A stretch of 64,000 nt of DNA from Eledone cirrhosa (taxonomy: Eukaryota), in assembly GCA_964016885.1 (NCBI GenBank), contig OZ024741.1, forward strand, positions 240,002,001 through 240,066,000. Direction: 5' to 3'. The notes under the pieces are model-generated. The model had not been told where the DNA came from and ran no database searches. It was given only the letters and a program-made list of their open reading frames with translations. The translations under genes were made by a program, and so were the position numbers. Positions 1 to 64,000 of this stretch are shown in pieces. Each line of letters begins with the position of its first letter. Within the stretch, counting starts at the first letter, position 1.

Positions 1-1551
1 TAAAGAAACTGTGAAGCTAGGCATGTTTGTTATAACCTTTGATGTATCTAATATATTTTCTATATATAAATGTTGTTTCTTTGTATTGACCAAATATACT
101 AACTATGAGCACTCTATGTATGTTTATGTCTTGTTTTACTTTAGTGTGTCTTCTACATTTCAGTGAAGGTTGTAAAGCCGTGTGGGTGGTTATGTTGCTA
201 ATTGTGATGTTTGGTTCTGATGTTCTGCAGTGTTGCTAATAAGAATGGAGAGTATGAGCTATATTCAGTATATTTGTTTAAAGCCAGGTTTCTAGTTCAG
301 TTGGGGTAGTTGTATAGCTCTGTGATGGGAATGGTAAATGCAACAATACCCATTTTGCATCTCCCAACAAGTCAAGTGTGAGATCAATGCAGAATATGAT
401 TTGCTACATGGGGAAAAGCACTAAGGAATTTATATGAGAAGGTTTTCTGGTCATGAAATGCACTGTGTAAATCAAATTTGTATTTGTAATGTTACAGATG
501 CACCTATTGGCTTTTATGTGAACCATTATTTTATCATGAATTTGAGAATTTTAACCCTTCATGGTTTTAATTACCTCACCACTAAATTGATTGGATACTT
601 TTTAGCAAAAGAACAGAATGTATGACGATGATAGTGTAAAGTTCCACTAAATTAAGACAATAAGAAGTTAGATTACCTACTGATTTGTATTCTGTCAAAA
701 GTATGGATGGCATCGAATAGACAAAACATCTCATCTCTCATTGAAAGTAAGTCTTTTGAAGAGATAAGTCTAACAAATGTTAAGAATATATCTTATCCAC
801 ATTGCTATTCTAATAATATAGTAGTTGTTATAATTTCTAGATTAAATTAGGTAATATTATGATGAAAGATTGTTGGGTTACAATAACACAGATGTTTATA
901 CTGTAGCTTAATGTCTACATAGTTTTGATTTTAATGGGTATTTTACTAACCCTAAATGATGTGTAAAATCATTAATAAAATATAACGCGTCTAATCTTAT
1001 ATATAAAAAAAAAATGTTCATTATACTGAATATTAACTGAGGATCCAATAATTCAAACCATGTCATTGTTAGGTCTTCATTTTTTAATCGTTTTTTTTTT
1101 TTTACTGGCTCAAATTTTCTTCATTCTGATTGAGTTTAGTCATCAATAATAACCCAACATTGAACTTCAGGAAAAGTAAACCAGTAAATAATGTTTTATT
1201 TTACATCATTACTAAAAATGCCTCAATATAATTATTAATTAGTAGTAGAGATGTCTTTATTTAACAGTGTTCATATAGCAGTTTTTAAAACACCTAATAT
1301 CAATAGTTTTAATAGTAACTTCCTTAGGATAAATTATCTATTTATTATTTCAATATACAATTTCACAATAATGATTATATTATAAAATTAAATGTTGCCA
1401 GATGCAAATAACATATATGAAATAGAATCATAAGTGAACATTGGGGTCTTTTTTTAAATTCTCCCACCGCACACTAATGTTTCTCCTTTTCTTTCAAGAT
1501 ATTTGTATGAATTAGCACACTTAACTTAAAAATACAAACGTGTACTCTCAA

Positions 1552-1772
1552 CCCTTTAGCATTTACATTACTCTATATTTACTATTATATTTTCGAGGAA
1601 AACACTTTATCTTACTCAATTATCTCACATGATATCGAATCTATGAGAATTTGATATTATTTATTTTGAGAACAATACCCTAACATCAGTATGAGTGGCT
1701 GGTTGCAGCCGGTTTGAACAGAAAGAAGTGAGAGAATTCTGGCCAGATATGGCTGGTTTAAATGCTAACGGT
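1552..1772. mobile_element. piggyBac-like MITE (second copy 31935-32130)
   Basis: Terminal inverted repeats CCCTTTAGCATTTA...TAAATGCTAAcGG next to (T)TAA; internal similarity between the two copies. Confidence 0.55.
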
Positions 1773-2996
1773 TTAAATCAGTCTATACTGATGTGGGCCT
1801 AATCATCATCAACAACAACAAAAATATAACATGTATTCTTCAATTAACACTAGATTAATCCCACCCAAATGAAAAGTGAAAGTAATTATATATGAAGTTG
1901 CATATTAAAGATTTTTTGGTGAAATTTACTTCAGATAAGATAGTTTTTTTTTTCAATATTCATACATTTGTGATTCCTTGGATATAGGAACATATCAAAT
2001 TATAAAAATTGATAACTTGAAGCAGTTAATGGATTCTTGGACTATTTAGAAATAAATAAATAATAATTAATTTGTAAATACTATATTAAAATATGGGAGG
2101 ACATACATGGTATTGGATATTATTGTTGTTGTTACAGCTCACACCAATATAGGTTTAGCTGGCCTCCACTGAGGTTGCATCTCATGGAGGTTTCATTCTC
2201 AAGTTTTTCATGAAAAAGTTGCTGCTGTCTCTTCAGCTAAGAAGAGTGGAGCAACATGAAATGAAGTATCTTATTCAAAGATACATACAATAAGTTGCCT
2301 GATCCAGAATTTGAACCCACAACCTAATGGTTGTGAGTCCAACACCCTAACTACAAGGCCATGTGCCTTCACACACTGGATATTGGTGGAGTTCTTATAC
2401 TGATGTTGCTTGAATATTTTTGGTTATACCTAGGATTCAAGATGCAGGAAAATTGTTATGAAAGAAAACCAGTAGGATAGAGCCAGATGACTTAAGTGCG
2501 AGAGGGAAGATAAATGTGAATATGCTTTAATAACATAGAAATATTGAAGAAACTATGTCAGTTTTAAAATAAAATAAATAAGTTAAAATAAACTAAATGG
2601 ACTGTGAAAAAGCAACTACCAAGGAAATATACTTTTACTGTAGTGGAAGCAAACACTTTTGAAAAATGTAATTATAAAATAAGCAAGCATATAAATAAAG
2701 AATGATGGTTTCTGACAGCTATGGCCTGTTGCATACATACAATGGAATTTGATAAGAATTAAGGATATATAGAGTGATAATAAATATAATTTAATCACAA
2801 TAGCAATGACACTAAATATATTCAAGAAATTCTGATTAGAATCCATTTAACTTATGAAAGGTAGCAAAATGTGTGGTCTCATCAATTTGAATACCCAGAA
2901 GAAATTACAGGCTTTCCTTAGTTTTGTATATTGTTTTTGTTGAATGAAGTTAGACATGAATATGATAAAATACCTAACTGAATCTAGAAATAAAAT

Positions 2997-3174
2997 AATT
3001 GTTTCTACTTTTGGCACAAGGCCAGCAATTACCCAGTGCATTACTGGTACTTTATTTTATCGACCCTGTAAGGATGAAAGGCAAAGTTAAAATCGGCGGG
3101 ATTTGAACTCAGAATGGCAAGGGCCGTAACTCTATGCGTCAAAGCATGGTGTCCAACCCTCTACCGGTACTGCC
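2997..3174 (-). mobile_element. tRNA-derived SINE, young family
   Basis: A-box-like GGCAGTACCGG, B box GAGTTCAAATCC, central GCCTTTCATCCTTAC(A/G)GGGTCGATAAAAT; absent from the duplicate site at ~25798; AATAAT target duplication. Confidence 0.85.
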
Positions 3175-4509
3175 AATAATTGGTGTAGAATCATAATAGA
3201 AATTAATTTCTATATATTTCTTTTCCCATAAAATTGGAACAATGATAGGAACACAGGCATAACAAAGAATATCACATGAAATATATATATAAGCCAGCAA
3301 AGTAAAAATCTGAGTAGGGAAGTGAGTAGGCAGAAACATTTAAGTGTCAGACAAAATATATTGTTAGGATTTATTTCAAGTCATTACATTCTGAGTTCAA
3401 ATCACACCAAGGTCAACTTTGCCTTTCATTCTTCTGGGGTTGATGAAATAAAGTTCCAGTCAAATACAGTTATGTTCTCTAACTAACATGGTTAGTTAGA
3501 GAACATAACTGTCACATCAATGCTATATCTATCTGTAACACACTATATTAGGGGCCAACACAACACACTTCCTATCAGTCATTCACTCAAATACAGACTC
3601 CCTCTAAAAAGCTACACTCCATTAAAAAATGATAATGAAAAAGGAAAACAGGAAAGCAAAATCTGAAGACATGTTATGAACCTAAATTTGTATATGTAGC
3701 ATATTTATTCTCTAAATATAACCTATAATGAAAATAATATTTTGTATTATAATGGTAAATCTTATAATGACTTCTTAAAATCGAATGATGGAAATAATAA
3801 AGATCAACATCTTGATTGAAGTGTCTTGAATAAATATTCCCATAAATTTTAGTTACTTTTATTGTAATTGCAAATAAATAAAAATGTTCAATCATGGAGG
3901 CAAAAGATGCATAAAACACATAGCTAAAAAATATACAACATAATTCACCAATTTCAAATGAAGCTGTACTTTTATAATACATGGCATCACTTCCTAATCA
4001 TCATTTGTCCATCATAAACATTACTTCATCATTGCTAACAATTTACTCACTATAATTACATTTAAACACAGAATATTTCTTTATATTCTATATGAAAAAT
4101 TTGCCTTACAACAAAAACAAACACACTCAAGAACAGAGCCTTATTTAGACTGCTTATATATATATATATATTAACGTATCTTGCATATAGCATCGACTAT
4201 ACAGACACAATAGCACATCTCATAGCAAAAACAAACAAATATACAATACAACATTACCTTATATAGACTGTTCTCTGTTACTGTTCAAATATTATATACT
4301 CATAATTTTGTTTATATGAAATAAGTCACAATATTAAACATTTTAACCAACATCAGCCAAATAATTGTGATATAAAACAATATGGACAACATTATTGAAA
4401 AAATGCCTGAATTATTGTTCAATCTCTTTGTTCACATGTTAATATTAAATATGTTAGAACAATATCTTACAGATTTACTGAGATTATAAAAGATTGAATA
4501 AAAACTTAC

Positions 4510-4940
4510 CTTTTTAATAATTATATCCTTGGTTATTCAGTGAGAATAGAAAGATGTATTGTTGAAGAAAGCTCCATTGTAAGTGCTGCTGTAATGGTGT
4601 GTGACAATGGCTGTATGTTGATGGAGTAGTGTAGCACGTCAGGCAGATAGTCTGCTGCTAGGATAGGGTTGTGTGTGTTATTGAAATTGTATGTTCGTGG
4701 CAGTACATCCCTCTAATAATGTTGTGTATGTATTTATCCTTAATTATGATGTTTGTTTACTGTTATCAATAACTATTTAGATATATTTAAATAGCTACAA
4801 TATTCTAGAGTTAAACATAACATGTTTGGTTTAATAACATCAGTAATGTGAATATTTCTCTTTGTTAATGATTTCTGTCTATGTTTTATTGAGAATCTGA
4901 TTGGTTGAATGACCTAAACAGAAGACCAATAACAATGTTC
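4510..4940 (-). promoter_or_regulatory. Conserved promoter + non-coding leader exon module for gene G0 (CDS left of window)
   Basis: Block repeated once per gene unit; ATTGG 4900-4904 and CCAAT 4926-4930; ends in AG|GTAAGT donor (4510/4509). Confidence 0.65.
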
Positions 4941-5348
4941 TTTTTAATTTTTTTTTTTTTTTTTTTTACTAAATGGGAAGAGGCTTCTTATTTAAAGTAA
5001 GGGTTGGATTTGTGTATTTATGCCTTTCCTTCTGAACATTATTAATAATTGTAACTAGATATATTCTAAAGTGTATTTCATATAAATTATAAAGCTTTTT
5101 TGATGCAATTTTCTCAAATAAAACCATCAAGTGCGGATGATATTTCTGTATTTAAATTTAAACTAACTTAATAATATTAAGGCAGAAAATATTTATTTAT
5201 TGGTAAAAATTCATGTCTGTAGAAAGAATGATGATTTATAGAAACACCCTATCTTATGAACACATTTCAGATAATAAAGAAGGTATATATTGATATGTGT
5301 GTTGAGCATATTCAAATAGAGAATGTTGTTTATGTCACTTCAATATAA

Positions 5349-5425
5349 TTATACATGTTTCACAGGTGTTTCTTCACTGGAATCTTTTGATGTAGATGTA
5401 TCATTGTTTTTATATATATTTTGAT
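5349..5425 (-). CDS. Pcdh: G1 protocadherin last coding exon, (D)QNIYKNNDTSTSKDSSEETPVKHV*
   Basis: 77-nt block conserved without indels in all 7 units, preceded by TAG acceptor; phase matches the G|GTTAAT donor of the previous exon. Confidence 0.75.
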
Positions 5426-5643
5426 CTAGAATTTATATAGAAAATAATATTTTAGAATATTATGAATGAGAGACATGTATACATTTAATTCATGACAATA
5501 TGCAATGGAAAATATGTGTTCAATTATAAATAAATCTTATAATTCTATGAATTATTAACAATATAATATATGATAGAAAGAGCTTTTAAAACAAATTTCA
5601 ATACGAGATATGAAAGTCAAATGTAACAAATGTAGGTATTAAC

Positions 5644-5809
5644 CTGATATTCCTGGTATTTCTTCATAATGTTTCATATCACCTTCATTCAATACACGTC
5701 TACTACTTCTCTTAGATGACATTGTATCTGATGTATAGTTACAAACTATAGGAGGATTATCTTCCACAGCATCATCACTTGATGTCACCACAACAGGTTG
5801 ACAATATTT
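5644..5809 (-). CDS. Pcdh: G1 protocadherin cytoplasmic exon, KYCQPVVV...HYEEIPGIS
   Basis: Pyrimidine tract + CAG acceptor at 5811/5810, in phase 0 with large exon; near-identical in 7 units. Confidence 0.85.
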
Positions 5810-5928
5810 CTGTTGACAAATAAACCAAGAGAAATGTGAGGAGACATCAAACAATCCTAGTTACAATAAACATGTAGTATACAATTTAATATTGGACTAT
5901 ATTATTGAAGATAAAACATTGTTAAAAT

Positions 5929-6106
5929 AATTGTTTCTACATTAGGCACAAGGCCAGCAATTACCCAGTGTATTACTGGTACTTTATTTTATCGACCCCG
6001 TAAGGATGAAAGGCAAAGTTTACCTTGGCGGGATTTGAACACAGAATGGCAAGGGCCGTAACTCTATGCGTCAAAGCATGGCGTCCAGCCCTCTACCGAT
6101 ACTGCC
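5929..6106 (-). mobile_element. tRNA-derived SINE in the short G1 intron
   Basis: Same family as 2997-3174; absent from the paralogous introns of G2-G7. Confidence 0.85.
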
Positions 6107-6166
6107 AATCCACATATCTTTTACATTTAAAGTGAAGATAGAAAATATTTTAATCTTTTCACTTAC

Positions 6167-8542
6167 TGGGGTAGGTTTTGGTAAAGTTCTTGACTGAACT
6201 GAAGCTTCATATTTATTCTGTAGCTGACCTTCTGAATAACATTCACTCTTTGATCTCTCAGAATATATATTTCTTTTTATCATCTCTTCTGTATTCCTTG
6301 ACATAGCAACAGGATTGTTAGACTGATACAACAATTGTTTCATCTCTGTTCTACCTTGGTATGCTGTAGTCTTTGTTGTAGTAGCTGTGTTATCTCTGTG
6401 TTTAATACATTTCATTATACACAGTGTTATAGAAACAACAATAGCCACTGATACTATTACTGCTGATGATACAATGATAATAACCCATGTCATATGGACT
6501 CTACCTGAAGATTGTATAGGTACACTTTTCAACATTGGTGATGTCTCATTACTAACAGCCAATACCAAAGTCACACTAGTTGTTGATGACTGAACTGGAC
6601 TACCACTGTCTTTTACAACAAACTTTAGTTCATAACTTCCAGCATCATTTAGATAAACTTGTCTGGAGAATGATAAAGCACCACTGTGTGAGTTCATAGT
6701 AAACAACTGTTTATTATTTCCTTGTATGATTCCATATATGAGGAAAGCATTGTTTCCACTGTCACTATCAGATGCTCTCAAAACTGTGATGTCACTCTTA
6801 CTCTGGGGATGGTAGTGGACATTTAGGGTATAAGGGTTAACACTAGGAAAGGTGAAATATGGAACATTGTCATTTTGATCTAAAATCTCAACAACAACAT
6901 TGGCTGTGTCATTCAGAGATGGATTTCCATTATCTATGACAAAAACTTCAAATTTATACACATCTTGTTTCTCTCTGTCTAATGACATGGTGGCTGAAAT
7001 AAAGCCATAACTGGTGATCAGAAATGGTAGATTTGATTTTTCTTTATGTAGCAGAGAATATGTGAGTTGTCCAGCAGATCCAAGGTCAGGGTCAGTGGCA
7101 TTGACAAAACCAATAGGGAAGTCTTTATCTTTGTTTTCATAGGTCAGGAATTGGAATGTATCTTTGGTAAACTGTGGTTGTACATCATTAATATCAGTCA
7201 CTTGGATAGAGAGAGTTTTAACACTTTTAAGAGGTGGTAATCCTTTATCTTGACAGGAGACAGGAATGTTATAGTGTCCTTGTGTTTCTCTGTCTACTGG
7301 TTTATTTAGAACTATTTTATATTCTTTAGATCCCATTGACTGTAGTTTGAATGTATTATGTTTGATATCACAGCTGATCTCTCCATTTTGTCCAACATCA
7401 TTGTCAGTGACCATCACATAAGCAATGAAACTACCAACTTTGATCTTCTCAGAAATTGTTCCTGAGTTATAATTAAGAGCAGAAACATAATCTATATCAA
7501 TAGATGGCGGGTTGTTGTGTTGGTTGACAATATTTACCAGAACTGTTCCTATGGAACTGAAGGGAGGGTTACCCCCATCTCTGGCTTCTATAAATAGTTC
7601 ATAGGTTTTCCTTTTTCCTAAACTTGAATATTTACTTAAGAAAATGTTTCCACTGGTTTCATTTAATTGGAAATATCTTTTTGTTAGGTCTGATGTCTTT
7701 GGACTGAAATGGAAACTAATTTTACCATTTTCACCAGAATCAGAATCTGTTACAGATAAAACAATGATAGGTTTAGATTTGTGATGTGTACTTTGTATGG
7801 ATATATTGTATAGAGGTTTAGAAAACACTGGTGGGTTGTCATTCACATCTATTATAGAGATATTTATATTTAAAATACCTTGTTTTGATGGTGAACCTCC
7901 ATCTTTAGCTATGACTTGTAGTAAATATGTATCTTTGATTTCTCTGTCTAATGAATCTTTTAAAATTATGTTAAGAGAAGAAATACCATCTGCTCTTTTA
8001 GAGACTGACAAAGAGAATGGACTTCTATTTTTTGTTTTTAGTTCATATTGTATTAATGAATTTTGAAAACCTACATCTTTGTCTATAGCATTTGGTAGCG
8101 ATCTTTTGGCACCTTTGCTAATATCTTCACCAAATTGTATGTTGACATTCTTTATAGGAAACTCTGGCTGATGGTCATTGATGTCTTCTATTACTATTTT
8201 GACTTTTATAATTTTTGTAAAAGTTTCCACTTTCTTTATAATAATTTTAACAGTTCTAGAACATTCTTTGTTGAAAGAACAGAGTTTCTCTGCATCCAGT
8301 GTCTGAGCAGTGTACAGTTTACCTGTTTCGGTGATATTAAATAACTGTGCCACCTTTCGTTTAAATTGACTAAATGTTATCAATTGTTGGTCAGATGGTT
8401 TAACATTGTCTAAAAGTTTAGAATCAGCAGCAATGTCTGCTACATATGTTCCTGGACTTCTCTCTTCTTCCACATGGTAGGTAAGGTCTATGGTCAGAAC
8501 ACAGTGGACCATTGATAATACAATAGACAATGACAGTAACAT
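6167..8542 (-). CDS. Pcdh: G1 protocadherin large exon: signal peptide, EC1-EC6, TM, juxtamembrane (792 codons)
   Basis: DxNDxxP, LDRE, AxDxGxP cadherin motifs, C-x5-C in EC1, TM WVIIIVSSAVIVSVAIVVSITLCIM; CCA|GTAAGT donor at 6167/6166; acceptor tttcag ends at 8599. Confidence 0.95.
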
Positions 8543-10169
8543 ATTGTTGGTGTTGCTTGGTACTGGTTAAAGATGGCCAGATATCTTGAGTATTGAACCT
8601 GAAACAAATATATCATTTCCTGAATTATAATTGTTGTACATTACCCATAGATTAATATAACATTTGGTATATCATTTTGTTTATAATTTTATTTGAGAAG
8701 GAAGTGCAGTGTATATAGCCTTCCCACTCATATGAGTCAGTGGTAGAGGTTATCAGATTAAGGTTAATATAGCTAGTATTCAGTGACTGATGATTAAGCA
8801 AATTTGGAATTGAATCCTAGTCATCTCTAGACAAATGCAATGATTTAAACATTAACTGATCTATGTAAAATGTTTTCCTGGGAGTAAGATATATTAGATT
8901 AATTAGAAATGAGAGAGAAGTTAATAAAATATACGTGTTTTGCTAGAGTTGGTGTAATGTCAAAATATTCAGAAGAGTAGAAATCATCTTCACGCTAACT
9001 TAATACACATAATAGGTATGAGTGAGGCTGGCTATGTTTGCTTTTATGATACAGTAACAGAATATATATGTTTAGATGGTGGAGAGAAGAGTGTCCTCCT
9101 CCTCCTCCTTCCCTTCATTTAACGTCTCTTTTCCCTGTTAGCAAGGGTTGGAGAAGTTGTCACAGACTGATTAGTACTTAAGCAGAGCAACAGGCCTCTT
9201 ACATTTTAGTGATTGTTCTGATGGGCTGGGATATTTTTAACTGTATAACAGTGGGACAAAATTGTGTCTAGTTTAGAGAAGTAAATATTGCAGATTGACA
9301 CATATTTCCAGAAAGTGCAATTTAATATTTAAAATGTAACCTTGTGTTACAGAAGGTGACAGTTTTTGGTCAGATGCTGTTCTCAATTAATGTGAGTTAA
9401 TGTTGTGTGAGCTAACACATATGTTGTGATCCAAAATATTACATGTAGCTAGCTTGACCATAAGGCTCTTAAACTTGACATGCTTCATGTCAAAGTTGAG
9501 AACATTCTTTTCACTTAAAGTTTCAAAGTAAAAGTAAGAACATCTTTGTAGTACATAAGAGCATAAGTTTTCAGTAAATTTGGCTTTGAAAATTCATAAT
9601 GGTTGATGTTATGTAATCCTGATTAACTCTGATCAAACAGGCCTATGCCGTGTATGTAGTTAGTTTAATATCTAGGAGTAATCTACATATCATGTACTGT
9701 AGATATTCTCTGCATCTACCTAAGTATCAAATTTAACACTCCCATAATTAGTTTTATTACATGGTGTACAAAGGAGGCAAATTGGCAGAATTGTTAGAAT
9801 GTTGGATAGAATGCTTTGGTCAATATATAAACTACCAGTCCAGTACTGGAGTTACTTCTTTCTCTATATCTCCTCTTCTCTGGAAGAAATCAGTTGAGTC
9901 GAGACCCAATGAGTGATAGGCTCCACCAGGTTTAATATGCCTACTACGACACTCCTGACACCACCAGGAGTTACATAAATATATGGCGCACAATATGAAT
10001 GTCTCTGCAGGTACAAATTTATCCATTTTATCTTGTTCATCTCTGCTTGAAAATTCAGATATTGACTGTATAAGTAGTCTGCAAGGCAGAATCAGTTGGA
10101 TGCACTAGTTATTTTCTTTTTGCTTTCATAAGTTAGTCAGAACAGAACTCATGAACTTTGCAGCTACTC

Positions 10170-10870
10170 CTCTAATGGTGAACTTAATGCAGTTAATGCT
10201 CATTTGCAGGTTTATGTCTGAAGTTATAACATAGATAGACAAGGTATTCTGGAAGGTTAGCAAAGAATCATTGAACAAAGAACTTATTGGACTGAGCAGG
10301 GTGGGACATACTGTAGACAATGAGAGGCAAGAGAAAATGGTATATCTTGTTGATTTGAGTGGAGAGTATATGCAGATTGCTAGTTGAGAGGAGCAAAGGC
10401 TCTTTTAATAGTGGTTGGAGAGACAATGTATCTGTCAGTTAGTGGCTTTGCAAATCAGCCGAATGATCTTATTTTGGACATGATGTTAAATATTTGTGTA
10501 TGTAGCAGCAAGACCATACCAGTACTCTAATGTGGGTCATACTTAAGCTTTTCACATGCCCAGCAACTAAACTAATAAAACTCAAGTATTTTCTAATCTT
10601 GATGAGGAAGCCTACAATTATGGAATGATATGGCTGCTATTTCCAACAGATTCAGTAATCACGTTGTTGTGTTGGTGTAAAAGATGCCTGGATGATTGGC
10701 AGTGTTTGTATACGTAATAGCATGAGCAATAAGGAATTGCTGGGTTGACTGAATAACTTTTGACATAGGACCAAAGGTTGAGCAATTTTAAAGACACTTG
10801 ATGATTTTGTGGGCAGATTAATAAATACCCTAAAATCTTTAGTGTAACAGTCATTTATAGAAACCTCATA
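10170..10870 (-). mobile_element. Degenerate CR1/Jockey-like LINE 3' fragment
   Basis: Decayed frames resembling AxVxPTLEY and NxLxxYVxxSDxNLQ motifs of LINE ORF2 C-termini. Confidence 0.4.
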
Positions 10871-12535
10871 TACAACTTAGTCATTTTTCACTTTTCATTA
10901 ATCTACCTTATTCTTACTGAATATATCATAATTAGCAGTGTGAGATATTTATCACATAGCTACACATATATTGAAAGTATATTAATGACAAATAAGATAA
11001 TAATTTATATCATTTCAGGATAATGATTTATGTATAATAAACATATATTCTTCATTGTGGGTTGACTAAAGGCTAAACAACAACAATAACAATGATGATG
11101 ACATCATAGGTTTGCATTCTTCAATCAAATATAAATCACCCCAATAAAGGAAATAATATTGAAAATAATAATTAATGATATTTTAGTGAAACCTACTTAA
11201 ATTTAATTAATATAATTGGTTATTTTTTTACATCCAAAGATATGTAATATATAGTAACATGTTATATAAGCAAAATGAACATTGTGGAGCAGTTAGTGAG
11301 TTATTAGCAAATGTAGGAATATTGTATTAATTCATTTATAAATGATATAAACAACACAGGAAAATGAAACAGCAAAATATATTCGTGTACAGTCACAACA
11401 GAAGCTAAATTTGTGTATGTCTTTCTTTTTACAATGAAGTCGAAACAAAGACAGAAACATAGGCATAAAATGTAACAAAGTGGTACATAAGGAATATGAA
11501 AAATATATGAAATAAATATTTAGATTATATTTTTAAATTAACAACATAAAATTCTAAAACATGTTCTGAATATTAGACAATATATTTTTCCTGATATAAA
11601 TAATCGATGATGATAATAATAGATGATATAATAATGTTAAAACATTATCTAAAGCTGGAAATAATATTGCTCCAAAAATAAAAGAAAATAAAGCAAGAAA
11701 GATTAAACATTTTGATAGGATTTACTTGGATATGAAGTTTTCAATTAAATTTTATTATAAAAGAAAAATGACTTATTAAAATGTAAATATATATTTGTAT
11801 AATTTGTAAATGAAAAAAAAAAATATGCATCACAAGAGAAACATGTATACATATAAATAAACATCTTTTCACATATTTAAAATAAAACCAGAAATATCAC
11901 AATATATGCTACCATCTCCATTCCTGAGAGTTATATATATCCTAATATGTCCACCATTATCCCAAACTGGGCAATTCACAAAACTATGATCCTTTTGCAT
12001 ATGATGGAAGACAGGGATCAGTAGCAGAAGCTGACTGCCAAAACATCTAAGTCAATAACCAATTGCACAAGTTATACCTAGATGAGGATGATGATGATCC
12101 CTAACCCAAATCTACAACACACTACTACCTCATCACTACTAAAAATTTACACATTATAACCAGATTTAAAACATTGTAGAATATATTTTACTAACCATCT
12201 TAAAATATTTCGTATATAATCTACTATACAGACACAACATTACATTATTATTACAATAAAAACAAACACACATTACAACACTGCATTATATTGACCGTCC
12301 TCTATTGTTACTGATCAATATATTTAACAAATATTATATAAACAGATAATATTGTTTCGATGGAACACTTCATTGTGATATAAAGCAATATGTACAACAT
12401 TACTGAAAAATAAGTGAATTATTGTTTAATCTCTTTGTTCTCAAGTTAATATTAAATATGTTAGAACAATATCTTACAGATTTACTGAGATTTAGTATAT
12501 AAAATGAGATTATAAAAGATTAAATAAAAACTTAC

Positions 12536-12970
12536 CTCTTTAATAATTATATCATTGGTTATTCAGTGAGAATAGAAAGATGTATTGTTGTAGAAAGCTC
12601 CATTGTAAGTGCTGCTGTAATGGTGTGTGACAATGGCTGTATGTTGATGGAGTAGTGTAGCACGTCAGGCAGATAGTCTGCTGCTAGGATAGGGTTGTGT
12701 GTTATTGAAGTTGTATGTTTGTGGCAGTACATCTCTCTAATAATATTGTGTATGTATTTATCCTTAATTATGATGTTTGTTTACTGTTATCAATAACTAT
12801 TTACATATATTTAAATAGCTACAATATTCTCTAGTTAAACATAACATAAATGTTTGGTTTAATAACATCAGCAATGTGAATGTTTCTCTTTGTTAGTGAT
12901 TCCTGTCAATGTTTTAGTGAGAATCTGATTGGTTGAATTACCTAAACATAAAACCAATGACAGATGTTCT
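12536..12970 (-). promoter_or_regulatory. Promoter/leader exon module for G1
   Basis: Same conserved block; ATTGG 12928, CCAAT 12954; GTAAGT donor at 12535. Confidence 0.65.
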
Positions 12971-13486
12971 CTTTAATATTAATTTGTTTCCATGACGTAG
13001 ACAGCTTCAGTTTATAACTGGGTATAAGTGTGATGGTGTGACATTCATACCGCATTCATGAGCCTTAGTAACTATATATTATTAAATGTATATATTATTT
13101 TAAAATACATTTCACATTAAATATTTTTTAAAAAATGACGATTTTTTAGCTAAAATTTGAATTTATTTTCTATTATTAAACATTTAAAAAGGAAAATTTA
13201 CAAAAGATACTTTTGATTTCCTACTCCCCACCATACCTGTAGTTTCTTGCAGAAATTAATGTAAATGGAAGGTACATTGCAAACATAATATTTGAGATGT
13301 TCTGAATTGAATATATCTACATAATAATGATTGATTGCTTATCTATAAAATATAAGTTTTAGCTATTAAAATAACGTTTTGGCTCAATTATAGACACCTG
13401 TGTTTAGTAGAATACACACTGCTATATGTGCATATACATTTTATATTCATCTAAAGAAAGATAGTTATATCACTTCAGTAATATAA

Positions 13487-13563
13487 TTATACATGTTTCA
13501 CTGGTGTTTCTTCACTGGAATCTTTTGATGTAGATGTATCATTGTTTTTATATATATTTTGAT
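13487..13563 (-). CDS. Pcdh: G2 last coding exon
   Basis: Same 77-nt exon, TAG acceptor, synonymous CCT/CCA change vs G1. Confidence 0.75.
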
Positions 13564-13781
13564 CTAGAATTTATATAGAAAATAATATTTTAGAATATTA
13601 TGAATGAGAGACATGTATACATTTAATTCATGACAATATGCAATGGAAAATATGTGTTCAATTATAAATAAATCTTATATTTCTATGAATTATTAACAAT
13701 ATAATATATGATAGAAAGAGCTTTTAAAACAAATTTCAATACGAGATATGAAAGTCAAATATAACAAATGGAGGTATTAAC

Positions 13782-13947
13782 CTGATATCCCTGGTATTTC
13801 TTCATAATGTTTCATATCACCTTCATTCAATACACGTCTACTACTTCTCTTAGATGACATTGTATCTGATGTATAGTTACAAACTATAGGAGGATTATCT
13901 TCCACAGCATCATCACTTGATGTCACCACAACAGGTTGACAATATTT
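13782..13947 (-). CDS. Pcdh: G2 cytoplasmic exon
   Basis: CAG acceptor, 166 nt, paralog of 5644-5809. Confidence 0.85.
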
Positions 13948-14127
13948 CTGTTGACAAACAAACCAAGAGAAATGTGAGGAGACATCAAACAATGCTAGTT
14001 ACAATAAACATGTAGTTTACAATTTAATATTGTACTATATTATTGAAGATAAAACATTGTTAAAATAATCTTATTGTTTATCTTTTACATATAAAGTAGA
14101 GATAGAAAATATAATCTTTTCACTTAC

Positions 14128-16503
14128 TTGGGTAGGTTTTGGTAAAGTTCTTGACTGAACTGAAGCTTCATATTTATTCTGTAGCTGACCTTCTGAATAA
14201 CATTCACTCTTTGATCTCTCAGAATATATATTTCTTTTTATCATCTCTTCTGTATTCCTTGACATAGCAACAGGATTGTTAGACTGATACAACAATTGTT
14301 TCATCTCTGTTCTACCTTGGTATGCTGTAGTCTTTGTTGTAGTAGCTGTGTTATCTCTGTGTTTAATACATTTCATTATACACAGTGTTATAGAAACAAC
14401 AATAGCCACTGATACTATTACTGCTGATGACACAATGATAATAACCCATGTCATATGGACTCTACCTGAAGATTGTATAGGTACACTTTTCAACATTGGT
14501 GATGTCTCATTACTAACAGCCAATACCAAAGTCACACTAGTTGTTGATGACTGAACTGGACTACCACTGTCTTTTACAACAAACTTTAGTTCATAACTTC
14601 CAGCATCATTTAGATAAACTTGTCTGGAGAATGATAAAGCACCACTGTGTGAGTTCATAGTAAACAACTGTTTATTATTTCCTTGTATGATTCCATATGT
14701 GAGGAAAGCATTGTTTCCACTGTCACCATCAGATGCTCTCAAAACTGTGATGTCACTTTTACTCTGGGGATGGTAGTGGACATTTAGGGTGTAAGGGTCA
14801 ACACTAGGAAAGGTGAAATATGGAACATTGTCATTTTGATCTAAAATCTCAACAACAACATTAGCTGTGTCATTTAGAGATGGACTTCCATTATCTTTGA
14901 CAAAAACTTCAAATTTATACACATCTTGTTTCTCTCTGTCTAATGACATGGTGGCTGAAATAAAGCCATAACTGGTGATCAGAAATGGTAGATTTGATTT
15001 TTCTTTATGTATCAGAGAATATGTGAGTTGTCCAGCAGATCCAAGGTCAGGGTCAGTGGCATTGACAAAACCAATAGGGAAGTCTTTATCTTTGTTTTCA
15101 TAGGTCAGGAATTGGAATGTATCTTTGGTAAACTGTGGTTGTACATCATTAATATCAGTCACTTGGATAGAGAGAGTTTTAACACTTTTAAGAGGTGGTA
15201 ATCCTTTATCTTGACAGGAGACAGGAATGTTATAGTGTCCTTGTGTTTCTCTGTCTACTGGTTTATTTAGAACTATTTTATATTCTTTAGATCCCATTGA
15301 CTGTAGTTTGAATGTATCATGTTTGATATCACAGCTGACCTCTCCATTTTGTCCAACATCATTGTCAGTGACCATCACATAAGCAATGAAACTACCAACT
15401 TTGATCTTCTCAGAAATGGTTCCTGAGTTATAATTGAGAGAAGAAACATAATCTATATCAATAGATGGAGGGTTGTTGTGTTGATTGATAACATTTACCA
15501 GAACTGTTGCTATGGAACTGAAGGGAGGGTTACCCCCATCTCTGGCCTCAATAAATAGTTCATAGGTTTTCTTTTTCCCCAAAGTTGAATATTTACTTAA
15601 GAAAATGTTTCCACTGGTTTCATTTAACTGAAAATAACTTTTTGTTAGATCTGATGTTTTGGGGCTAAAATGGAAAGTAATTTTACCATTTTCACCAGAA
15701 TCAGAATCTTTTACAGATAAAACAATGATAGGTTTAGATTTGTGATGTGTACTTTGTATGGATATATTATATAGAGGTTTAGAAAACTCTGGTGGGTTAT
15801 CATTCACATCTATTATAGAAATATTTATATTTAAAATACCTTGTTTAGATGGTGAACCTCCATCTTTAGCTATGACCTGTAGTAAATATGTATCTTTGAT
15901 TTCTCGATCTAATGAATCTTTCAAAACTATGTTAAGAGAAGAAATACCATCTGCTCTTTTTGTTACTGACAAAGAGAATGGTTCTCCATTCTTGGATTTT
16001 AATTTATATTGTATTAATGAGTTCTGAAAACCTACATCTTTGTCTATGGCATTTGGTAGTGACTGTTTTGTGCCCTTTCCATCTGTTTCTGAGAATTTTA
16101 GAGAAATTTGTTTCTCAGAGAACTCTGGCTGATGGTCATTGATGTCTTCTATTACTATTTTGACTTTTATGATTTTTGTGAAAGTTTCCACTTTCTTTAT
16201 AATAATTTTTACAGTTCTAGAACATTCCTTGTTGAAAGAACAGAGTTTCTCTGCATCCAGTGTCTGAGCAGTGTACAGTTTACCTGTTTTCGTGATATTA
16301 AATAACTGTGCCACTTTTCGTTTAAACTGACTGAATGTTATCAATTGTTGGTCTGATGGTTTAACATTGTCTAAAAGTTTAGAATCAGCAGCAATGTCTG
16401 CTACATATGTTCCTGGACTTCTCTCTTCTTCCACATGGTAGGTAAGGTCTATGGTCAGAACACAGTGGACCATTGATAATACAATAGACAATGACAGTAA
16501 CAT
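14128..16503 (-). CDS. Pcdh: G2 protocadherin large exon (792 codons)
   Basis: Intact ORF, 6 EC + TM; CAA|GTAAGT donor. Confidence 0.95.
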
Positions 16504-17059
16504 ATTGTTGCTGATGTTGTGTTGGTAATGGTTAAAGATGTCCAGTTTAGCTGGTAATAGTTACAGATGTCCAGATATATTTGGGAATGAACCTAAAACA
16601 AAAATACAATTTTGACATTAATAAAAAAGGGAAAAAAAGATTGCCACTTTAAAGCATAAAAAGATATTATTGGTGAGGCATGATTATTAGATACAAACTA
16701 TAAAAAAGACAGAGTAATAAAGGTTCCTATTTATCAAAATTCTTTGAAGTCAGATCTTCCACGCAATCTTGTTACATTTATCTCTTGAAAATAGAAATTT
16801 CTGCTGCGATATAACTTAAAGTCTATCTTCAATTAACAGGGTGAACCCTGTTAATATTTGGAATCTATTTTTTGAGGGATTACTTTCTTTTTTCCAATTT
16901 TATATGAATGAAAAAAATTCTAGACTACTTTTGTTGAAGGTCTAAACTTTTCATGGAGAGAGAGAGAGAGAGAGAGAGAGGTAGGGAGGGAGCGGGAGAA
17001 AAAGAGAGAGAGAATTATCAACGCTATTTATTTATTGATCTTGAAAGCCTGAATGATGT

Positions 17060-17510
17060 ATCCATGTATCCTGCAGTGTGAGAAGTGTCATGATTTATGG
17101 GACTGAGTCATAGGTCATGTATATGGACAAAGAAAGAAGGCTGGAAAGATCAGAAATGAAAAGGGTCCAGTGGATGAGCAGAGTATCAATCAGCGAGAGG
17201 AAGACAAACAATTGCTGAGGATAATAGGAATAGAATCAGTAGTGAATATTATGAGGATAAATCGACTAAGATGGTTGGGTCATGTGTTGAGGAAAAAATG
17301 AAAATCATTGGGTAAGGGTGAGAGGAGAGGTGGAAAACACTGTTGAAGGAATTAAAGGAAGAAGAGAAGAAAGGCATGGCTAAAGATGAGGGGAAGGAAA
17401 TGAAAGCTAGGCAGTTGGTGGAGGGGGATGTAGATGATAGAAAAAACGGAGAAGCTTGACATAAGGTCCATATGGCTAATGGCTGCTTTAGTAGGGGAAA
17501 TGGCCTTAAA
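17060..17510 (+). mobile_element. Degenerate RTE-like LINE 3' fragment
   Basis: Remnant peptides VRSVMIYGTES, RRLERSEM, NRLRWLGHVLR. Confidence 0.65.
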
Positions 17511-19044
17511 ACAGTTGTACTTTTTGTTATAAAAGGATAACATGCAAGTTTGATATTGATAGGAATTGAACTCAGAGCTCAGTGAGACAGAACTAATGCT
17601 GCAAGGTATTCTATCTGATTCTTTTACAACTCAGTCAATTTGCTGACTTATTTTAAAGTATAGATAATTTTGAACTAAGAAGATAAGACTTTCAGTAATT
17701 GTAAATCATTTACTGACTTCATTATGATATATACAACCAGAAATATCTAGTGGCATATATTAGAAATCTAAAAGATACACATGTATACATACACATGCAA
17801 ACAGATATATACACATCAATCCATTGAATTGTAGTTATTATATGTATATATGGACCTGTAATTTCTGGTGGAGTCAAAACGGCACCATAGTGACATACAA
17901 CATTTCATGGATATGTTAGTCTGGTGGAACCCATCCCCTTTCCAGGTCTGAACAGGGCCAATTCCTTTCAGAGAAAAGGAGAGAAAGTGGTAGAAAGGAA
18001 GTGAGAAAGACATATGGAAGAAGAATTGATCCCAGTACTGAACTAGTACATTTTTTTTATTGACCTCAATAAGGATTAATGTCAAAGTTGACCTCAGTAG
18101 GATTTGAACTAAGAGTGCAGAGAGCCAGAATATATATCTGATTTCCTAACAACTCTGCCAATTTGCAACCATATATTGTAGTTTTTCTGCTGTATATAGC
18201 AAAATAAATAAGTTTCAACTATTTTATAAATATCTTTCAATAATTCTTATGATTTATACATAGTACATTTCTATTTCAATAAATGATATCATATATGATA
18301 TTAATTTAATAAGATTTAACATCAATCTAAATATATCAAAGAATATAAAATGATAAAAGTGTGATTAATGTTCATAATTAAATTTCCTCTCCAAACACAT
18401 TTAATATATATTTTTTACAAACACTTATAAATCTTTTTTAATTAGAAACTAAAATATTTTCTACACACTGAACCAATTTAAAAGCAAAGGTGATACCTAA
18501 CAATATGTTCATAATCTACGACAACATAGAGCTATTTTCTTTCATGGCCAGACAGCTGTGAATTCTAATATGTCTGCCATTATGCCATGCCCGTTTCTTT
18601 AACACATTATTACCTTATCACTTGCTAATAATCTATCCACTATAACCAGATTTAAATACATTGTAGAATATTTTTTCATATTTTAATCTAAATATGTTTA
18701 CATCTTTGATAAACCATCAACTATACAGATATAATATAACATCTTCATTACAACAAAAACATACACTAAAACACTACATTATATAGACTGCTCTCTATTG
18801 TTACTGATCAATAAATGTAACAAATATTATTTTCACAGATAAAATTGTTTCTATAGAATAAAGTCTAAATATTAAACATTTTAATCAACATCAGCAAATT
18901 GTGATATAAAACAATATCAAAAACCTTACTGAAAAATATATATGAATTATTGTTCAATCTCTTTGTTCTCATGTTAATATTAAATATGTTAGAAAAATAT
19001 CTTACAGATTTACTGAGATTATAAAAGATTAAATAGAAACTTAC

Positions 19045-19480
19045 CTCTTTAATAATTATATCCTTGGTTATTCAGTGAGAACAGAAAGACGTATTGTAGT
19101 AGAAAGTCCCATTGTAAGTGCTGCTGTAATGGTGTGTGACAATGGCTGTATGTTGATGGAGTAGTGTAGCACGTCAGGCAGATAGTCTGCTGCTAGGATA
19201 GGGTTGTGTGTGTTATTGAAGTTGTATGTTTGTGGCAGCACATCTCTCTAATAATATTGTGTGTGTATTTAACCTTAAAGATGATGTTTGTTTACTGTTA
19301 TCAAAAAGTATTTACATATATTTAAATAGCTACAATATTCTATAGTTAAACATAACATAAATGTTTGGTTTAATAACATCAGTAATGTGAATGTTTCTCT
19401 TTGTTGGTGATTTCTGTCTATGTTTAGTGAGAATCTGATTGGTTGAATGACCTAAACAGAAGACCAATGACAATGTTCTT
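19045..19480 (-). promoter_or_regulatory. Promoter/leader exon module for G2
   Basis: Conserved block; ATTGG 19438, CCAAT 19464; donor at 19044. Confidence 0.65.
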
Positions 19481-19837
19481 TTCAAATTGATTTATTTTAG
19501 TGAGACTAAAGATTTTATATTAATAGTAAAAAGTAAAATAGATTCTGTGATGTTCATGAACATCATTTAATTTTTTTCTTATCTGGTAATAAGGAGCCTC
19601 CTACAAATCAAATGTTTATTGGAAAATAGAAAACTAATTTCATCGCATTTTCCTTGCATAGTAGAAAAGATTTGATTAATATTTTCAATTAAAATTATAT
19701 TTATTCCTACGTTAATAAAAATACATTCCATTGCTTAAAGAAATTTATCCTTAGGTAACTTATTAACATACTTATTCTAATGCGCACACACATATCTGAA
19801 TGTGCGTGTGTGTGTGTATGTCACTTCAGTAATATAA

Positions 19838-19914
19838 TTATACATGTTTCACTGGTGTTTCTTCACTGGAATTTTTTGATGTAGATGTATCATTGTTTTT
19901 ATATATATTTTGAT
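19838..19914 (-). CDS. Pcdh: G3 last coding exon
   Basis: Same 77-nt exon, tttcag acceptor. Confidence 0.75.
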
Positions 19915-20233
19915 CTGAAAATTAAAAAATAATGGATTTAATGAAATATTTTTCAATTACCATACCATTATTAATTCTAATTTACAAAAGAAATACGCAC
20001 TACAAAATTATGCTAATTATATCAAAATAAATAACAAACACCTCAATAAGATAACAGCTTTTCCCAAGTCTCTTAGCAGAAAAGAATTTCTAGGAACCAA
20101 ATGAGTAAATGAGAAAATTCATTCATACTAACTATAAATTCAGAATTTGTCAAAAATGATTGTTAATAAATATCTATATTTGAGATGTTATTACAGTAAA
20201 ATATTGTTTTAAGTAAAAATTGAAGTTATTAAC

Positions 20234-20399
20234 CTGATATTCCTGGTAATTCTTCATAATGTTTCATATCACCTTCATTCAATACACGTCTACTACTTCT
20301 CTTAGATGACATTGTATCTGATGTATAGTTACAAACTATAGGAGGATTATCTTCCACAGCATCATCACTTGATGTCACCACAACAGGTTGACAATATTT
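20234..20399 (-). CDS. Pcdh: G3 cytoplasmic exon (YEEL variant)
   Basis: CAG acceptor, 166 nt. Confidence 0.85.
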
Positions 20400-20582
20400 C
20401 TGTTGACAAATAAACCAAGAGAAATGTGAGGAGACATCAAACAATGCTAGTTACAATAAATATGTAGTTTACAATTTAATATTGGACTATATTATTGAAG
20501 ATAAAACATTGTTAAAATAATCTTATAGTTTATCTTTTACATATAAAGTGAAGAAAGAAAATATGTTAATCTTTTCACTTAC

Positions 20583-22958
20583 TGGGGTAGGTTTTGGTAA
20601 AGTTCTTGACTGAACTGAAGCTTCATATTTATTCTGTAGCTGACCTTCTGAATAACATTCACTCTTTGATCTCTCAGAATATATATTTCTTTTTATCAAC
20701 TCTTCTGTATTCCTTGACATAGCAACAGGATTGTTAGATTGATACAACAATTGTTTCATCTCTGTTCTACCTTGGTATGCTGTAGTCTTTGTTGTAGTAG
20801 CTGTGTTATCTCTGTGTTTAATACATTTCATTATACACAGTGTTATAGAAACAACAATAGCCACTGATACTATTACTGCTGATGATACAATGATAATAAC
20901 CCATGTCATATGGACTCTACCTGAAGATTGTATAGGTACACTTTTCAACATTGGTGATGTCTCATTACTAACAGCCAATACCAAAGTCACACTAGTTGTT
21001 GATGACTGAACTGGACTACCACTGTCTTTTACAACAAACTTTAGTTCATAACTTCCAGCATCATTTAGATAAACTTGTCTGGAGAAGGATAAAGCACCAC
21101 TGTGTGAGTTCATAGTAAACAATTGTTTATTATTTCCTTGTATGATTCCATATATGAGGAAAGCATTGTTTCCACTGTCACCATCAGATGCTCTCAAAAC
21201 TGTGATGTCACTCTTACTCTGGGGATGGTAGTGGACATTTAGGGTGTAAGGGTCAACACTAGGAAAGGTGAAATATGGAACATTGTCATTTTGATCTAAA
21301 ATCTCAACAACAACATTGGCTGTGTCATTCAGAGATGGACTTCCATTATCTTTGACAAAAACTTCAAATTTATACACATCTTGTTTCTCTCTGTCTAATG
21401 ACATGGTGGCTGAAATAAAGCCATAACCTGTGATCAGAAATGGTAGATTTGATTTTTCTTTATGTAGCAGAGAATATGTGAGTTGTCCAGCAGATCCAAG
21501 GTCAGGGTCAGTGGCATTGACAAAACCAATAGGGAAGTCTTTATCTTTGTTTTCATAGGTCAGGAATTGGAATGTATCTTTGGTAAACTGTGGTTGTACA
21601 TCATTGATATCAGTCACTTGGATAGAGAGAGTTTTAACACTTTTAAGAGGTGGTAATCCTTTATCTTGACATGAGACAGGAATGTTATAGTGTCCTTGTG
21701 TTTCTCTGTCTACTGGTTTGTTTAGAACTATTTTATATTCTTTAGATCCCATTGACTGTAGTTTGAATGTATCATGTTTGATATCACAGCTGATCTCTCC
21801 ATTTTGTCCAACATCATTGTCAGTGACCATCACATAAGCAATGAAACTACCAACTTTGATATCTTCAGAAATGGTAGCTGTGTTGTCATTGATAGCAGAA
21901 ACATAATCTATATCAATAGATGGAGGGTTGTTGTGTTGATTGACAATATTTATCAAAACTGTTGCTATGGAACTAAATGGAGGGTTGCCTCCATCTCTGG
22001 CCTCTATAAATAATTCATAGGTTTTCTTTTTTCCTAAACTTGAATATTTACTTAAGTAAATGTTTCCACTAGTTTCATTTAATTCGAAGTAATGTTTTGC
22101 TAGATCTGATGTCTTTGGACTGAAATGGAAAGTAATTTTACCATTTTCACCAAAATCAGAATCTGTTACAGATAAAATAATGATAGGTTTAGATTTGTGA
22201 TGTGTACTTTGTATGGATATATTATATAGAGGTTTTGAAAACTCTGGTGGGTTGTCATTCACATCTATTATAGAGATATTTATATTTAAAATACCTTGTT
22301 TTGATGGTGAACCTCCATCTTTAGCTATGACCTGTAGTAAATATGTATCTTTGATTTCTCTATCTAATGATTCTTTTATAACTATGTTAAGAGAAGAAAT
22401 ACCATCAGCTCTTTTAGAAACAGACAGAGAGAATGGTTCACCATTCTTTGATTTTAATTTATATTGTATTAATGAGTTTTGAAAACCTATATCTTTGTCT
22501 ATGGCATTTGGTAGTGATTGTTTTGTGCCCTTTCCATCTGTTTCTGAGAACCTTAAAAAAATTTGTTTCTTTGGAAATTCAGGCAGATGGTCATTGATAT
22601 CTTCTATTACTATTTTGATTTTTAATATTTTAGTAACACTTCTTCCTTTATTAATAACAACCTTAACTGTTCTAGAACATTCTTTGTTAAATGTACAGAG
22701 CTTCTCTGCATCCAGTGTCTGAGCAGTGTACAGTTTACCTGTTTTGGTGATATTAAATAACTGTGCCACCTTTCGTTTAAATTGACTGAATGTTATCAAT
22801 TGTTGGTCAGATGGTTTAACATTGTCTAAAAGTTTAGAATCAGCAGCAATGTCTGCTACATATGTTCCTGGACTTCTCTCTTCTTCCACATGGTAGGTAA
22901 GGTCTATGGTCAGAACACAGTGTACCATTGATAATACAATGGACAATGACAGTAGCAT
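20583..22958 (-). CDS. Pcdh: G3 protocadherin large exon (792 codons; true ATG at 22958)
   Basis: Intact ORF, 6 EC + TM; ORF-track extension to 23030 crosses the tttcag acceptor at 23022. Confidence 0.95.
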
Positions 22959-23399
22959 ATTGTTGTAGTTGTTGTTGTGTTGGTACTGGTTAATGATGTC
23001 CAGATATGCTGAGGATTGACCCTGAAACAAAAATACAAATTTCTCAATTATAATTTTAGTACATTTCCTGAAGATTAGTAAAAGTATATGCTATATAATT
23101 GTGTTTATAGCCTCATGAAATATATCAGTAATGGTTATATAACATTTCAAGGTCTATCTACCCCATGTGTAGGGACAATAGTGCAAGATCAGAATAACTT
23201 GTGTTGAAGTTCTAGGAAGAGAATGTTACTGAGAGTTGCCAATTTGGAATATATATTGGTTGACCTGCTTAATATGTTCTTCTAAGAGTATAACAAGGTA
23301 GAGTTTCACTGCCATAACAGAACATTAGCTGGAGGTGATACAATTAGAAAATTCAGCAGTCAATATGAGATGTGATTTTGCAGGAATGAAATATAAGGT

Positions 23400-24845
23400 G
23401 TCTTGGCAGTATGTTGGCAAGTGTACCACTGTCAGTCGGTCAGATGACCTTTTTTTATAGGATGGTGGTTGAAGAATGGGTGCTGTTGAAGGACACTGGT
23501 TCATCATGTTTAAATATTGTTTAAATGCCTGTAAATGGAAAGCATGCATATCCACTTCAATGCGTCTAGGTTGCCTGTACATATAACCCATGAAAAATGG
23601 TTCAGAGAAATGTATATTGTTACAAATAACATTAAATTCATTAACAAAAAAAAAAGGAATACCTTGTGATACACTAAAGTTGAGATCACTCACACAAAAA
23701 CTCATATCCAAAAGGTAAGGAATATTATTATGGAGTTCACATGTGAACAGTTTATATGTTCCAACTGAAGTTGTCAAGGGAAAGAGATCACTGATGTGTG
23801 ACAGAAGTTTCTGATAGACCTACCTATATGAAGAAGACAATAGTAAGGATCACTGAGAAAGGTGAAACATTCAAACTGAGGGAGAAGGTGGCTGTATATG
23901 ACTGCTCCCACCCTCTTTGAGATGTTGGATAATAATTAGCACGGTCAGAAAGGTTTCCCTATTTGGGAATATGATGAACTGTATTTAGAACTAAAGGGCT
24001 TTTTGATAGTGCTACTATACTTGTGTGTATGCTTTTGTAGTCAATAGAACTGAATGGAAAGAAAAACAGTATTTCAAAAGTTGGGTTGTGTTAGTGTTCT
24101 GGGTTATCATAGATGTGCTTGAGTGATATAGTTTGTCATGTAGTTGGTGGCTTGTGGCTTGTGTGATACCTATTATAATTCAAAATGTGCTATCTTGTGT
24201 TCCTAATAGTTCTTTTTTTAAAGAAACTGTGAAGCTAGGCATGTTTGTTATAACCTTTGATGTATCTAATATATTTTCTATATATAAATGTTGTTTCTTT
24301 GTATTGACCAAATATACTAACTATGAGCACTCTATGTATGTTTATGTCTTGTTTTACTTTAGTGTGTCTTCTACATTTCAGTGAAGGTTGTAAAGCAGTG
24401 TGGGTGGTTATGTTGCTAATTGTGATGTTTGGTTCTGATGTTCTGCAGTGTTGCTAATAAGAATGGAGAGTATGAGCTATATTCAGTATATTTGTTTAGA
24501 ACCAGGTTTCTAGTTCAGTTGGGGTAGTTGTATAGCTCTGTGATGGGAATGGTAAATGCAACAATTCCCATTTTGCATCTCCCAACAAGTCAGGTGTGAG
24601 ATCAATGCAGAATATGATTTGCTACATGGGGAAAAGCACTAAGGAATTTATATGAGAAGGTTTTCTGGTCATGAAATGCACTGTGTAAATCAAATTTGTT
24701 TTTGTAATGTTACAGATGCACCTATTGGCTTTTATGTGAACCATTATTTTATCATGAATTTGAGAATTTTAACCCTTCATGGTTTTAATTACCTCACCAC
24801 TAAATTGATTGGATATTTTTTAGCAAAAGAACAGAATGTATGACG
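23400..24845 (+). mobile_element. Possible highly decayed Penelope-like element (3' part duplicated at 1-625)
   Basis: Remnants KGIPCDTLKLR and YMGKSTKEF/RRFSGH...DAPIG resemble Penelope RT thumb and GIY-YIG motifs; weak. Confidence 0.3.
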
Positions 24846-27266
24846 ATGATAGTGTAAAGTTCCACTAAATTAAGACAATAAGAAGTTAGATTACCTACTG
24901 ATTTGTATTCTGTCAAAAGTATGGATGGCATCGAATAGACAAAACATCTCATCTCTCATTGAAAGTAAGTCTTTTGAAGAGATAAGTCTAACAAATGTTA
25001 AGAATATATCTTATTCACATTGCTATTCTAATAATATAGTAGCTGTTATAATTTCTACATTAAATTAGGTAATATTATGATGAAAGATGAAGTACCTGTT
25101 GGGTTACAATAACACAGATTTTTATACTGTAGCTTAATGCCTATATAGTTTTGATTTTAATGGGTATTTTACTAACCCTAAATGAATGTGTAATTTAACA
25201 AAATATAATGTCTAATCTTCTTACCTAAAAAAAAAAAATGTTCATTATACTGAATATTAACTGAGGATCCAATAATTCAAGCCATGTCATTGTTAGGTCT
25301 TTATTTTTTAATTGTTTTTTTTTTTTACTGGCTCAAAGTTTCTTCACTCTGATTGAGTTTAGTCATCAATAATAACCTACATTGAACTTCAGGAAAAGTA
25401 GACCAATAAAAGCAACTACCAAGGAAATATACTTTTACTGTAGTGGAAGCAAACATTTTTGAAAAATGTAATTATAAAATAAGCAAGCATATAAATAAAG
25501 AATGATGGTTTCTGACAGCTATGGCCTATTGCGTACAGACAATGGAACTTGATAAGAATTATGGATATATAGAGTGATAATAAATATAATTTAATCACAA
25601 TAGCAATAACACTAAATATATTCAAGAAATTCTGATTAGAATCCATTTAACTTATGAAAGGTAGCAAAATGTGTGGTCTCATCAATTTGAATACCCAGAA
25701 GAAATTACAGGCTTTCCTTAGTTTTGTATATTGTTTTTGTTGAATGAAGTTAGACTGGAATATGATAAAATACCTAACTGAATCTAGAAATAAAATAATG
25801 GGTGTAGAATCATAATAGAAATTATATTTCTACATATTTCTTTTCCCATAAAATTGGAACAATGATAGGAACACAGGCATAACAAAGAATATCACATGAA
25901 ATATATATATAAGCCAGTAAAGTAAAAATCTGAGTAGGGAAGTGAGTAGGCAGAAACATTTAAGTGTCAGACAAAATATATTGTTAGGATTTATTTCAAG
26001 TCATTACATTCTGAGTTCAAATCACACAAAGGTCGGCTTTACCTTTCATTCTTCTGGGGTTGATGAAATAAAGTTCAAGTCAAATACTGTTCGTGTAACT
26101 GACTGATAATCAGTGTCAACATACAAAGAACTGTCATGGTATAGAGTCCAAATCCTCATCCGCCATAGCACTTCAAGTACAGGTGAAATGACACATGGTT
26201 AGTTAGAGAACATAGCTCTCACATCAATGCTATATCTATCTGTAACACACTATATTAGGGGCCAACACAACACACATCCTATCAGTCATTCACTCAAATA
26301 CAGACTCCCTCTAAAAAGCTACCTCCATTAAAAAATGATAATGCAAAAGGAAAACAGGAAAGCAAAATCTGAAGACATGTTATGAACCTAAATTTGTATA
26401 TGTAGTATATTTATTCTCTAAATATAACCGATAATGAAAATAATATTTTGTATTATAATGGTAAATCTTATAATAATGACTTCTTAAAATTGAATGATGA
26501 AAATAATAAAGATCAACATCTTGATTGAAGTGTGTTGAATAAATATTCCCATAAATTTTAGTTACTTTTATTGTAATTGCAAATAAATAAAAATGTTCAA
26601 TCATAGAGGCAAAAGATGCATAAAACACAGTTAAAAAATATACAACATAATTCACCAATTTCAAATGAAGCTGTACTTTTATAATACATGGCATCACTTC
26701 CTAATCATCATTTGTCCATCATAAACATTACTTCATCATTGCTAACAATTTACTCACTATAACAACATTTAAACACATAGAATATTTTTTTATATTCTAT
26801 ACGAAAAATTTGCCTTACAACAAACACACACAAGAACACTGCATTATTTAGACTGCTTATATATATATATTTATATCACCATCATTATCATTTTACGTCC
26901 GCTTTTCCCTGCTTGCAAGGGTGGGAGGATATATATCTTAACGTATCTTGCATATAACATCGACTATACAGACACAACAGTACATCTCATAGCAAAAACA
27001 AACAAATGTACAATACAACACTACCTTATATAGACTGTTCTCTGTTACTGTCCAAATATTATATACTCATAATTTTGTTTATATGAAATAAGTAACAATA
27101 TTAAACATTTTAACCAAATAATTGTGAAATAAAACAACATAGACAACATTATTGAAAAAATGTCTGAATTATTGTTCAATCTCTTTGTTCACATGTTAAT
27201 ATTAAATATGTTAGAAGAATATCTTACAGATTTACTGAGATTATAAAAGATTAAATAGAAACTTAC

Positions 27267-27712
27267 CTTTTTAATAATTATATCATTGGTTATTCAGTGA
27301 GAACAGAAAGATGTATTGTTGTAGAAAGCTCCATTGTAAGTGCTGCTGTAATGGTGTGTGACAATGGCTGTATGTTGATGGAGTAGTGTAGCACGTCAGG
27401 CAGATCGTCTGCTGCTAGGATAGGGTTGTGTGTGTTATTGAAATTGTATGTTTGTGACAGTACATTTCTCTAATAATATTGTGTATGTATTTATCCTTAA
27501 AGATGATGGTTGTTTACTGTTATCAATAACTATTTACATATATATAGATATATATATTAAATAGCTACAATATTCTATAGTTAAACATAACATGTTTGGT
27601 TTAATAACATCAGTAATGTGAACGTTTCTCTTTGTTAGTGATTTCTGTCTATGTTTTAGTGAGAATCTGATTGGTTGAATGACCTAAACAGAAGACCAAT
27701 GACACTGTTCTC
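27267..27712 (-). promoter_or_regulatory. Promoter/leader exon module for G3
   Basis: Conserved block; ATTGG 27670, CCAAT 27696; donor at 27266. Confidence 0.65.
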
Positions 27713-28109
27713 TTTAATATTGATTTTTTCTTTTTTTTTAGAGGCTTCATATTTAAAGTAAGGGTTGGATTTGTGTATTTATGCCTTTCCTTCTGAACAT
27801 TATTAATAATTGTAACTAGATATATTCTAAAGTGTATTTCATATAAATTATAAAGCTATGTTGATGCAATTTTCTCAAATAAAACCATCAAGTGCGGATG
27901 ATATTTCTGTATTTAAATTTAAACTAACTTAATAATATTAAGGCAGAAAATATTTATTTATTGGTAAAAATTCATGTCTGTAGAAAGAATGATGATTTAT
28001 AGAAACACCCTATCTTATGAACACATTTCAGATAATAAAGAAGGTATATATTGATATGTGTGTTGAGCATATTCAAATAGAGAATGTTGTTTATGTCACT
28101 TCAATATAA

Positions 28110-28186
28110 TTATACATGTTTCACAGGTGTTTCTTCACTGGAATCTTTTGATGTAGATGTATCATTGTTTTTATATATATTTTGAT
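28110..28186 (-). CDS. Pcdh: G4 last coding exon
   Basis: Same 77-nt exon, TAG acceptor. Confidence 0.75.
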
Positions 28187-28404
28187 CTAGAATTTATATA
28201 GAAAATAATATTTTAGAATATTATGAATGAGAGACATGTATACATTTAATTCATGACAATATGCAATGGAAAATATGTGTTCAATTATAAATAAATCTTA
28301 TAATTCTATGAATTATTAACAATATAATATATGATAGAAAGAGCTTTTAAAACAAATTTCAATACGAGATATGAAAGTCAAATATAACAAATGGAGGTAT
28401 TAAC

Positions 28405-28570
28405 CTGATATTCCTGGTATTTCTTCATAATGTTTCATATCACCTTCATTCAATACACGTCTACTACTTCTCTTAGATGACATTGTATCTGATGTATAGT
28501 TACAAACTATAGGAGGATTATCTTCCACAGCATCATCACTTGATGTCACCACCACAGGTTGACAATATTT
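28405..28570 (-). CDS. Pcdh: G4 cytoplasmic exon
   Basis: CAG acceptor, 166 nt. Confidence 0.85.
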
Positions 28571-28753
28571 CTGTTGACAAACAAACCAAGAGAAATGTGA
28601 GGAGACATCAAACAATGCTAGTTACAATAAACATGTAGTTTACAATTTAATATTGGACTATATTATTGAAGATAAAACATTGTTAAAATAATCTTATTGT
28701 TTATCTTTTACATATAAAGTAAAGATAGAAAATATTTTAATCTTTTCACTTAC

Positions 28754-31123
28754 TGGGGTAGGTTTTGGTAAAGTTCTTGACTGAACTGAAGCTTCATATT
28801 TATTCTGTAGCTGACCTTCTGAATAACATTCACTCTTTGATCTCTCAGAATATATATTTCTTTTTATCATCTCTTCTGTATTCCTTGACATAGCAACAGG
28901 ATTATTAGACTGATACAACAATTGTTTCATCTCTGTTCTACCTTGGTATGCTGTAGTCTTTGTTGTAGTAGCTGTGTTATCTCTGTGTTTAATACATTTC
29001 ATTATACACAGTGTTATAGAAACAACAATAGCCACTGATACTATTACTGCTGATGATACAATGATAATAACCCATGTCATATGGACTCTACCTGAAGATT
29101 GTATAGGTACACTTTTCAACATTGGTAATGTCTCATTACTAACAGCCAATACCAAAGTCACACTAGTTGTTGATGACTGAACTGGACTACCACTGTCTTT
29201 TACAACAAATTTTAGTTCATAACTTCCAGCATCATTTAGATAAACTTGTCTGGAGAATGATAAAGCACCACTGTGTGAGTTCATAGTAAACAACTGTTTA
29301 TTATTTCCTTGTATGATTCCATATGTGAGGAAAGCATTGTTTCCACTGTCACCATCAGATGCTCTCAAAACTGTGATGTCACTCTTACTCTGGGGATGGT
29401 AGTGGACATTTAGGGTGTAAGGGTTAACACTAGGAAAGGTGAAATATGGAACATTGTCATTTTGATCTAAAATCTCAACAACAACATTGGCTGTGTCATT
29501 CAGAGATGGATTTCCATTATCTTTGACAAAAACTTCAAATTTATACACATCTTGTTTCTCTCTGTCTAATGACATGGTGGCTGAAATAAAGCCATAACTG
29601 GTGATCAGAAATGGTAGATTTGATTTTTCTTTATGTAGCAGAGAATATGTGAGTTGTCCAGCAGATCCAAGGTCAGGGTCAGTGGCATTGACAAAACCAA
29701 TAGGGAAGTCTTTATCTTTGTTTTCATAGGTCAGGAATTGGAATGTATCTTTGGTAAATTGTGGTTGTACATCATTGATATCAGTCACTTGGATAGAGAG
29801 AGTTTTAACATTTTTAAGAGGTGGTAATCCTTTATCTTGACAGGAGACAGGAATGTTATAGTGTCCTTGTGTTTCTCTGTCTACTGGTTTATTTAGAACT
29901 ATTTTATATTCTTTAGATCCCATTGACTGTAGTTTGAATGTATCATGTTTGATATCACAGCTGACCTCTCCATTTTGTCCAACATCATTGTCAGTGACCA
30001 TCACATAAGCAATGAAACTACCAACTTTGATCTTCTCAGAAATGGTAGCTGTGTGGTCATTGATAGCAGAAACATAATCTATATCAATAGATGGAGGGTT
30101 GTTGTGTTGGTTGATAACATTTATCAAAACTGTTGCTATGGAACTAAAGGGAGGTCTACCTCCATCTCTAGCTTCTATAAATAATTCAAAAGATGTTTTT
30201 TCGTTTAAACTAGAAATTCTGGACAAAAATATTTTGCCATCTTTTCTATTTAATTCAAAATATTTCCTAGCTTGATCAGAAGTTTTGGGACTGAAATGGA
30301 AAGTAATTTTACTGTTGGGTCCTAAATCTTTATCTGTTACTGACAAATTAAGAATAGGTTTGGTTTTGTCATGAGTGGTTCTAATGGAAATATTATAAAG
30401 TGGTTTTGAAAATACAGGTGGATTATCATTCTCATCTTCTACAATAATCAGAACATTTAATACACACTGTTTAGATGGGGAGCCTCCATCTTTAGCAATA
30501 ACTTCTAAATTGAATTTCTCTTTTATCTCTCTGTCTAATTTATCTTTTAAAAGAATATTTAATGAGGAAATACCATCAGCTCTTTTAGAAACTGACAGCG
30601 AAAATGAATCAATAGATTTTTTAAGTTTATACTCAATAAAAGAATTTTGGTAACTAATGTCATTGTCTATAGCATTTGGGATTGACTTCTTCATACCTTC
30701 CCGATCTCCTTCTCTAAATTGTAAAGTGATTTGTTTTTCTGGAAACTCTGGTTCATGGTCGTTAATGTCTTCTATTACTATTTTGACTTTTATGATTTTA
30801 GTAAAGGTTTCCACTTTCTTCATTATAATTTTAACAGTTCTAGAACATTCTTTGTTGAATGTACAGAGATTTTCTGCATCCAGTGTCTGAGCAGTGTACA
30901 GTTTACCTGTTTTGGTGACATTAAATAACTGTGCCACCTTTCGTTTAAATTGACTGAATATTATCAATTGTTGGTCAGATGGTTTAACATTGTCTAAAAG
31001 TTTAGAATCAGCAGCAATGTCTGCTACATATGTTCCTGGACTTCTCTCTTCTTCCACATGGTAGGTAAGGTCTATGGTCAGAACACAGTGGACCATTGAT
31101 AATACAATAGACGACAGTAACAT
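28754..31123 (-). CDS. Pcdh: G4 protocadherin large exon (790 codons; divergent EC2-EC3)
   Basis: Intact ORF, 6 EC + TM; GTAAGT donor at 28753. Confidence 0.95.
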
Positions 31124-31934
31124 ATTGGTGTTGATGTGTTGGCACCCGTTAAAGATGCCCAGCTTAGCTGGTACAAGTTAAAGATGTCCAGGTATGTTAG
31201 GGAATAAATCTATAATAGAAATACATATCCATGAACAATTTTAAGAAATGAATCAGTTTAAAATACACAATTATCTGTGAAACAAAAATATATGATTGCA
31301 TTATTTTACAACAGCACATTTATAGATTAAAGCATAAGTTCATAACTAAACTTCAATTTTTAGAGCACTTCCAAGTAACTGCTCCACAAAATATATGATT
31401 AATGAAGCTGGTATTCGATAACTACATTGAATAATGTTTGTTGTAAAATTCATACTTAATACTGTAATTTATTTATAGATTTCTACATCAGATTAAAATG
31501 ATAACTGAGATGAAGAGTATCCCTATTGTGATATGAAAATTATTATCTCAATATAATTTATTTACTGTGATATATTATTTGAACAGCTATCATATGTTAC
31601 TATACAACACAACAGGCATTTTTAAAGTCATTTTCCTTGCTAAAGGGGGAGTTAGACTCACATGCTCTATGGCAGGCTCCATACTCATCAGTGGAAAAGA
31701 ATCCATGTTTCCAGACTGCCATATTGTAACTAATATGATAAACTGGAATAAGCTTGAAAGTACAGAATGGTCAAACTTACACAGTCAATCACACCTAGTC
31801 ATTTGATTCACTACTAAAAGATATAGGAATGTTTAATCAGAGTGACCTTAGAGATAAACAAACAAAACAACATATGAATCACATTATATATCTCAAGTCT
31901 ATATGATACCAGTTGTCTTAAAATTCTTCCATAA

Positions 31935-32130
31935 CCCTTTAGCATTTACATTAATCTATATTTGCTATTATATTTTCACTTTAAAGGCTTTACCTCATAT
32001 TATTATCTCACATAATATCGAATCTATGAGATTTTGATATTATTACCTTAACATCAGTTGATTTGGCTGGTTTGAACAGAAAGAAGTAAGAGAATTCTGG
32101 CTGAATACATCCAGTTTGAATGCTAAAGGG
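31935..32130. mobile_element. piggyBac-like MITE
   Basis: TAA-CCCTTTAGCATT...AATGCTAAAGGG termini; similar to 1552-1772. Confidence 0.55.
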
Positions 32131-32649
32131 ATAACAGTGTATTGAAATTCAATTGTCTTTAATATTCCCACTTCAGTACGTTTCTTGAAATATCTTCTAG
32201 CACGTGGTATTGCTATAGCAGATCTGAAGACATCAGAGTAATGATGTTTTCATCATTTCAATGATCATTCCAAAAATGACATAGCTTCAATAATCAAAGA
32301 GATCACCAATAATGTAGCTAATTTCTAAAGTTGTATCCAATCTTATCTATTCAGTTGGAAGTAGTCTTCCTTTGTCCCATCCATATACACTAGCTTTTCA
32401 TAAGGATTAATTGAAATGTTATGAAGCATTTTTACCAAATATAATATATTTCTCATAAAACACAATCATTTAAGAATTGACATAGCAAATTTGAATGGTA
32501 CATTTATGAATGTTCAATAATCTAAATAATGACATACAAAAACAAAAATAATATAAAAGAACCAATTAAAATGTTTTTACTCTAACACAATTTCAGTTTC
32601 TACCACACTAATATTAAAATATGATATATAATAGAATAAAAAGAATGAG

Positions 32650-33125
32650 TACTATGTACACTCAAATATAAGTTGATCTGAATGTAAGTTGACCCCCTAT
32701 TTTATGTCTGAGAAATGGGCAAAAATCTAAACCCCATGTATAAGTTGAGAGCTAATCAATGCATTAAGTTTAGATGCAGTTTTGAAATTCTCATGAGTAG
32801 AGAATATGTTTATGAAGTTTTAATATTTGGATATTTAAAAGGTTTTAAATGTCATTAAGTCTTTTTTTAACAACTGTATTATGTAACAATTTTTTATCAA
32901 TTTCCAATCGCTTTGAAGGCCATATTCATTCAAAACACATAGAAACAAATTTCACCTACAAAGTCAAACTTGTAATATTCACTTCAAAAGCAAAAAATAT
33001 TTTAGCACCTCATTTACGCAGAATTTCGAAGTAGGTGAAAATCAGCAAAATATTGACGTCAAATATAAGCCACCATCAACTTTTGCAATACATATTTCTC
33101 AACTTCTATATGAGTATACATGGTA
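32650..33125. mobile_element. Degenerate Tc1/mariner-pogo type MITE
   Basis: Imperfect TIRs TACTATGTACACTCAAATATAAGTTGA / TCAACTTCTATATGAGTATACATGGTA with TA ends. Confidence 0.5.
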
Positions 33126-33579
33126 ATTCAACATACCAAGTGAGTTAGTTATTACTATAGCTGTTTTGGTTGAATGCATGAAAAAACTTTTATATGTATT
33201 ATAAATATACATCAGCTACATCTCTAAGATGAACATCATTAAATCATTTGTTGTAAATATTTGGAAGTATCAGGTTTACATTTACAGTACATCTATTGCA
33301 TGATTGTGCCACAAAGAACACTTGTGACTTTCTGTGGGGAGCACCCTTACCATATAAGCTAATATTTTTCTTATCGAGTAACTTCTATCACACAATTTTA
33401 CACATAAGGAACCTTCTTCATGTTTATTCAAAAGTTAAACAAAATTAATACATTAATACCAAGTTCTATGAACCTAAATAAGACAAAAGCCTTGTGATTC
33501 ATTCCTTTAATCTTTCAATGATTAACACTTTATTCTGAAACTAGTTGTGTCATCAATGACTAACGTTTGGAAAGATAAG

Positions 33580-33775
33580 TCAGTAATGAAGACATGACAA
33601 GCACAAGGTCTGATGAAGATATGACCAGCACCAGACCTAATAATATAATTAGCACCAGATCTAAAGAAGATATGACTAGTATTAAGTCGAACAAGGTTAT
33701 GACTAGCACCAGATCTATGATGGTATGATGAGTACCAGGTTTAATGAAGATATGACAAACAGCAGGTCTAAATTA
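33580..33775. repeat. Degenerate ~27-bp minisatellite (~7 units), paralog of 54895-56690
   Basis: ATGAAGATATGACYAGCACCAG-like units; flanks homologous to those of the large array. Confidence 0.75.
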
Positions 33776-34164
33776 GAGTCACAATCATTTCACGAAACAA
33801 TAAATGCTAATGTCTTAAAAAATGACAATTAAGAATTAAATCGTGGAATTTAACCTAGTTTCCTGTAGTTTAAAATATGTTTACAATGGTTCTTTTAAAC
33901 ATATGAGTTGTTTCTGAAAGCTAAGATCATAGAGTAATGATGACAGACTCTCCGATTAGAAGATTGACAAAAGAATATGTGGGTTGGTTAACATGAAGAT
34001 TGAAAAGTTTGTGAGAAAGAAAGAATTGTAACAATTAATTTATGCAATATCATAATCATCATCATCATCATTTAACGTCTATCTTCCACACTAGTATGGG
34101 TTAGACGGGTTTGTCCCATTTGAGGCAAGTTTGGTTGGGTGACCATGTCTCGCTTGCATAGGAC

Positions 34165-34210
<46 letters not shown>

Positions 34211-35100
34211 TACATACATACATTATGAAATGTATCTGAAAATACTGAAATGATAAAGATGGTGATGATAAATGGTTTTTAAACTCATCTTTATCATTAA
34301 TATATTTATTTAATTCAACTTCAAACTTGGTAAGAAGTAACTTTAAAAACATAATGAAAATACAGAAACAAATATTCTTAACTACCTATAGGAAGATGGA
34401 GTATGAAGTAAAGTAGAAAATGTTATCAGAATTTAATGAAATATATAATGAAAGGAAGTAAAGTAGGAAGATACATTTTAAAATTATATTTTATTCTGAA
34501 TATTCTCAAGTATAAGTAAACATATACAATATGTGATGCAGACTATATTTTGCCAACTCCATACAGAGCTGGTCCTTCTCATTTTATAGTCTTTTGAAAC
34601 ATGCCACCATGTTTTTCACATCCTGACATTGTCTGCAATTATCCTTAACCCAAATCTATAATACATCTTCAACTCTTTGTTGATAACAACCTATGCAATG
34701 AAACCATATTTTAATATATTGTAGAATATAATGTACCAAACATTTTAACATATCTTTCATATACCATCTACACAATATTACATCTTCAAACAAAATCAAA
34801 CATACACTACAACACTACAGACTGTTTTCTATTGTTACTGATTGATATACGTCACAAATATTCTATGTATACACAATAATACTGTTTCTATGAAATAGAG
34901 TCTCAATATTAAACATTTTAACCAACACCAGATAGTTGTGATATAAAACAATATAAACAACATTACTGAAAAATATGTCTGAATTATTGTTCAATTTCTT
35001 TGTTCTCGTGGTAATATTAAATATGTTAAAACAATATCTTACAGATTTACTGACATTTAGTATATAAAATGAGATTATAAAAGATTAAATAGAAACTTAC

Positions 35101-35550
35101 CTCTTTAATAATTATATCATTGGTTATCCAGTGAGAATAGAAAGATGTATTGTTGTAGAAAGCTCCATTGTAAGTGCTGCTGTAATGGTGTGTGACAATG
35201 GCTGTATGTTGATGGAGTAGTGTAGCACGTCAGGCAGATAGTCTGCTGCTAGGATAGGGTTGTGTGTGTTATTGAAGTTCTATGTTTGTGACAGTACGTC
35301 TCTCTCATAATATTGTATAAGTATTAATCCTGAAATATGATGTTTGTTTACTGTTATCAATAACTATTTACATATATATAGATATATATATTTAAATAGC
35401 TACAATATTCTATAGTTAAACAGCATAAATGTTTGGTTTAATAACATCAGTAATGTGAATATTTCTCTTTGTTAGTGATTTCTGTCTATGTTTTAATGAG
35501 AATCTGATTGGTTAAATGACCTAAACACAAGACCAATGGCAGATGTTCTC
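35101..35550 (-). promoter_or_regulatory. Promoter/leader exon module for G4
   Basis: Conserved block; ATTGG 35507, CCAAT 35533; donor at 35100. Confidence 0.65.
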
Positions 35551-36108
35551 TTTAATATTGATTTTGTAGGTAAAGCAGACGTTTCATATTTATAGGAAAA
35601 GAAGAAAGAGATGGTGTGTCAATCATGCCTTTCCCCAAAGCTATTATTACCATAAGTTACACTAAATTTTTAATATTATAACTACTAAAATATGAGGACA
35701 TTTTTTTCGCATTAACAAAAAAATCCTTTGGTATTCTAAATACCACCTTAAGTAGAATTACATAAATCCCTTAAAAAACATGGTAAACTATATAAAATGT
35801 TGTCAATTAATTCATCTCATTAAACATTAAAGTGCATCATAGAAAGGTACAAGTTTTTTTTTTATTGTAGTATATCTAAAGGTATTTTTCAAACAAGATA
35901 AACGTAACTATTTTAAACAGACCTATAGACACTTTTAGGTAACATTGTTCCTTTATAAAACCCTCCTATCTCTCATAATGTACACTGTAGCAAAGTCTAT
36001 TTACTATACTGTGTGATTGTTGGTTTGTGTATGTGTTCATTTGTATACTGTACAATCAATATTATAAAATTAAATAGACAAAAGAGTTATATTATTACAC
36101 TAATATAA

Positions 36109-36185
36109 TTATACATGTTTCACTGGTGTTTCTTCACTGGAATCTTTTGCTGTAGATGTATCGTTGTTTTTATATATATTTTGAT
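36109..36185 (-). CDS. Pcdh: G5 last coding exon
   Basis: Same 77-nt exon, tttcag acceptor. Confidence 0.75.
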
Positions 36186-36683
36186 CTGAAATTTTGGAAT
36201 AGAATATAGTTTAACAGAATAACAAAATTATCGAAACCATCATTAATAATTCTATTATCTAATTAACAAACACATAAAAAGGATAAAATATAAATATTGC
36301 AGATTTGGTAATCATAAAAACTGTTCTTGAATAATCTGATGGGCAAAGAAGTAAATTATGTCCTCTTTCTTAGAACTGTGAGGAAATATTCTTTAAAAAT
36401 TAAATGGAATAGAATGAAACAAAATTTCATTGCTCACTCTTAGTACGGCAGTTACTTAAATGTAAGTAAGTATGTATGTATATGTACATACATATATGTA
36501 TACAGACGTACAGTAGTATGTATATACATACATGCACACATATATATATGCACGTATCGGTTTACCGAACATTTATTATAATGCTCAGTTTGTTTGTTTG
36601 TAAACAAACAAACAAACAGCCCGAATTACGCCGTACAGTGTTTAGGCAACCACGTCACCTTTTTATTCAACACTGACACAGGA

Positions 36684-36726
36684 ACGATGTACTAGTTTCA
36701 AGCTTATTAGCTATCATCAGCATCGT
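36684..36726 (-). ncRNA. Minimal type I hammerhead ribozyme motif
   Basis: ACGAUG-CUGAUGA-uAGCU AAUA AGCUu-GAAA-CUAGUA-CAUCGU: stem I, core, stem II, palindromic stem III, GUA site. Confidence 0.75.
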
Positions 36727-36973
36727 ATACCTTCCTGCCAGGTGGTTGAACGTCTGAAAGTATATACTTTCCTTATGCATATTAACGACTGAGCAGCCTA
36801 ATTTGCATATCGAGTGAGTTTAGTCGGCTGGGCGCACCGAAAACGATAAATGGAATAGAATGAAACGAAATTTCATTTCTCACTCTTAGTACGGCAGTTA
36901 CTTAAATGTAAGTATGTATGTATATGTTCATACATATATGTATACAGACGTACAGTAGTATGTATATATATAT

Positions 36974-38273
36974 ACATGGAAGCATGGCTTAGAATCAAAA
37001 GGCCTTAAAGTTAACTTGTCTAAGACTAAAGTCCTAGTTTGTAGAAAGGAAGATAAGGCACAGGTACCCTCAGGGAAATGGCCTTGCTCAGTGTGTAGGA
37101 AAGGAGTAGGCAGAAATTCAATTTTATGTCCCAAATGCAAAGTATGGGTACATAAAAGATGTAGTGGGAACACAGGTAAACTATCTAAGAACGTAGACTT
37201 TATATGTGGCCGATGATCAGGTGCGATAAGTATCAAGTGCCCACAGGATACTAGCCCCTTCTATTGCCCAGATGGTTCTATAGAAATAGTAGACACTTTC
37301 TGTTACCTGAATGACAAAATCAGCAGTTGTGGAGGGTGTTCTGAAAGTACAGTAGCCAGAGTCAGAACGGGATGGAAAAAGTTCAGAGAGCTTATACCGC
37401 TGTTGGCCACAACAGGTTTCTCTCTAAAATTGTATGATGCTTGTATACGAACAGCAATGCAACATGGCAGTGAGACATGGGCATTGCGTGCAGAGGACCT
37501 GCATAGACTGGAAAGGAACGAAGCATCCATGCTCCGTCGGATGTGTAATAGTAACATACGTGAACGGCAAAGCATAAATGAACTAAGTGTGAAATTAGGA
37601 ATAAGAGGGATCAGATGCTGTTTACTCGAGAGAAGACTACATTGGTATGGCCACGTGATGTGCATGAAAGATGACAGCTGTATAAAAAAAGTGCAGGGCG
37701 ATCAAAATTGATGGTAGTTACGGAGTAGGTAGCCCAGAAAAACCTGGGACAATCTGATAAATTCCGACTTTACACACTTGCACCTCTCTAAGACAATGTC
37801 ACTGGACCGAGATCTTTGGCGCAACACAGTAATACAGAAGACCTGCCTTGCCTATGTACAAAGCGAAACCTACAGCAAGTAGGCACCTCTTAACCTAATA
37901 TACACCCCAATCCACTACCCCTACCCTATCCTCCCACTACCACCAACACCACCCCCTCTCTATAAAGTTGGTACCACAACATCCAGTCCAAATAAATGAG
38001 ATGAATGAGATCGAGATCGTGTAGGTGTCACGAGAAAAAAAACACAGTCTACGCTGTAATGTGGTTGTGTAGGTAACACGGTAAAAGTTCCCAGTTCCAC
38101 ACTGTAAATGTGGTTGGTGTTAGGAAGGGCATCCAGCCGTAGAAAACCTGCCAGCAGTCCTATATGAGCGAGATACGGTCACCCGACCAACCTTGCCTCA
38201 AGTGGGACAACTCCCGTCTAACCCATGCTAGCGTGGAAAATGGACGTTAAACGAGGATGATGATGATGATGAT
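36974..38273 (+). mobile_element. 5'-truncated RTE-like LINE
   Basis: GLKVNLSKTK, CxxC/CxxC zinc-finger-like insert, HGSETW, RRLHWYGHV; (GAT)n tail; inserted in (TA)n. Confidence 0.9.
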
Positions 38274-38423
38274 ATATGCACACATATATATATGCACGTA
38301 TCGGTTTATCAAACATTTATTATAATGCTCGGTTTGTTTGTTTGTAAACAAACAAACAGCCCGAATTACGCCGTACAGTGTTTAAGCAACCACGTCAACT
38401 TTTTGTTCAACACTGACACAGGA

Positions 38424-38466
38424 ACGATGTACTAGTTTCAAGCTTATTAGCTATCGTCAGCATCGT
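38424..38466 (-). ncRNA. Minimal type I hammerhead ribozyme motif
   Basis: Same fold with CUGACGA core. Confidence 0.75.
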
Positions 38467-38594
38467 ATACCTTCCTGCCAGATGGTTGAACGTCTGAAAG
38501 TATATACTCGATATGCAAATTAGGCTGCTCAGCCGTTAATATGCATAAGGAAAGTATATACTTTCAGACGTTCAATCAGCTGGCAGGAAGGAAT

Positions 38595-38637
38595 ACGATG
38601 CTGACGATAGCTAATAAGCTTGAAACTAGTACATCGT
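38595..38637 (+). ncRNA. Minimal type I hammerhead ribozyme motif (inverted copy)
   Basis: ACGATG CTGACGA TAGCTAATAAGCTT GAAA CTAGTA CATCGT. Confidence 0.75.
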
Positions 38638-38932
38638 TCCTGTGTCAGTGTTGAACACTGACAAAGATTGTTGCTAAACATTGTACGGCTTAATTCGGAC
38701 TGTTTGTTTGTTTACAAACAAACAAACCGAGCATTATAATAAGTCTTCGGTAAACCGATACGTGCATGTATGTATAAATATACATACTACTGTACGTCTG
38801 TATACATATATGTATGTACGTATACATCCATACATACTTTCTTTAAAAAACGTCTACATCTAAAATAATGTTATAATAAAATATAGTTTTTAACTAATGT
38901 TATAATAAAATATAACCAAAGAAGTTATTAAC

Positions 38933-39098
38933 CTGATATTCCTGGTAATTCTTCATAATGTTTCATATCACCTTCATTCAATACACGTCTACTACTTCTT
39001 TTAGATGACATTGTATCTGATGTATAGTTACAAACCATAGGAGGATTATCTTCAACAGCATCATCACTTGATGTCACCACAACAGGTTGACAATATTT
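38933..39098 (-). CDS. Pcdh: G5 cytoplasmic exon (YEEL variant)
   Basis: CAG acceptor, 166 nt. Confidence 0.85.
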
Positions 39099-39281
39099 CT
39101 GTTGACAAATAAACCAAGAGAAATGTGAGGAGACATCAAACAATCCTAGTTACAATAAACATGTAGTATACAATTTAATATTGGACTATATTATTGAAGA
39201 TAAAACATCGTTAAAATAATCTTATTGTTTATCTTTTACATATAAAGTAAAGATAGAAAATATGTTAATCTTTTCACTTAC

Positions 39282-41657
39282 TGGGGTAGGTTTTGGTAAA
39301 GTTCTTGACTGAACTGAAGCTTCATATTTATTCTGTAGCTGACCTTCTGAATAACATTCACTCTTTGATCTCTCAGAATATATATTTCTTTTTATCATCT
39401 CTTCTGTATTCCTTGACATAGCAACAGGATTGTTAGACTGATACAACAATTGTTTCATCTCTGTTCTACCTTGGTATGCTGTAGTCTTTGTTGTAGTAGC
39501 TGTGTTATCTCTGTGTTTAATACATTTCATTATACACAGTGTTATAGAAACAACAATAGCCACTGATACTATTACTGCTGATGATACAATGATAATAACC
39601 CATGTCATATGGACTCTACCTGAAGATTGTAAAGGTACACTTTTCAACATTGGTGATGTCTCATTACTAACAGCCAATACCAAAGTCACACTAGTTGTTG
39701 ATGACTGAACTGGACTACCACTGTCTTTTACAACAAACTTTAGTTCATAACTTCCAGCATCATTTAGATAAACTTGTCTGGAGAAGGATAAAGCACCACT
39801 GTGTGAGTTCATAGTAAACAACTGTTTATTATTTCCTTGTATGATTCCATATGTGAGGAAAGCATTGTTTCCACTGTCACCATCAGATGCTCTCAAAACT
39901 GTGATGTCACTCTTACTCTGGGGATGGTAGTGGACATTTAGGGTGTAAGGGTTAACACTAGGAAAGGTGAAATAGGGAACATTGTCATTTTGATCTAAAA
40001 TCTCAACAACAACATTGGCTGTGTCATTCAGAGATGGATTTCCATTATCTTTGACAAAAACTTCAAATTTATACACATCTTGTTTCTCTCTGTCTAATGA
40101 CATGGTGGCTGAAATAAAGCCATAACTGGTGATCAGAAATGGTAGATTTGATTTTTCTTTATGTATCAGAGAATATGTGAGTTGTCCAGCAGATCCAAGG
40201 TCAGGGTCAGTGGCATTGACAAAACCAATAGGGAAGTCTTTATCTTTGTTTTCATAGGTTAGAAATTGGAATGTATCTTTGGTAAACTGTGGTTGTACAT
40301 CATTAATATCAGTCACTTGGATAGAGAGAGTTTTAACACTTTTAAGAGGAGGTAATCCTTTATCTTGACATGAGACAGGAATGTTATAGTGTCCTTGTGT
40401 TTCTCTGTCTACTGGTTTGTTTAGAACTATTTTATATTCTTTAGATCCCATTGACTGTAGTTTGAATGTATCATGTTTGATATCACAGCTGATCTCTCCA
40501 TTTTGTCCAACATCATTGTCAGAGACCATCACATAAGCAATGAAACTACCAACTTTAATATCTTCAGAAATGGTAGCTGTGTGGTCATTGATAGCAGAAA
40601 CATAATCTATATCAATAGATGGAGGGTTGTTGTGTTGGTTGATAACATTTACTAGAACTGTTGCTATAGAACTGTGAGGTGGACTGCCTCCATCCCTGGC
40701 CTCAATAAACAGCTCATAGGTTTTCTTTTTTCCTAAACTTGAATATTTACTTAAGAAAATATTTCCAGTAGTTTTGTTTAACTGGAAGTAATCTTTTGCC
40801 AGATATGATGTCTTTGGGCTGAAATGGAAAGTAATTTTACCATTTTCACCAGAATCAGAATCTGTTACAGATAAAACAATGATAGGTTTAGATTTGTGAT
40901 GTGTACTTTGTATCGATATATTATATAGAGGTTTAGAAAATACTGGTGGGTTGTCATTCACATCTATTATAGAGATATTTATATTTAAAATACCTTGTTT
41001 TGATGGTGAACCTCCATCTTTAGCTATGACCTGTAGTAAATATGTATCTTTGATTTCTCTGTCTAATGATTCTTTTAAAACTATTTTAAGAGAAGAAATA
41101 CCATCTGCTCTTTTTGTTACTGACAGAGAGAATGGTTCGCCATTCTTGGATTTTAATTTATATTGTATTAATGAGTTCTGAAAACCTACATCTTTGTCTA
41201 TAGCATTTGGTATTGTTTGTTTTGCACCTTTAGCAATATTCTCAGATAACTGTATATCAATTTTCTTCATAAGAAACTGTGGCTCATGGTCATTGATGTC
41301 TTGTATAATTATTTTGATTTTTATTATCTTTGTAACACTTGTTCCTTTATTCACAACAACCTTCACAGTTCTAGAACATTCTTTGTTAAATGTACAGAGT
41401 TTCTCTGCATCCAGTGTCTGAGCAGTGTACAGTTTACCTGATTTGGTGATATTAAATAATTGTGCCACCTTTCGTTTAAATTGACTGAATGTTATCAATT
41501 GTTGGTCAGATGGTTTAACATTGTCTAAAAGTTTAGAATCAGCAGCAATGTCTGCTACATATGTTCCTGGACTTCTCTCTTCTTCCACATGGTAGGTAAG
41601 GTCTATGGTCAGAACACAGTGGACCATTGATAATACAATAGACAATGACAATAACAT
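39282..41657 (-). CDS. Pcdh: G5 protocadherin large exon (792 codons; true ATG at 41657)
   Basis: Intact ORF, 6 EC + TM; acceptor tttcag ends at 41707. Confidence 0.95.
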
Positions 41658-42462
41658 ATTGTTGTTGGTACTGGTTAAAGATGGCCAGATATCTTGAGGA
41701 TTGAACCTGAAACAAAAACATTTTATCAATTACTATCATTTTATTTCAATATAGTTTAAAATACATAAAAGTATATCATCTCTGATATATATGAGTAAAA
41801 CTTTCTAGATGAAAATATCTGGAAACAATTATCTTGAAGAAAAACCTAAAGATAGACTATCCTTACTTTTTAGAATGTTTAGTATAAAAAAAAAAGACAA
41901 GACAATTTATTGCACATAATGTATAAAGTGAGTTTAAACCCGAGATATTAGCTGAGTTTCTGTTAAAAAGAAAAGCTAATTTTCAAAATAATAAGGAATC
42001 TTTTGATCAGATTTCGCTCACATTGTTGTGGTGTTTTGTAAATTCAAAATAAATCTTCTCTTTGAAAGGAATATGACATAACATGCAGCTTTCTATATAA
42101 CTAAACTGGCTAGAAGTCAATGGGATATTTGTAAAGTGTTGCTAGCTGCAGCTAAGTGGACTATAACACACACACATTAGTACCTACTTAGAGCTAGACA
42201 TACTGTATCACACTGGGGTATCTATTTACAGCAATGAGTACTGTACCCAACCATGGTATTGTGGTCCTTACATAGAGCTACATGAACTCTAGCTCACCAT
42301 GTAGGTGTTCTTTACCCATTGTTGTATCTACTTTTAGTAAGGTGAAGTTTACCTCGCCATGACACCTCATCCATATGGGCTATTGCCCACCTGTCACCTA
42401 CAGATTAAATTGATTGCATGCCATTGTAGTACCTAACAACTTGGCAGATTGTAATTCAATAT

Positions 42463-43166
42463 CATCATCATCATCATCATATCTTGTCGCGACAGTGCCA
42501 TATCCATTGAAGTGCAGTGTCGTTTGCTTCCATCAGGTCTTGGTCGGAGCATGTGGGTCCCAGTGAGCACCCATGGAGGAGGTGGGCTATGGTCTGGGAG
42601 GTCTTGCTGCAGGGGCACTCAGCGCAGGTGGCCAATCCCCACTTGTGGAGGTTGTCTCCAGTTTTGCCCATTTTGGCTCTGGCCCTGTTTAGGGTTACCC
42701 AGTCCTTTCTGCTAAGAGATGTTCCATTGGGAAGGCTTTCATTTGTGCTTGGTAAGGCCGCGTCGGGTGGGCGGCGGTCACTCTCCCTCCACCTTTCCAA
42801 CCTGTAAGCCGCCGATTGTGCATGCTCCAGGCTTTCCACGGTAAAGAAGCTTTTTAGAGATTTTAATCGTCTTCTTATTTCCTGGTGGCCATAGAGTGGA
42901 TGCCTGGGATTGTGTTGTTGTTTGTACCGTTTAGTTTTTGCATTGACCTCTCGTCGTATGTGGGGTGGTGGAATGCCGGCAAGAGTGTATATGGCTGGAA
43001 GGGGAGTTGCTTATAATGTTCCGGTGATCATCTGGCATGATTTGTTCAACCTGTGGTGCCCCTGTTAATCCGAAAGGAGACCGAATATTACAACACGCGC
43101 AACGCTGTACCCAACACCTAGGGGTGGTAAAAGGATAAACCCTCAGCCCCTAGTCACGAAGATGCA
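42463..43166 (-). mobile_element. Non-autonomous Ingi/Vingi-like non-LTR element
   Basis: C-terminal LAGIPPPHIRR...WVTLNRAR...KWG..CxC..QTIAH..C motifs, (GAT)n tail, 10-bp TSD AATTCAATAT at 42453 and 43167. Confidence 0.75.
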
Positions 43167-44287
43167 AATTCAATATATTACCTAACTGTAACTTATTGTA
43201 ACTGTACCATCTTGTGATACCTACTTAAATGCTTGTAGGCAGTAATTCAGTGGTACCTACTTACAGCTAGGCTGTATATATATGTCACTGTGACATATAA
43301 TTAGAACCACATGATTCATACTTCAGGGTTGTCTACATACAACAATATAGACTGTACTTCACAGTGTTACTTAATCACAGCTAGATGGACTGTTGATGTG
43401 GTTTAACTCCAGGTCAGCCCTGATTGTAGATACCTGTTATCAAAATTATTCAAGTTTGTGATGACTGTCATTCTATCAGATAGCATATCTAAAACCATAT
43501 TATCCAATGTTACTTTCCCTTTTTTAAGGCAGTAAGGTGTAGTTTAAGGAAGATTTTCTAACTATTTCTTTTAAGTTGCAAGACTGAGGTACATACAACT
43601 AAGTGAGTATGGTATTATGGACACGAAAAAATAACAGCAAAGCATGGATGTCAGTCTATGATGTATTGCACTTTCAATTGATTATCTGGTCCTTTATTGA
43701 CTATGCCAATTTATACTATGTTTTACCAATTTGTGTTAGAGAAATGTTCAAATGATATCCTACTTTCAATAATTCTTTGTTTATACTAAAGATGGCCCTA
43801 ATGTCTTTTCTAATTAACACAACTTTTTTGTTAGATATCTTAACAACAGATACACAGCAACTGTTAACCTTATGTAGTTCATTTTAAATGATTACACAAT
43901 ACAAACATTGTTATTTTCCAGGGTGATACATATAACATGAAATATATTACAGTTGATAGCATGGCTAGTTTATACAGAGAGTGTTATAATACAACTTCAT
44001 AAATATTTTAATCATCTTTATTATTGGAATATGTAATTATGTACTGATGCATACTAAAGTTTAAGGGCATGAAGTATTAAGAAAGATTTCTTCCACTGGA
44101 TAACGCAACAATCTATAGCATGAGCAGATTTGATCCCATCACAGCAATGCAACAAAATTCTTAACAATTCCACAGTAGCCCTTTAATGTCTACATAATTA
44201 TGATGGTCTTCATTAAATATTTTATTCAGATTTCAATGAATGTTAAACAAATGAAAGAGCAATTCATCTTTTTAGTAATCATATTAT

Positions 44288-44507
44288 AAAAGAGTCATGT
44301 TTTTACATTAAAATACACATAAAATCTGTTAACTTCACTTTACATTTATTTCCTGGGGTCAAAATGTTAATTGCCCTGTTCATGGAACTGTGTCGATGAC
44401 CAGGTTGCAAACAGTGTGATGAAAATTTGGAAGCCAGAAAATAAATAAATGTAAAGTGAAGTTAATAGCTTTTGTGTGATATTTTGAATGGCTAAAATGA
44501 CTCTTCC
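44288..44507. mobile_element. Foldback/MITE-like inverted repeat
   Basis: Arms TTAACTTCACTTTACATTTATTT / AAATAAATGTAAAGTGAAGTTAA with weaker outward pairing. Confidence 0.5.
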
Positions 44508-47024
44508 ATGATGTAATTGCTTTAGATCTGAGACACATGTCTCAGATCAAGTCACTTGCCAGATAAATACAACTCCAGAATTCATTTTATTTTATCTGAT
44601 TCATAAGAATTGATAGGTGTAGTCATTAATTCTGATTACTGTAGTGTAAAGTGGATGAGAGACATTGATTTCCTCCTTGATAACATGATGATCTGATGTA
44701 ACTAATCCTTTCTATGGGTGGAATTGAAATCAACCCTTCAAGCCAATAATTAACTCATCAGCTTGATATCATTGCCATTGCTTATAACAGTGACTTAAGC
44801 CACATGCATCTAGCTGGTGAAAAGTACCACAAACTTCTAATGAAAGACACTGCTTAGGATTTTCAAATTTGGAGGGATTTATTAATATAAGTTAACTTTC
44901 TCATTATCAAGTTTGTGTTTAGAACAAAGTTCTTAAATAAAATTATGATGGAAGGGTTTTAGATAAATATAAACACTTTAAAACCAGGGGCAGTTTCAGA
45001 TAGTTTGCTATCAAAGGGGTTGCAGAAGAAATTACAGGAGAGGTGCCATAAAATAATTCAAAGTAATGAAGAAATGTGTATCTTAATTAACAATTCATTG
45101 CTTCTAAAAAGTTCTTTAAACTAACATTTTTTCTCTCAATTCAATAGTTCAAATAAGAAATAAGACTTTTAGAACAGATTTTGCTAATTTTCTCATCCTA
45201 ATTACATCACTTTGTCGCTAATCTGTAGATATTTTTCTTTCTTTCTAAGAACTACACTGCTTTAGAAATGCCTTCTGGTATTTAGCAAAGTTCTAATTCT
45301 ATAGAGATAATATCAACCACATCAGATTCATAGAAATATCATTAAAAAAATATTATTATATGTTAATTATTCAGAGATATTTTATACACATAGAATCAAT
45401 GTTTTACTTCAGTTAATCCATTGCCCCTTGTATTTCTTCATACCTAAGATTTTAACTCCCTCAAATTTCAAAACAGTTCTGTAGAACATTTATCATGGAA
45501 GTTCTTAAAAGCTGATTGTTATATAAAAGGTAAACTGCTGTACTTTGTCATTAGTAAATATAGAAATAATGGTCTAACCACTCTAGAAACCTTTGCCGAG
45601 TGAAAGCCTTTATCATTCATACTTCCAATGTTATTGTAAATCTATTGATGTTTACTATCTAAATGTAAAATTTTGAGATTTAGACATAACTATAGCACAT
45701 GCCACTGACTGGGCTAAAGAACATAAATCATATCTGTAAAAATGGTAATGCCTTAATCCTTAAGAGTTCTGTAATCATTTAAAGGAACCAAAGAAAAACT
45801 AATAACTTCTGTAGATAAACTTAGGAGTAGAACATGAAGAAACGCCATATATTTTAAAAGTGTTATCAAGTCTCTCTATATGAACGTTTATAACATCACT
45901 GTTTTATAGTAGGAGTGTATTGTGTATTTAATATATGAACCTCTCAAATTAGATGGATGGAAAAAGTATAAAGAGAAATTTGGTGTTTCAAAATGTTGGT
46001 AAGAAACAGAGATAAATTTATCATTTAGGTTAAAGCAATGGTTCAGAGAAGCCAGCAAGTTTTAAAGAACAGAGATAGTAGTAGTTAATATAAATTTACC
46101 AAAAACATAGAGATACAGAATATCACAAATATATAGAAAGTTAAAGAGATAGATTTGTAGTTCTCAATTTAAATTTTATAAATCATATACATTTCAAATT
46201 AATTTAATCATTCACAATAAATGTTAAAGAAAGATTAACTACTAAGTATTGGGAAATTTGAAAATTTTATACAGAAATTATATAGAAAATTATAGAAAGA
46301 GGAAGACATGTTGAAATAATTATATTTCACTACGACTTACATAAATTTCAGAAATAAACATACTGTATAAATATATTTTATAAACAAACATACAATATAT
46401 ATATATTGTCTATATTTTCATAACAGCAAAAAGTGCTAGTGCTTTTCATTTTATTGTCTTATACAATATGCCATTATTGTGACAATTGTAAATCGTAATA
46501 TGTCTGCCGTTATCCCTAACCCAAATCTATAACACACCATTATCTCATCATTAACGACAATAAACACACTAACCATATTTAAATACCTTCTAAAATATTT
46601 ATTTATATTTTATACCAAACATCTTAACATAACTTTCCTATACCATCTACTATACAGATGCAACATTACATTTTACTTACAACAAAAAACAAACATTACA
46701 GTACAACAATACACCATCAAATGTTCTCAATTGTTAGAGATCAATATATGTAACAAATATAATATAGACACAGATAATATAGCTTCTATGGAATAAAGTC
46801 TAAATAGGAAACATTTTAACCAGCATCATCTAATTGTGATATAAAACAATATGGACAATACTAATGAAAAATATGTCTGAAAAATATGTCTGAAAAATAT
46901 GTCTGAATTATTGTTCAATCTCTTTGTTCTCAAGTAAATATTAAATATGTTAGAAGAATATCTTACAGATTTACTGATATTTAGTATATAAAATGAGATT
47001 ATAAAAGATTAAATAGAAACTTAC

Positions 47025-47460
47025 CTCTTTAATAATTATATCATTGGTTATTCAGTGAGAACAGAAAGATGTATTGTAGAAAGCTCCATTGTAAGTGCTG
47101 CTGTAATGGTGTGTGATAATGGCTGTATGTTGATGGAGTAGTGTAGCACGTCAGGCAGATAGTCTGCTGCTAGGATAGGGTTGTGTGTGTTATTGAAGTT
47201 GTATGTTTGTGACAGTACATCCCTCTAATAATATTGTGGATGTATTTATCCTTAATTATGAAGTGTATTTACTGTTATCAAAAAGTATTTACATATATTT
47301 AAATAGCTACAATATTCTATAGTTAAACATAACATAAATGTTTGGTTTAATAACATCAGTAATGTGAATGTTTCTCTTTGTTAATGATTCTGTCTATGTT
47401 TTAGTGAGAATCTGATTGGTTGAATGACCTAAACAGAAGACCAATGACAGATGTTCCCCT
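47025..47460 (-). promoter_or_regulatory. Promoter/leader exon module for G5
   Basis: Conserved block; ATTGG 47415, CCAAT 47441; donor at 47024. Confidence 0.65.
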
Positions 47461-47966
47461 AATATTGATTTCTTTTGGTAGCACAGAGGGTCTCATATAT
47501 AGGGAAAGAAGAAAGAGATGGTGTGACAGTCATGCCTTTCCCCAAAATTATTCATACCATAAGATACACATTTTTAATATTACTACTAAGACATGTGGAA
47601 AATGTTTTCTAACACAGAAATAAACATTTGGTATTTTTACATACCACCTTAAATAGAATTACATAAATCCTTTAAAGAATGTTAAACTATAGAAAATGTC
47701 CTGAATTAATTCATCTCATTACATATAGTAATATTTATAAAACATATAATAATTTTTCAATCAAGGTAAACTTAACAAATAGAAACAGGTCTATAGCTAC
47801 TTATAGGACACATTCATCATTTAATAAGGCTTTCCTGTTTTTGATAGTGTAGATTGTGGCAAAGGCTATTTAATATAGAATGTGTGTTTGCATGTTCATA
47901 TGTATATTTTAGTCAATATTTTATATTTGCATTGAGAAAGGAAGTTATATTATTGCACTAATATAA

Positions 47967-48043
47967 TTATACATGTTTCACTGGTGTTTCTTCACTGGAA
48001 TCTTTTGATGTAGATGTATCGTTGTTTTTATACATATTTTGAT
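47967..48043 (-). CDS. Pcdh: G6 last coding exon
   Basis: Same 77-nt exon, ttccag acceptor. Confidence 0.75.
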
Positions 48044-48223
48044 CTGGAATTTTGGAACAGAATATAGTTTAACAAAATTATCAAAATGATCATTTATTGA
48101 ACAAAATTAAGATATCACAAAAAAAAAAAAAAAGGGTTCATATATACTTTGATCTGAAATTTAGATACAAAATATATTTTTATAGAATATTGGATATGAC
48201 TTTTTGTTCTTTAATTAGACAAA

Positions 48224-49693
48224 ATGCACAAGGAGGGCTCAGTCCTTGGGCCCCTCCTGTTTATTATTGCCCTCCAGGCTATAACGGAGGAGTTTGGGAC
48301 CGGCTACCCGTGGGAGCTTCTATACGCAGATGATCTGATGCTCATAGCTGAGTTAGTGGCTGAGCTGGAGAAGGAATTCCAAACATGGAAGCATGGCCTG
48401 GAATCAAAAGGCCTTAAAATTAACTTGTCTAAGACTAGAGTTCTAATATGTAGGAAGGAAAATAGGGCACTGGTCCCATCTGGGAAATGGCCATGCTCGG
48501 TGTGTAGGGCGGGGAGTAGGTAGAAGCTCTGTTTTATGTCCCAAATGCAAAGTATGGGTGCATATGAGATGTGGTGGGATCACAGGTAAGCTAACTAAGA
48601 ATATAGATTTTATATGTGGTCGGTGCTCAGGTGCAATAAGTAGCAGCAAATGCCCACAGAATACTAGCGCAATCCATTGCCCAGCTGGTTCTATAGAAGT
48701 GGTGGACACCTTCCGTTACCTGGGTGATAGAATCAGCAGTGGTGGAGGGTGCTCTGAAAGTACAGTAGCTAGAGTCAGAACGGGATGGAAAAGGTTCAGA
48801 GAGCACATACCACTATTGGCCGCTAAAGGTTTCTCTCTAAAAATGAAAGGCAGGCTGTATGATGCCTGCGTACGAACAGCGGTGTTGCATGGCAGTGAGA
48901 CATGGGCATTGTGTGCAGAGGATCTACGTGGACTGGAGAGGAACGGGGCTTGCATGCTCTGTTGGATGTGTAATGGTATTGTGCATGAGCGGCAAAGCAT
49001 GGATGGACTAAGTGAGAAATTAGGAATAAGAGGGATCAGATGCTGTTTACTCGAGAGAGGACTACGTTGGTGTGGTCACGTGGTGCGCATGAGGGACGGC
49101 AGCTGTATGAAGAAGTGTAGGGCGATCAAAATAGACAGTAGCTATGGAGTGGGGAAACCCAGAAAAACCTGGGACGACTTGATAAATTCCGACCTCACAC
49201 ACTTACACCTCTCCAAGACAATGTCACTGGACCGAGATCTTTGGCGCTACGCAGTAATACAGAGGCCCCGCCTTGCCTAAGTACAAAGCGAAACCTGGGA
49301 CGGGGGTGTATTTTGGTTAAGAGGTGCCTACAGTCAGTAGGCACCTCTTAACCAAAATACACCCCCGTCCCACAACTCCTACCCCCACCCCTTTTGATGT
49401 AAAGTTATGTTGGTACCACAACATCCAGTCCTAAATAAATGAGGTCGCGTAAGTGGCATGACAAAAAAAACACAGTCCACGCTGTAATGTGACCGTGTAG
49501 GTAACACGGTAAAAACCTCCCAGTCCACACTGTAAACGTGGTTGGTGTTAGGAAGGGCATCCAGCCGTAGAAAAGCCGCCAGACAGTCCTATACGTGCAA
49601 GACAACCAATCTTGTCTCAAGTGGGACAATCCCCGTCCAAACCCATGCTAGCGTGGAAGATGGACGTTAAACGATGATGATGATGATAATGAT
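48224..49693 (+). mobile_element. 5'-truncated RTE-like LINE, same family as 36974-38273
   Basis: GSVLGPLLF, LLYADDL RT motifs, HGSETW, (GAT)n tail. Confidence 0.92.
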
Positions 49694-49841
49694 ACTAAAG
49701 AGTATGTTTCGACTGCAGGGCTTCTAAGAATCTAACGGGCACATGAGAAAATCAACAACTATTTAATGTCAGAATTTTCAGAAATAAATAAATATATTTC
49801 ATATGGTATCAAAGTAAAATATTGCCAAAGTAGTTATTAAC

Positions 49842-50007
49842 CTGATATTCCTGGTATTTCTTCATAATGTTTCATATCACCTTCATTCAATACACGTCTA
49901 CAACTTCTCTTAGATGACATTGTATCTGATGTATAGTTACAAACTATAGGAGGATTATCTTCCACAGCATCATCACTTGATGTCACCACAACAGGTTGAC
50001 AATATTT
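49842..50007 (-). CDS. Pcdh: G6 cytoplasmic exon
   Basis: CAG acceptor, 166 nt. Confidence 0.85.
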
Positions 50008-50188
50008 CTGTTGACAAACAAACCAAGAAAAATGTGAGGAGACATCAAACAATGCTAGTTACAATAAACATGTAGTTTACAATTTAATATTGGACTATAT
50101 TATTGAAGATAAAACATTGTTAAAATAATCTTATTGTTTATCTTTTACATATAGAGTGAAGAAAAAATATGTTAATATTTTCACTTAC

Positions 50189-52564
50189 TGGGGTAGGTTT
50201 TGGTAAAGTCCTTGACTGAACTGAAGCTTCATATTTATTCTGTAGCTGACCTTCTGAATAACATTCACTCTTTGATCTCTCAGAATATATATTTCTTTTT
50301 ATCATCTCTTCTGTATTCCTTGACATAGCAACAGGATTGTTAGACTGATACAACAATTGTTTCATCTCTGTTCTACCTTGGTATGCTGTAGTCTTTGTTG
50401 TAGTAGCTGTGTTATCTCTGTGTTTAATACATTTCATTATACACAGTGTTATAGAAACAACAATAGCCACTGATACTATTACTGCTGATGATACAATGAT
50501 AATAACCCATGTCATATGGACTCTACCGGAAGATTGTAAAGGTACACTTTTCAACATTGGTGATGTCTCATTACTAACAGCCAATACCAAAGTCACACGA
50601 GTTGTTGATGACTGAACTGGACTACCACTGTCTTTTACAACAAACTTTAGTTCATAACTTCCAGCATCATTTAGATAAACTTGTCTGGAGAATGATAAAG
50701 CACCACTGTGTGAGTTCATAGTAAACAACTGTTTATTATTTCCTTGTATAATTCCATATGTGAGGAAAGCATTGTTTCCACTGTCACCATCAGATGCTCT
50801 CAAAACTGTGATGTCACTCTTACTCTGGGGATGGTAGTGGACATTTAGGGTGTAAGGGTTAACACTAGGAAAGGTGAAATATGGAACATTGTCATTTTGA
50901 TCTAAAATCTCAACAACAACATTGGCTGTGTCATTTAGAGATGGACTTCCATTATCTTTGGCAAAAACTTCAAATTTATACACATCTTGTTTCTCTCTGT
51001 CTAATGACATGGTGGCTGAAATAAAGCCATAACTGGTGATCAGAAATGGTAGATTTGATTTTTCTTTATGTATCAGAGAATATGTGAGTTGTCCAGCAGA
51101 TCCAAGGTCAGGGTCAGTGGCATTGACAAAACCAATAGGGAAGTCTTTATCTTTGTTTTCATAGGTCAGGAATTGGAATGTATCTTTGGTAAATTGTGGT
51201 TGTACATCATTGATATCAGTCACTTGGATAGAGAGAGTTTTAACACTTTTAAGCGGTGGTAATCCTTTATCTTGACATGAGACAGGAATGTTATAATGTC
51301 CTTGTGTTTCTCTGTCTACTGGTTTGTTTAGAACTATTTTATATTCTTTAGATCCCATTGACTGTAGTTTGAATGTATCATGTTTGATATCACAGCTGAC
51401 CTCTCCATTTTGTCCAACATCATTGTCAGTGACCATCACATAAGCAATGAAACTACCAACTTTGATATCTTCAGAGATGGTAGCTGTGTGGTCATTGATA
51501 GCAGAAACATAATCTATATCAATAGATGGAGGGTTGTTGTGTTGGTTGATAACATTTACCAGAACTGTTGCTATAGAACTTTGTGGAGGGCTCCCTCCAT
51601 CTCTGGCCTCTATAAATAATTCATAGGTTTTCTTTTTTCCCAAACTTGAATATTTATTTAAGAAAATGTTTCCACTGGTTTCATTTAATTGGAAATAACT
51701 TTTTGCTAGATCTGATGTCTTTGGACTGAAATGGAAAGTAATTTTACCATTTTCACCAGAATCAGAATCTGTTACAGATAAAACAATGATAGGTTTAGAT
51801 TTGTGATGTGTACTTTGTATGGATATATTATATAGAGGTTTAGAAAATACTGGTGGGTTGTCATTTAAATCTGTTATAGAGATATTTATATTTAAAATAC
51901 CTTCTTTTGATGGTGAACCTCCATCTTTAGCTATGACCTGTAGTAAATATGCATCTTTGATTTCTCTGTCTAATGATTCTTTCAATACTATTTTAAGAGA
52001 AGAAATACCATCAGCTCTTTTAGAAACTGACAGAGAGAATGGTTCGCCATTCTTGGATTTCAATTTATATTGTATTAACGAGTTTTGAAAACCTACATCT
52101 TTGTCTATGGCATTTGGTAGTGTTACCTTAGACCCTTTGCGATCATTTTCACCAAACTGTATATCGGCTTTTTCCTTTGGAAATTCAGGTAGATGGTCAT
52201 TGATGTCTTCTATTACTATTTTAATTTTCAATATTTTTGTAACACTTGTTCCTTTATTCACAACAACCTTCACAGTTCTAGAACATTCTTTGTTAAATGT
52301 ACAGAGCTTCTCTGCATCCAGTGTCTGAGCAGTGTATAGTTTACCTGTTTTGGTGATATTAAATAACTGTGCCACCTTTCGTTTAAATTGACTGAATGTT
52401 ATCAATTGTTGGTCAGATGGTTTAACATTGTCTAAAAGTTTAGAATCAGCAGCAATGTCTGCTACATATGTTCCTGGACTTCTCTCTTCTTCCACATGGT
52501 AGGTAAGGTCTATGGTCAGAACACAGTGGACCATTGATAATACAACAGCCAATGGCAGTAACAT
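50189..52564 (-). CDS. Pcdh: G6 protocadherin large exon (792 codons)
   Basis: Intact ORF, 6 EC + TM; GTAAGT donor at 50188. Confidence 0.95.
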
Positions 52565-53179
52565 ATTGTTGTTGTTGTATTGGTACTGGTTAAAGATGTC
52601 CAGATATGTTGGTATTGATTAAATATCTTCAGATATGTTGAGGGTTAAACCTGAAACAGAAATACATATTTTTTAACAGTAATTATTATACATCAATCAC
52701 TTTTAGGAAAATCATATCTATGATAAAAACAAGGATTTAAAAAATATATAAAAAAGATAGGAAAAATGCACTGAAACATTTGAATTGCCAAACTGATATT
52801 AGATAACTTTATTAAAGGAGTTAAGTTCCTAACTTTCATTTAATATGACAAAATCTACCACCTATAAAACTAGAAGAATCTTGTCTATTATGTATTACAG
52901 GGATGGCAACCCTTTTTGAAACTGTCTGGCCACATGGGTAATAATCTCCTATTAATCTCAAATTTAACCTTCATGCCCATGAGAGTTTGTGAGCAGCCAG
53001 TGACAAGTACTACACAATACAGAATTTGAATATTACAAATTATTTTATAGAGAAACAAAACCAAATACTTGAAAGCATTCTTAATGAAATCTGTTTAAAA
53101 TCTTCAATGCCAATGTTAATCACAAGCAATACCTTTAAATTCACAGATCAAAGTATGTGTGTGTGTGTATCTTTCTCTC

Positions 53180-53222
<43 letters not shown>

Positions 53223-53226
<4 letters not shown>

Positions 53227-53511
53227 ATAAGTTGTGGTGTGCAGGAGAGAAGAATGAGATGGTATGGACATGTGATGTGCATGGAGGATGACCGCTGGGT
53301 AAAGAAGTGCCTAGAAATCCCAGTAGAAGAAAGACGCAGTAGAGGAAGACCACGAAAAACATGGGCGGAGGTGATGAGAGCAGACCTCAGATCGCTGAAA
53401 CTCATGGAGATGACGACGAAGGACCGTGACAAGTGGAGAGGTGCTGTGCTGAATAGGACCTGTCCCACCCTTGCAAGCAAGGAAAAGCGAACGTAAAATG
53501 ATGATGATGAT
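53223..53511 (+). mobile_element. RTE-like LINE 3' fragment
   Basis: RRMRWYGHV...RGRPRKTW..DRDKWR; (GAT)n tail; follows (TA)n. Confidence 0.85.
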
Positions 53512-54894
53512 ATACTCACACACATATTTATTGACACTTGAATACAATGACGGCTCACTATCTTAAAGCCCTGTACTATTCAATATTAAGGCACATGCAG
53601 CCACTCTTGATGTGGTAGCTAAATTAAAGGTTACTGCTATTTTATATTTTTTATTTTTGTTTTTATAAAATCACTAACACAAAGTTACATCTCATGCAAA
53701 CTAATGAAACCTTTTCACAAGCTAGCTAGGCCAAGCATGCCAAAGGTTCAATTTATATGCAGAAAACACTAAATTAAATTTCAATTGCAACCCCTAAATG
53801 AACGTAACCAGAAATATGAAACAATGATTTCCCTTACTAAGGAAACCTCCCTGACTCTGTCAACAGTTTACCTCTAGTTCAAAACTCAAACATATCTAAG
53901 ATAATTTAAATAATTATATATGATACACTCCTTTACAACCTCATATCTATTTCCATATTCAATGACAGATGGGAATTGAGCATAGAACCTAAAGGGTTGT
54001 AAAAAAAATAATGCAAGATGGTTTACCTGACATTCTAATGGTCCTGACTAACCAATATTGACAGCCATATATCCCAAAGAATTTACTTAGTTTTGATCTG
54101 TGTCTGTAAATAAATATTCACCCAATTTTTGTTTTCACAAATGACATGTAACACACTACTTTAACCCTTCAAGACATTGATAAGATCAATTGTAAAGTTA
54201 TGTAACACTTCTAAAAATTCCATTAGGGATTAATTGTTGCTAACATAGATTAACACCAGTCTTCTCAAATTTCCAGTTTTACACTATCTTACATTGGGAT
54301 ATTCTATGTCAGTTTTCTATATTTTCAACTTGTTAAAATCACACAGGTGTTGAATATGTAGAAAGTGAGCTTTCATTGGGAATGACATATGAAAATAAAT
54401 ATCACAGCCTAAGTTTACCTCATCCATTTCACAAAATGTGCATTTTGGGCAGCTTGCTTAAATTCTACATGGGAAAAGGATGCTTTTTCAAAAACACCCA
54501 TACCAGCCTTTACTAATTTTTTTATATTAGTAGGGGATCAAAAGCATTTATTTCCTTGTTAACCTCACTTCTGTCATACACACACACACACATCTCTTCT
54601 TTAAAGCAGACATTGTCCAATACTCCTTAACTTTCAAGACACATCTGAGAAATATTGGTTAAAAAAATGTTAATAGCTAATTTCTTTGATATGAAAGAAA
54701 ACCTTTTGTGTTACTATATATATATATGTAAAAAGAACTACTAAATATACAAATAACCAATCATCCCATTATTTCTTCAGTGTTCTTGTAGATCTAAGAA
54801 GTCAATAGAATTCTGAGATTAAAGCATAACATTTTGTGTCATCACTACTTTTCATAATTGCTTGTGTTATCAATAATAATGTTTGGAAAAATAA

Positions 54895-56690
54895 ATCAGT
54901 CATGAAGATATGACTAGCACCAGATCTAATGAAGATATGACCAGCACTAAGAATAATGATAATATGACCAGTATTAAGAATAATTGTTTCTACTTTAGGC
55001 ACAAGGCCAGCAATTACCCAGTGCATTACTGGTACTTTATTTTATCGACCCCGTAAGGATGAAAGGCAAAGTCAACCTCGGCGGGATTTGAACTCAGATC
55101 GTAAAGGGACGTAACTATGCTGGAAAGCAAGATATGACAAGCAAGCACTAGGGATAGTGAAAATATGACTAGTACCAGGTCTAATGAAGATATGACTAGC
55201 ACTAAGAATAATGATAATATGACTAGCACTAGGTATAATGATAATATGACCAGTATTAAGAATAATGAAGATATGACTAGCACTAAGAATAATGATAATA
55301 TGACTAGCACTAGGTATAATGATAATATGACCAGTATTAAGAATAATGAAGATATGACTAGCACTAGGTATAATGATAATATGACCAGTATTAAGAATAA
55401 TGAAGATATGACTAGCACTAAGAATAATGATAATATGACTAGCACTAGGTATAATGATAATATGACCAGTATTAAGAATAATGAAGATATGACTAGCACT
55501 AGGTATAATGATAATATGACCAGTATTAAGAATAATGAAGATATGACTAGCACTAGGTATAATGATAATATGACCAGTATTAAGAATAATGAAGATATGA
55601 CTAGCACTAAGAATAATGATAATATGACTAGCACTAGGTATAATGATAATATGACCAGTATTAAGAATAATGAAGATATGACTAGCACTAGGTATAATGA
55701 TAATATGACCAGTATTAAGAATAATGAAGATATGACTAGCACTAAGAATAATGATATGACTAGCACTAGGTATAATGATAATATGACCAGTATTAAGAAT
55801 AATGAAGATATGACTAGCACTAGGTATAATGATAATATGACCAGTATTAAGAATAATGAAGATATGACTAGCACTAGGTATAATGATAATATGACCAGTA
55901 TTAAGAATAATGAAGATATGACTAGCACTAGGTATAATGATAATATGACCAGTATTAAGAATAATGAAGATATGACTAGCACTAGGTATAATGATAATAT
56001 GACCAGTATTAAGAATAATGAAGTTATGACTAGCACTAGGTATAATGATAATATGACCAGTATTAAGAATAATGAAGATATGACTAGCACTAGGTATAAT
56101 GATAATATGACCAGTATTAAGAATAATGAAGATATGACTAGCACTAAGAATAAAGATATGACTAGCACTAGGTATAATGATAATATGACCAGTATTAAGA
56201 ATAATGAAGATATGACTAGCACTAGGTATAATGATAATATGACCAGTATTAAGAATAATGAAGATATGACTAGAACTAGGTATAATGATAATATGACTAG
56301 CACTAGGTATAATGATAATATGACCAGTATTAAGAATAATGAAGATATGACTAGCACTAAGAATAATGATAATATGACTAGCACTAGGTATAATGATAAT
56401 ATGACCAGTATTAAGAATAATGAAGATATGACTGGCACTAGGTATAATGATAATATGACCAGTATTAAGAATAATGAAGATATGACTAGCACTAGGTATA
56501 ATGATAATATGACCAGTATTAAGAATAATGAAGATATGACTAGCACTAAGAATAATGATATGACTAGCACTAGGTATAATGATAATATGACCAGTATTAA
56601 GAATAATGAAGATATGACTAGCACTAGGTATAATGATAATATGACCAGTATTAAGAATAATGAAGATATGACTAGCACCAGGTATAAATT
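54895..56690. repeat. 27-bp minisatellite with 54-bp higher-order alternation (~60 units)
   Basis: ATGACTAGCACTAGGTATAATGATAAT / ATGACCAGTATTAAGAATAATGAAGAT units. Confidence 0.97.
54982..55118 (-). mobile_element. tRNA-derived SINE (5'-truncated) inside the minisatellite start
   Basis: Same family as 2997-3174. Confidence 0.8.
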
Positions 56691-56946
56691 GATGTCATAA
56701 TCATTTTCAAAGCACAATAAATTTTAGTGTCTTCAGAAAAGACAACGAAGAATTAAACTGTAGAAACTAACCTAATTTCATGAAGCTTAAGATTTGTTTA
56801 CAAAGGCCATTTTAAATATAAATGTTTATTTCATTATTTTTGAGAAGATTGTGAATTGATGATGACAGACTCTAAGATCAGAGAAATGGTGAAAGAATAT
56901 GTGACCATGGTTTGGTTAATATGAAGATTGAAAATTTTATGAGAAA

Positions 56947-58112
56947 CTAGCAGCAGGACCCGGTGTTGCATGGGGTAGGAAACGTGAAATAGCAACACGC
57001 ATATGCAAAGATTGAGGAATGTAGCTGTGTACTTTTTGAATTCCCTTATTCTCAGGGAATGATTGTTCATCTACTGGAAACGTAGAACACCAGCAGACCC
57101 GAATCGTGAAACATCTGCATGCATGTTTAAACGTACTAAATCTTAGAGTATGATTTTTCTTCCATTTGGAGAAAATCGGTTAGGTACTTTTCGAGTTTTA
57201 TAGATTCGCACCCAGCCATCCGGACAGACATCAGCAGTTATGTCTATTGCACCTGCATGCATACTGTACAGAGTAAAGCCTGCAATGCTTGAGTAAGACA
57301 TGTCATGCAACCGAACAGCATGTTGGGCCTTCCCCACAGGAGCCCATAGCCTCTTCGTAAATCTACCCAATCTGATATAGACCGAACTATTATATCAGAT
57401 GCCGAACGCTTCGGAGTTTTATTGGGGTCACTGCAGAATTAGCACAACCACTGTTCGGCATACTTGCGCAGGGCGTTCATACTGTGGTGTAGCTGCAACA
57501 AAAGGGGTCTTAGTAGAAGTAGCACAGACGTGAGTTTTACGGTGTCAATAACACTGCAACGTACACAGGGTCTGGATTTGTGTGTGATGAAAGCATGAAG
57601 CATCAACAGGGCACCGACAAAAATTTTAAGCTCCTCCTCATTCCCTCAATCCCCCGAAAATGGTCCTGCTTAACAGTAAGTGTTGTGTCCTCTGTTAAAT
57701 AAACCAAATTTTTAACGAAATATTATAAGCTACTTACGATGTTTAAGTAGCGTTTATATTAAAAATGAAAATGGCATGTAATACCCAATGTTAATTCGTA
57801 AATTTCCTAGAAACCATTAATGGAATCAGAAATTTTTTGTCCACAGCAATGCAAGGGGACTAACTAATGTGTGCTGCAAATTTGGAGGAAATTGGCTGGA
57901 TTAAATTTAAGTTACGCCTCAAAAAAGCTTAAAAATGCAGTTTTTCGTCTAATACTGGCCCTAGGGCAGAAAAGTTAACATTTTTTTAGCACATTGCACT
58001 TCAAGAAATATAAGCAACGTATGTGTAAAGTTTGAAAAAAATCGGTCAGGTACTTCTCGAGTTTTAGGGATTTACACAGACAGACAGACATCCTCTGCTT
58101 TATATATATATA
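56947..58112 (-). mobile_element. Non-autonomous Helitron-like element
   Basis: Minus strand begins TATATATAAAGCAGAGGATGTCTGTCTGTCTG and ends with a GC hairpin CCCCATGCAACACCGGG ~8 nt before CTAG|T; absent at the paralogous site ~34017. Confidence 0.7.
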
Positions 58113-58270
58113 TTAAAAAGTAGACATCCTCTGCTTTATATATATATATTCAATGAGTATATCAAAGAATGAGTTTTACAGTAGATTGGAAGCACTCTAC
58201 AGATTATAATTTTCCAGAATTATTAATATTAAAATACAACCATTTAACATCTCAGGGTATGCCATGTATC

Positions 58271-58334
58271 ATTATATTTTGTCTGATGAGGACGTACTGT
58301 TGTACCTCCGAAATATGTATAATAAAATTTAATT
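58271..58334 (+). ncRNA. Degenerate hammerhead ribozyme motif
   Basis: CTGATGA-GGAcGTAC TGTT GTACcTCC-GAAA-TATGTA; stem I decayed. Confidence 0.5.
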
Positions 58335-58368
58335 GATCAAAAGAACATCTATTTTATTAATATTTGTA

Positions 58369-58418
<50 letters not shown>

Positions 58419-59372
58419 TATAATTTTGCTGGCTGATTCAAGTCAGCCAGCAAAATTTGATGATTAGAAATTAGTTATGGTAACAGTTTATGTAATTTAT
58501 ACAAAAACGTATATGGGCATAGAACATTATGAAATATTTCTGACTATACCAAAATGATGACAATAGATTATTTCCTATTTGTTCAGTAAACCTATTTCAT
58601 AGTTAAAATACAATTTCACTTTAACTTTTATAAAAGAAAAAAAGCTTTAAATGTTATGTTATTTCTCATAAATAGTGCAAATTACAATGTAAAATATAAC
58701 TGAAAAATTGTTCTGAAGTTATATAATTAAATGACAAAAGAAAATAAATTTTTTAAATATTACATTTTATTTTGACTATGTTTTATTCTAATATGTTCAT
58801 ATTCTGCCAACTCCAAACAGAGCTGTTCCTTCTTATTGTATTGTCTTCTACATGTCGCCATGTTGCTATTCACTTCCTGACAGCTGTAAATCCCTAGTCT
58901 GTCTGCCATTATCCCTTAACTAAAATCTATAAAACATTATTACCTCATCACTGCGAAAAAACTCTACATTATAACAAGATTGTAACATACTTATTTATAT
59001 TTTATATCTAACATCTTAACATATCTAATCTATTATATACACACAACATTATATCTAACAACAAAAACAAACATATACTATAACACTACATTATACAGAC
59101 TGTTCTCTATTGTTACTGTTCAACTCTGTAATAAATAATATATACACACAGATGATTTGTTTCTATGAAATAAAGCCTCAATTGAAACATCCTTTAATTA
59201 ATTGTAATATATATCAATAATATCAATATGGATATTATTGGAAAATACGTGTGAATAATTGTTCTAATATTAATATCAAATATGTTACAAAAATATCTTA
59301 CAGATTTACTGAGATTTAGTATATAAAATGGGATTATAAAATGATTAAAAATGAGATTAAATAGAGACTTAC

Positions 59373-59810
59373 CTTTTTAATAATTATATCATTGGTTATC
59401 CAGTGAGACCAGTGTTGTAGAAAGCTCCATTGTAAGTGGTGCTGTAATGGTGTGTGACAATGGCTGTATGTTGATGGAGTAGTGTAGCACGTCAGGCAGA
59501 TAGTCTGCTGCTAGGATAGGGTTGTGTATATTATTGAAGTTGTATGTTTGTGGCACTACATCCCGCTAATAATATTGTGTATGTATTTATCCTTAATTAT
59601 GATGTTTGTTTACTGTTATCAATAACTATTTACATATATATAGATATATATTTAAATAGCTACAATATTCTATAGTTAAACATAACATGTTTGGTTTAAT
59701 AACATCAGTAATGAGAATGTTTCTCTTTGTTAGTGATTTCTGTCTATATTTTAGTGAGAATCTGATTGGTTGAATGACCTAAACAGAAGACCAATGACGA
59801 TGTTCTCATT
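59373..59810 (-). promoter_or_regulatory. Promoter/leader exon module for G6
   Basis: Conserved block; ATTGG 59765, CCAAT 59791; donor at 59372. Confidence 0.65.
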
Positions 59811-61135
59811 AATATTGATTTGACAAGGCAAAATACCTTAAATTTATATGAGGAAGAACTTGAGATTATGTGATGTTCATCATTTTTCACTAGACTTACT
59901 GACATTGATAACTATATTTATGCTGAAATATATTCCTAAAATTCAATGTCAGTATCATTTAAAATAATATTTATTTATTATTTTAATTAGAATGTTTCCA
60001 TATTTTCAGAAAATATGTAACACTATTTCTCATTTAACCTAGAAATATTGTTTATAATTAGAATTTAATTTAAAAATGAAGCTGTAATTAGTAATATTTG
60101 TGAACCATAATTTCATTTGAAGACATATCTACTGAATATGAATAATATCTATTTTAGTCTATTGATTTTTGGATAGGAAAAATTTAATTACTTTGACCTA
60201 AGAACTTAACTGATACTTAAATTATTTCAAGAACAATTTAAGGAAAATTTGACTCTGGCAAAATTGAAATTCAGTATATAAAAGGCAGCAACTAAATATC
60301 ACAAGGCATCTTGTCCTGATGTACTACTGATTCTGCCAATCCACCACTTCAATAATGTTTACTAATTGAGACACAAGGCTTCAGAATTTTAGTCTGTGGT
60401 TTAGTTGGTTTTATCAACTTCAATATTAGACCAATACTTATTTCATCAACCTCAATGTTAAATCAGCTGCAGGGAGATTGGAATTGAGATAGTAAAGGGA
60501 TGTAACTAAATACTGGGCATTTTGTTGATTGGTCAACTAATTCTGACAATCCATCAATCTAAATAATAATAATAATAATAATTGTTTCTAATAAAACCAG
60601 AAATTTAGTAGGATCAAATTGACCCTAGTACTTGGAAGAGACTCTATTGCATTGAGCCAGGAAGGATGAAAAAATAAAGTACAAGCCAAGTATTGGGGGT
60701 CAATTCAACTCCATTACAAAAATACAAATTTGCATAGCTGGGCATAGCTAACTTAATGAAATCTAGTTTATGGCTGGTACAGCGTTATTGATTACTAATG
60801 GTAATGATAAATTATATATTTATGTATGTGTGTGCACATATATTTACATCTATATATATATGTGTGTGTGTGTATATATATAGGCATTCATGAAAAATGA
60901 ATATAAGACAATTGTTGTACAGAATCTTATAATGACTTAAAGGAAACTCTATTAATTTACAGAACTTCATGTTAACTTATTGAAACCAATGCTCAGTTAG
61001 TGACAGGTCTGCCTTTACATATATACACTGCTATATAGAACATAATAAAGAATATGTATGTTGAGAGTGTATGTGTACTGATCTATCTATATTTTATATT
61101 CAAAGAGAAATTGTTTAATCACTTCACTAACATAA

Positions 61136-61212
61136 TTATACATGTTTCACTGGTGTTTCTTCACTGGAATCTTTTGATGTAGATGTATCATTGTTTTTAT
61201 ATATATTTTGCT
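61136..61212 (-). CDS. Pcdh: G7 last coding exon
   Basis: Same 77-nt exon, ttccag acceptor. Confidence 0.72.
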
Positions 61213-61364
61213 CTGGAATTTAGATACAAAATAAGAGTTTTACAAAATATTTCAAACAATTGATTTTGTCAAGATCACATTAAGACATGCCTCTAACATA
61301 AAATGAATACTGAGCTAAAATAAATTTAAATAAGTTAAAATGTAAATGTAAACAGATTATAATC

Positions 61365-62097
61365 TATTGACAGCTAGGTGATCTCATTAGCAATGGAGGT
61401 AGATGTGCTGAATATGTTGTAGCCAGAGTGAGAACATTGTGGGAGAAGTTCAGGAAGTTGTTGTGTCTGGCAACAAAGGGGTTCTCTCTCAGAGTGAAGG
61501 GTAGATTGTATAATGTCTGTGTCTTAACTCCTATACTATGTGATAGCGAAATATGAGCCATGAATGGAGGAGATTTGTGATGAGTGGAGAGAAATGAAAC
61601 ATGCATGCTCTGCTGGACGTGTAATGTTAGTGTGCATGAACAGCAGAGCAGAAGTGAACCGGCAGAAAAGCTGAGTATAATAGGAAACAATTTAATGTTC
61701 AAGAAAGATGATTATACTGGAATGGGTATGTGATGCGTAAAGAAGTGCCAAGTGTTAGAAGTAGATGGAACTTGTGAAAGAGAGAGATCAAGGAAGACGT
61801 AGAACAAAGTAGTGAAGAATGACCTCAAGAAATCCCATGAAGATGACACAAGATTGTGGTGATGTGTCACTAGAGAAGACTCTCTCACCAGTACAGGCAC
61901 AGTGATAATCATCATCATCCTCATCATCACTAAAAGTAAAAGGCTCCTTTTAGCTTATAGTGGATAAGACAATACAATCCATGCTAAAATATGGAACAAG
62001 GCATGGCATCTGACTTGTCTTGGATGGAACTGTGGTGACCCATCCAACTCATGCCAGCATGGAAAGCAAATGTAAAATGGTGTTGATGATGATGATA
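61365..62097 (+). mobile_element. Degenerate RTE-like LINE fragment
   Basis: Homologous to 37300-37750 and 48720-49200 (WEKFR, KGFSLRVKGRLY, ERNETCMLCW); (GAT)n tail. Confidence 0.75.
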
Positions 62098-62139
62098 GTT
62101 CTTATTATGAGAATATTATATTTGTTTATCATTATTTCT

Positions 62140-62317
62140 GGCAGTATCGGTAGAGAGTTGGACGCCATGCTTTGACGCATAGAGTTACTGCCCTTGCCAT
62201 TCTGAGTTCAAATCCCGCCGAGGTTAACTTTGCCTTTCATCCTTACGGGGTCGATAAAATAAAGTACCAGTAATGTACTGGGTAATTGCTGGCCTTGTGC
62301 TAAAAGTAGAAACAATT
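62140..62317 (+). mobile_element. tRNA-derived SINE, full length
   Basis: GGCAGTATCGGTAG A-box-like start, GAGTTCAAATCC B box; reverse complement of 2997-3174. Confidence 0.85.
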
Positions 62318-63339
62318 ATTTCAATGCAAGAGATATTGTTCAAGTACACTGACATTTTCCCATCTGTTCTGCCCCTGGATGAAAATGATTTTCCTCAGAC
62401 ATCTCTGTTGTTATATTTTCACTCTAATGAAGATGTTGCCTATAACTTGTCCAGGTTTCAGAGTCATATTGAAGAATCAATACAAATATCTTATACACCA
62501 TCAGTTTGGTTCTTTGACTCTGCTCATGGTTGTTACGACTGCGTTCTCAGCCAATCAAAGGTTGCCATGGCACAATTTATATGGTGTGCATCCTTTCGTT
62601 AAAATCTGTTTATTTTGAGAGGTAACAACTGACTACTTAGGTATTAGAAGTGCTCTAAATCTTCTACAAACTGTCCTTATACCATAACTGCTTGACTAGG
62701 TTGCAGTTTATTGAATGTTTGTTGATGCAAGACATATTTTGCTCATGTTGAGACAGATCCAATTTCTTAAATACCTTGTAAAATATGTTTTTGTAGAAAA
62801 AATGTTTGTAGTTCTTCTGTTCAAGTTGTACCAATTGTGGCATATGTGTACAGAAGTTTACTTAAACAATTTTACTCTCAGCTGAATGAATGAATGTACA
62901 TGCTAGGGAGACAAATGAAGCAGTTCAAAATATGTACCAAAACAAAATTTGTAAACGGGTAAAATCAATGTGAATGATTGGGAATTGTTGGTAAATAATC
63001 GACTCAAGTGAACACAGATTATCTAAGATGGAATCCAATGTTACAAGACATGTAAACAGAGCATCACACCAAAAAATGTAAGAATAGAAAGCTGCGTGAA
63101 ATGAATAATAAAGAACCACTTTTCCTACAAGGAGCAAAATACCTAATCTGTAACTAGACAAGTAGATTCACATCAGCCAAGATAGATGCATGTGGATCTA
63201 CTGACATTATCTCCTGAGGACAGTTGTTCTTGAATCAATGGAAATATCAATGAGAACAATAAATGTTGAAAAGAATTCAGAATCAATATTTGCATTTAAG
63301 ATGATATCAAAGTAAAATATAGCCAATGTAAGTATTAAC

Positions 63340-63505
63340 CTGATATTCCTGGTAATTCTTCATAATGTTTCATATCACCTTCATTCAATACACGTCTACT
63401 GCTTCTCTTAGATGACATTGTATCTGATGTATAGTTACAAACTATAGGAGGATTATCTTCCACAGCATCATCACTTGATGTCACCACAACAGGTTGACAA
63501 TATTT
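63340..63505 (-). CDS. Pcdh: G7 cytoplasmic exon (YEEL variant)
   Basis: CAG acceptor, 166 nt. Confidence 0.85.
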
Positions 63506-63688
63506 CTGTTGACAAATAAACCAAGAGAAATGTGAGGAGACATCAAACAATCCTAGTTACAATAAACATGTAGTTTACAATTAAATATTGGACTATATTA
63601 TTGAAGATAAAACATTGTTAAAATAATCTTATTGTTTATGTTTTACATATAGAATGAAGATAGAAAATATTTTAATCTTTTCACTTAC

Positions 63689-64000
63689 TGGGGTAGTTTT
63701 TGGTAAAGTTCTTGCCTGAACTGAAGCTTCATATTTATTCTGTAGCTGACCTTCTGAATAACATTCACTCTTTGATCTCTCAGAATATATATTTCTTTTT
63801 ATCATCTCTTCTGTATTCCTTGACATAGCAACAGGATTGTTAGACTGATACAACAATTGTTTCATCTCTGTTCTACCTTGGTATGCTGTAGTCTTTGTTG
63901 TAGTAGCTGTGTTATCTCTGTGTTTAATACATTTCATTATACACAGTGTTATAGAAACAACAATAGCCACTGATACTATTACTGCTGATGATACAATGAT
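63689..64000 (-). CDS. Pcdh: G7 protocadherin large exon, 3' end only (TM + juxtamembrane), truncated by window edge
   Basis: Near-identical to 3' end of the other large exons; GTAAGT donor at 63688. Confidence 0.9.

Follow-up and report, generated by a model that had tools for sequence, protein, structure and literature searches.

The window analysed here is a 64,000-nt stretch, C2:240,002,001-240,066,000 of a 3.0-Gb assembly. All of its long open reading frames lie on the minus strand, six of them complete (826-855 codons) and a seventh truncated by the window end. They encode protocadherins (Pfam Cadherin, E = 2.6e-70, plus Cadherin_2), and the closest database relatives are proteins of Octopus vulgaris (88%) and Argonauta hians (84%), both named protocadherin beta-like. 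An earlier note on this DNA had described seven copies of a conserved promoter/leader-exon module, and a repeat finder recovered them in their places as a seven-member family with starts at 4479, 12505, 19014, 27236, 35070, 46991, and 59332. In a seven-way alignment of these modules, 425 of 664 columns are invariant. Since the genes are on the minus strand, module copy 1 reads from 4965 to 4510. The seven copies and the large exons that they serve are as follows.

4510..4965, minus strand: module copy 1, serving a large exon that starts below the window, with its ATG at C2:240,000,747.
12536..12990, minus strand: module copy 2, serving the large exon at 8598-6167; the leader is shown by a spliced contig from at least 12767 to 12536.
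19045..19500, minus strand: module copy 3, serving the large exon with its ATG at 16503.
27267..27735, minus strand: module copy 4, serving the large exon with its ATG at 22958.
35101..35570, minus strand: module copy 5, serving the large exon with its ATG at 31123.
47025..47480, minus strand: module copy 6, serving the large exon with its ATG at 41657.
59373..59830, minus strand: module copy 7, serving the large exon with its ATG at 52564.

Genome-wide there are 30 full-length copies of the module (identity, 89-100%), all on the minus strand of C2:239,954,676-240,228,447, and a search with the first 81 protein residues found 30 intact protocadherin large exons at ≥94% identity in the same interval. 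Comparison of the two coordinate lists showed that the 30 modules and the 30 open large exons alternate strictly, with module-to-ATG distances of 2,025-6,880 nt, in agreement with the proposal of one module per gene. Nine extra short matches to the module core (55-58 nt, 82-83%) lie in a second array near 238.4 Mb. All 39 genomic matches fall on C2:238.38-240.23 Mb, on the minus strand and within protocadherin arrays. Chance was ruled out as the origin of the copies by this confinement to the arrays of one contig and one strand, and a dispersed repeat or transposable element was ruled out as well, with 0 of 39 matches outside the arrays or on the other strand. The stop codon of the upstream gene precedes the module start by 410-1340 nt; the module thus sits close behind the previous stop codon, and its position alone cannot assign it to a gene.

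The gene served by module copy 2 lies entirely within the window and was laid out as follows.

8599..12535, minus strand: intron 1, 3937 nt, mostly unalignable among copies.
6167..8598, minus strand: large exon, with 56 nt of 5' UTR, the ATG at 8542, a signal peptide, cadherin repeats, a transmembrane segment, and the start of the cytoplasmic tail.
5644..5809, minus strand: small cytoplasmic exon (KYCQPVVV...EEIPG), placed by homologue match and contig joints.
5349..5425, minus strand: last coding exon, which ends in ...EETPVKHV and the stop codon, with the 3' UTR after it; placed by homologue match and contig joints.

Annotated homologues of 868-873 aa extend past the end of the large exon (...TLPKPTP/GTAAGT) via two short exons, both of which are present in every unit. 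The corresponding introns, 6166-5810 and 5643-5426 (joints 5809/6167 and 5425/5644), have canonical ends (CT..AC in the window strand) in contigs of all four sequencing runs considered. With two small 3' exons in every unit and their introns confirmed by contigs, each unit is a whole gene that has its own cytoplasmic exons and no shared constant exons. The runs themselves are available as contigs, and their kinds are guesses ("RNA?" or "?"), so that they were taken as RNA solely from spliced joints; the removal of the downstream introns with CT..AC ends indicates that they hold spliced RNA. Run X11 comes from the same organism as the DNA runs that hold the window, X1 from a second organism, and X5 from a third.

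The junction between leader and large exon was seen in three of the four runs. In X11, one 506-nt contig covers 12767-12536 and then 8597-8331, which makes exon 1 at least 232 nt long in the spliced contig. One X1 contig joins 8596 to 12534, and shifting the cut by 2 gives CT..AC, that is, GT..AG on the gene strand. Five X5 contigs join 12534 to positions 8525-8549, one of them via 37 letters of diverged 5' UTR. No leader-to-large-exon joint was found in X6, though X6 covers the leader. In the spliced copy, 56 nt separate the acceptor from the ATG in the large exon at 8598-6167, and acceptor-like sites stand 56, 89, 63, 86, 49, and 86 nt before the ATGs of the six complete genes, matching the range of 49-89 nt that had been reported; intron 1 measures 2452-6722 nt in these genes. 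The leader had also been called non-coding, and this holds: an upstream ATG is open into the main frame in none of the six genes, and no homologue contains a translation of the module. Short upstream reading frames do occur in the leader, two or three per copy, with two in nearly all 30 copies, and they end inside the leader. In another sub-array, an upstream ATG stands two codons before the donor, its frame overlapping the main ATG.

The earlier note had suggested that any leader could be spliced to a downstream acceptor, and on this point the X11 contig was compared with the individual paralogues; it does not match any assembled paralogue exactly. Its exon part (8520-8598) is that of the paralogue with its ATG at C2:239,992,488, and its last 85 leader bases equal those of four other leaders; the adjacent leader differs at one base, 12554, which lies 18 nt away from the splice junction. 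Past the acceptor, the C2:239,992,488 gene and the first gene of the window share their first 33 bases. For an assembly word size of 31 letters, this stretch is longer than one word, and an assembly chimera of two ordinary transcripts explains the contig.

The module is a 5' non-coding exon of the downstream gene and not the end of the upstream gene. At the low-coordinate end of the sub-array, the small exon of the last gene is followed ~1.7 kb on by a diverged leader instead of this module, with only a 28-nt core match and a GTAAGT donor of its own, and this shows that module type tracks the downstream gene. The other end of the array is uninformative on ownership, since a truncated protocadherin fragment precedes the first module there.

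In copy 1 the conserved block begins about 25-35 nt upstream of the ATTGG box (~4965) and ends at the last exon base, 4510. The 5' edge of conservation is abrupt at ~4965 across the 30 copies. The flanks had been described as mostly unrelated, which is correct for the upstream side; downstream of the donor, however, ~430 nt of intron can be aligned at 73-94%. Reading in the direction of transcription, the elements of copy 1 are as follows.

4930-4926 and 4904-4900, minus strand: opposed ATTGG and CCAAT boxes with a 26-nt offset, recognized by sequence and conservation.
4784..4793, minus strand: TATTTAAATA, a TATA-like element; a variable stretch of (TA)n and then GTAAATAG come after it.
4754..4760, minus strand: GTAAACA, a forkhead-like site, the same as TGTTTAC on the plus strand in the earlier note.
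4571..4672, minus strand: near-invariant leader core, near 100% in 30 copies and covered by spliced contigs.
4643..4655, minus strand: GCAGACTATCTGC, an inverted repeat, in 30/30 copies.
4634..4641, minus strand: TGACGTGC, a CRE-like bZIP half-site; TGACGTGC in 29/30 copies, TGACG in 30/30.
4504..4509, minus strand: GTAAGT, the splice donor, with which intron 1 begins; contigs of three runs show its equivalent in the copy at 12536 to be in use.

Most of the motif claims made from the sequence of the window withstood extension to the whole sub-array. The ATTGG/CCAAT pair at a fixed 26-nt offset is found as ATTGG-N21-CCAAT in all seven window copies and in 29 of 30 genomic copies, and the boxes are candidate NF-Y sites by their sequence. 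In 13 other sub-array representatives, no such boxes turned up at a fixed position. TATTTAA is present in every one of the 30 module copies. The forkhead-like site, claimed for each copy, occurs as GTAAACA in six of the seven window copies and in the commonest variants genome-wide, but not in every copy. The core of about 100 nt (4672-4571) proved almost invariant in 30/30 copies, as did the GCAGA/TCTGC inverted repeat, which reads GCAGAC-N-ATCTGC in all 30; the CRE-like element was likewise confirmed, with TGACGTGC in 29. The only CpG present in every module copy sits inside TGACGTGC, in surroundings where the CpG observed/expected ratio is 0.25. The donor, described as a perfect AG/GTAAGT, reads GGTAAGT in 30/30 copies and AG/GTAAGT in 28/30, the remaining two having TG/GTAAGT. 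The leader was also searched for structured RNA families, with no hit reaching the gathering score (best Rfam match, E = 0.68), and for an unusually stable fold, with none seen (fold z-score, -0.97).

The pattern of likeness among the units of the window is that of a mosaic. Alignment is possible only for the block with ~430 nt of intron, for the large exon, and for the two small exons plus some of their intron sequence, but not for the distal 3' UTR or the greater part of intron 1. Along the large exon of the six complete genes, identity varies as follows.

Large exon, first 300 nt: mean pairwise identity of 94-97%.
Large exon, next 750 nt: mean identity of 72-87% in 150-nt bins.
Large exon, remainder: identity of 98-99.6%.

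Such a mosaic, in which the introns next to the constant parts are almost identical, is a signature of gene conversion, which has been proposed for cephalopod protocadherins (in passages of PMC9068888 and PMC6339937). Pairwise identity of the modules is flat (92.5-95.7%), compared to 74-91% for the variable part of the ectodomain (r = 0.27). Gene conversion alone could keep the promoter part alike within the sub-array.

For the 3' part of the leader, selection is better supported, judging from sequence comparison with the other sub-arrays. The core aligns with the leader of the second sub-array over 55-58 nt at 82-83%, and in a direct comparison of the two leader regions, only the stretch from the bZIP-type site to the donor could be aligned. 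Alignment of the 13 sub-array representatives is confined to the donor and the ~80 nt that precede it. In a set of 14 representatives, 7- and 8-mers are shared more often than in shuffled sequences only between -120 and 0 (in 13 of 14, compared to a mean of 3.7 for shuffles); from -560 to -240, the same 14 showed no excess. A bZIP-type site, either TGACGT or TGACTCA, stands 116-132 nt before the donor in seven of the 14, and TGACTCA occupies the TGACGTGC position in six other sub-array representatives. The CCAAT/TATA part is common only to the 30-gene sub-array.

We consider it highly probable that the module comprises the downstream gene's non-coding first exon, its likely proximal promoter, and the first part of intron 1. 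The leader ends at AG/GTAAGT, and splicing across 2.5-6.7 kb of intron joins it to an acceptor that lies 49-89 nt ahead of the large-exon ATG. Transcription likely begins inside the block, either ~30 nt below the TATA-like elements or nearer the 5' edge of the block, and factors that would act gene by gene likely bind at the CCAAT pair and at the CRE-like TGACGTGC. The near-identity of the 30 copies is likely a product of tandem duplication of whole genes and subsequent gene conversion, which would also hold the 5' end and the 3' 1.2 kb of the large exons at 94-99.6%. Selection likely acts on no more of the leader than its final ~80-120 nt, since these alone survive in sub-arrays whose promoters and introns are unalignable.

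A promoter role for the 5' half of the block is plausible from its motif content. The arrangement resembles TATA/CCAAT (NF-Y type) RNA polymerase II promoters in its apparent TATA-like element, two upstream CCAAT boxes, a first exon made entirely of 5' UTR, and a consensus donor. NF-Y boxes usually lie at -60 to -100; unlike these, the CCAAT boxes here would be 140-190 nt upstream if the start lies near the TATA-like element. The spliced X11 contig ends at 12767 (4743 in copy 1), ~50 nt below TATTTAAATA and ~28 nt below GTAAATAG. Such an end would suit a TATA-driven start, but it adjoins the (TA)n region with its indels, a place at which assembly graphs break, and in any case contigs do not show where transcription starts.

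Other contigs extend further into the 5' half. X11 contigs also cover 12739-12810, 12781-12863, and 12879-12962, and X1 contigs cover 12696-12817 and 12805-12916; X11 depth at 12872 is 53.4 (five contigs), compared to 67.4 in the leader bin. The proximal intron bin, 12348-12531, has a depth of 0 in all four runs, though it is present in the same 30 copies at 85-94% likeness, which makes it a weak control of the same copy number. With RNA-like contigs up to 12962 and this empty intron bin, the TATA-like/CCAAT region is probably transcribed in at least some molecules. Cover is also lacking over most of intron 1, over 13084-13451, and in a dip of X5 between 3' UTR and leader, but these gaps were given no weight. 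The transcribed 5' half may fit a longer first exon, or else an upstream 3' UTR or read-through that enters the block.

The first of these possibilities, that the whole block is exon 1, is the strongest rival to a promoter inside the block, and we regard it as doubtful on balance. Transcription would then start near the 5' edge (~4965/12985) and the leader would be ~430-460 nt long. It is equally doubtful, as a consequence of the same arrangement, that the CCAAT, TATA-like, and forkhead-like motifs are all transcribed sequence and that the promoter lies in the unconserved DNA upstream, no part of it being conserved. The X11 cover within 12739-12962 and the X1 cover of 12696-12916 speak for this arrangement, as do the depth of 53.4 against 67.4 for the leader, the proximal intron at a depth of 0 in four of four runs, and the sharp loss of conservation at the 5' edge. 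Starts, however, cannot be read from contigs, and some molecules seem to cross the 5' edge of the block, since one X11 contig has 32 unaligned letters beyond 12962 and another spans 12976-12978. The X5 bin 12716-12899 is without cover, which also counts against a whole-block exon but says little, as contigs continue there as diverged sequence.

The second possibility assigns the 5' half of the block (~4965-4800), in addition to or in place of a promoter role, to the end of the 3' UTR of the preceding gene, polyadenylation region included, such that promoter and terminator would overlap; we judge it to be unlikely. The block begins 410-1340 nt after the upstream stop codon, contigs cross its 5' edge, and one X5 contig joins 13488, at the upstream coding end, to 12932 in the CCAAT region, but the shorter side of that joint has only 21 letters and its ends are non-canonical. 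ATTAAA, a potential polyadenylation hexamer, is found at 4835-4830 in 21 of 30 copies and is followed by TGTTATGTTT; in the other nine copies the hexamer is ATTTAA while its neighbors are invariant, which indicates that the hexamer is not the constrained feature. The distal 3' UTR (5000-5300) is, moreover, unalignable among copies, and at the sub-array end the type of block follows the downstream gene.

The leader's 3' part carries a motif that extends across the arrays. The leader of the second sub-array, used as a query, gave 40 matches in C2:238.02-240.17 Mb, all on the minus strand. A 20-nt motif, CAGCAGTTACACTGGAACAC, with up to two mismatches gave 98 genomic matches, compared to 2 for a reversed control, and 87 of the 98 lie on the minus strand of C2:238.02-239.84 Mb (~1.8 Mb), in one to four tandem copies per site. 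The 30-gene sub-array of the window carries a diverged version of this motif.

By analogy with vertebrates, the block or the array-wide leader motif might act as a selector, occupied by CTCF or some other factor, through which one promoter out of many is chosen stochastically, much as with the vertebrate pair of CSE and exonic CTCF site, a proposal that we find quite improbable. Features that would suit a selector are the presence of one copy per gene, an invariant core whose single conserved CpG stands in a CpG-poor region (observed/expected, 0.25), and the occurrence of CAGCAGTTACACTGGAACAC at 87 places on the array strand against 2 for the reversed control; the regulation of cephalopod clusters is, in addition, called unknown in the reviews consulted (passages of PMC10658181). 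The element has, however, no CGCT box and no likeness by eye to the CTCF core motif, and it is transcribed and upstream of an intron. A more specific form of the proposal, that the leader core is an octopod counterpart of the vertebrate pair of promoter and exonic CTCF sites, evolved independently on a first exon that vertebrates lack, strikes us as very improbable. The core would in that case consist of a bZIP-type site with the only invariant CpG of the module, followed by one to four copies of the array-wide CAGCAGTTACACTGGAAC motif; it would constitute a DNA element, sensitive to methylation and placed shortly after each start site, through which a selector factor would activate one gene or a few out of about a hundred protocadherin genes in a given neuron. 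Finally, the notion that the block is nothing but 3' UTR or a terminal exon belonging to the gene upstream, with an unused GTAAGT, which the earlier note had named as the outcome that would undo its model, recommends itself by the nearness of the upstream stop codon but is extremely unlikely and is set aside here, because a junction between the donor and the large-exon acceptor appears in the contigs of three of the four runs and the annotated homologues end at ...EETPVKHV, encoded upstream of the block.

The module had been put forward as a candidate cephalopod analogue of the promoter element of the vertebrate clustered protocadherins. The vertebrate CSE contains a CGCT box, lies ~200 bp upstream of the variable-exon ATG, and binds CTCF, and the exons of the alpha cluster contain a second CTCF site (as summarized in passages of PMC7811963 and PMC4978886). 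The two systems are alike in having one promoter per ectodomain exon (a likely one, in the present case), a head-to-tail array on one strand, and a conserved non-coding element at a fixed place in each unit. They also share gene conversion that spares the variable part resembling EC2-EC3 (for vertebrates, Noonan 2004 as cited in PMC6339937). In contrast to the CSE, which is upstream of the start site with no intron before the ATG, the core found here is in the transcribed leader, 2.5-6.7 kb of intron away from the ATG, and each gene has its own cytoplasmic exons, whereas vertebrate genes share constant exons. A CGCT box (CGCT or AGCG) was found in just 3 of 30 promoter parts, 1 of 30 leaders, and, over the 600 nt that precede the donor, 1 of 14 sub-array representatives. 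As for the CSE trait of being shared by nearly all cluster members, the CCAAT/TATA part is restricted to the 30-gene sub-array, and the 3' part of the leader is distributed more widely, on one contig. The proposed analogy was thus not supported, given the lack of a CGCT box, the transcribed core, the intron before the ATG, and a CCAAT/TATA part private to one sub-array. We reject membership in the vertebrate CSE class on the features examined here and see only a slim chance of a functional analogy.

A further parallel is with the cephalopod arrays described by Albertin et al. in 2022 (PMC9068888), in which protocadherins are whole-gene duplicates, homogenized by gene conversion, with no variable-to-constant splicing. 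Whole-gene duplication, homogenization, and the absence of shared constant exons are common to those sub-arrays and to the present one. Supplements aside, no description of the 5' non-coding exon, the promoter motifs, or the array-wide leader motif was found in that article. No description of cephalopod protocadherin promoters or 5' exons was found in the literature consulted, again apart from supplements. Such exons may be present already among the annotated genes of other octopus genomes. The Dscam arrays of chelicerates are similar in being tandem units of recognition receptors, each with its own promoter (PMC6339937, in part). They belong to a different gene family, and their units are spliced to shared downstream exons, unlike the protocadherins here.

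The retention of an own first exon and promoter by each duplicated gene is what whole-gene duplication predicts, and the module is a useful annotation and a testable lead and not a new kind of system. The cephalopod protocadherin clusters have been called still enigmatic, and vertebrate-like processes are expected without data (passages of a 2023 review, PMC10658181). The module map bears on how the hundred-plus cephalopod protocadherin genes are regulated. What is gained is the position of the 5' exon and the splice pattern for every gene of a 30-gene sub-array, along with a set of upstream promoter motifs private to that sub-array. Paralogue-specific tags for long-read or single-cell work are available in two variable stretches, the 60 nt at the 3' end of the leader and the 5' UTR carried by the large exon. 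The leader signature, which marks 87 places over ~1.8 Mb, would offer a handle on the choice that octopod neurons make among their protocadherins.

The leader motif CAGCAGTTACACTGGAACAC recurs, at up to two mismatches, in 87 places on the minus strand of the assembly contig that carries the window (G000:C2:238,020,266-239,838,651), while its reversed control gave 2 matches genome-wide. In several sub-arrays, the motif is present as 2 to 4 tandem copies within a single leader, spaced 25 to 31 nt apart.

The leaders also contain short upstream reading frames. Those of the MELSTTIHLSILTE type occur in all 30 leader copies, and those of the MYCHKHTTSITHTTLS type in most of the 30. In the leader of a different sub-array (stretch L047, near position 105), ATG-CAG stands directly before the donor and starts a reading frame overlapping the main ATG. 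The upstream start codons of module copy 1, together with its bZIP-type site, are as follows.

Upstream reading-frame starts and bZIP-type site in module copy 1 (window coordinates; copy 1 lies on the minus strand)
4708: upstream ATG
4577: upstream ATG
4634-4641: bZIP-type site TGACGTGC, CRE-like and containing a CpG; the form found in the window's sub-array

The AP-1-like TGACTCA occupies the same place as TGACGTGC in six representatives from other sub-arrays (L031, L035-L038, and L046), and 7 remoter representatives have neither TGACGTGC nor TGACTCA.

Copy 1 is the only one in which 20 consecutive A residues, read on the gene's strand (4941-4962), sit right at the 5' edge of the module. At the edge of the sub-array, about 2.9 kb upstream of its first module, there is a truncated protocadherin fragment (L048 3901-5219, corresponding to G000:C2:240,231,400-240,232,718), whose match is restricted to residues 452-843 of its homologue. 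One contig from X5, an RNA-like run of a third organism, joins 13488, where the coding sequence of the upstream gene ends, to 12932, in the CCAAT region of the module. The joint skips 555 nt, has non-canonical ends, and is anchored by just 21 letters on one side; it reflects either a shorter 3' UTR in that organism or an artefact.

Several features lie within introns. The intron after the large exon at 6167-8598 carries a short repeat (5926-6113) with huge contig depth, the bin mean reaching 691,297 in X11 (an RNA-like run from the same organism as the genome runs); loose ends there number in the hundreds. The repeat has the look of a highly abundant interspersed element. In the gene with its ATG at 52564, intron 1 contains a tandem array (55144-56687) with a 27/54-nt period, in which the 54-nt unit is repeated about 29 times, at 90% matches. 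A plus-strand open frame of 277 codons (48447-49280), in a G+C-richer patch, sits within one protocadherin gene, in the intron separating its two small exons. It gives a weak PHD-finger match (E of about 4e-5, at or below the Pfam cut-off) and is probably an inserted element.

Among the six complete large exons of the window, including 6167-8598, paralogue identity is mosaic: 94 to 97% over the first 300 nt, 72 to 87% by 150-nt bins over the next 750 nt (63% for the lowest single pair in any bin), and 98 to 99.6% over the remaining 1.2 kb. The adjoining intron and small exons are likewise about 99% identical. This pattern looks like gene conversion that leaves a variable ectodomain segment untouched; similar conversion, sparing a variable ectodomain segment, occurs in vertebrate protocadherin clusters.

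Follow-up and report, generated by a model that had tools for sequence, protein, structure and literature searches.

In the fugu Pcdh2 alpha and gamma subclusters, as far as the available sections of that report describe them, tandem paralogs are >99% identical over the 3' part of the large exon, silent sites included (Yu et al., 2007; PMC1852091). For the clustered protocadherins of mouse, Xenopus and zebrafish, the accessible text of Etlioglu et al. (2016; PMC4978886) gives a dS that is highest in EC2/EC3 and lowest in EC5/EC6, a profile read there as conversion sparing the specificity domains. The structural papers (Nicoludis et al., 2016, PMC5001838; Goodman et al., 2016, PMC5106212), in the portions consulted, describe an antiparallel EC1-4 trans dimer for vertebrate protocadherins of the clustered and delta types, in which the EC1 β6-β7 loop and the loop after EC4 β1a touch (PMC5001838). 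The cephalopod expansion of the family is described as independent of the vertebrate clusters (PMC9068888; PMC4978886), and for coleoid sub-arrays 'homogenization through gene conversion' or 'recent duplications or gene conversions' has been suggested, possible conversion being deduced from whole-gene trees (Albertin et al., 2022, PMC9068888; Styfhals et al., 2019, PMC6339937). The available parts of the literature on cephalopod protocadherins yielded no domain-resolved dS, trans-species contrast of variable and constant parts, recombination tests or covariation analysis.

The window, i.e. the whole 64-kb stretch of Eledone cirrhosa DNA analysed here, shows six protocadherin genes (G1-G6) of an array that holds at least 32 intact ones, all on the minus strand. 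A search of the species' own genome returned 33 copies over ~320 kb with 94-100% identity, on the minus strand only; the 354 kb fetched contained 32 intact ORFs, and the analysis did not include the 33rd copy, a partial one that closes the array on the right and whose exon 2 was picked up by tblastn. Array member p01 was excluded from the trees owing to indels, and array-wide divergence statistics were taken over 30 core genes. The six window ORFs belong to three-exon genes with clean GT-AG models (6/6) and products of 870-872 aa (872 aa for spliced G1), and tblastn places exons 2 and 3 of each gene a short way downstream of it (Table 1). A spliced contig (run X22) joins 5809 to 6167 and 5425 to 5644, which fits G1's own exons, although exons 2 and 3 of the paralogs are so alike that pairing with those of other genes is compatible with it as well. 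It is the single spliced contig, from a run of unspecified kind, and no RNA source was listed for the variable zone.

Table 1. Coordinates of the six window genes and of the segments of G1, numbered from the first letter of the window.
Feature	Position	Strand	Description
G1 exon 1	6167..8542	-	792 codons; ATG at 8542; ORF with GTAAGT splice donor at end; codes for signal peptide, EC1-EC6, a TM helix (aa 684-715) and the beginning of the cytoplasmic tail
G1 intron 1	5810-6166	-	357 nt, GT..AG, high-copy repeat inserted
G1 exon 2	5644..5809	-	166 nt, KYCQPVVV...EEIPG; from tblastn with the P0001 tail, contig joints and translation
G1 intron 2	5426-5643	-	218 nt, GT..AG
G1 exon 3, coding part including stop	5349..5425	-	C-terminal end ..DQNIYKNNDTSTSKDSSEETPVKHV, then stop
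G1 5' homogenised block	8263..8542	-	nt 1-280, signal peptide and EC1 N-part; dS 0.106
G1 EC1 dimorphic island	8198..8248	-	aa 99-115: β6 end, hairpin tip (V105, E106), β7 start
G1 hypervariable block	8093..8170	-	aa 125-150: EC2 β1, β1-β2 loop, β2
G1 EC2-EC3 body	7523..8092	-	aa 151-340; from block trees, LD, four-gamete test and covariation
G1 EC4 dimorphic island	7445..7480	-	aa 355-366, loop after strand β1a
G1 3' homogenised block	6167..7444	-	nt 1099-2376: rest of EC4, EC5, EC6, TM, tail; dS 0.036
G2	exon 1 14128..16503 (variable zone 15364-16224); exon 2 13782-13947; exon 3 coding 13487-13563	-	
G3	exon 1 20583..22958 (variable zone 21819-22679); exon 2 20234-20399; exon 3 coding 19838-19914	-	
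G4	exon 1 28754..31123 (variable zone ~29990-30847); exon 2 28405-28570; exon 3 coding 28110-28186	-	class B EC2-3
G5	exon 1 39282..41657 (variable zone 40518-41378); exon 2 38933-39098; exon 3 coding 36109-36185	-	
G6	exon 1 50189..52564 (variable zone 51425-52285); exon 2 49842-50007; exon 3 coding 47967-48043	-	

The products combine a protocadherin-type EC1, the first of six EC repeats, with one TM helix and a cytoplasmic tail. Pfam finds Cadherin_2 at aa 20-103 (E = 5e-11) and Cadherin in five stretches (E = 3e-70), the AlphaFold2 model has six β-domains up to aa 663 followed by a helix at 684-715, and the best matches among solved structures are protocadherins of the delta-2 and gamma groups (E = 1e-86 to 1e-57; 6vg1 at 1e-86, Pcdh10, gamma-B4). 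Six EC repeats are also what the consulted structural accounts give for vertebrate protocadherins (PMC5001838, PMC5106212). The best protein matches come from O. vulgaris (88%), Argonauta hians (81-85%) and O. sinensis (79%). With octopod proteins as its nearest relatives, the array is like the coleoid sub-arrays, as described in the available text, in being a tandem set of close, multi-exon genes in one orientation that share no constant exons (PMC9068888, PMC6339937). Tandem co-oriented large exons also make up the vertebrate clustered locus (alpha, beta, gamma), but the vertebrate alpha and gamma clusters splice to one shared set of constant exons, whereas each gene of this array has its own exons 2 and 3. 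The neighbouring members p19 and p20 have an intron read-through sequence in common, and intergenic blocks of 88-90% identity occur in ~30 copies.

Among the 30 core genes, dS is 0.106 in nt 1-279 (dN/dS 0.16, pS 0.099), 0.507 in nt 280-1140, from the end of EC1 to the start of EC4 (dN/dS 0.22, pS 0.368), and 0.036 in nt 1141-2376 (dN/dS 0.21, pS 0.036), a 14-fold difference in dS between the middle and the 3' part at a similar dN/dS. Because dN/dS stays at ~0.2 in all three regions despite the contrast in dS, the middle is older, not faster-evolving. In the six window genes 307 of 861 sites vary within nt 280-1140, compared with 69 of the 1515 outside that range (chi-square p = 3e-88). The constant part is ~98-99% (98.7%) identical with all copies intact and 52 informative sites, the boundaries of homogenisation are sharp and common to all copies, and the 3' block extends on through intron 1 and exon 2 (pi 0.04-0.11), past which pi reaches 0.4-0.55. 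A dN/dS above 1 was found in none of the 30-nt windows and in no block, so that the sliding check proposed in the first-pass annotation gave no direct indication that selection is diversifying. Nor do the homogenised parts have a consistently raised GC3 (0.33, 0.29 and 0.22 vs 0.23), and GC-biased conversion was rejected on this ground.

The first-pass annotation had also described near-identity at silent sites outside the middle, which the pS values above confirm, together with three variable blocks, whose strings at the EC1 end, EC2 start and EC4 start are all present in the translated ORFs. At the EC1 end KIIIKKVETFTK is found in G1 and G2, KIIMKKVETFTK in G4, KVVINKGRSVTK in G3 and KVVVNKGTSVTK in G5 and G6; at the EC2 start FSETDGKGTKQSLP is confined, among the six genes, to G2 and G3; and at the EC4 start G1 and G2 carry LNYNSGT, G3 INDNTAT and G4-G6 INDHTAT. 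Variation is not limited to these blocks: it is continuous from ~aa 95 to aa 366, with aa 125-150 as the one hypervariable block, besides two dimorphic islands, the variable zone of G1 corresponding to window positions 7430-8290 (nt 253-1113, minus strand). The EC1 island has two types, 'KIIxKKVETF' and 'KVVVNKGxSV', and strands at 95-104 and 107-119 in the AlphaFold2 model. The 26 residues of the hypervariable block form a distinct haplotype in 30/30 genes and have the highest entropy in the gene (dS 1.17, with silent sites near saturation; dN/dS 0.28). The EC2-EC3 body, which contains the F279..F291 loop, shows a fine mosaic on top of a deep split into class A (22 genes) and class B (8 genes). 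The EC4 island, of the types 'LNYNSGT..K' and 'INDxTAT..D/K' with modelled strands at 347-352 and 360-364, is small and lies inside homogenised sequence (pS 0.13-0.23 vs 0.06 and 0.00 on its flanks).

Recombination has made the variable zone a mosaic of fine grain. PHI gave z = -10.3 for 30 genes and -13.1 for class A, with 0/500 permutations that low, and each block rejects the trees of the other blocks in AU tests (p 1.5e-4 to <1e-100), bearing out the discordant partners that the first reading had noticed; within the constant part, where informative sites are few, PHI was not significant (232/500). The fraction of site pairs with four gametes is 0.30 at <=10 bp and 0.5-0.64 farther apart (Rm >= 59), and LD is lost within ~50 nt, a finer grain than the shuffling of 'a few blocks' that had been envisaged.

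Cross-species trees were built at the protein level from 31 genes of this array, 10 proteins of O. vulgaris, nine of O. sinensis, 21 of Argonauta hians and two outgroups, an incomplete sample in which the largest cluster is represented by 15 of its 24 members. The tree of aa 390-792 has Octopus and Argonauta as separate clades (100 each), with the Eledone cirrhosa copies as a basal grade that forms no supported clade, and seven changes of species label; that of aa 95-345 splits (99/99) class B (9+7+3+2) from class A (22+14+7+7), each containing all lineages, with 19 label changes. Since the constant part, which bears species-wide substitutions, sorts by species and the variable part by class, concerted evolution is limited to part of the gene. 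The nearest relative comes from another species for 7/31 genes (6 ties) in the hypervariable block, 1/31 in the EC2-3 body, which still clusters largely by species within classes, and 0/31 in the constant part. Motifs of the hypervariable block are common to this array, Octopus and Argonauta; the variants are thus old, and conversion would shuffle them, not have generated them as the first-pass annotation proposed.

The pattern is a variant of that already known from regional conversion in teleost and mammalian protocadherins, and homogenisation outside the stretch from EC1 end to EC4 start, drawn as a parallel with the vertebrate clusters in the first-pass annotation, holds up in both the dS profile and the cross-species trees. 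It resembles fugu Pcdh2, as the accessible sections present it, in a near-identical 3' part with a discrete boundary in EC4 or EC5, in a diverged 5' part (ectodomains of 60-80% identity in fugu), in lineage-specific homogenisation and in EC1-EC3 being proposed as the diversifying signal (PMC1852091). Unlike fugu, according to the same sections, it has a second homogenised block (signal peptide and EC1 N-part), homogenisation that carries on via the intron into exon 2, no rise in GC3 (>50% in fugu), and complete genes, in a mollusc, in place of variable exons (PMC1852091). It shares with the vertebrate profile, in the part of that study at hand, a high dS in EC2/EC3 and a low one in EC5/EC6; its contrast is 14-fold overall and >100-fold between hypervariable block and tail, against 2-5-fold in the Xenopus table rows, and it is resolved to sub-domain islands, finer than the domain-wise vertebrate profile (PMC4978886).

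Taken together, we consider it probable that both ends of these genes are homogenised by gene conversion while the part from the EC1 hairpin to the EC4 loop keeps ancient differences, likely through selection for binding specificity. The tandem copies would be old, non-reciprocal conversion across the whole array would homogenise both ends, and the same process would move short tracts inside the variable zone. We infer conversion here from its pattern, no event having been caught in progress.

In class A, r2 is >= 0.6 for 33 long-range pairs, 31 of which join codons 99-114 to codons 358-366, so that the EC1 and EC4 islands remain in LD across ~770 nt of shuffled sequence. Unstratified mutual information was dominated by species-fixed differences (e.g. 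388-457, 53-443) and was replaced by a test stratified by species and class, in which EC1-EC4 pairs make up 27 of the top 30 (background 98/3977) and the highest-ranking pair is 191-328, between EC2 and EC3 (z = 13.1). Basic residues at 106 occur with D366 in 16/16 cases and acidic ones (n=26) with K in 22, N in three and D in one, while N191 occurs with F/I328 in 27/28. The charge matching recurs among octopod protocadherins that are more distant (n=99; basic 106 with acidic 366 in 50/50, acidic 106 with non-acidic in 29/30). Under phylogenetic control 191:328 is the only pair that stays significant (p = 0.004; of 9 pairs, 8.8 run the same way and 0 the opposite way); 106:366 never changes in the opposite direction, but with p = 0.06-0.25. 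The EC1 β6-β7 hairpin is coupled to the first loop of EC4, with matched charges, 191 and 328 are coupled, and the blocks are not freely shuffled; the EC1 end and EC4 start, taken in the earlier annotation for independent units of a combinatorial code, are the one pair of blocks that remains coupled.

These couplings also bear on whether conversion might sustain the pattern by itself, with heteroduplex formation and mismatch repair barring long tracts from the diverged middle and no selection on binding. Sharp boundaries in the same place in all copies, a dN/dS nowhere above 1 and the mostly species-clustered EC2-3 body would all suit such a mechanism, which we nevertheless regard as unlikely: short-tract exchange in the zone means that it is not closed to conversion, narrow islands (aa 99-114 and aa 355-366) persist beside fully homogenised sequence, and neither their long-range LD, the matched charges in distant subfamilies nor the phylogenetically robust 191:328 pair is accounted for.

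The coupling fits the antiparallel EC1-4 dimer predicted by analogy. In the AlphaFold2 model aa 105-106 form the β6-β7 turn and aa 353-359 follow EC4 β1a, and the coupled blocks would fall on the EC1 β6-β7 loop and post-β1a EC4 loop of the vertebrate dimer, as the available text defines them (PMC5001838). Residue 328 lies three residues past the counterpart of specificity residue 294 in gamma-B EC3, as placed by pairwise HMMER alignments whose loops are uncertain by a few residues. EC3 is modelled with a helical F..F loop as in vertebrate protocadherins. Compared with gamma isoforms the EC1 hairpin is longer by three residues and the EC4 loop by six (gamma-B4), and the most variable element is EC2 β1-β2; in vertebrate subfamilies it is the EC2 β4-β5 loop and the EC3 loop that are used. 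The residues aligned with gamma-B 111:294, aa 136 and aa 325, are hypervariable with no evident covariation. A prediction of the EC1-4 dimer (aa 18-455, two copies), run without controls, scored 0.00 and weighs neither for nor against binding.

Repeated unequal crossing-over with intragenic breakpoints, i.e. a turnover of chimeric units in place of strict gene conversion, is suggested by the tandem, head-to-tail arrangement, by the read-through shared by p19 and p20 and by the repeated intergenic blocks. We regard it as improbable, however, as spacers and 5' flanks are mostly unique and gene spacing is uneven (6.5-11 kb, or 6.5-18 kb over the 32 intact copies), the homogenised stretches are short, and within a single exon an old core has a separate one on either side. 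Nor is there a neighbour effect, sequence and physical distance along the array being uncorrelated in any region (Mantel, not significant), and the decay of LD within tens of bases fits short non-reciprocal tracts.

A history in which one gene was duplicated in tandem only recently and the EC1-EC4 zone of its copies then diverged rapidly through positive selection or local hypermutation, without conversion, would agree with the near-identical constant part, the intact copies and the many varying residues of the middle, yet it is very hard to reconcile with silent sites that are also 14-fold more diverged there at equal dN/dS. The 5' flanks are gene-specific, each gene aligning beyond -100 with only ~0.5 of 29 other paralogs; in p02 the 5' block is 0.49 substitutions/site apart while the 3' block is almost identical; and the classes and hypervariable motifs recur in Octopus and Argonauta, in contrast to the species-wide substitutions of the constant part. 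Collapse or mutual polishing of the constant parts during assembly, conceivable for 98-99% identical repeats in a 3-Gb assembly, can be practically dismissed, given that copies retain private differences (170 variable sites outside the zone, besides the informative sites of the constant part), that the architecture recurs in independently made protein sets from three other octopods and that contigs from four public runs match G1 at >=97% identity.

If conversion of the ends combined with selection on the middle is the correct explanation, selection would purge converted or mismatched variants in a zone that corresponds to a putative antiparallel EC1:EC4 / EC2:EC3 homophilic interface, the putative specificity determinants being the EC2 block at aa 125-150 and the matched pairs 106:366 and 191:328. 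The role of the shared constant exons of vertebrates would fall to the homogenised 3' part. More tentatively, and with the chances slightly against it, the array may embody an octopod identity code independent of that of vertebrates, in which complete genes mimic a 'variable exon plus constant exons' design. Its concertedly evolving, fixed frame would comprise the signal peptide and EC1 start, EC4 through to the tail, one intron and exon 2; each gene would carry an ancient, unique EC2 cassette; and lock-and-key pairs, charge-matched at 106/366 (EC1 hairpin/EC4) and size-matched at 191/328 (EC2/EC3), would be kept by selection despite the shuffling of short tracts. A recognition code in itself is suggested by covariation and by homology to the vertebrate interfaces. 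Of the convergent recognition code by segmental conversion put forward initially, the homogenisation and the shuffling stand, whereas the origin of the variants by conversion and the independence of the blocks do not.

Clustered protocadherins are the main candidate for a molecular barcode in the self/non-self discrimination of vertebrate neurons, and cephalopods, with their large brains, expanded the family independently. We know of no demonstration of functional differences among cephalopod protocadherin copies. The array shows at sub-domain resolution what octopods hold identical and what they hold different, and the differences in the variable zone predate the split between Octopus and Argonauta. 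The coupled residues 106/366, 108/361 and 191/328, together with the 26-residue cassette, are candidate targets for specificity, which makes directly testable the question of whether cephalopods have a homophilic code like that of vertebrates. Under the explanation that we favour, the array would also be a natural example of selection keeping interacting sites together against gene conversion.

Each of the six ORFs in the window (G1-G6; 808-823 aa, minus strand) matches Cadherin_2 and five Cadherin stretches in Pfam (6/6), with delta-2 and gamma protocadherins as the closest solved structures (6vg1, E = 1e-86) and the O. vulgaris protein P0001 (88% identical) as the best named homologue. In all six the reading frame runs on past '...KPTP' and across a GTAAGT splice donor, and tblastn with the P0001 tail as query showed each copy to be followed by an exon 2 and an exon 3 of its own; the resulting gene models have clean GT-AG introns and encode 870-872 aa (6/6). 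A contig from the public sequencing run X22 joins both junctions, so that there is a spliced molecule with the three-exon structure; its copy of origin cannot be told as exons 2 and 3 of the paralogs are too alike. Intron 1 measures 357 nt in G1 compared to 180-183 nt in G2-G6, due to the insertion of a very high-copy repeat (summed contig depth at most 1.8 million; three runs, one sample).

A search of the E. cirrhosa genome, in which 40 of 251 candidates were scored, revealed that the window is a piece of a larger array of at least 33 copies (94-100% identity, ~320 kb, all minus strand). The fetched whole array contains 32 intact ORFs, named p01-p32 (G1-G6 are p08-p13), and most analyses used p03-p32, the 30 core genes, whose alignment is interrupted only by two single-codon indels. 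Next in similarity is a second protocadherin subfamily, 77% identical to this one in the constant part. The copies at the left edge, p01 and p02, are outliers: p01 has diverged more throughout and carries several indels, and p02 combines a strongly deviating signal peptide and EC1 with an EC2-3 resembling class B (one of two deep types, A and B, of the EC2-EC3 body) and a fully homogenised 3' part, a type also carried by O. vulgaris P0011. The long ORFs on both strands between G6 and the next paralog result from a 54-bp minisatellite and are almost certainly not genes. Other long spacer ORFs with reverse-transcriptase-like motifs, examples of which are tabulated, presumably resemble transposon proteins, and help to explain the uniqueness of the spacers.

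Positions of features in the window, in exon 1 and in the fetched pieces (L) of the array, with Nei-Gojobori estimates for the 30 core genes
Feature	Position	dS	dN/dS	Remark
Exon 1, 5' frame	nt 1-279	0.106	0.16	
Exon 1, core	nt 280-1140	0.507	0.22	
Hypervariable block	aa 125-150	1.17	0.28	
Exon 1, 3' frame	nt 1141-2376	0.036	0.21	
Intergenic block, G1	window ~4300-5050			~0.8 kb
Junctions in X22 contig	window 5425|5644, 5809|6167			GT..AG, minus strand
Repeat in G1 intron 1	window 5902-6135			
100 nt before ATG, G1	window 8543-8642			
GC patches	window 42001-44000, 48001-50000			0.40-0.43; rest of window 0.26-0.35
Minisatellite	window 55144-56687			54-bp unit, ~29 copies, 90% matches; between G6 and next paralog
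Long ORFs, both strands	window 55026-56717			
p14, 3' end of exon 1	window 63629-64000			seventh paralog, class B; truncated at window end
p01	L002:553-2928			left edge
p02	L003:1934-4516			left edge
Transposon-like ORF	L009:5816-7441			plus strand
Transposon-like ORFs	L004/L005			cluster 48259-51051
Transposon-like ORF	L020:6556-8100			
Second subfamily	G000:C2:239.28-239.83 Mb			minus strand

The first-pass annotation had proposed that the paralogs shuffle a few hypervariable blocks within EC1-EC4, in a stretch corresponding to nt 253-1113 of G1. All the strings it quoted are found in the ORFs, with the partners it gave, and the differences are indeed clustered, with 307/861 variable sites in nt 280-1140 vs 69/1515 elsewhere (G1-G6; p = 3e-88). 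Rather than forming three separate blocks, variation extends without a break between aa 95 and aa 366, and includes a hypervariable block with 30 different haplotypes among 30 genes and two dimorphic islands (aa 99-114 and aa 355-366). Nor are a few cassettes being shuffled. PHI was strongly negative in the variable zone for the 30 genes (z = -10.3), class A (z = -13.1) and class B (z = -6.5), with 0/500 permutations as low in each case, and was not significant in the constant part (232/500 permutations as low). The block trees are incongruent, as none of nt 280-480, 481-780 and 781-1140 accepts the ML tree of either other block (AU p 1.5e-4 to below 1e-100); by construction these tests lean towards a block's own tree, but the log-likelihood gaps are large (97-391). 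Within class A the four-gamete fraction rises from 0.30 for sites <=10 bp apart to 0.5-0.64 for more distant ones, and Rm reaches 59 or more over the 861 nt. Mean r2 falls from 0.25 at <=20 nt to 0.06 beyond 50 nt. Taken together, these results show the variable zone to be a fine-grained patchwork.

Synonymous divergence is far from uniform, being high in the middle of exon 1 and low on both sides, and dN/dS exceeded 1 in no 30-nt window, which makes the middle older rather than faster-evolving as a protein. The low divergence of the frame is not explained by young genes. Past -100 the 5' flank of each gene can be aligned to only ~0.5 of the 29 other paralogs (pi 0.53-0.64), homogenisation extends to intron 1, which is non-coding, and to exon 2 (pi 0.04-0.11) with similarity collapsing directly past exon 2, and in p02 the 5' block lies 0.49 substitutions per site away and the 3' block is practically identical. 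The final 100 nt before the ATG align among ~12/29 paralogs at ~84% identity, with unique sequence further upstream, and could represent a 5' UTR or core-promoter element next to private regulatory DNA. Beyond exon 3, ~3.5-4.3 kb downstream of each ATG, lies an intergenic block in ~30 copies (88-90% identity) with a divergence between that of frame and core, which may represent a 3' UTR or conserved regulatory sequence.

Trees were built from 31 genes of the E. cirrhosa genome, 10 O. vulgaris, 9 O. sinensis and 21 Argonauta hians proteins and two outgroups, the comparison proteins being top homologue matches and listed cluster members (15 of 24 for the largest cluster). For aa 390-792, an Octopus clade (100) and an Argonauta clade (100) with almost no diversity within each were recovered, and the E. 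cirrhosa copies formed an unresolved basal grade. The aa 95-345 tree instead splits into class B and class A (support 99/99), with every lineage in both (9+7+3+2 and 22+14+7+7, respectively), and requires 19 species-label changes vs 7 for aa 390-792. Hypervariable motifs recur across lineages (e.g. FSETDGKGTKQSLP, FGEDARISSKRSLP, FDENDSKGSKVS, FGEHDRKGSDRSIP), and the nearest relative comes from another species for 7/31 genes in the hypervariable block (6 ties), 1/31 in the EC2-3 body and 0/31 in the constant part. A constant part that groups by species together with a trans-species variable part is the classical signature of homogenisation in part of a gene. We infer gene conversion as the homogenising process; unequal crossing-over is an unlikely alternative, as it would poorly match spacers that are unique and tracts that are short.

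Some sites within the patchwork are coupled over long distances. Among the 33 class A pairs more than 300 nt apart with r2 >= 0.6, 31 join codons 99-114 to codons 358-366; the remaining two are 92-235 and 191-328. When mutual information was computed for 68 non-redundant sequences, with stratification for species and class, 191 (EC2)-328 (EC3) was the top pair (z = 13.1) and EC1-EC4 pairs made up 27 of the top 30 vs a background of 98/3977. Basic 106 occurs with D366 in 16/16 sequences (outgroups 2/2), M/V/I106 with K366 in 6/6, and acidic 106 (n=26) with K (22), N (3) or D (1) at 366. F108 is the sole partner of G361 (15/15) and A361 that of V/I108 (37/37), while N191 is found with F/I328 in 27/28 and K/R191 with L/H/Q328 in 39/40. 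In distant octopod protocadherins (n=99, <70% identity), basic 106 is accompanied by acidic 366 in 50/50 and acidic 106 by non-acidic 366 in 29/30. Support from phylogenetically independent pairs on starred branches is weaker than from these raw tables. For 191/328, 8.8 of 9 pairs changed in the same direction and 0 in the opposite (p = 0.004); for basic 106 and D366 the values were 4.6 and 0 of 5 (p = 0.06), and for acidic 106 and K366 3.5 and 0.1 (p = 0.125). The distant set gave 3.5 and 0 of 6 pairs for the basic 106 comparison (p = 0.25), and 4.6 and 0 for the acidic 106 comparison (p = 0.06). Pooled by hand, the two disjoint sets give ~8 same and 0 opposite for basic/acidic 106:366 (sign test ~0.01).

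In an AlphaFold2 model (mean pLDDT 74.8), EC1 β6 (95-104) ends before β7 (107-119) starts, which puts aa 105-106 at the tip of the hairpin, and the EC2 strands β1 (132-138) and β2 (146-149) are placed so that the hypervariable block covers β1, loop and β2. The loop F279..F291 contains a helix (285-289), and in EC4 a loop (353-359) separates β1a (347-352) from a strand at 360-364. In vertebrate dimers the EC1 β6-β7 loop contacts the loop that follows EC4 β1a (PMC5001838). A helical Phe-X10-Phe loop of EC3 is described as a diversity element by Nicoludis et al. (PMC5001838), and in gamma-B the EC2 specificity residue 111 is reported to have residue 294 in EC3 as its partner (PMC5106212). By homology (HMMER; loops uncertain by a few residues), 111 aligns with the hypervariable Q136 and 294 with N325, which precedes aa 328 by three residues. 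Compared to the gamma isoforms, the octopod proteins have three additional residues in the EC1 hairpin and six in the EC4 loop by the same alignment.

In fugu, conversion is reported to be regional, the boundary lying in EC4/EC5 and the 3' parts being >99% identical (PMC1852091); dS high in EC2/EC3 and low in EC5/EC6 is reported for mouse, Xenopus and zebrafish (PMC4978886). For cephalopods, the passages cited from PMC9068888 and PMC6339937 only suggest conversion and describe protocadherins without shared constant exons, and a full-text literature search found no domain-resolved or covariation analysis of them. The observation in the first-pass annotation is confirmed and its interpretation holds in part; recognition is a function that the variable zone may have. 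The array is a case of concerted evolution confined to certain regions of complete protocadherin genes that expanded independently, with two homogenised segments, no GC3 signature and a finely shuffled core that is ancient and trans-specific, in which a small set of coupled sites points to a putative antiparallel EC1-4 interface.
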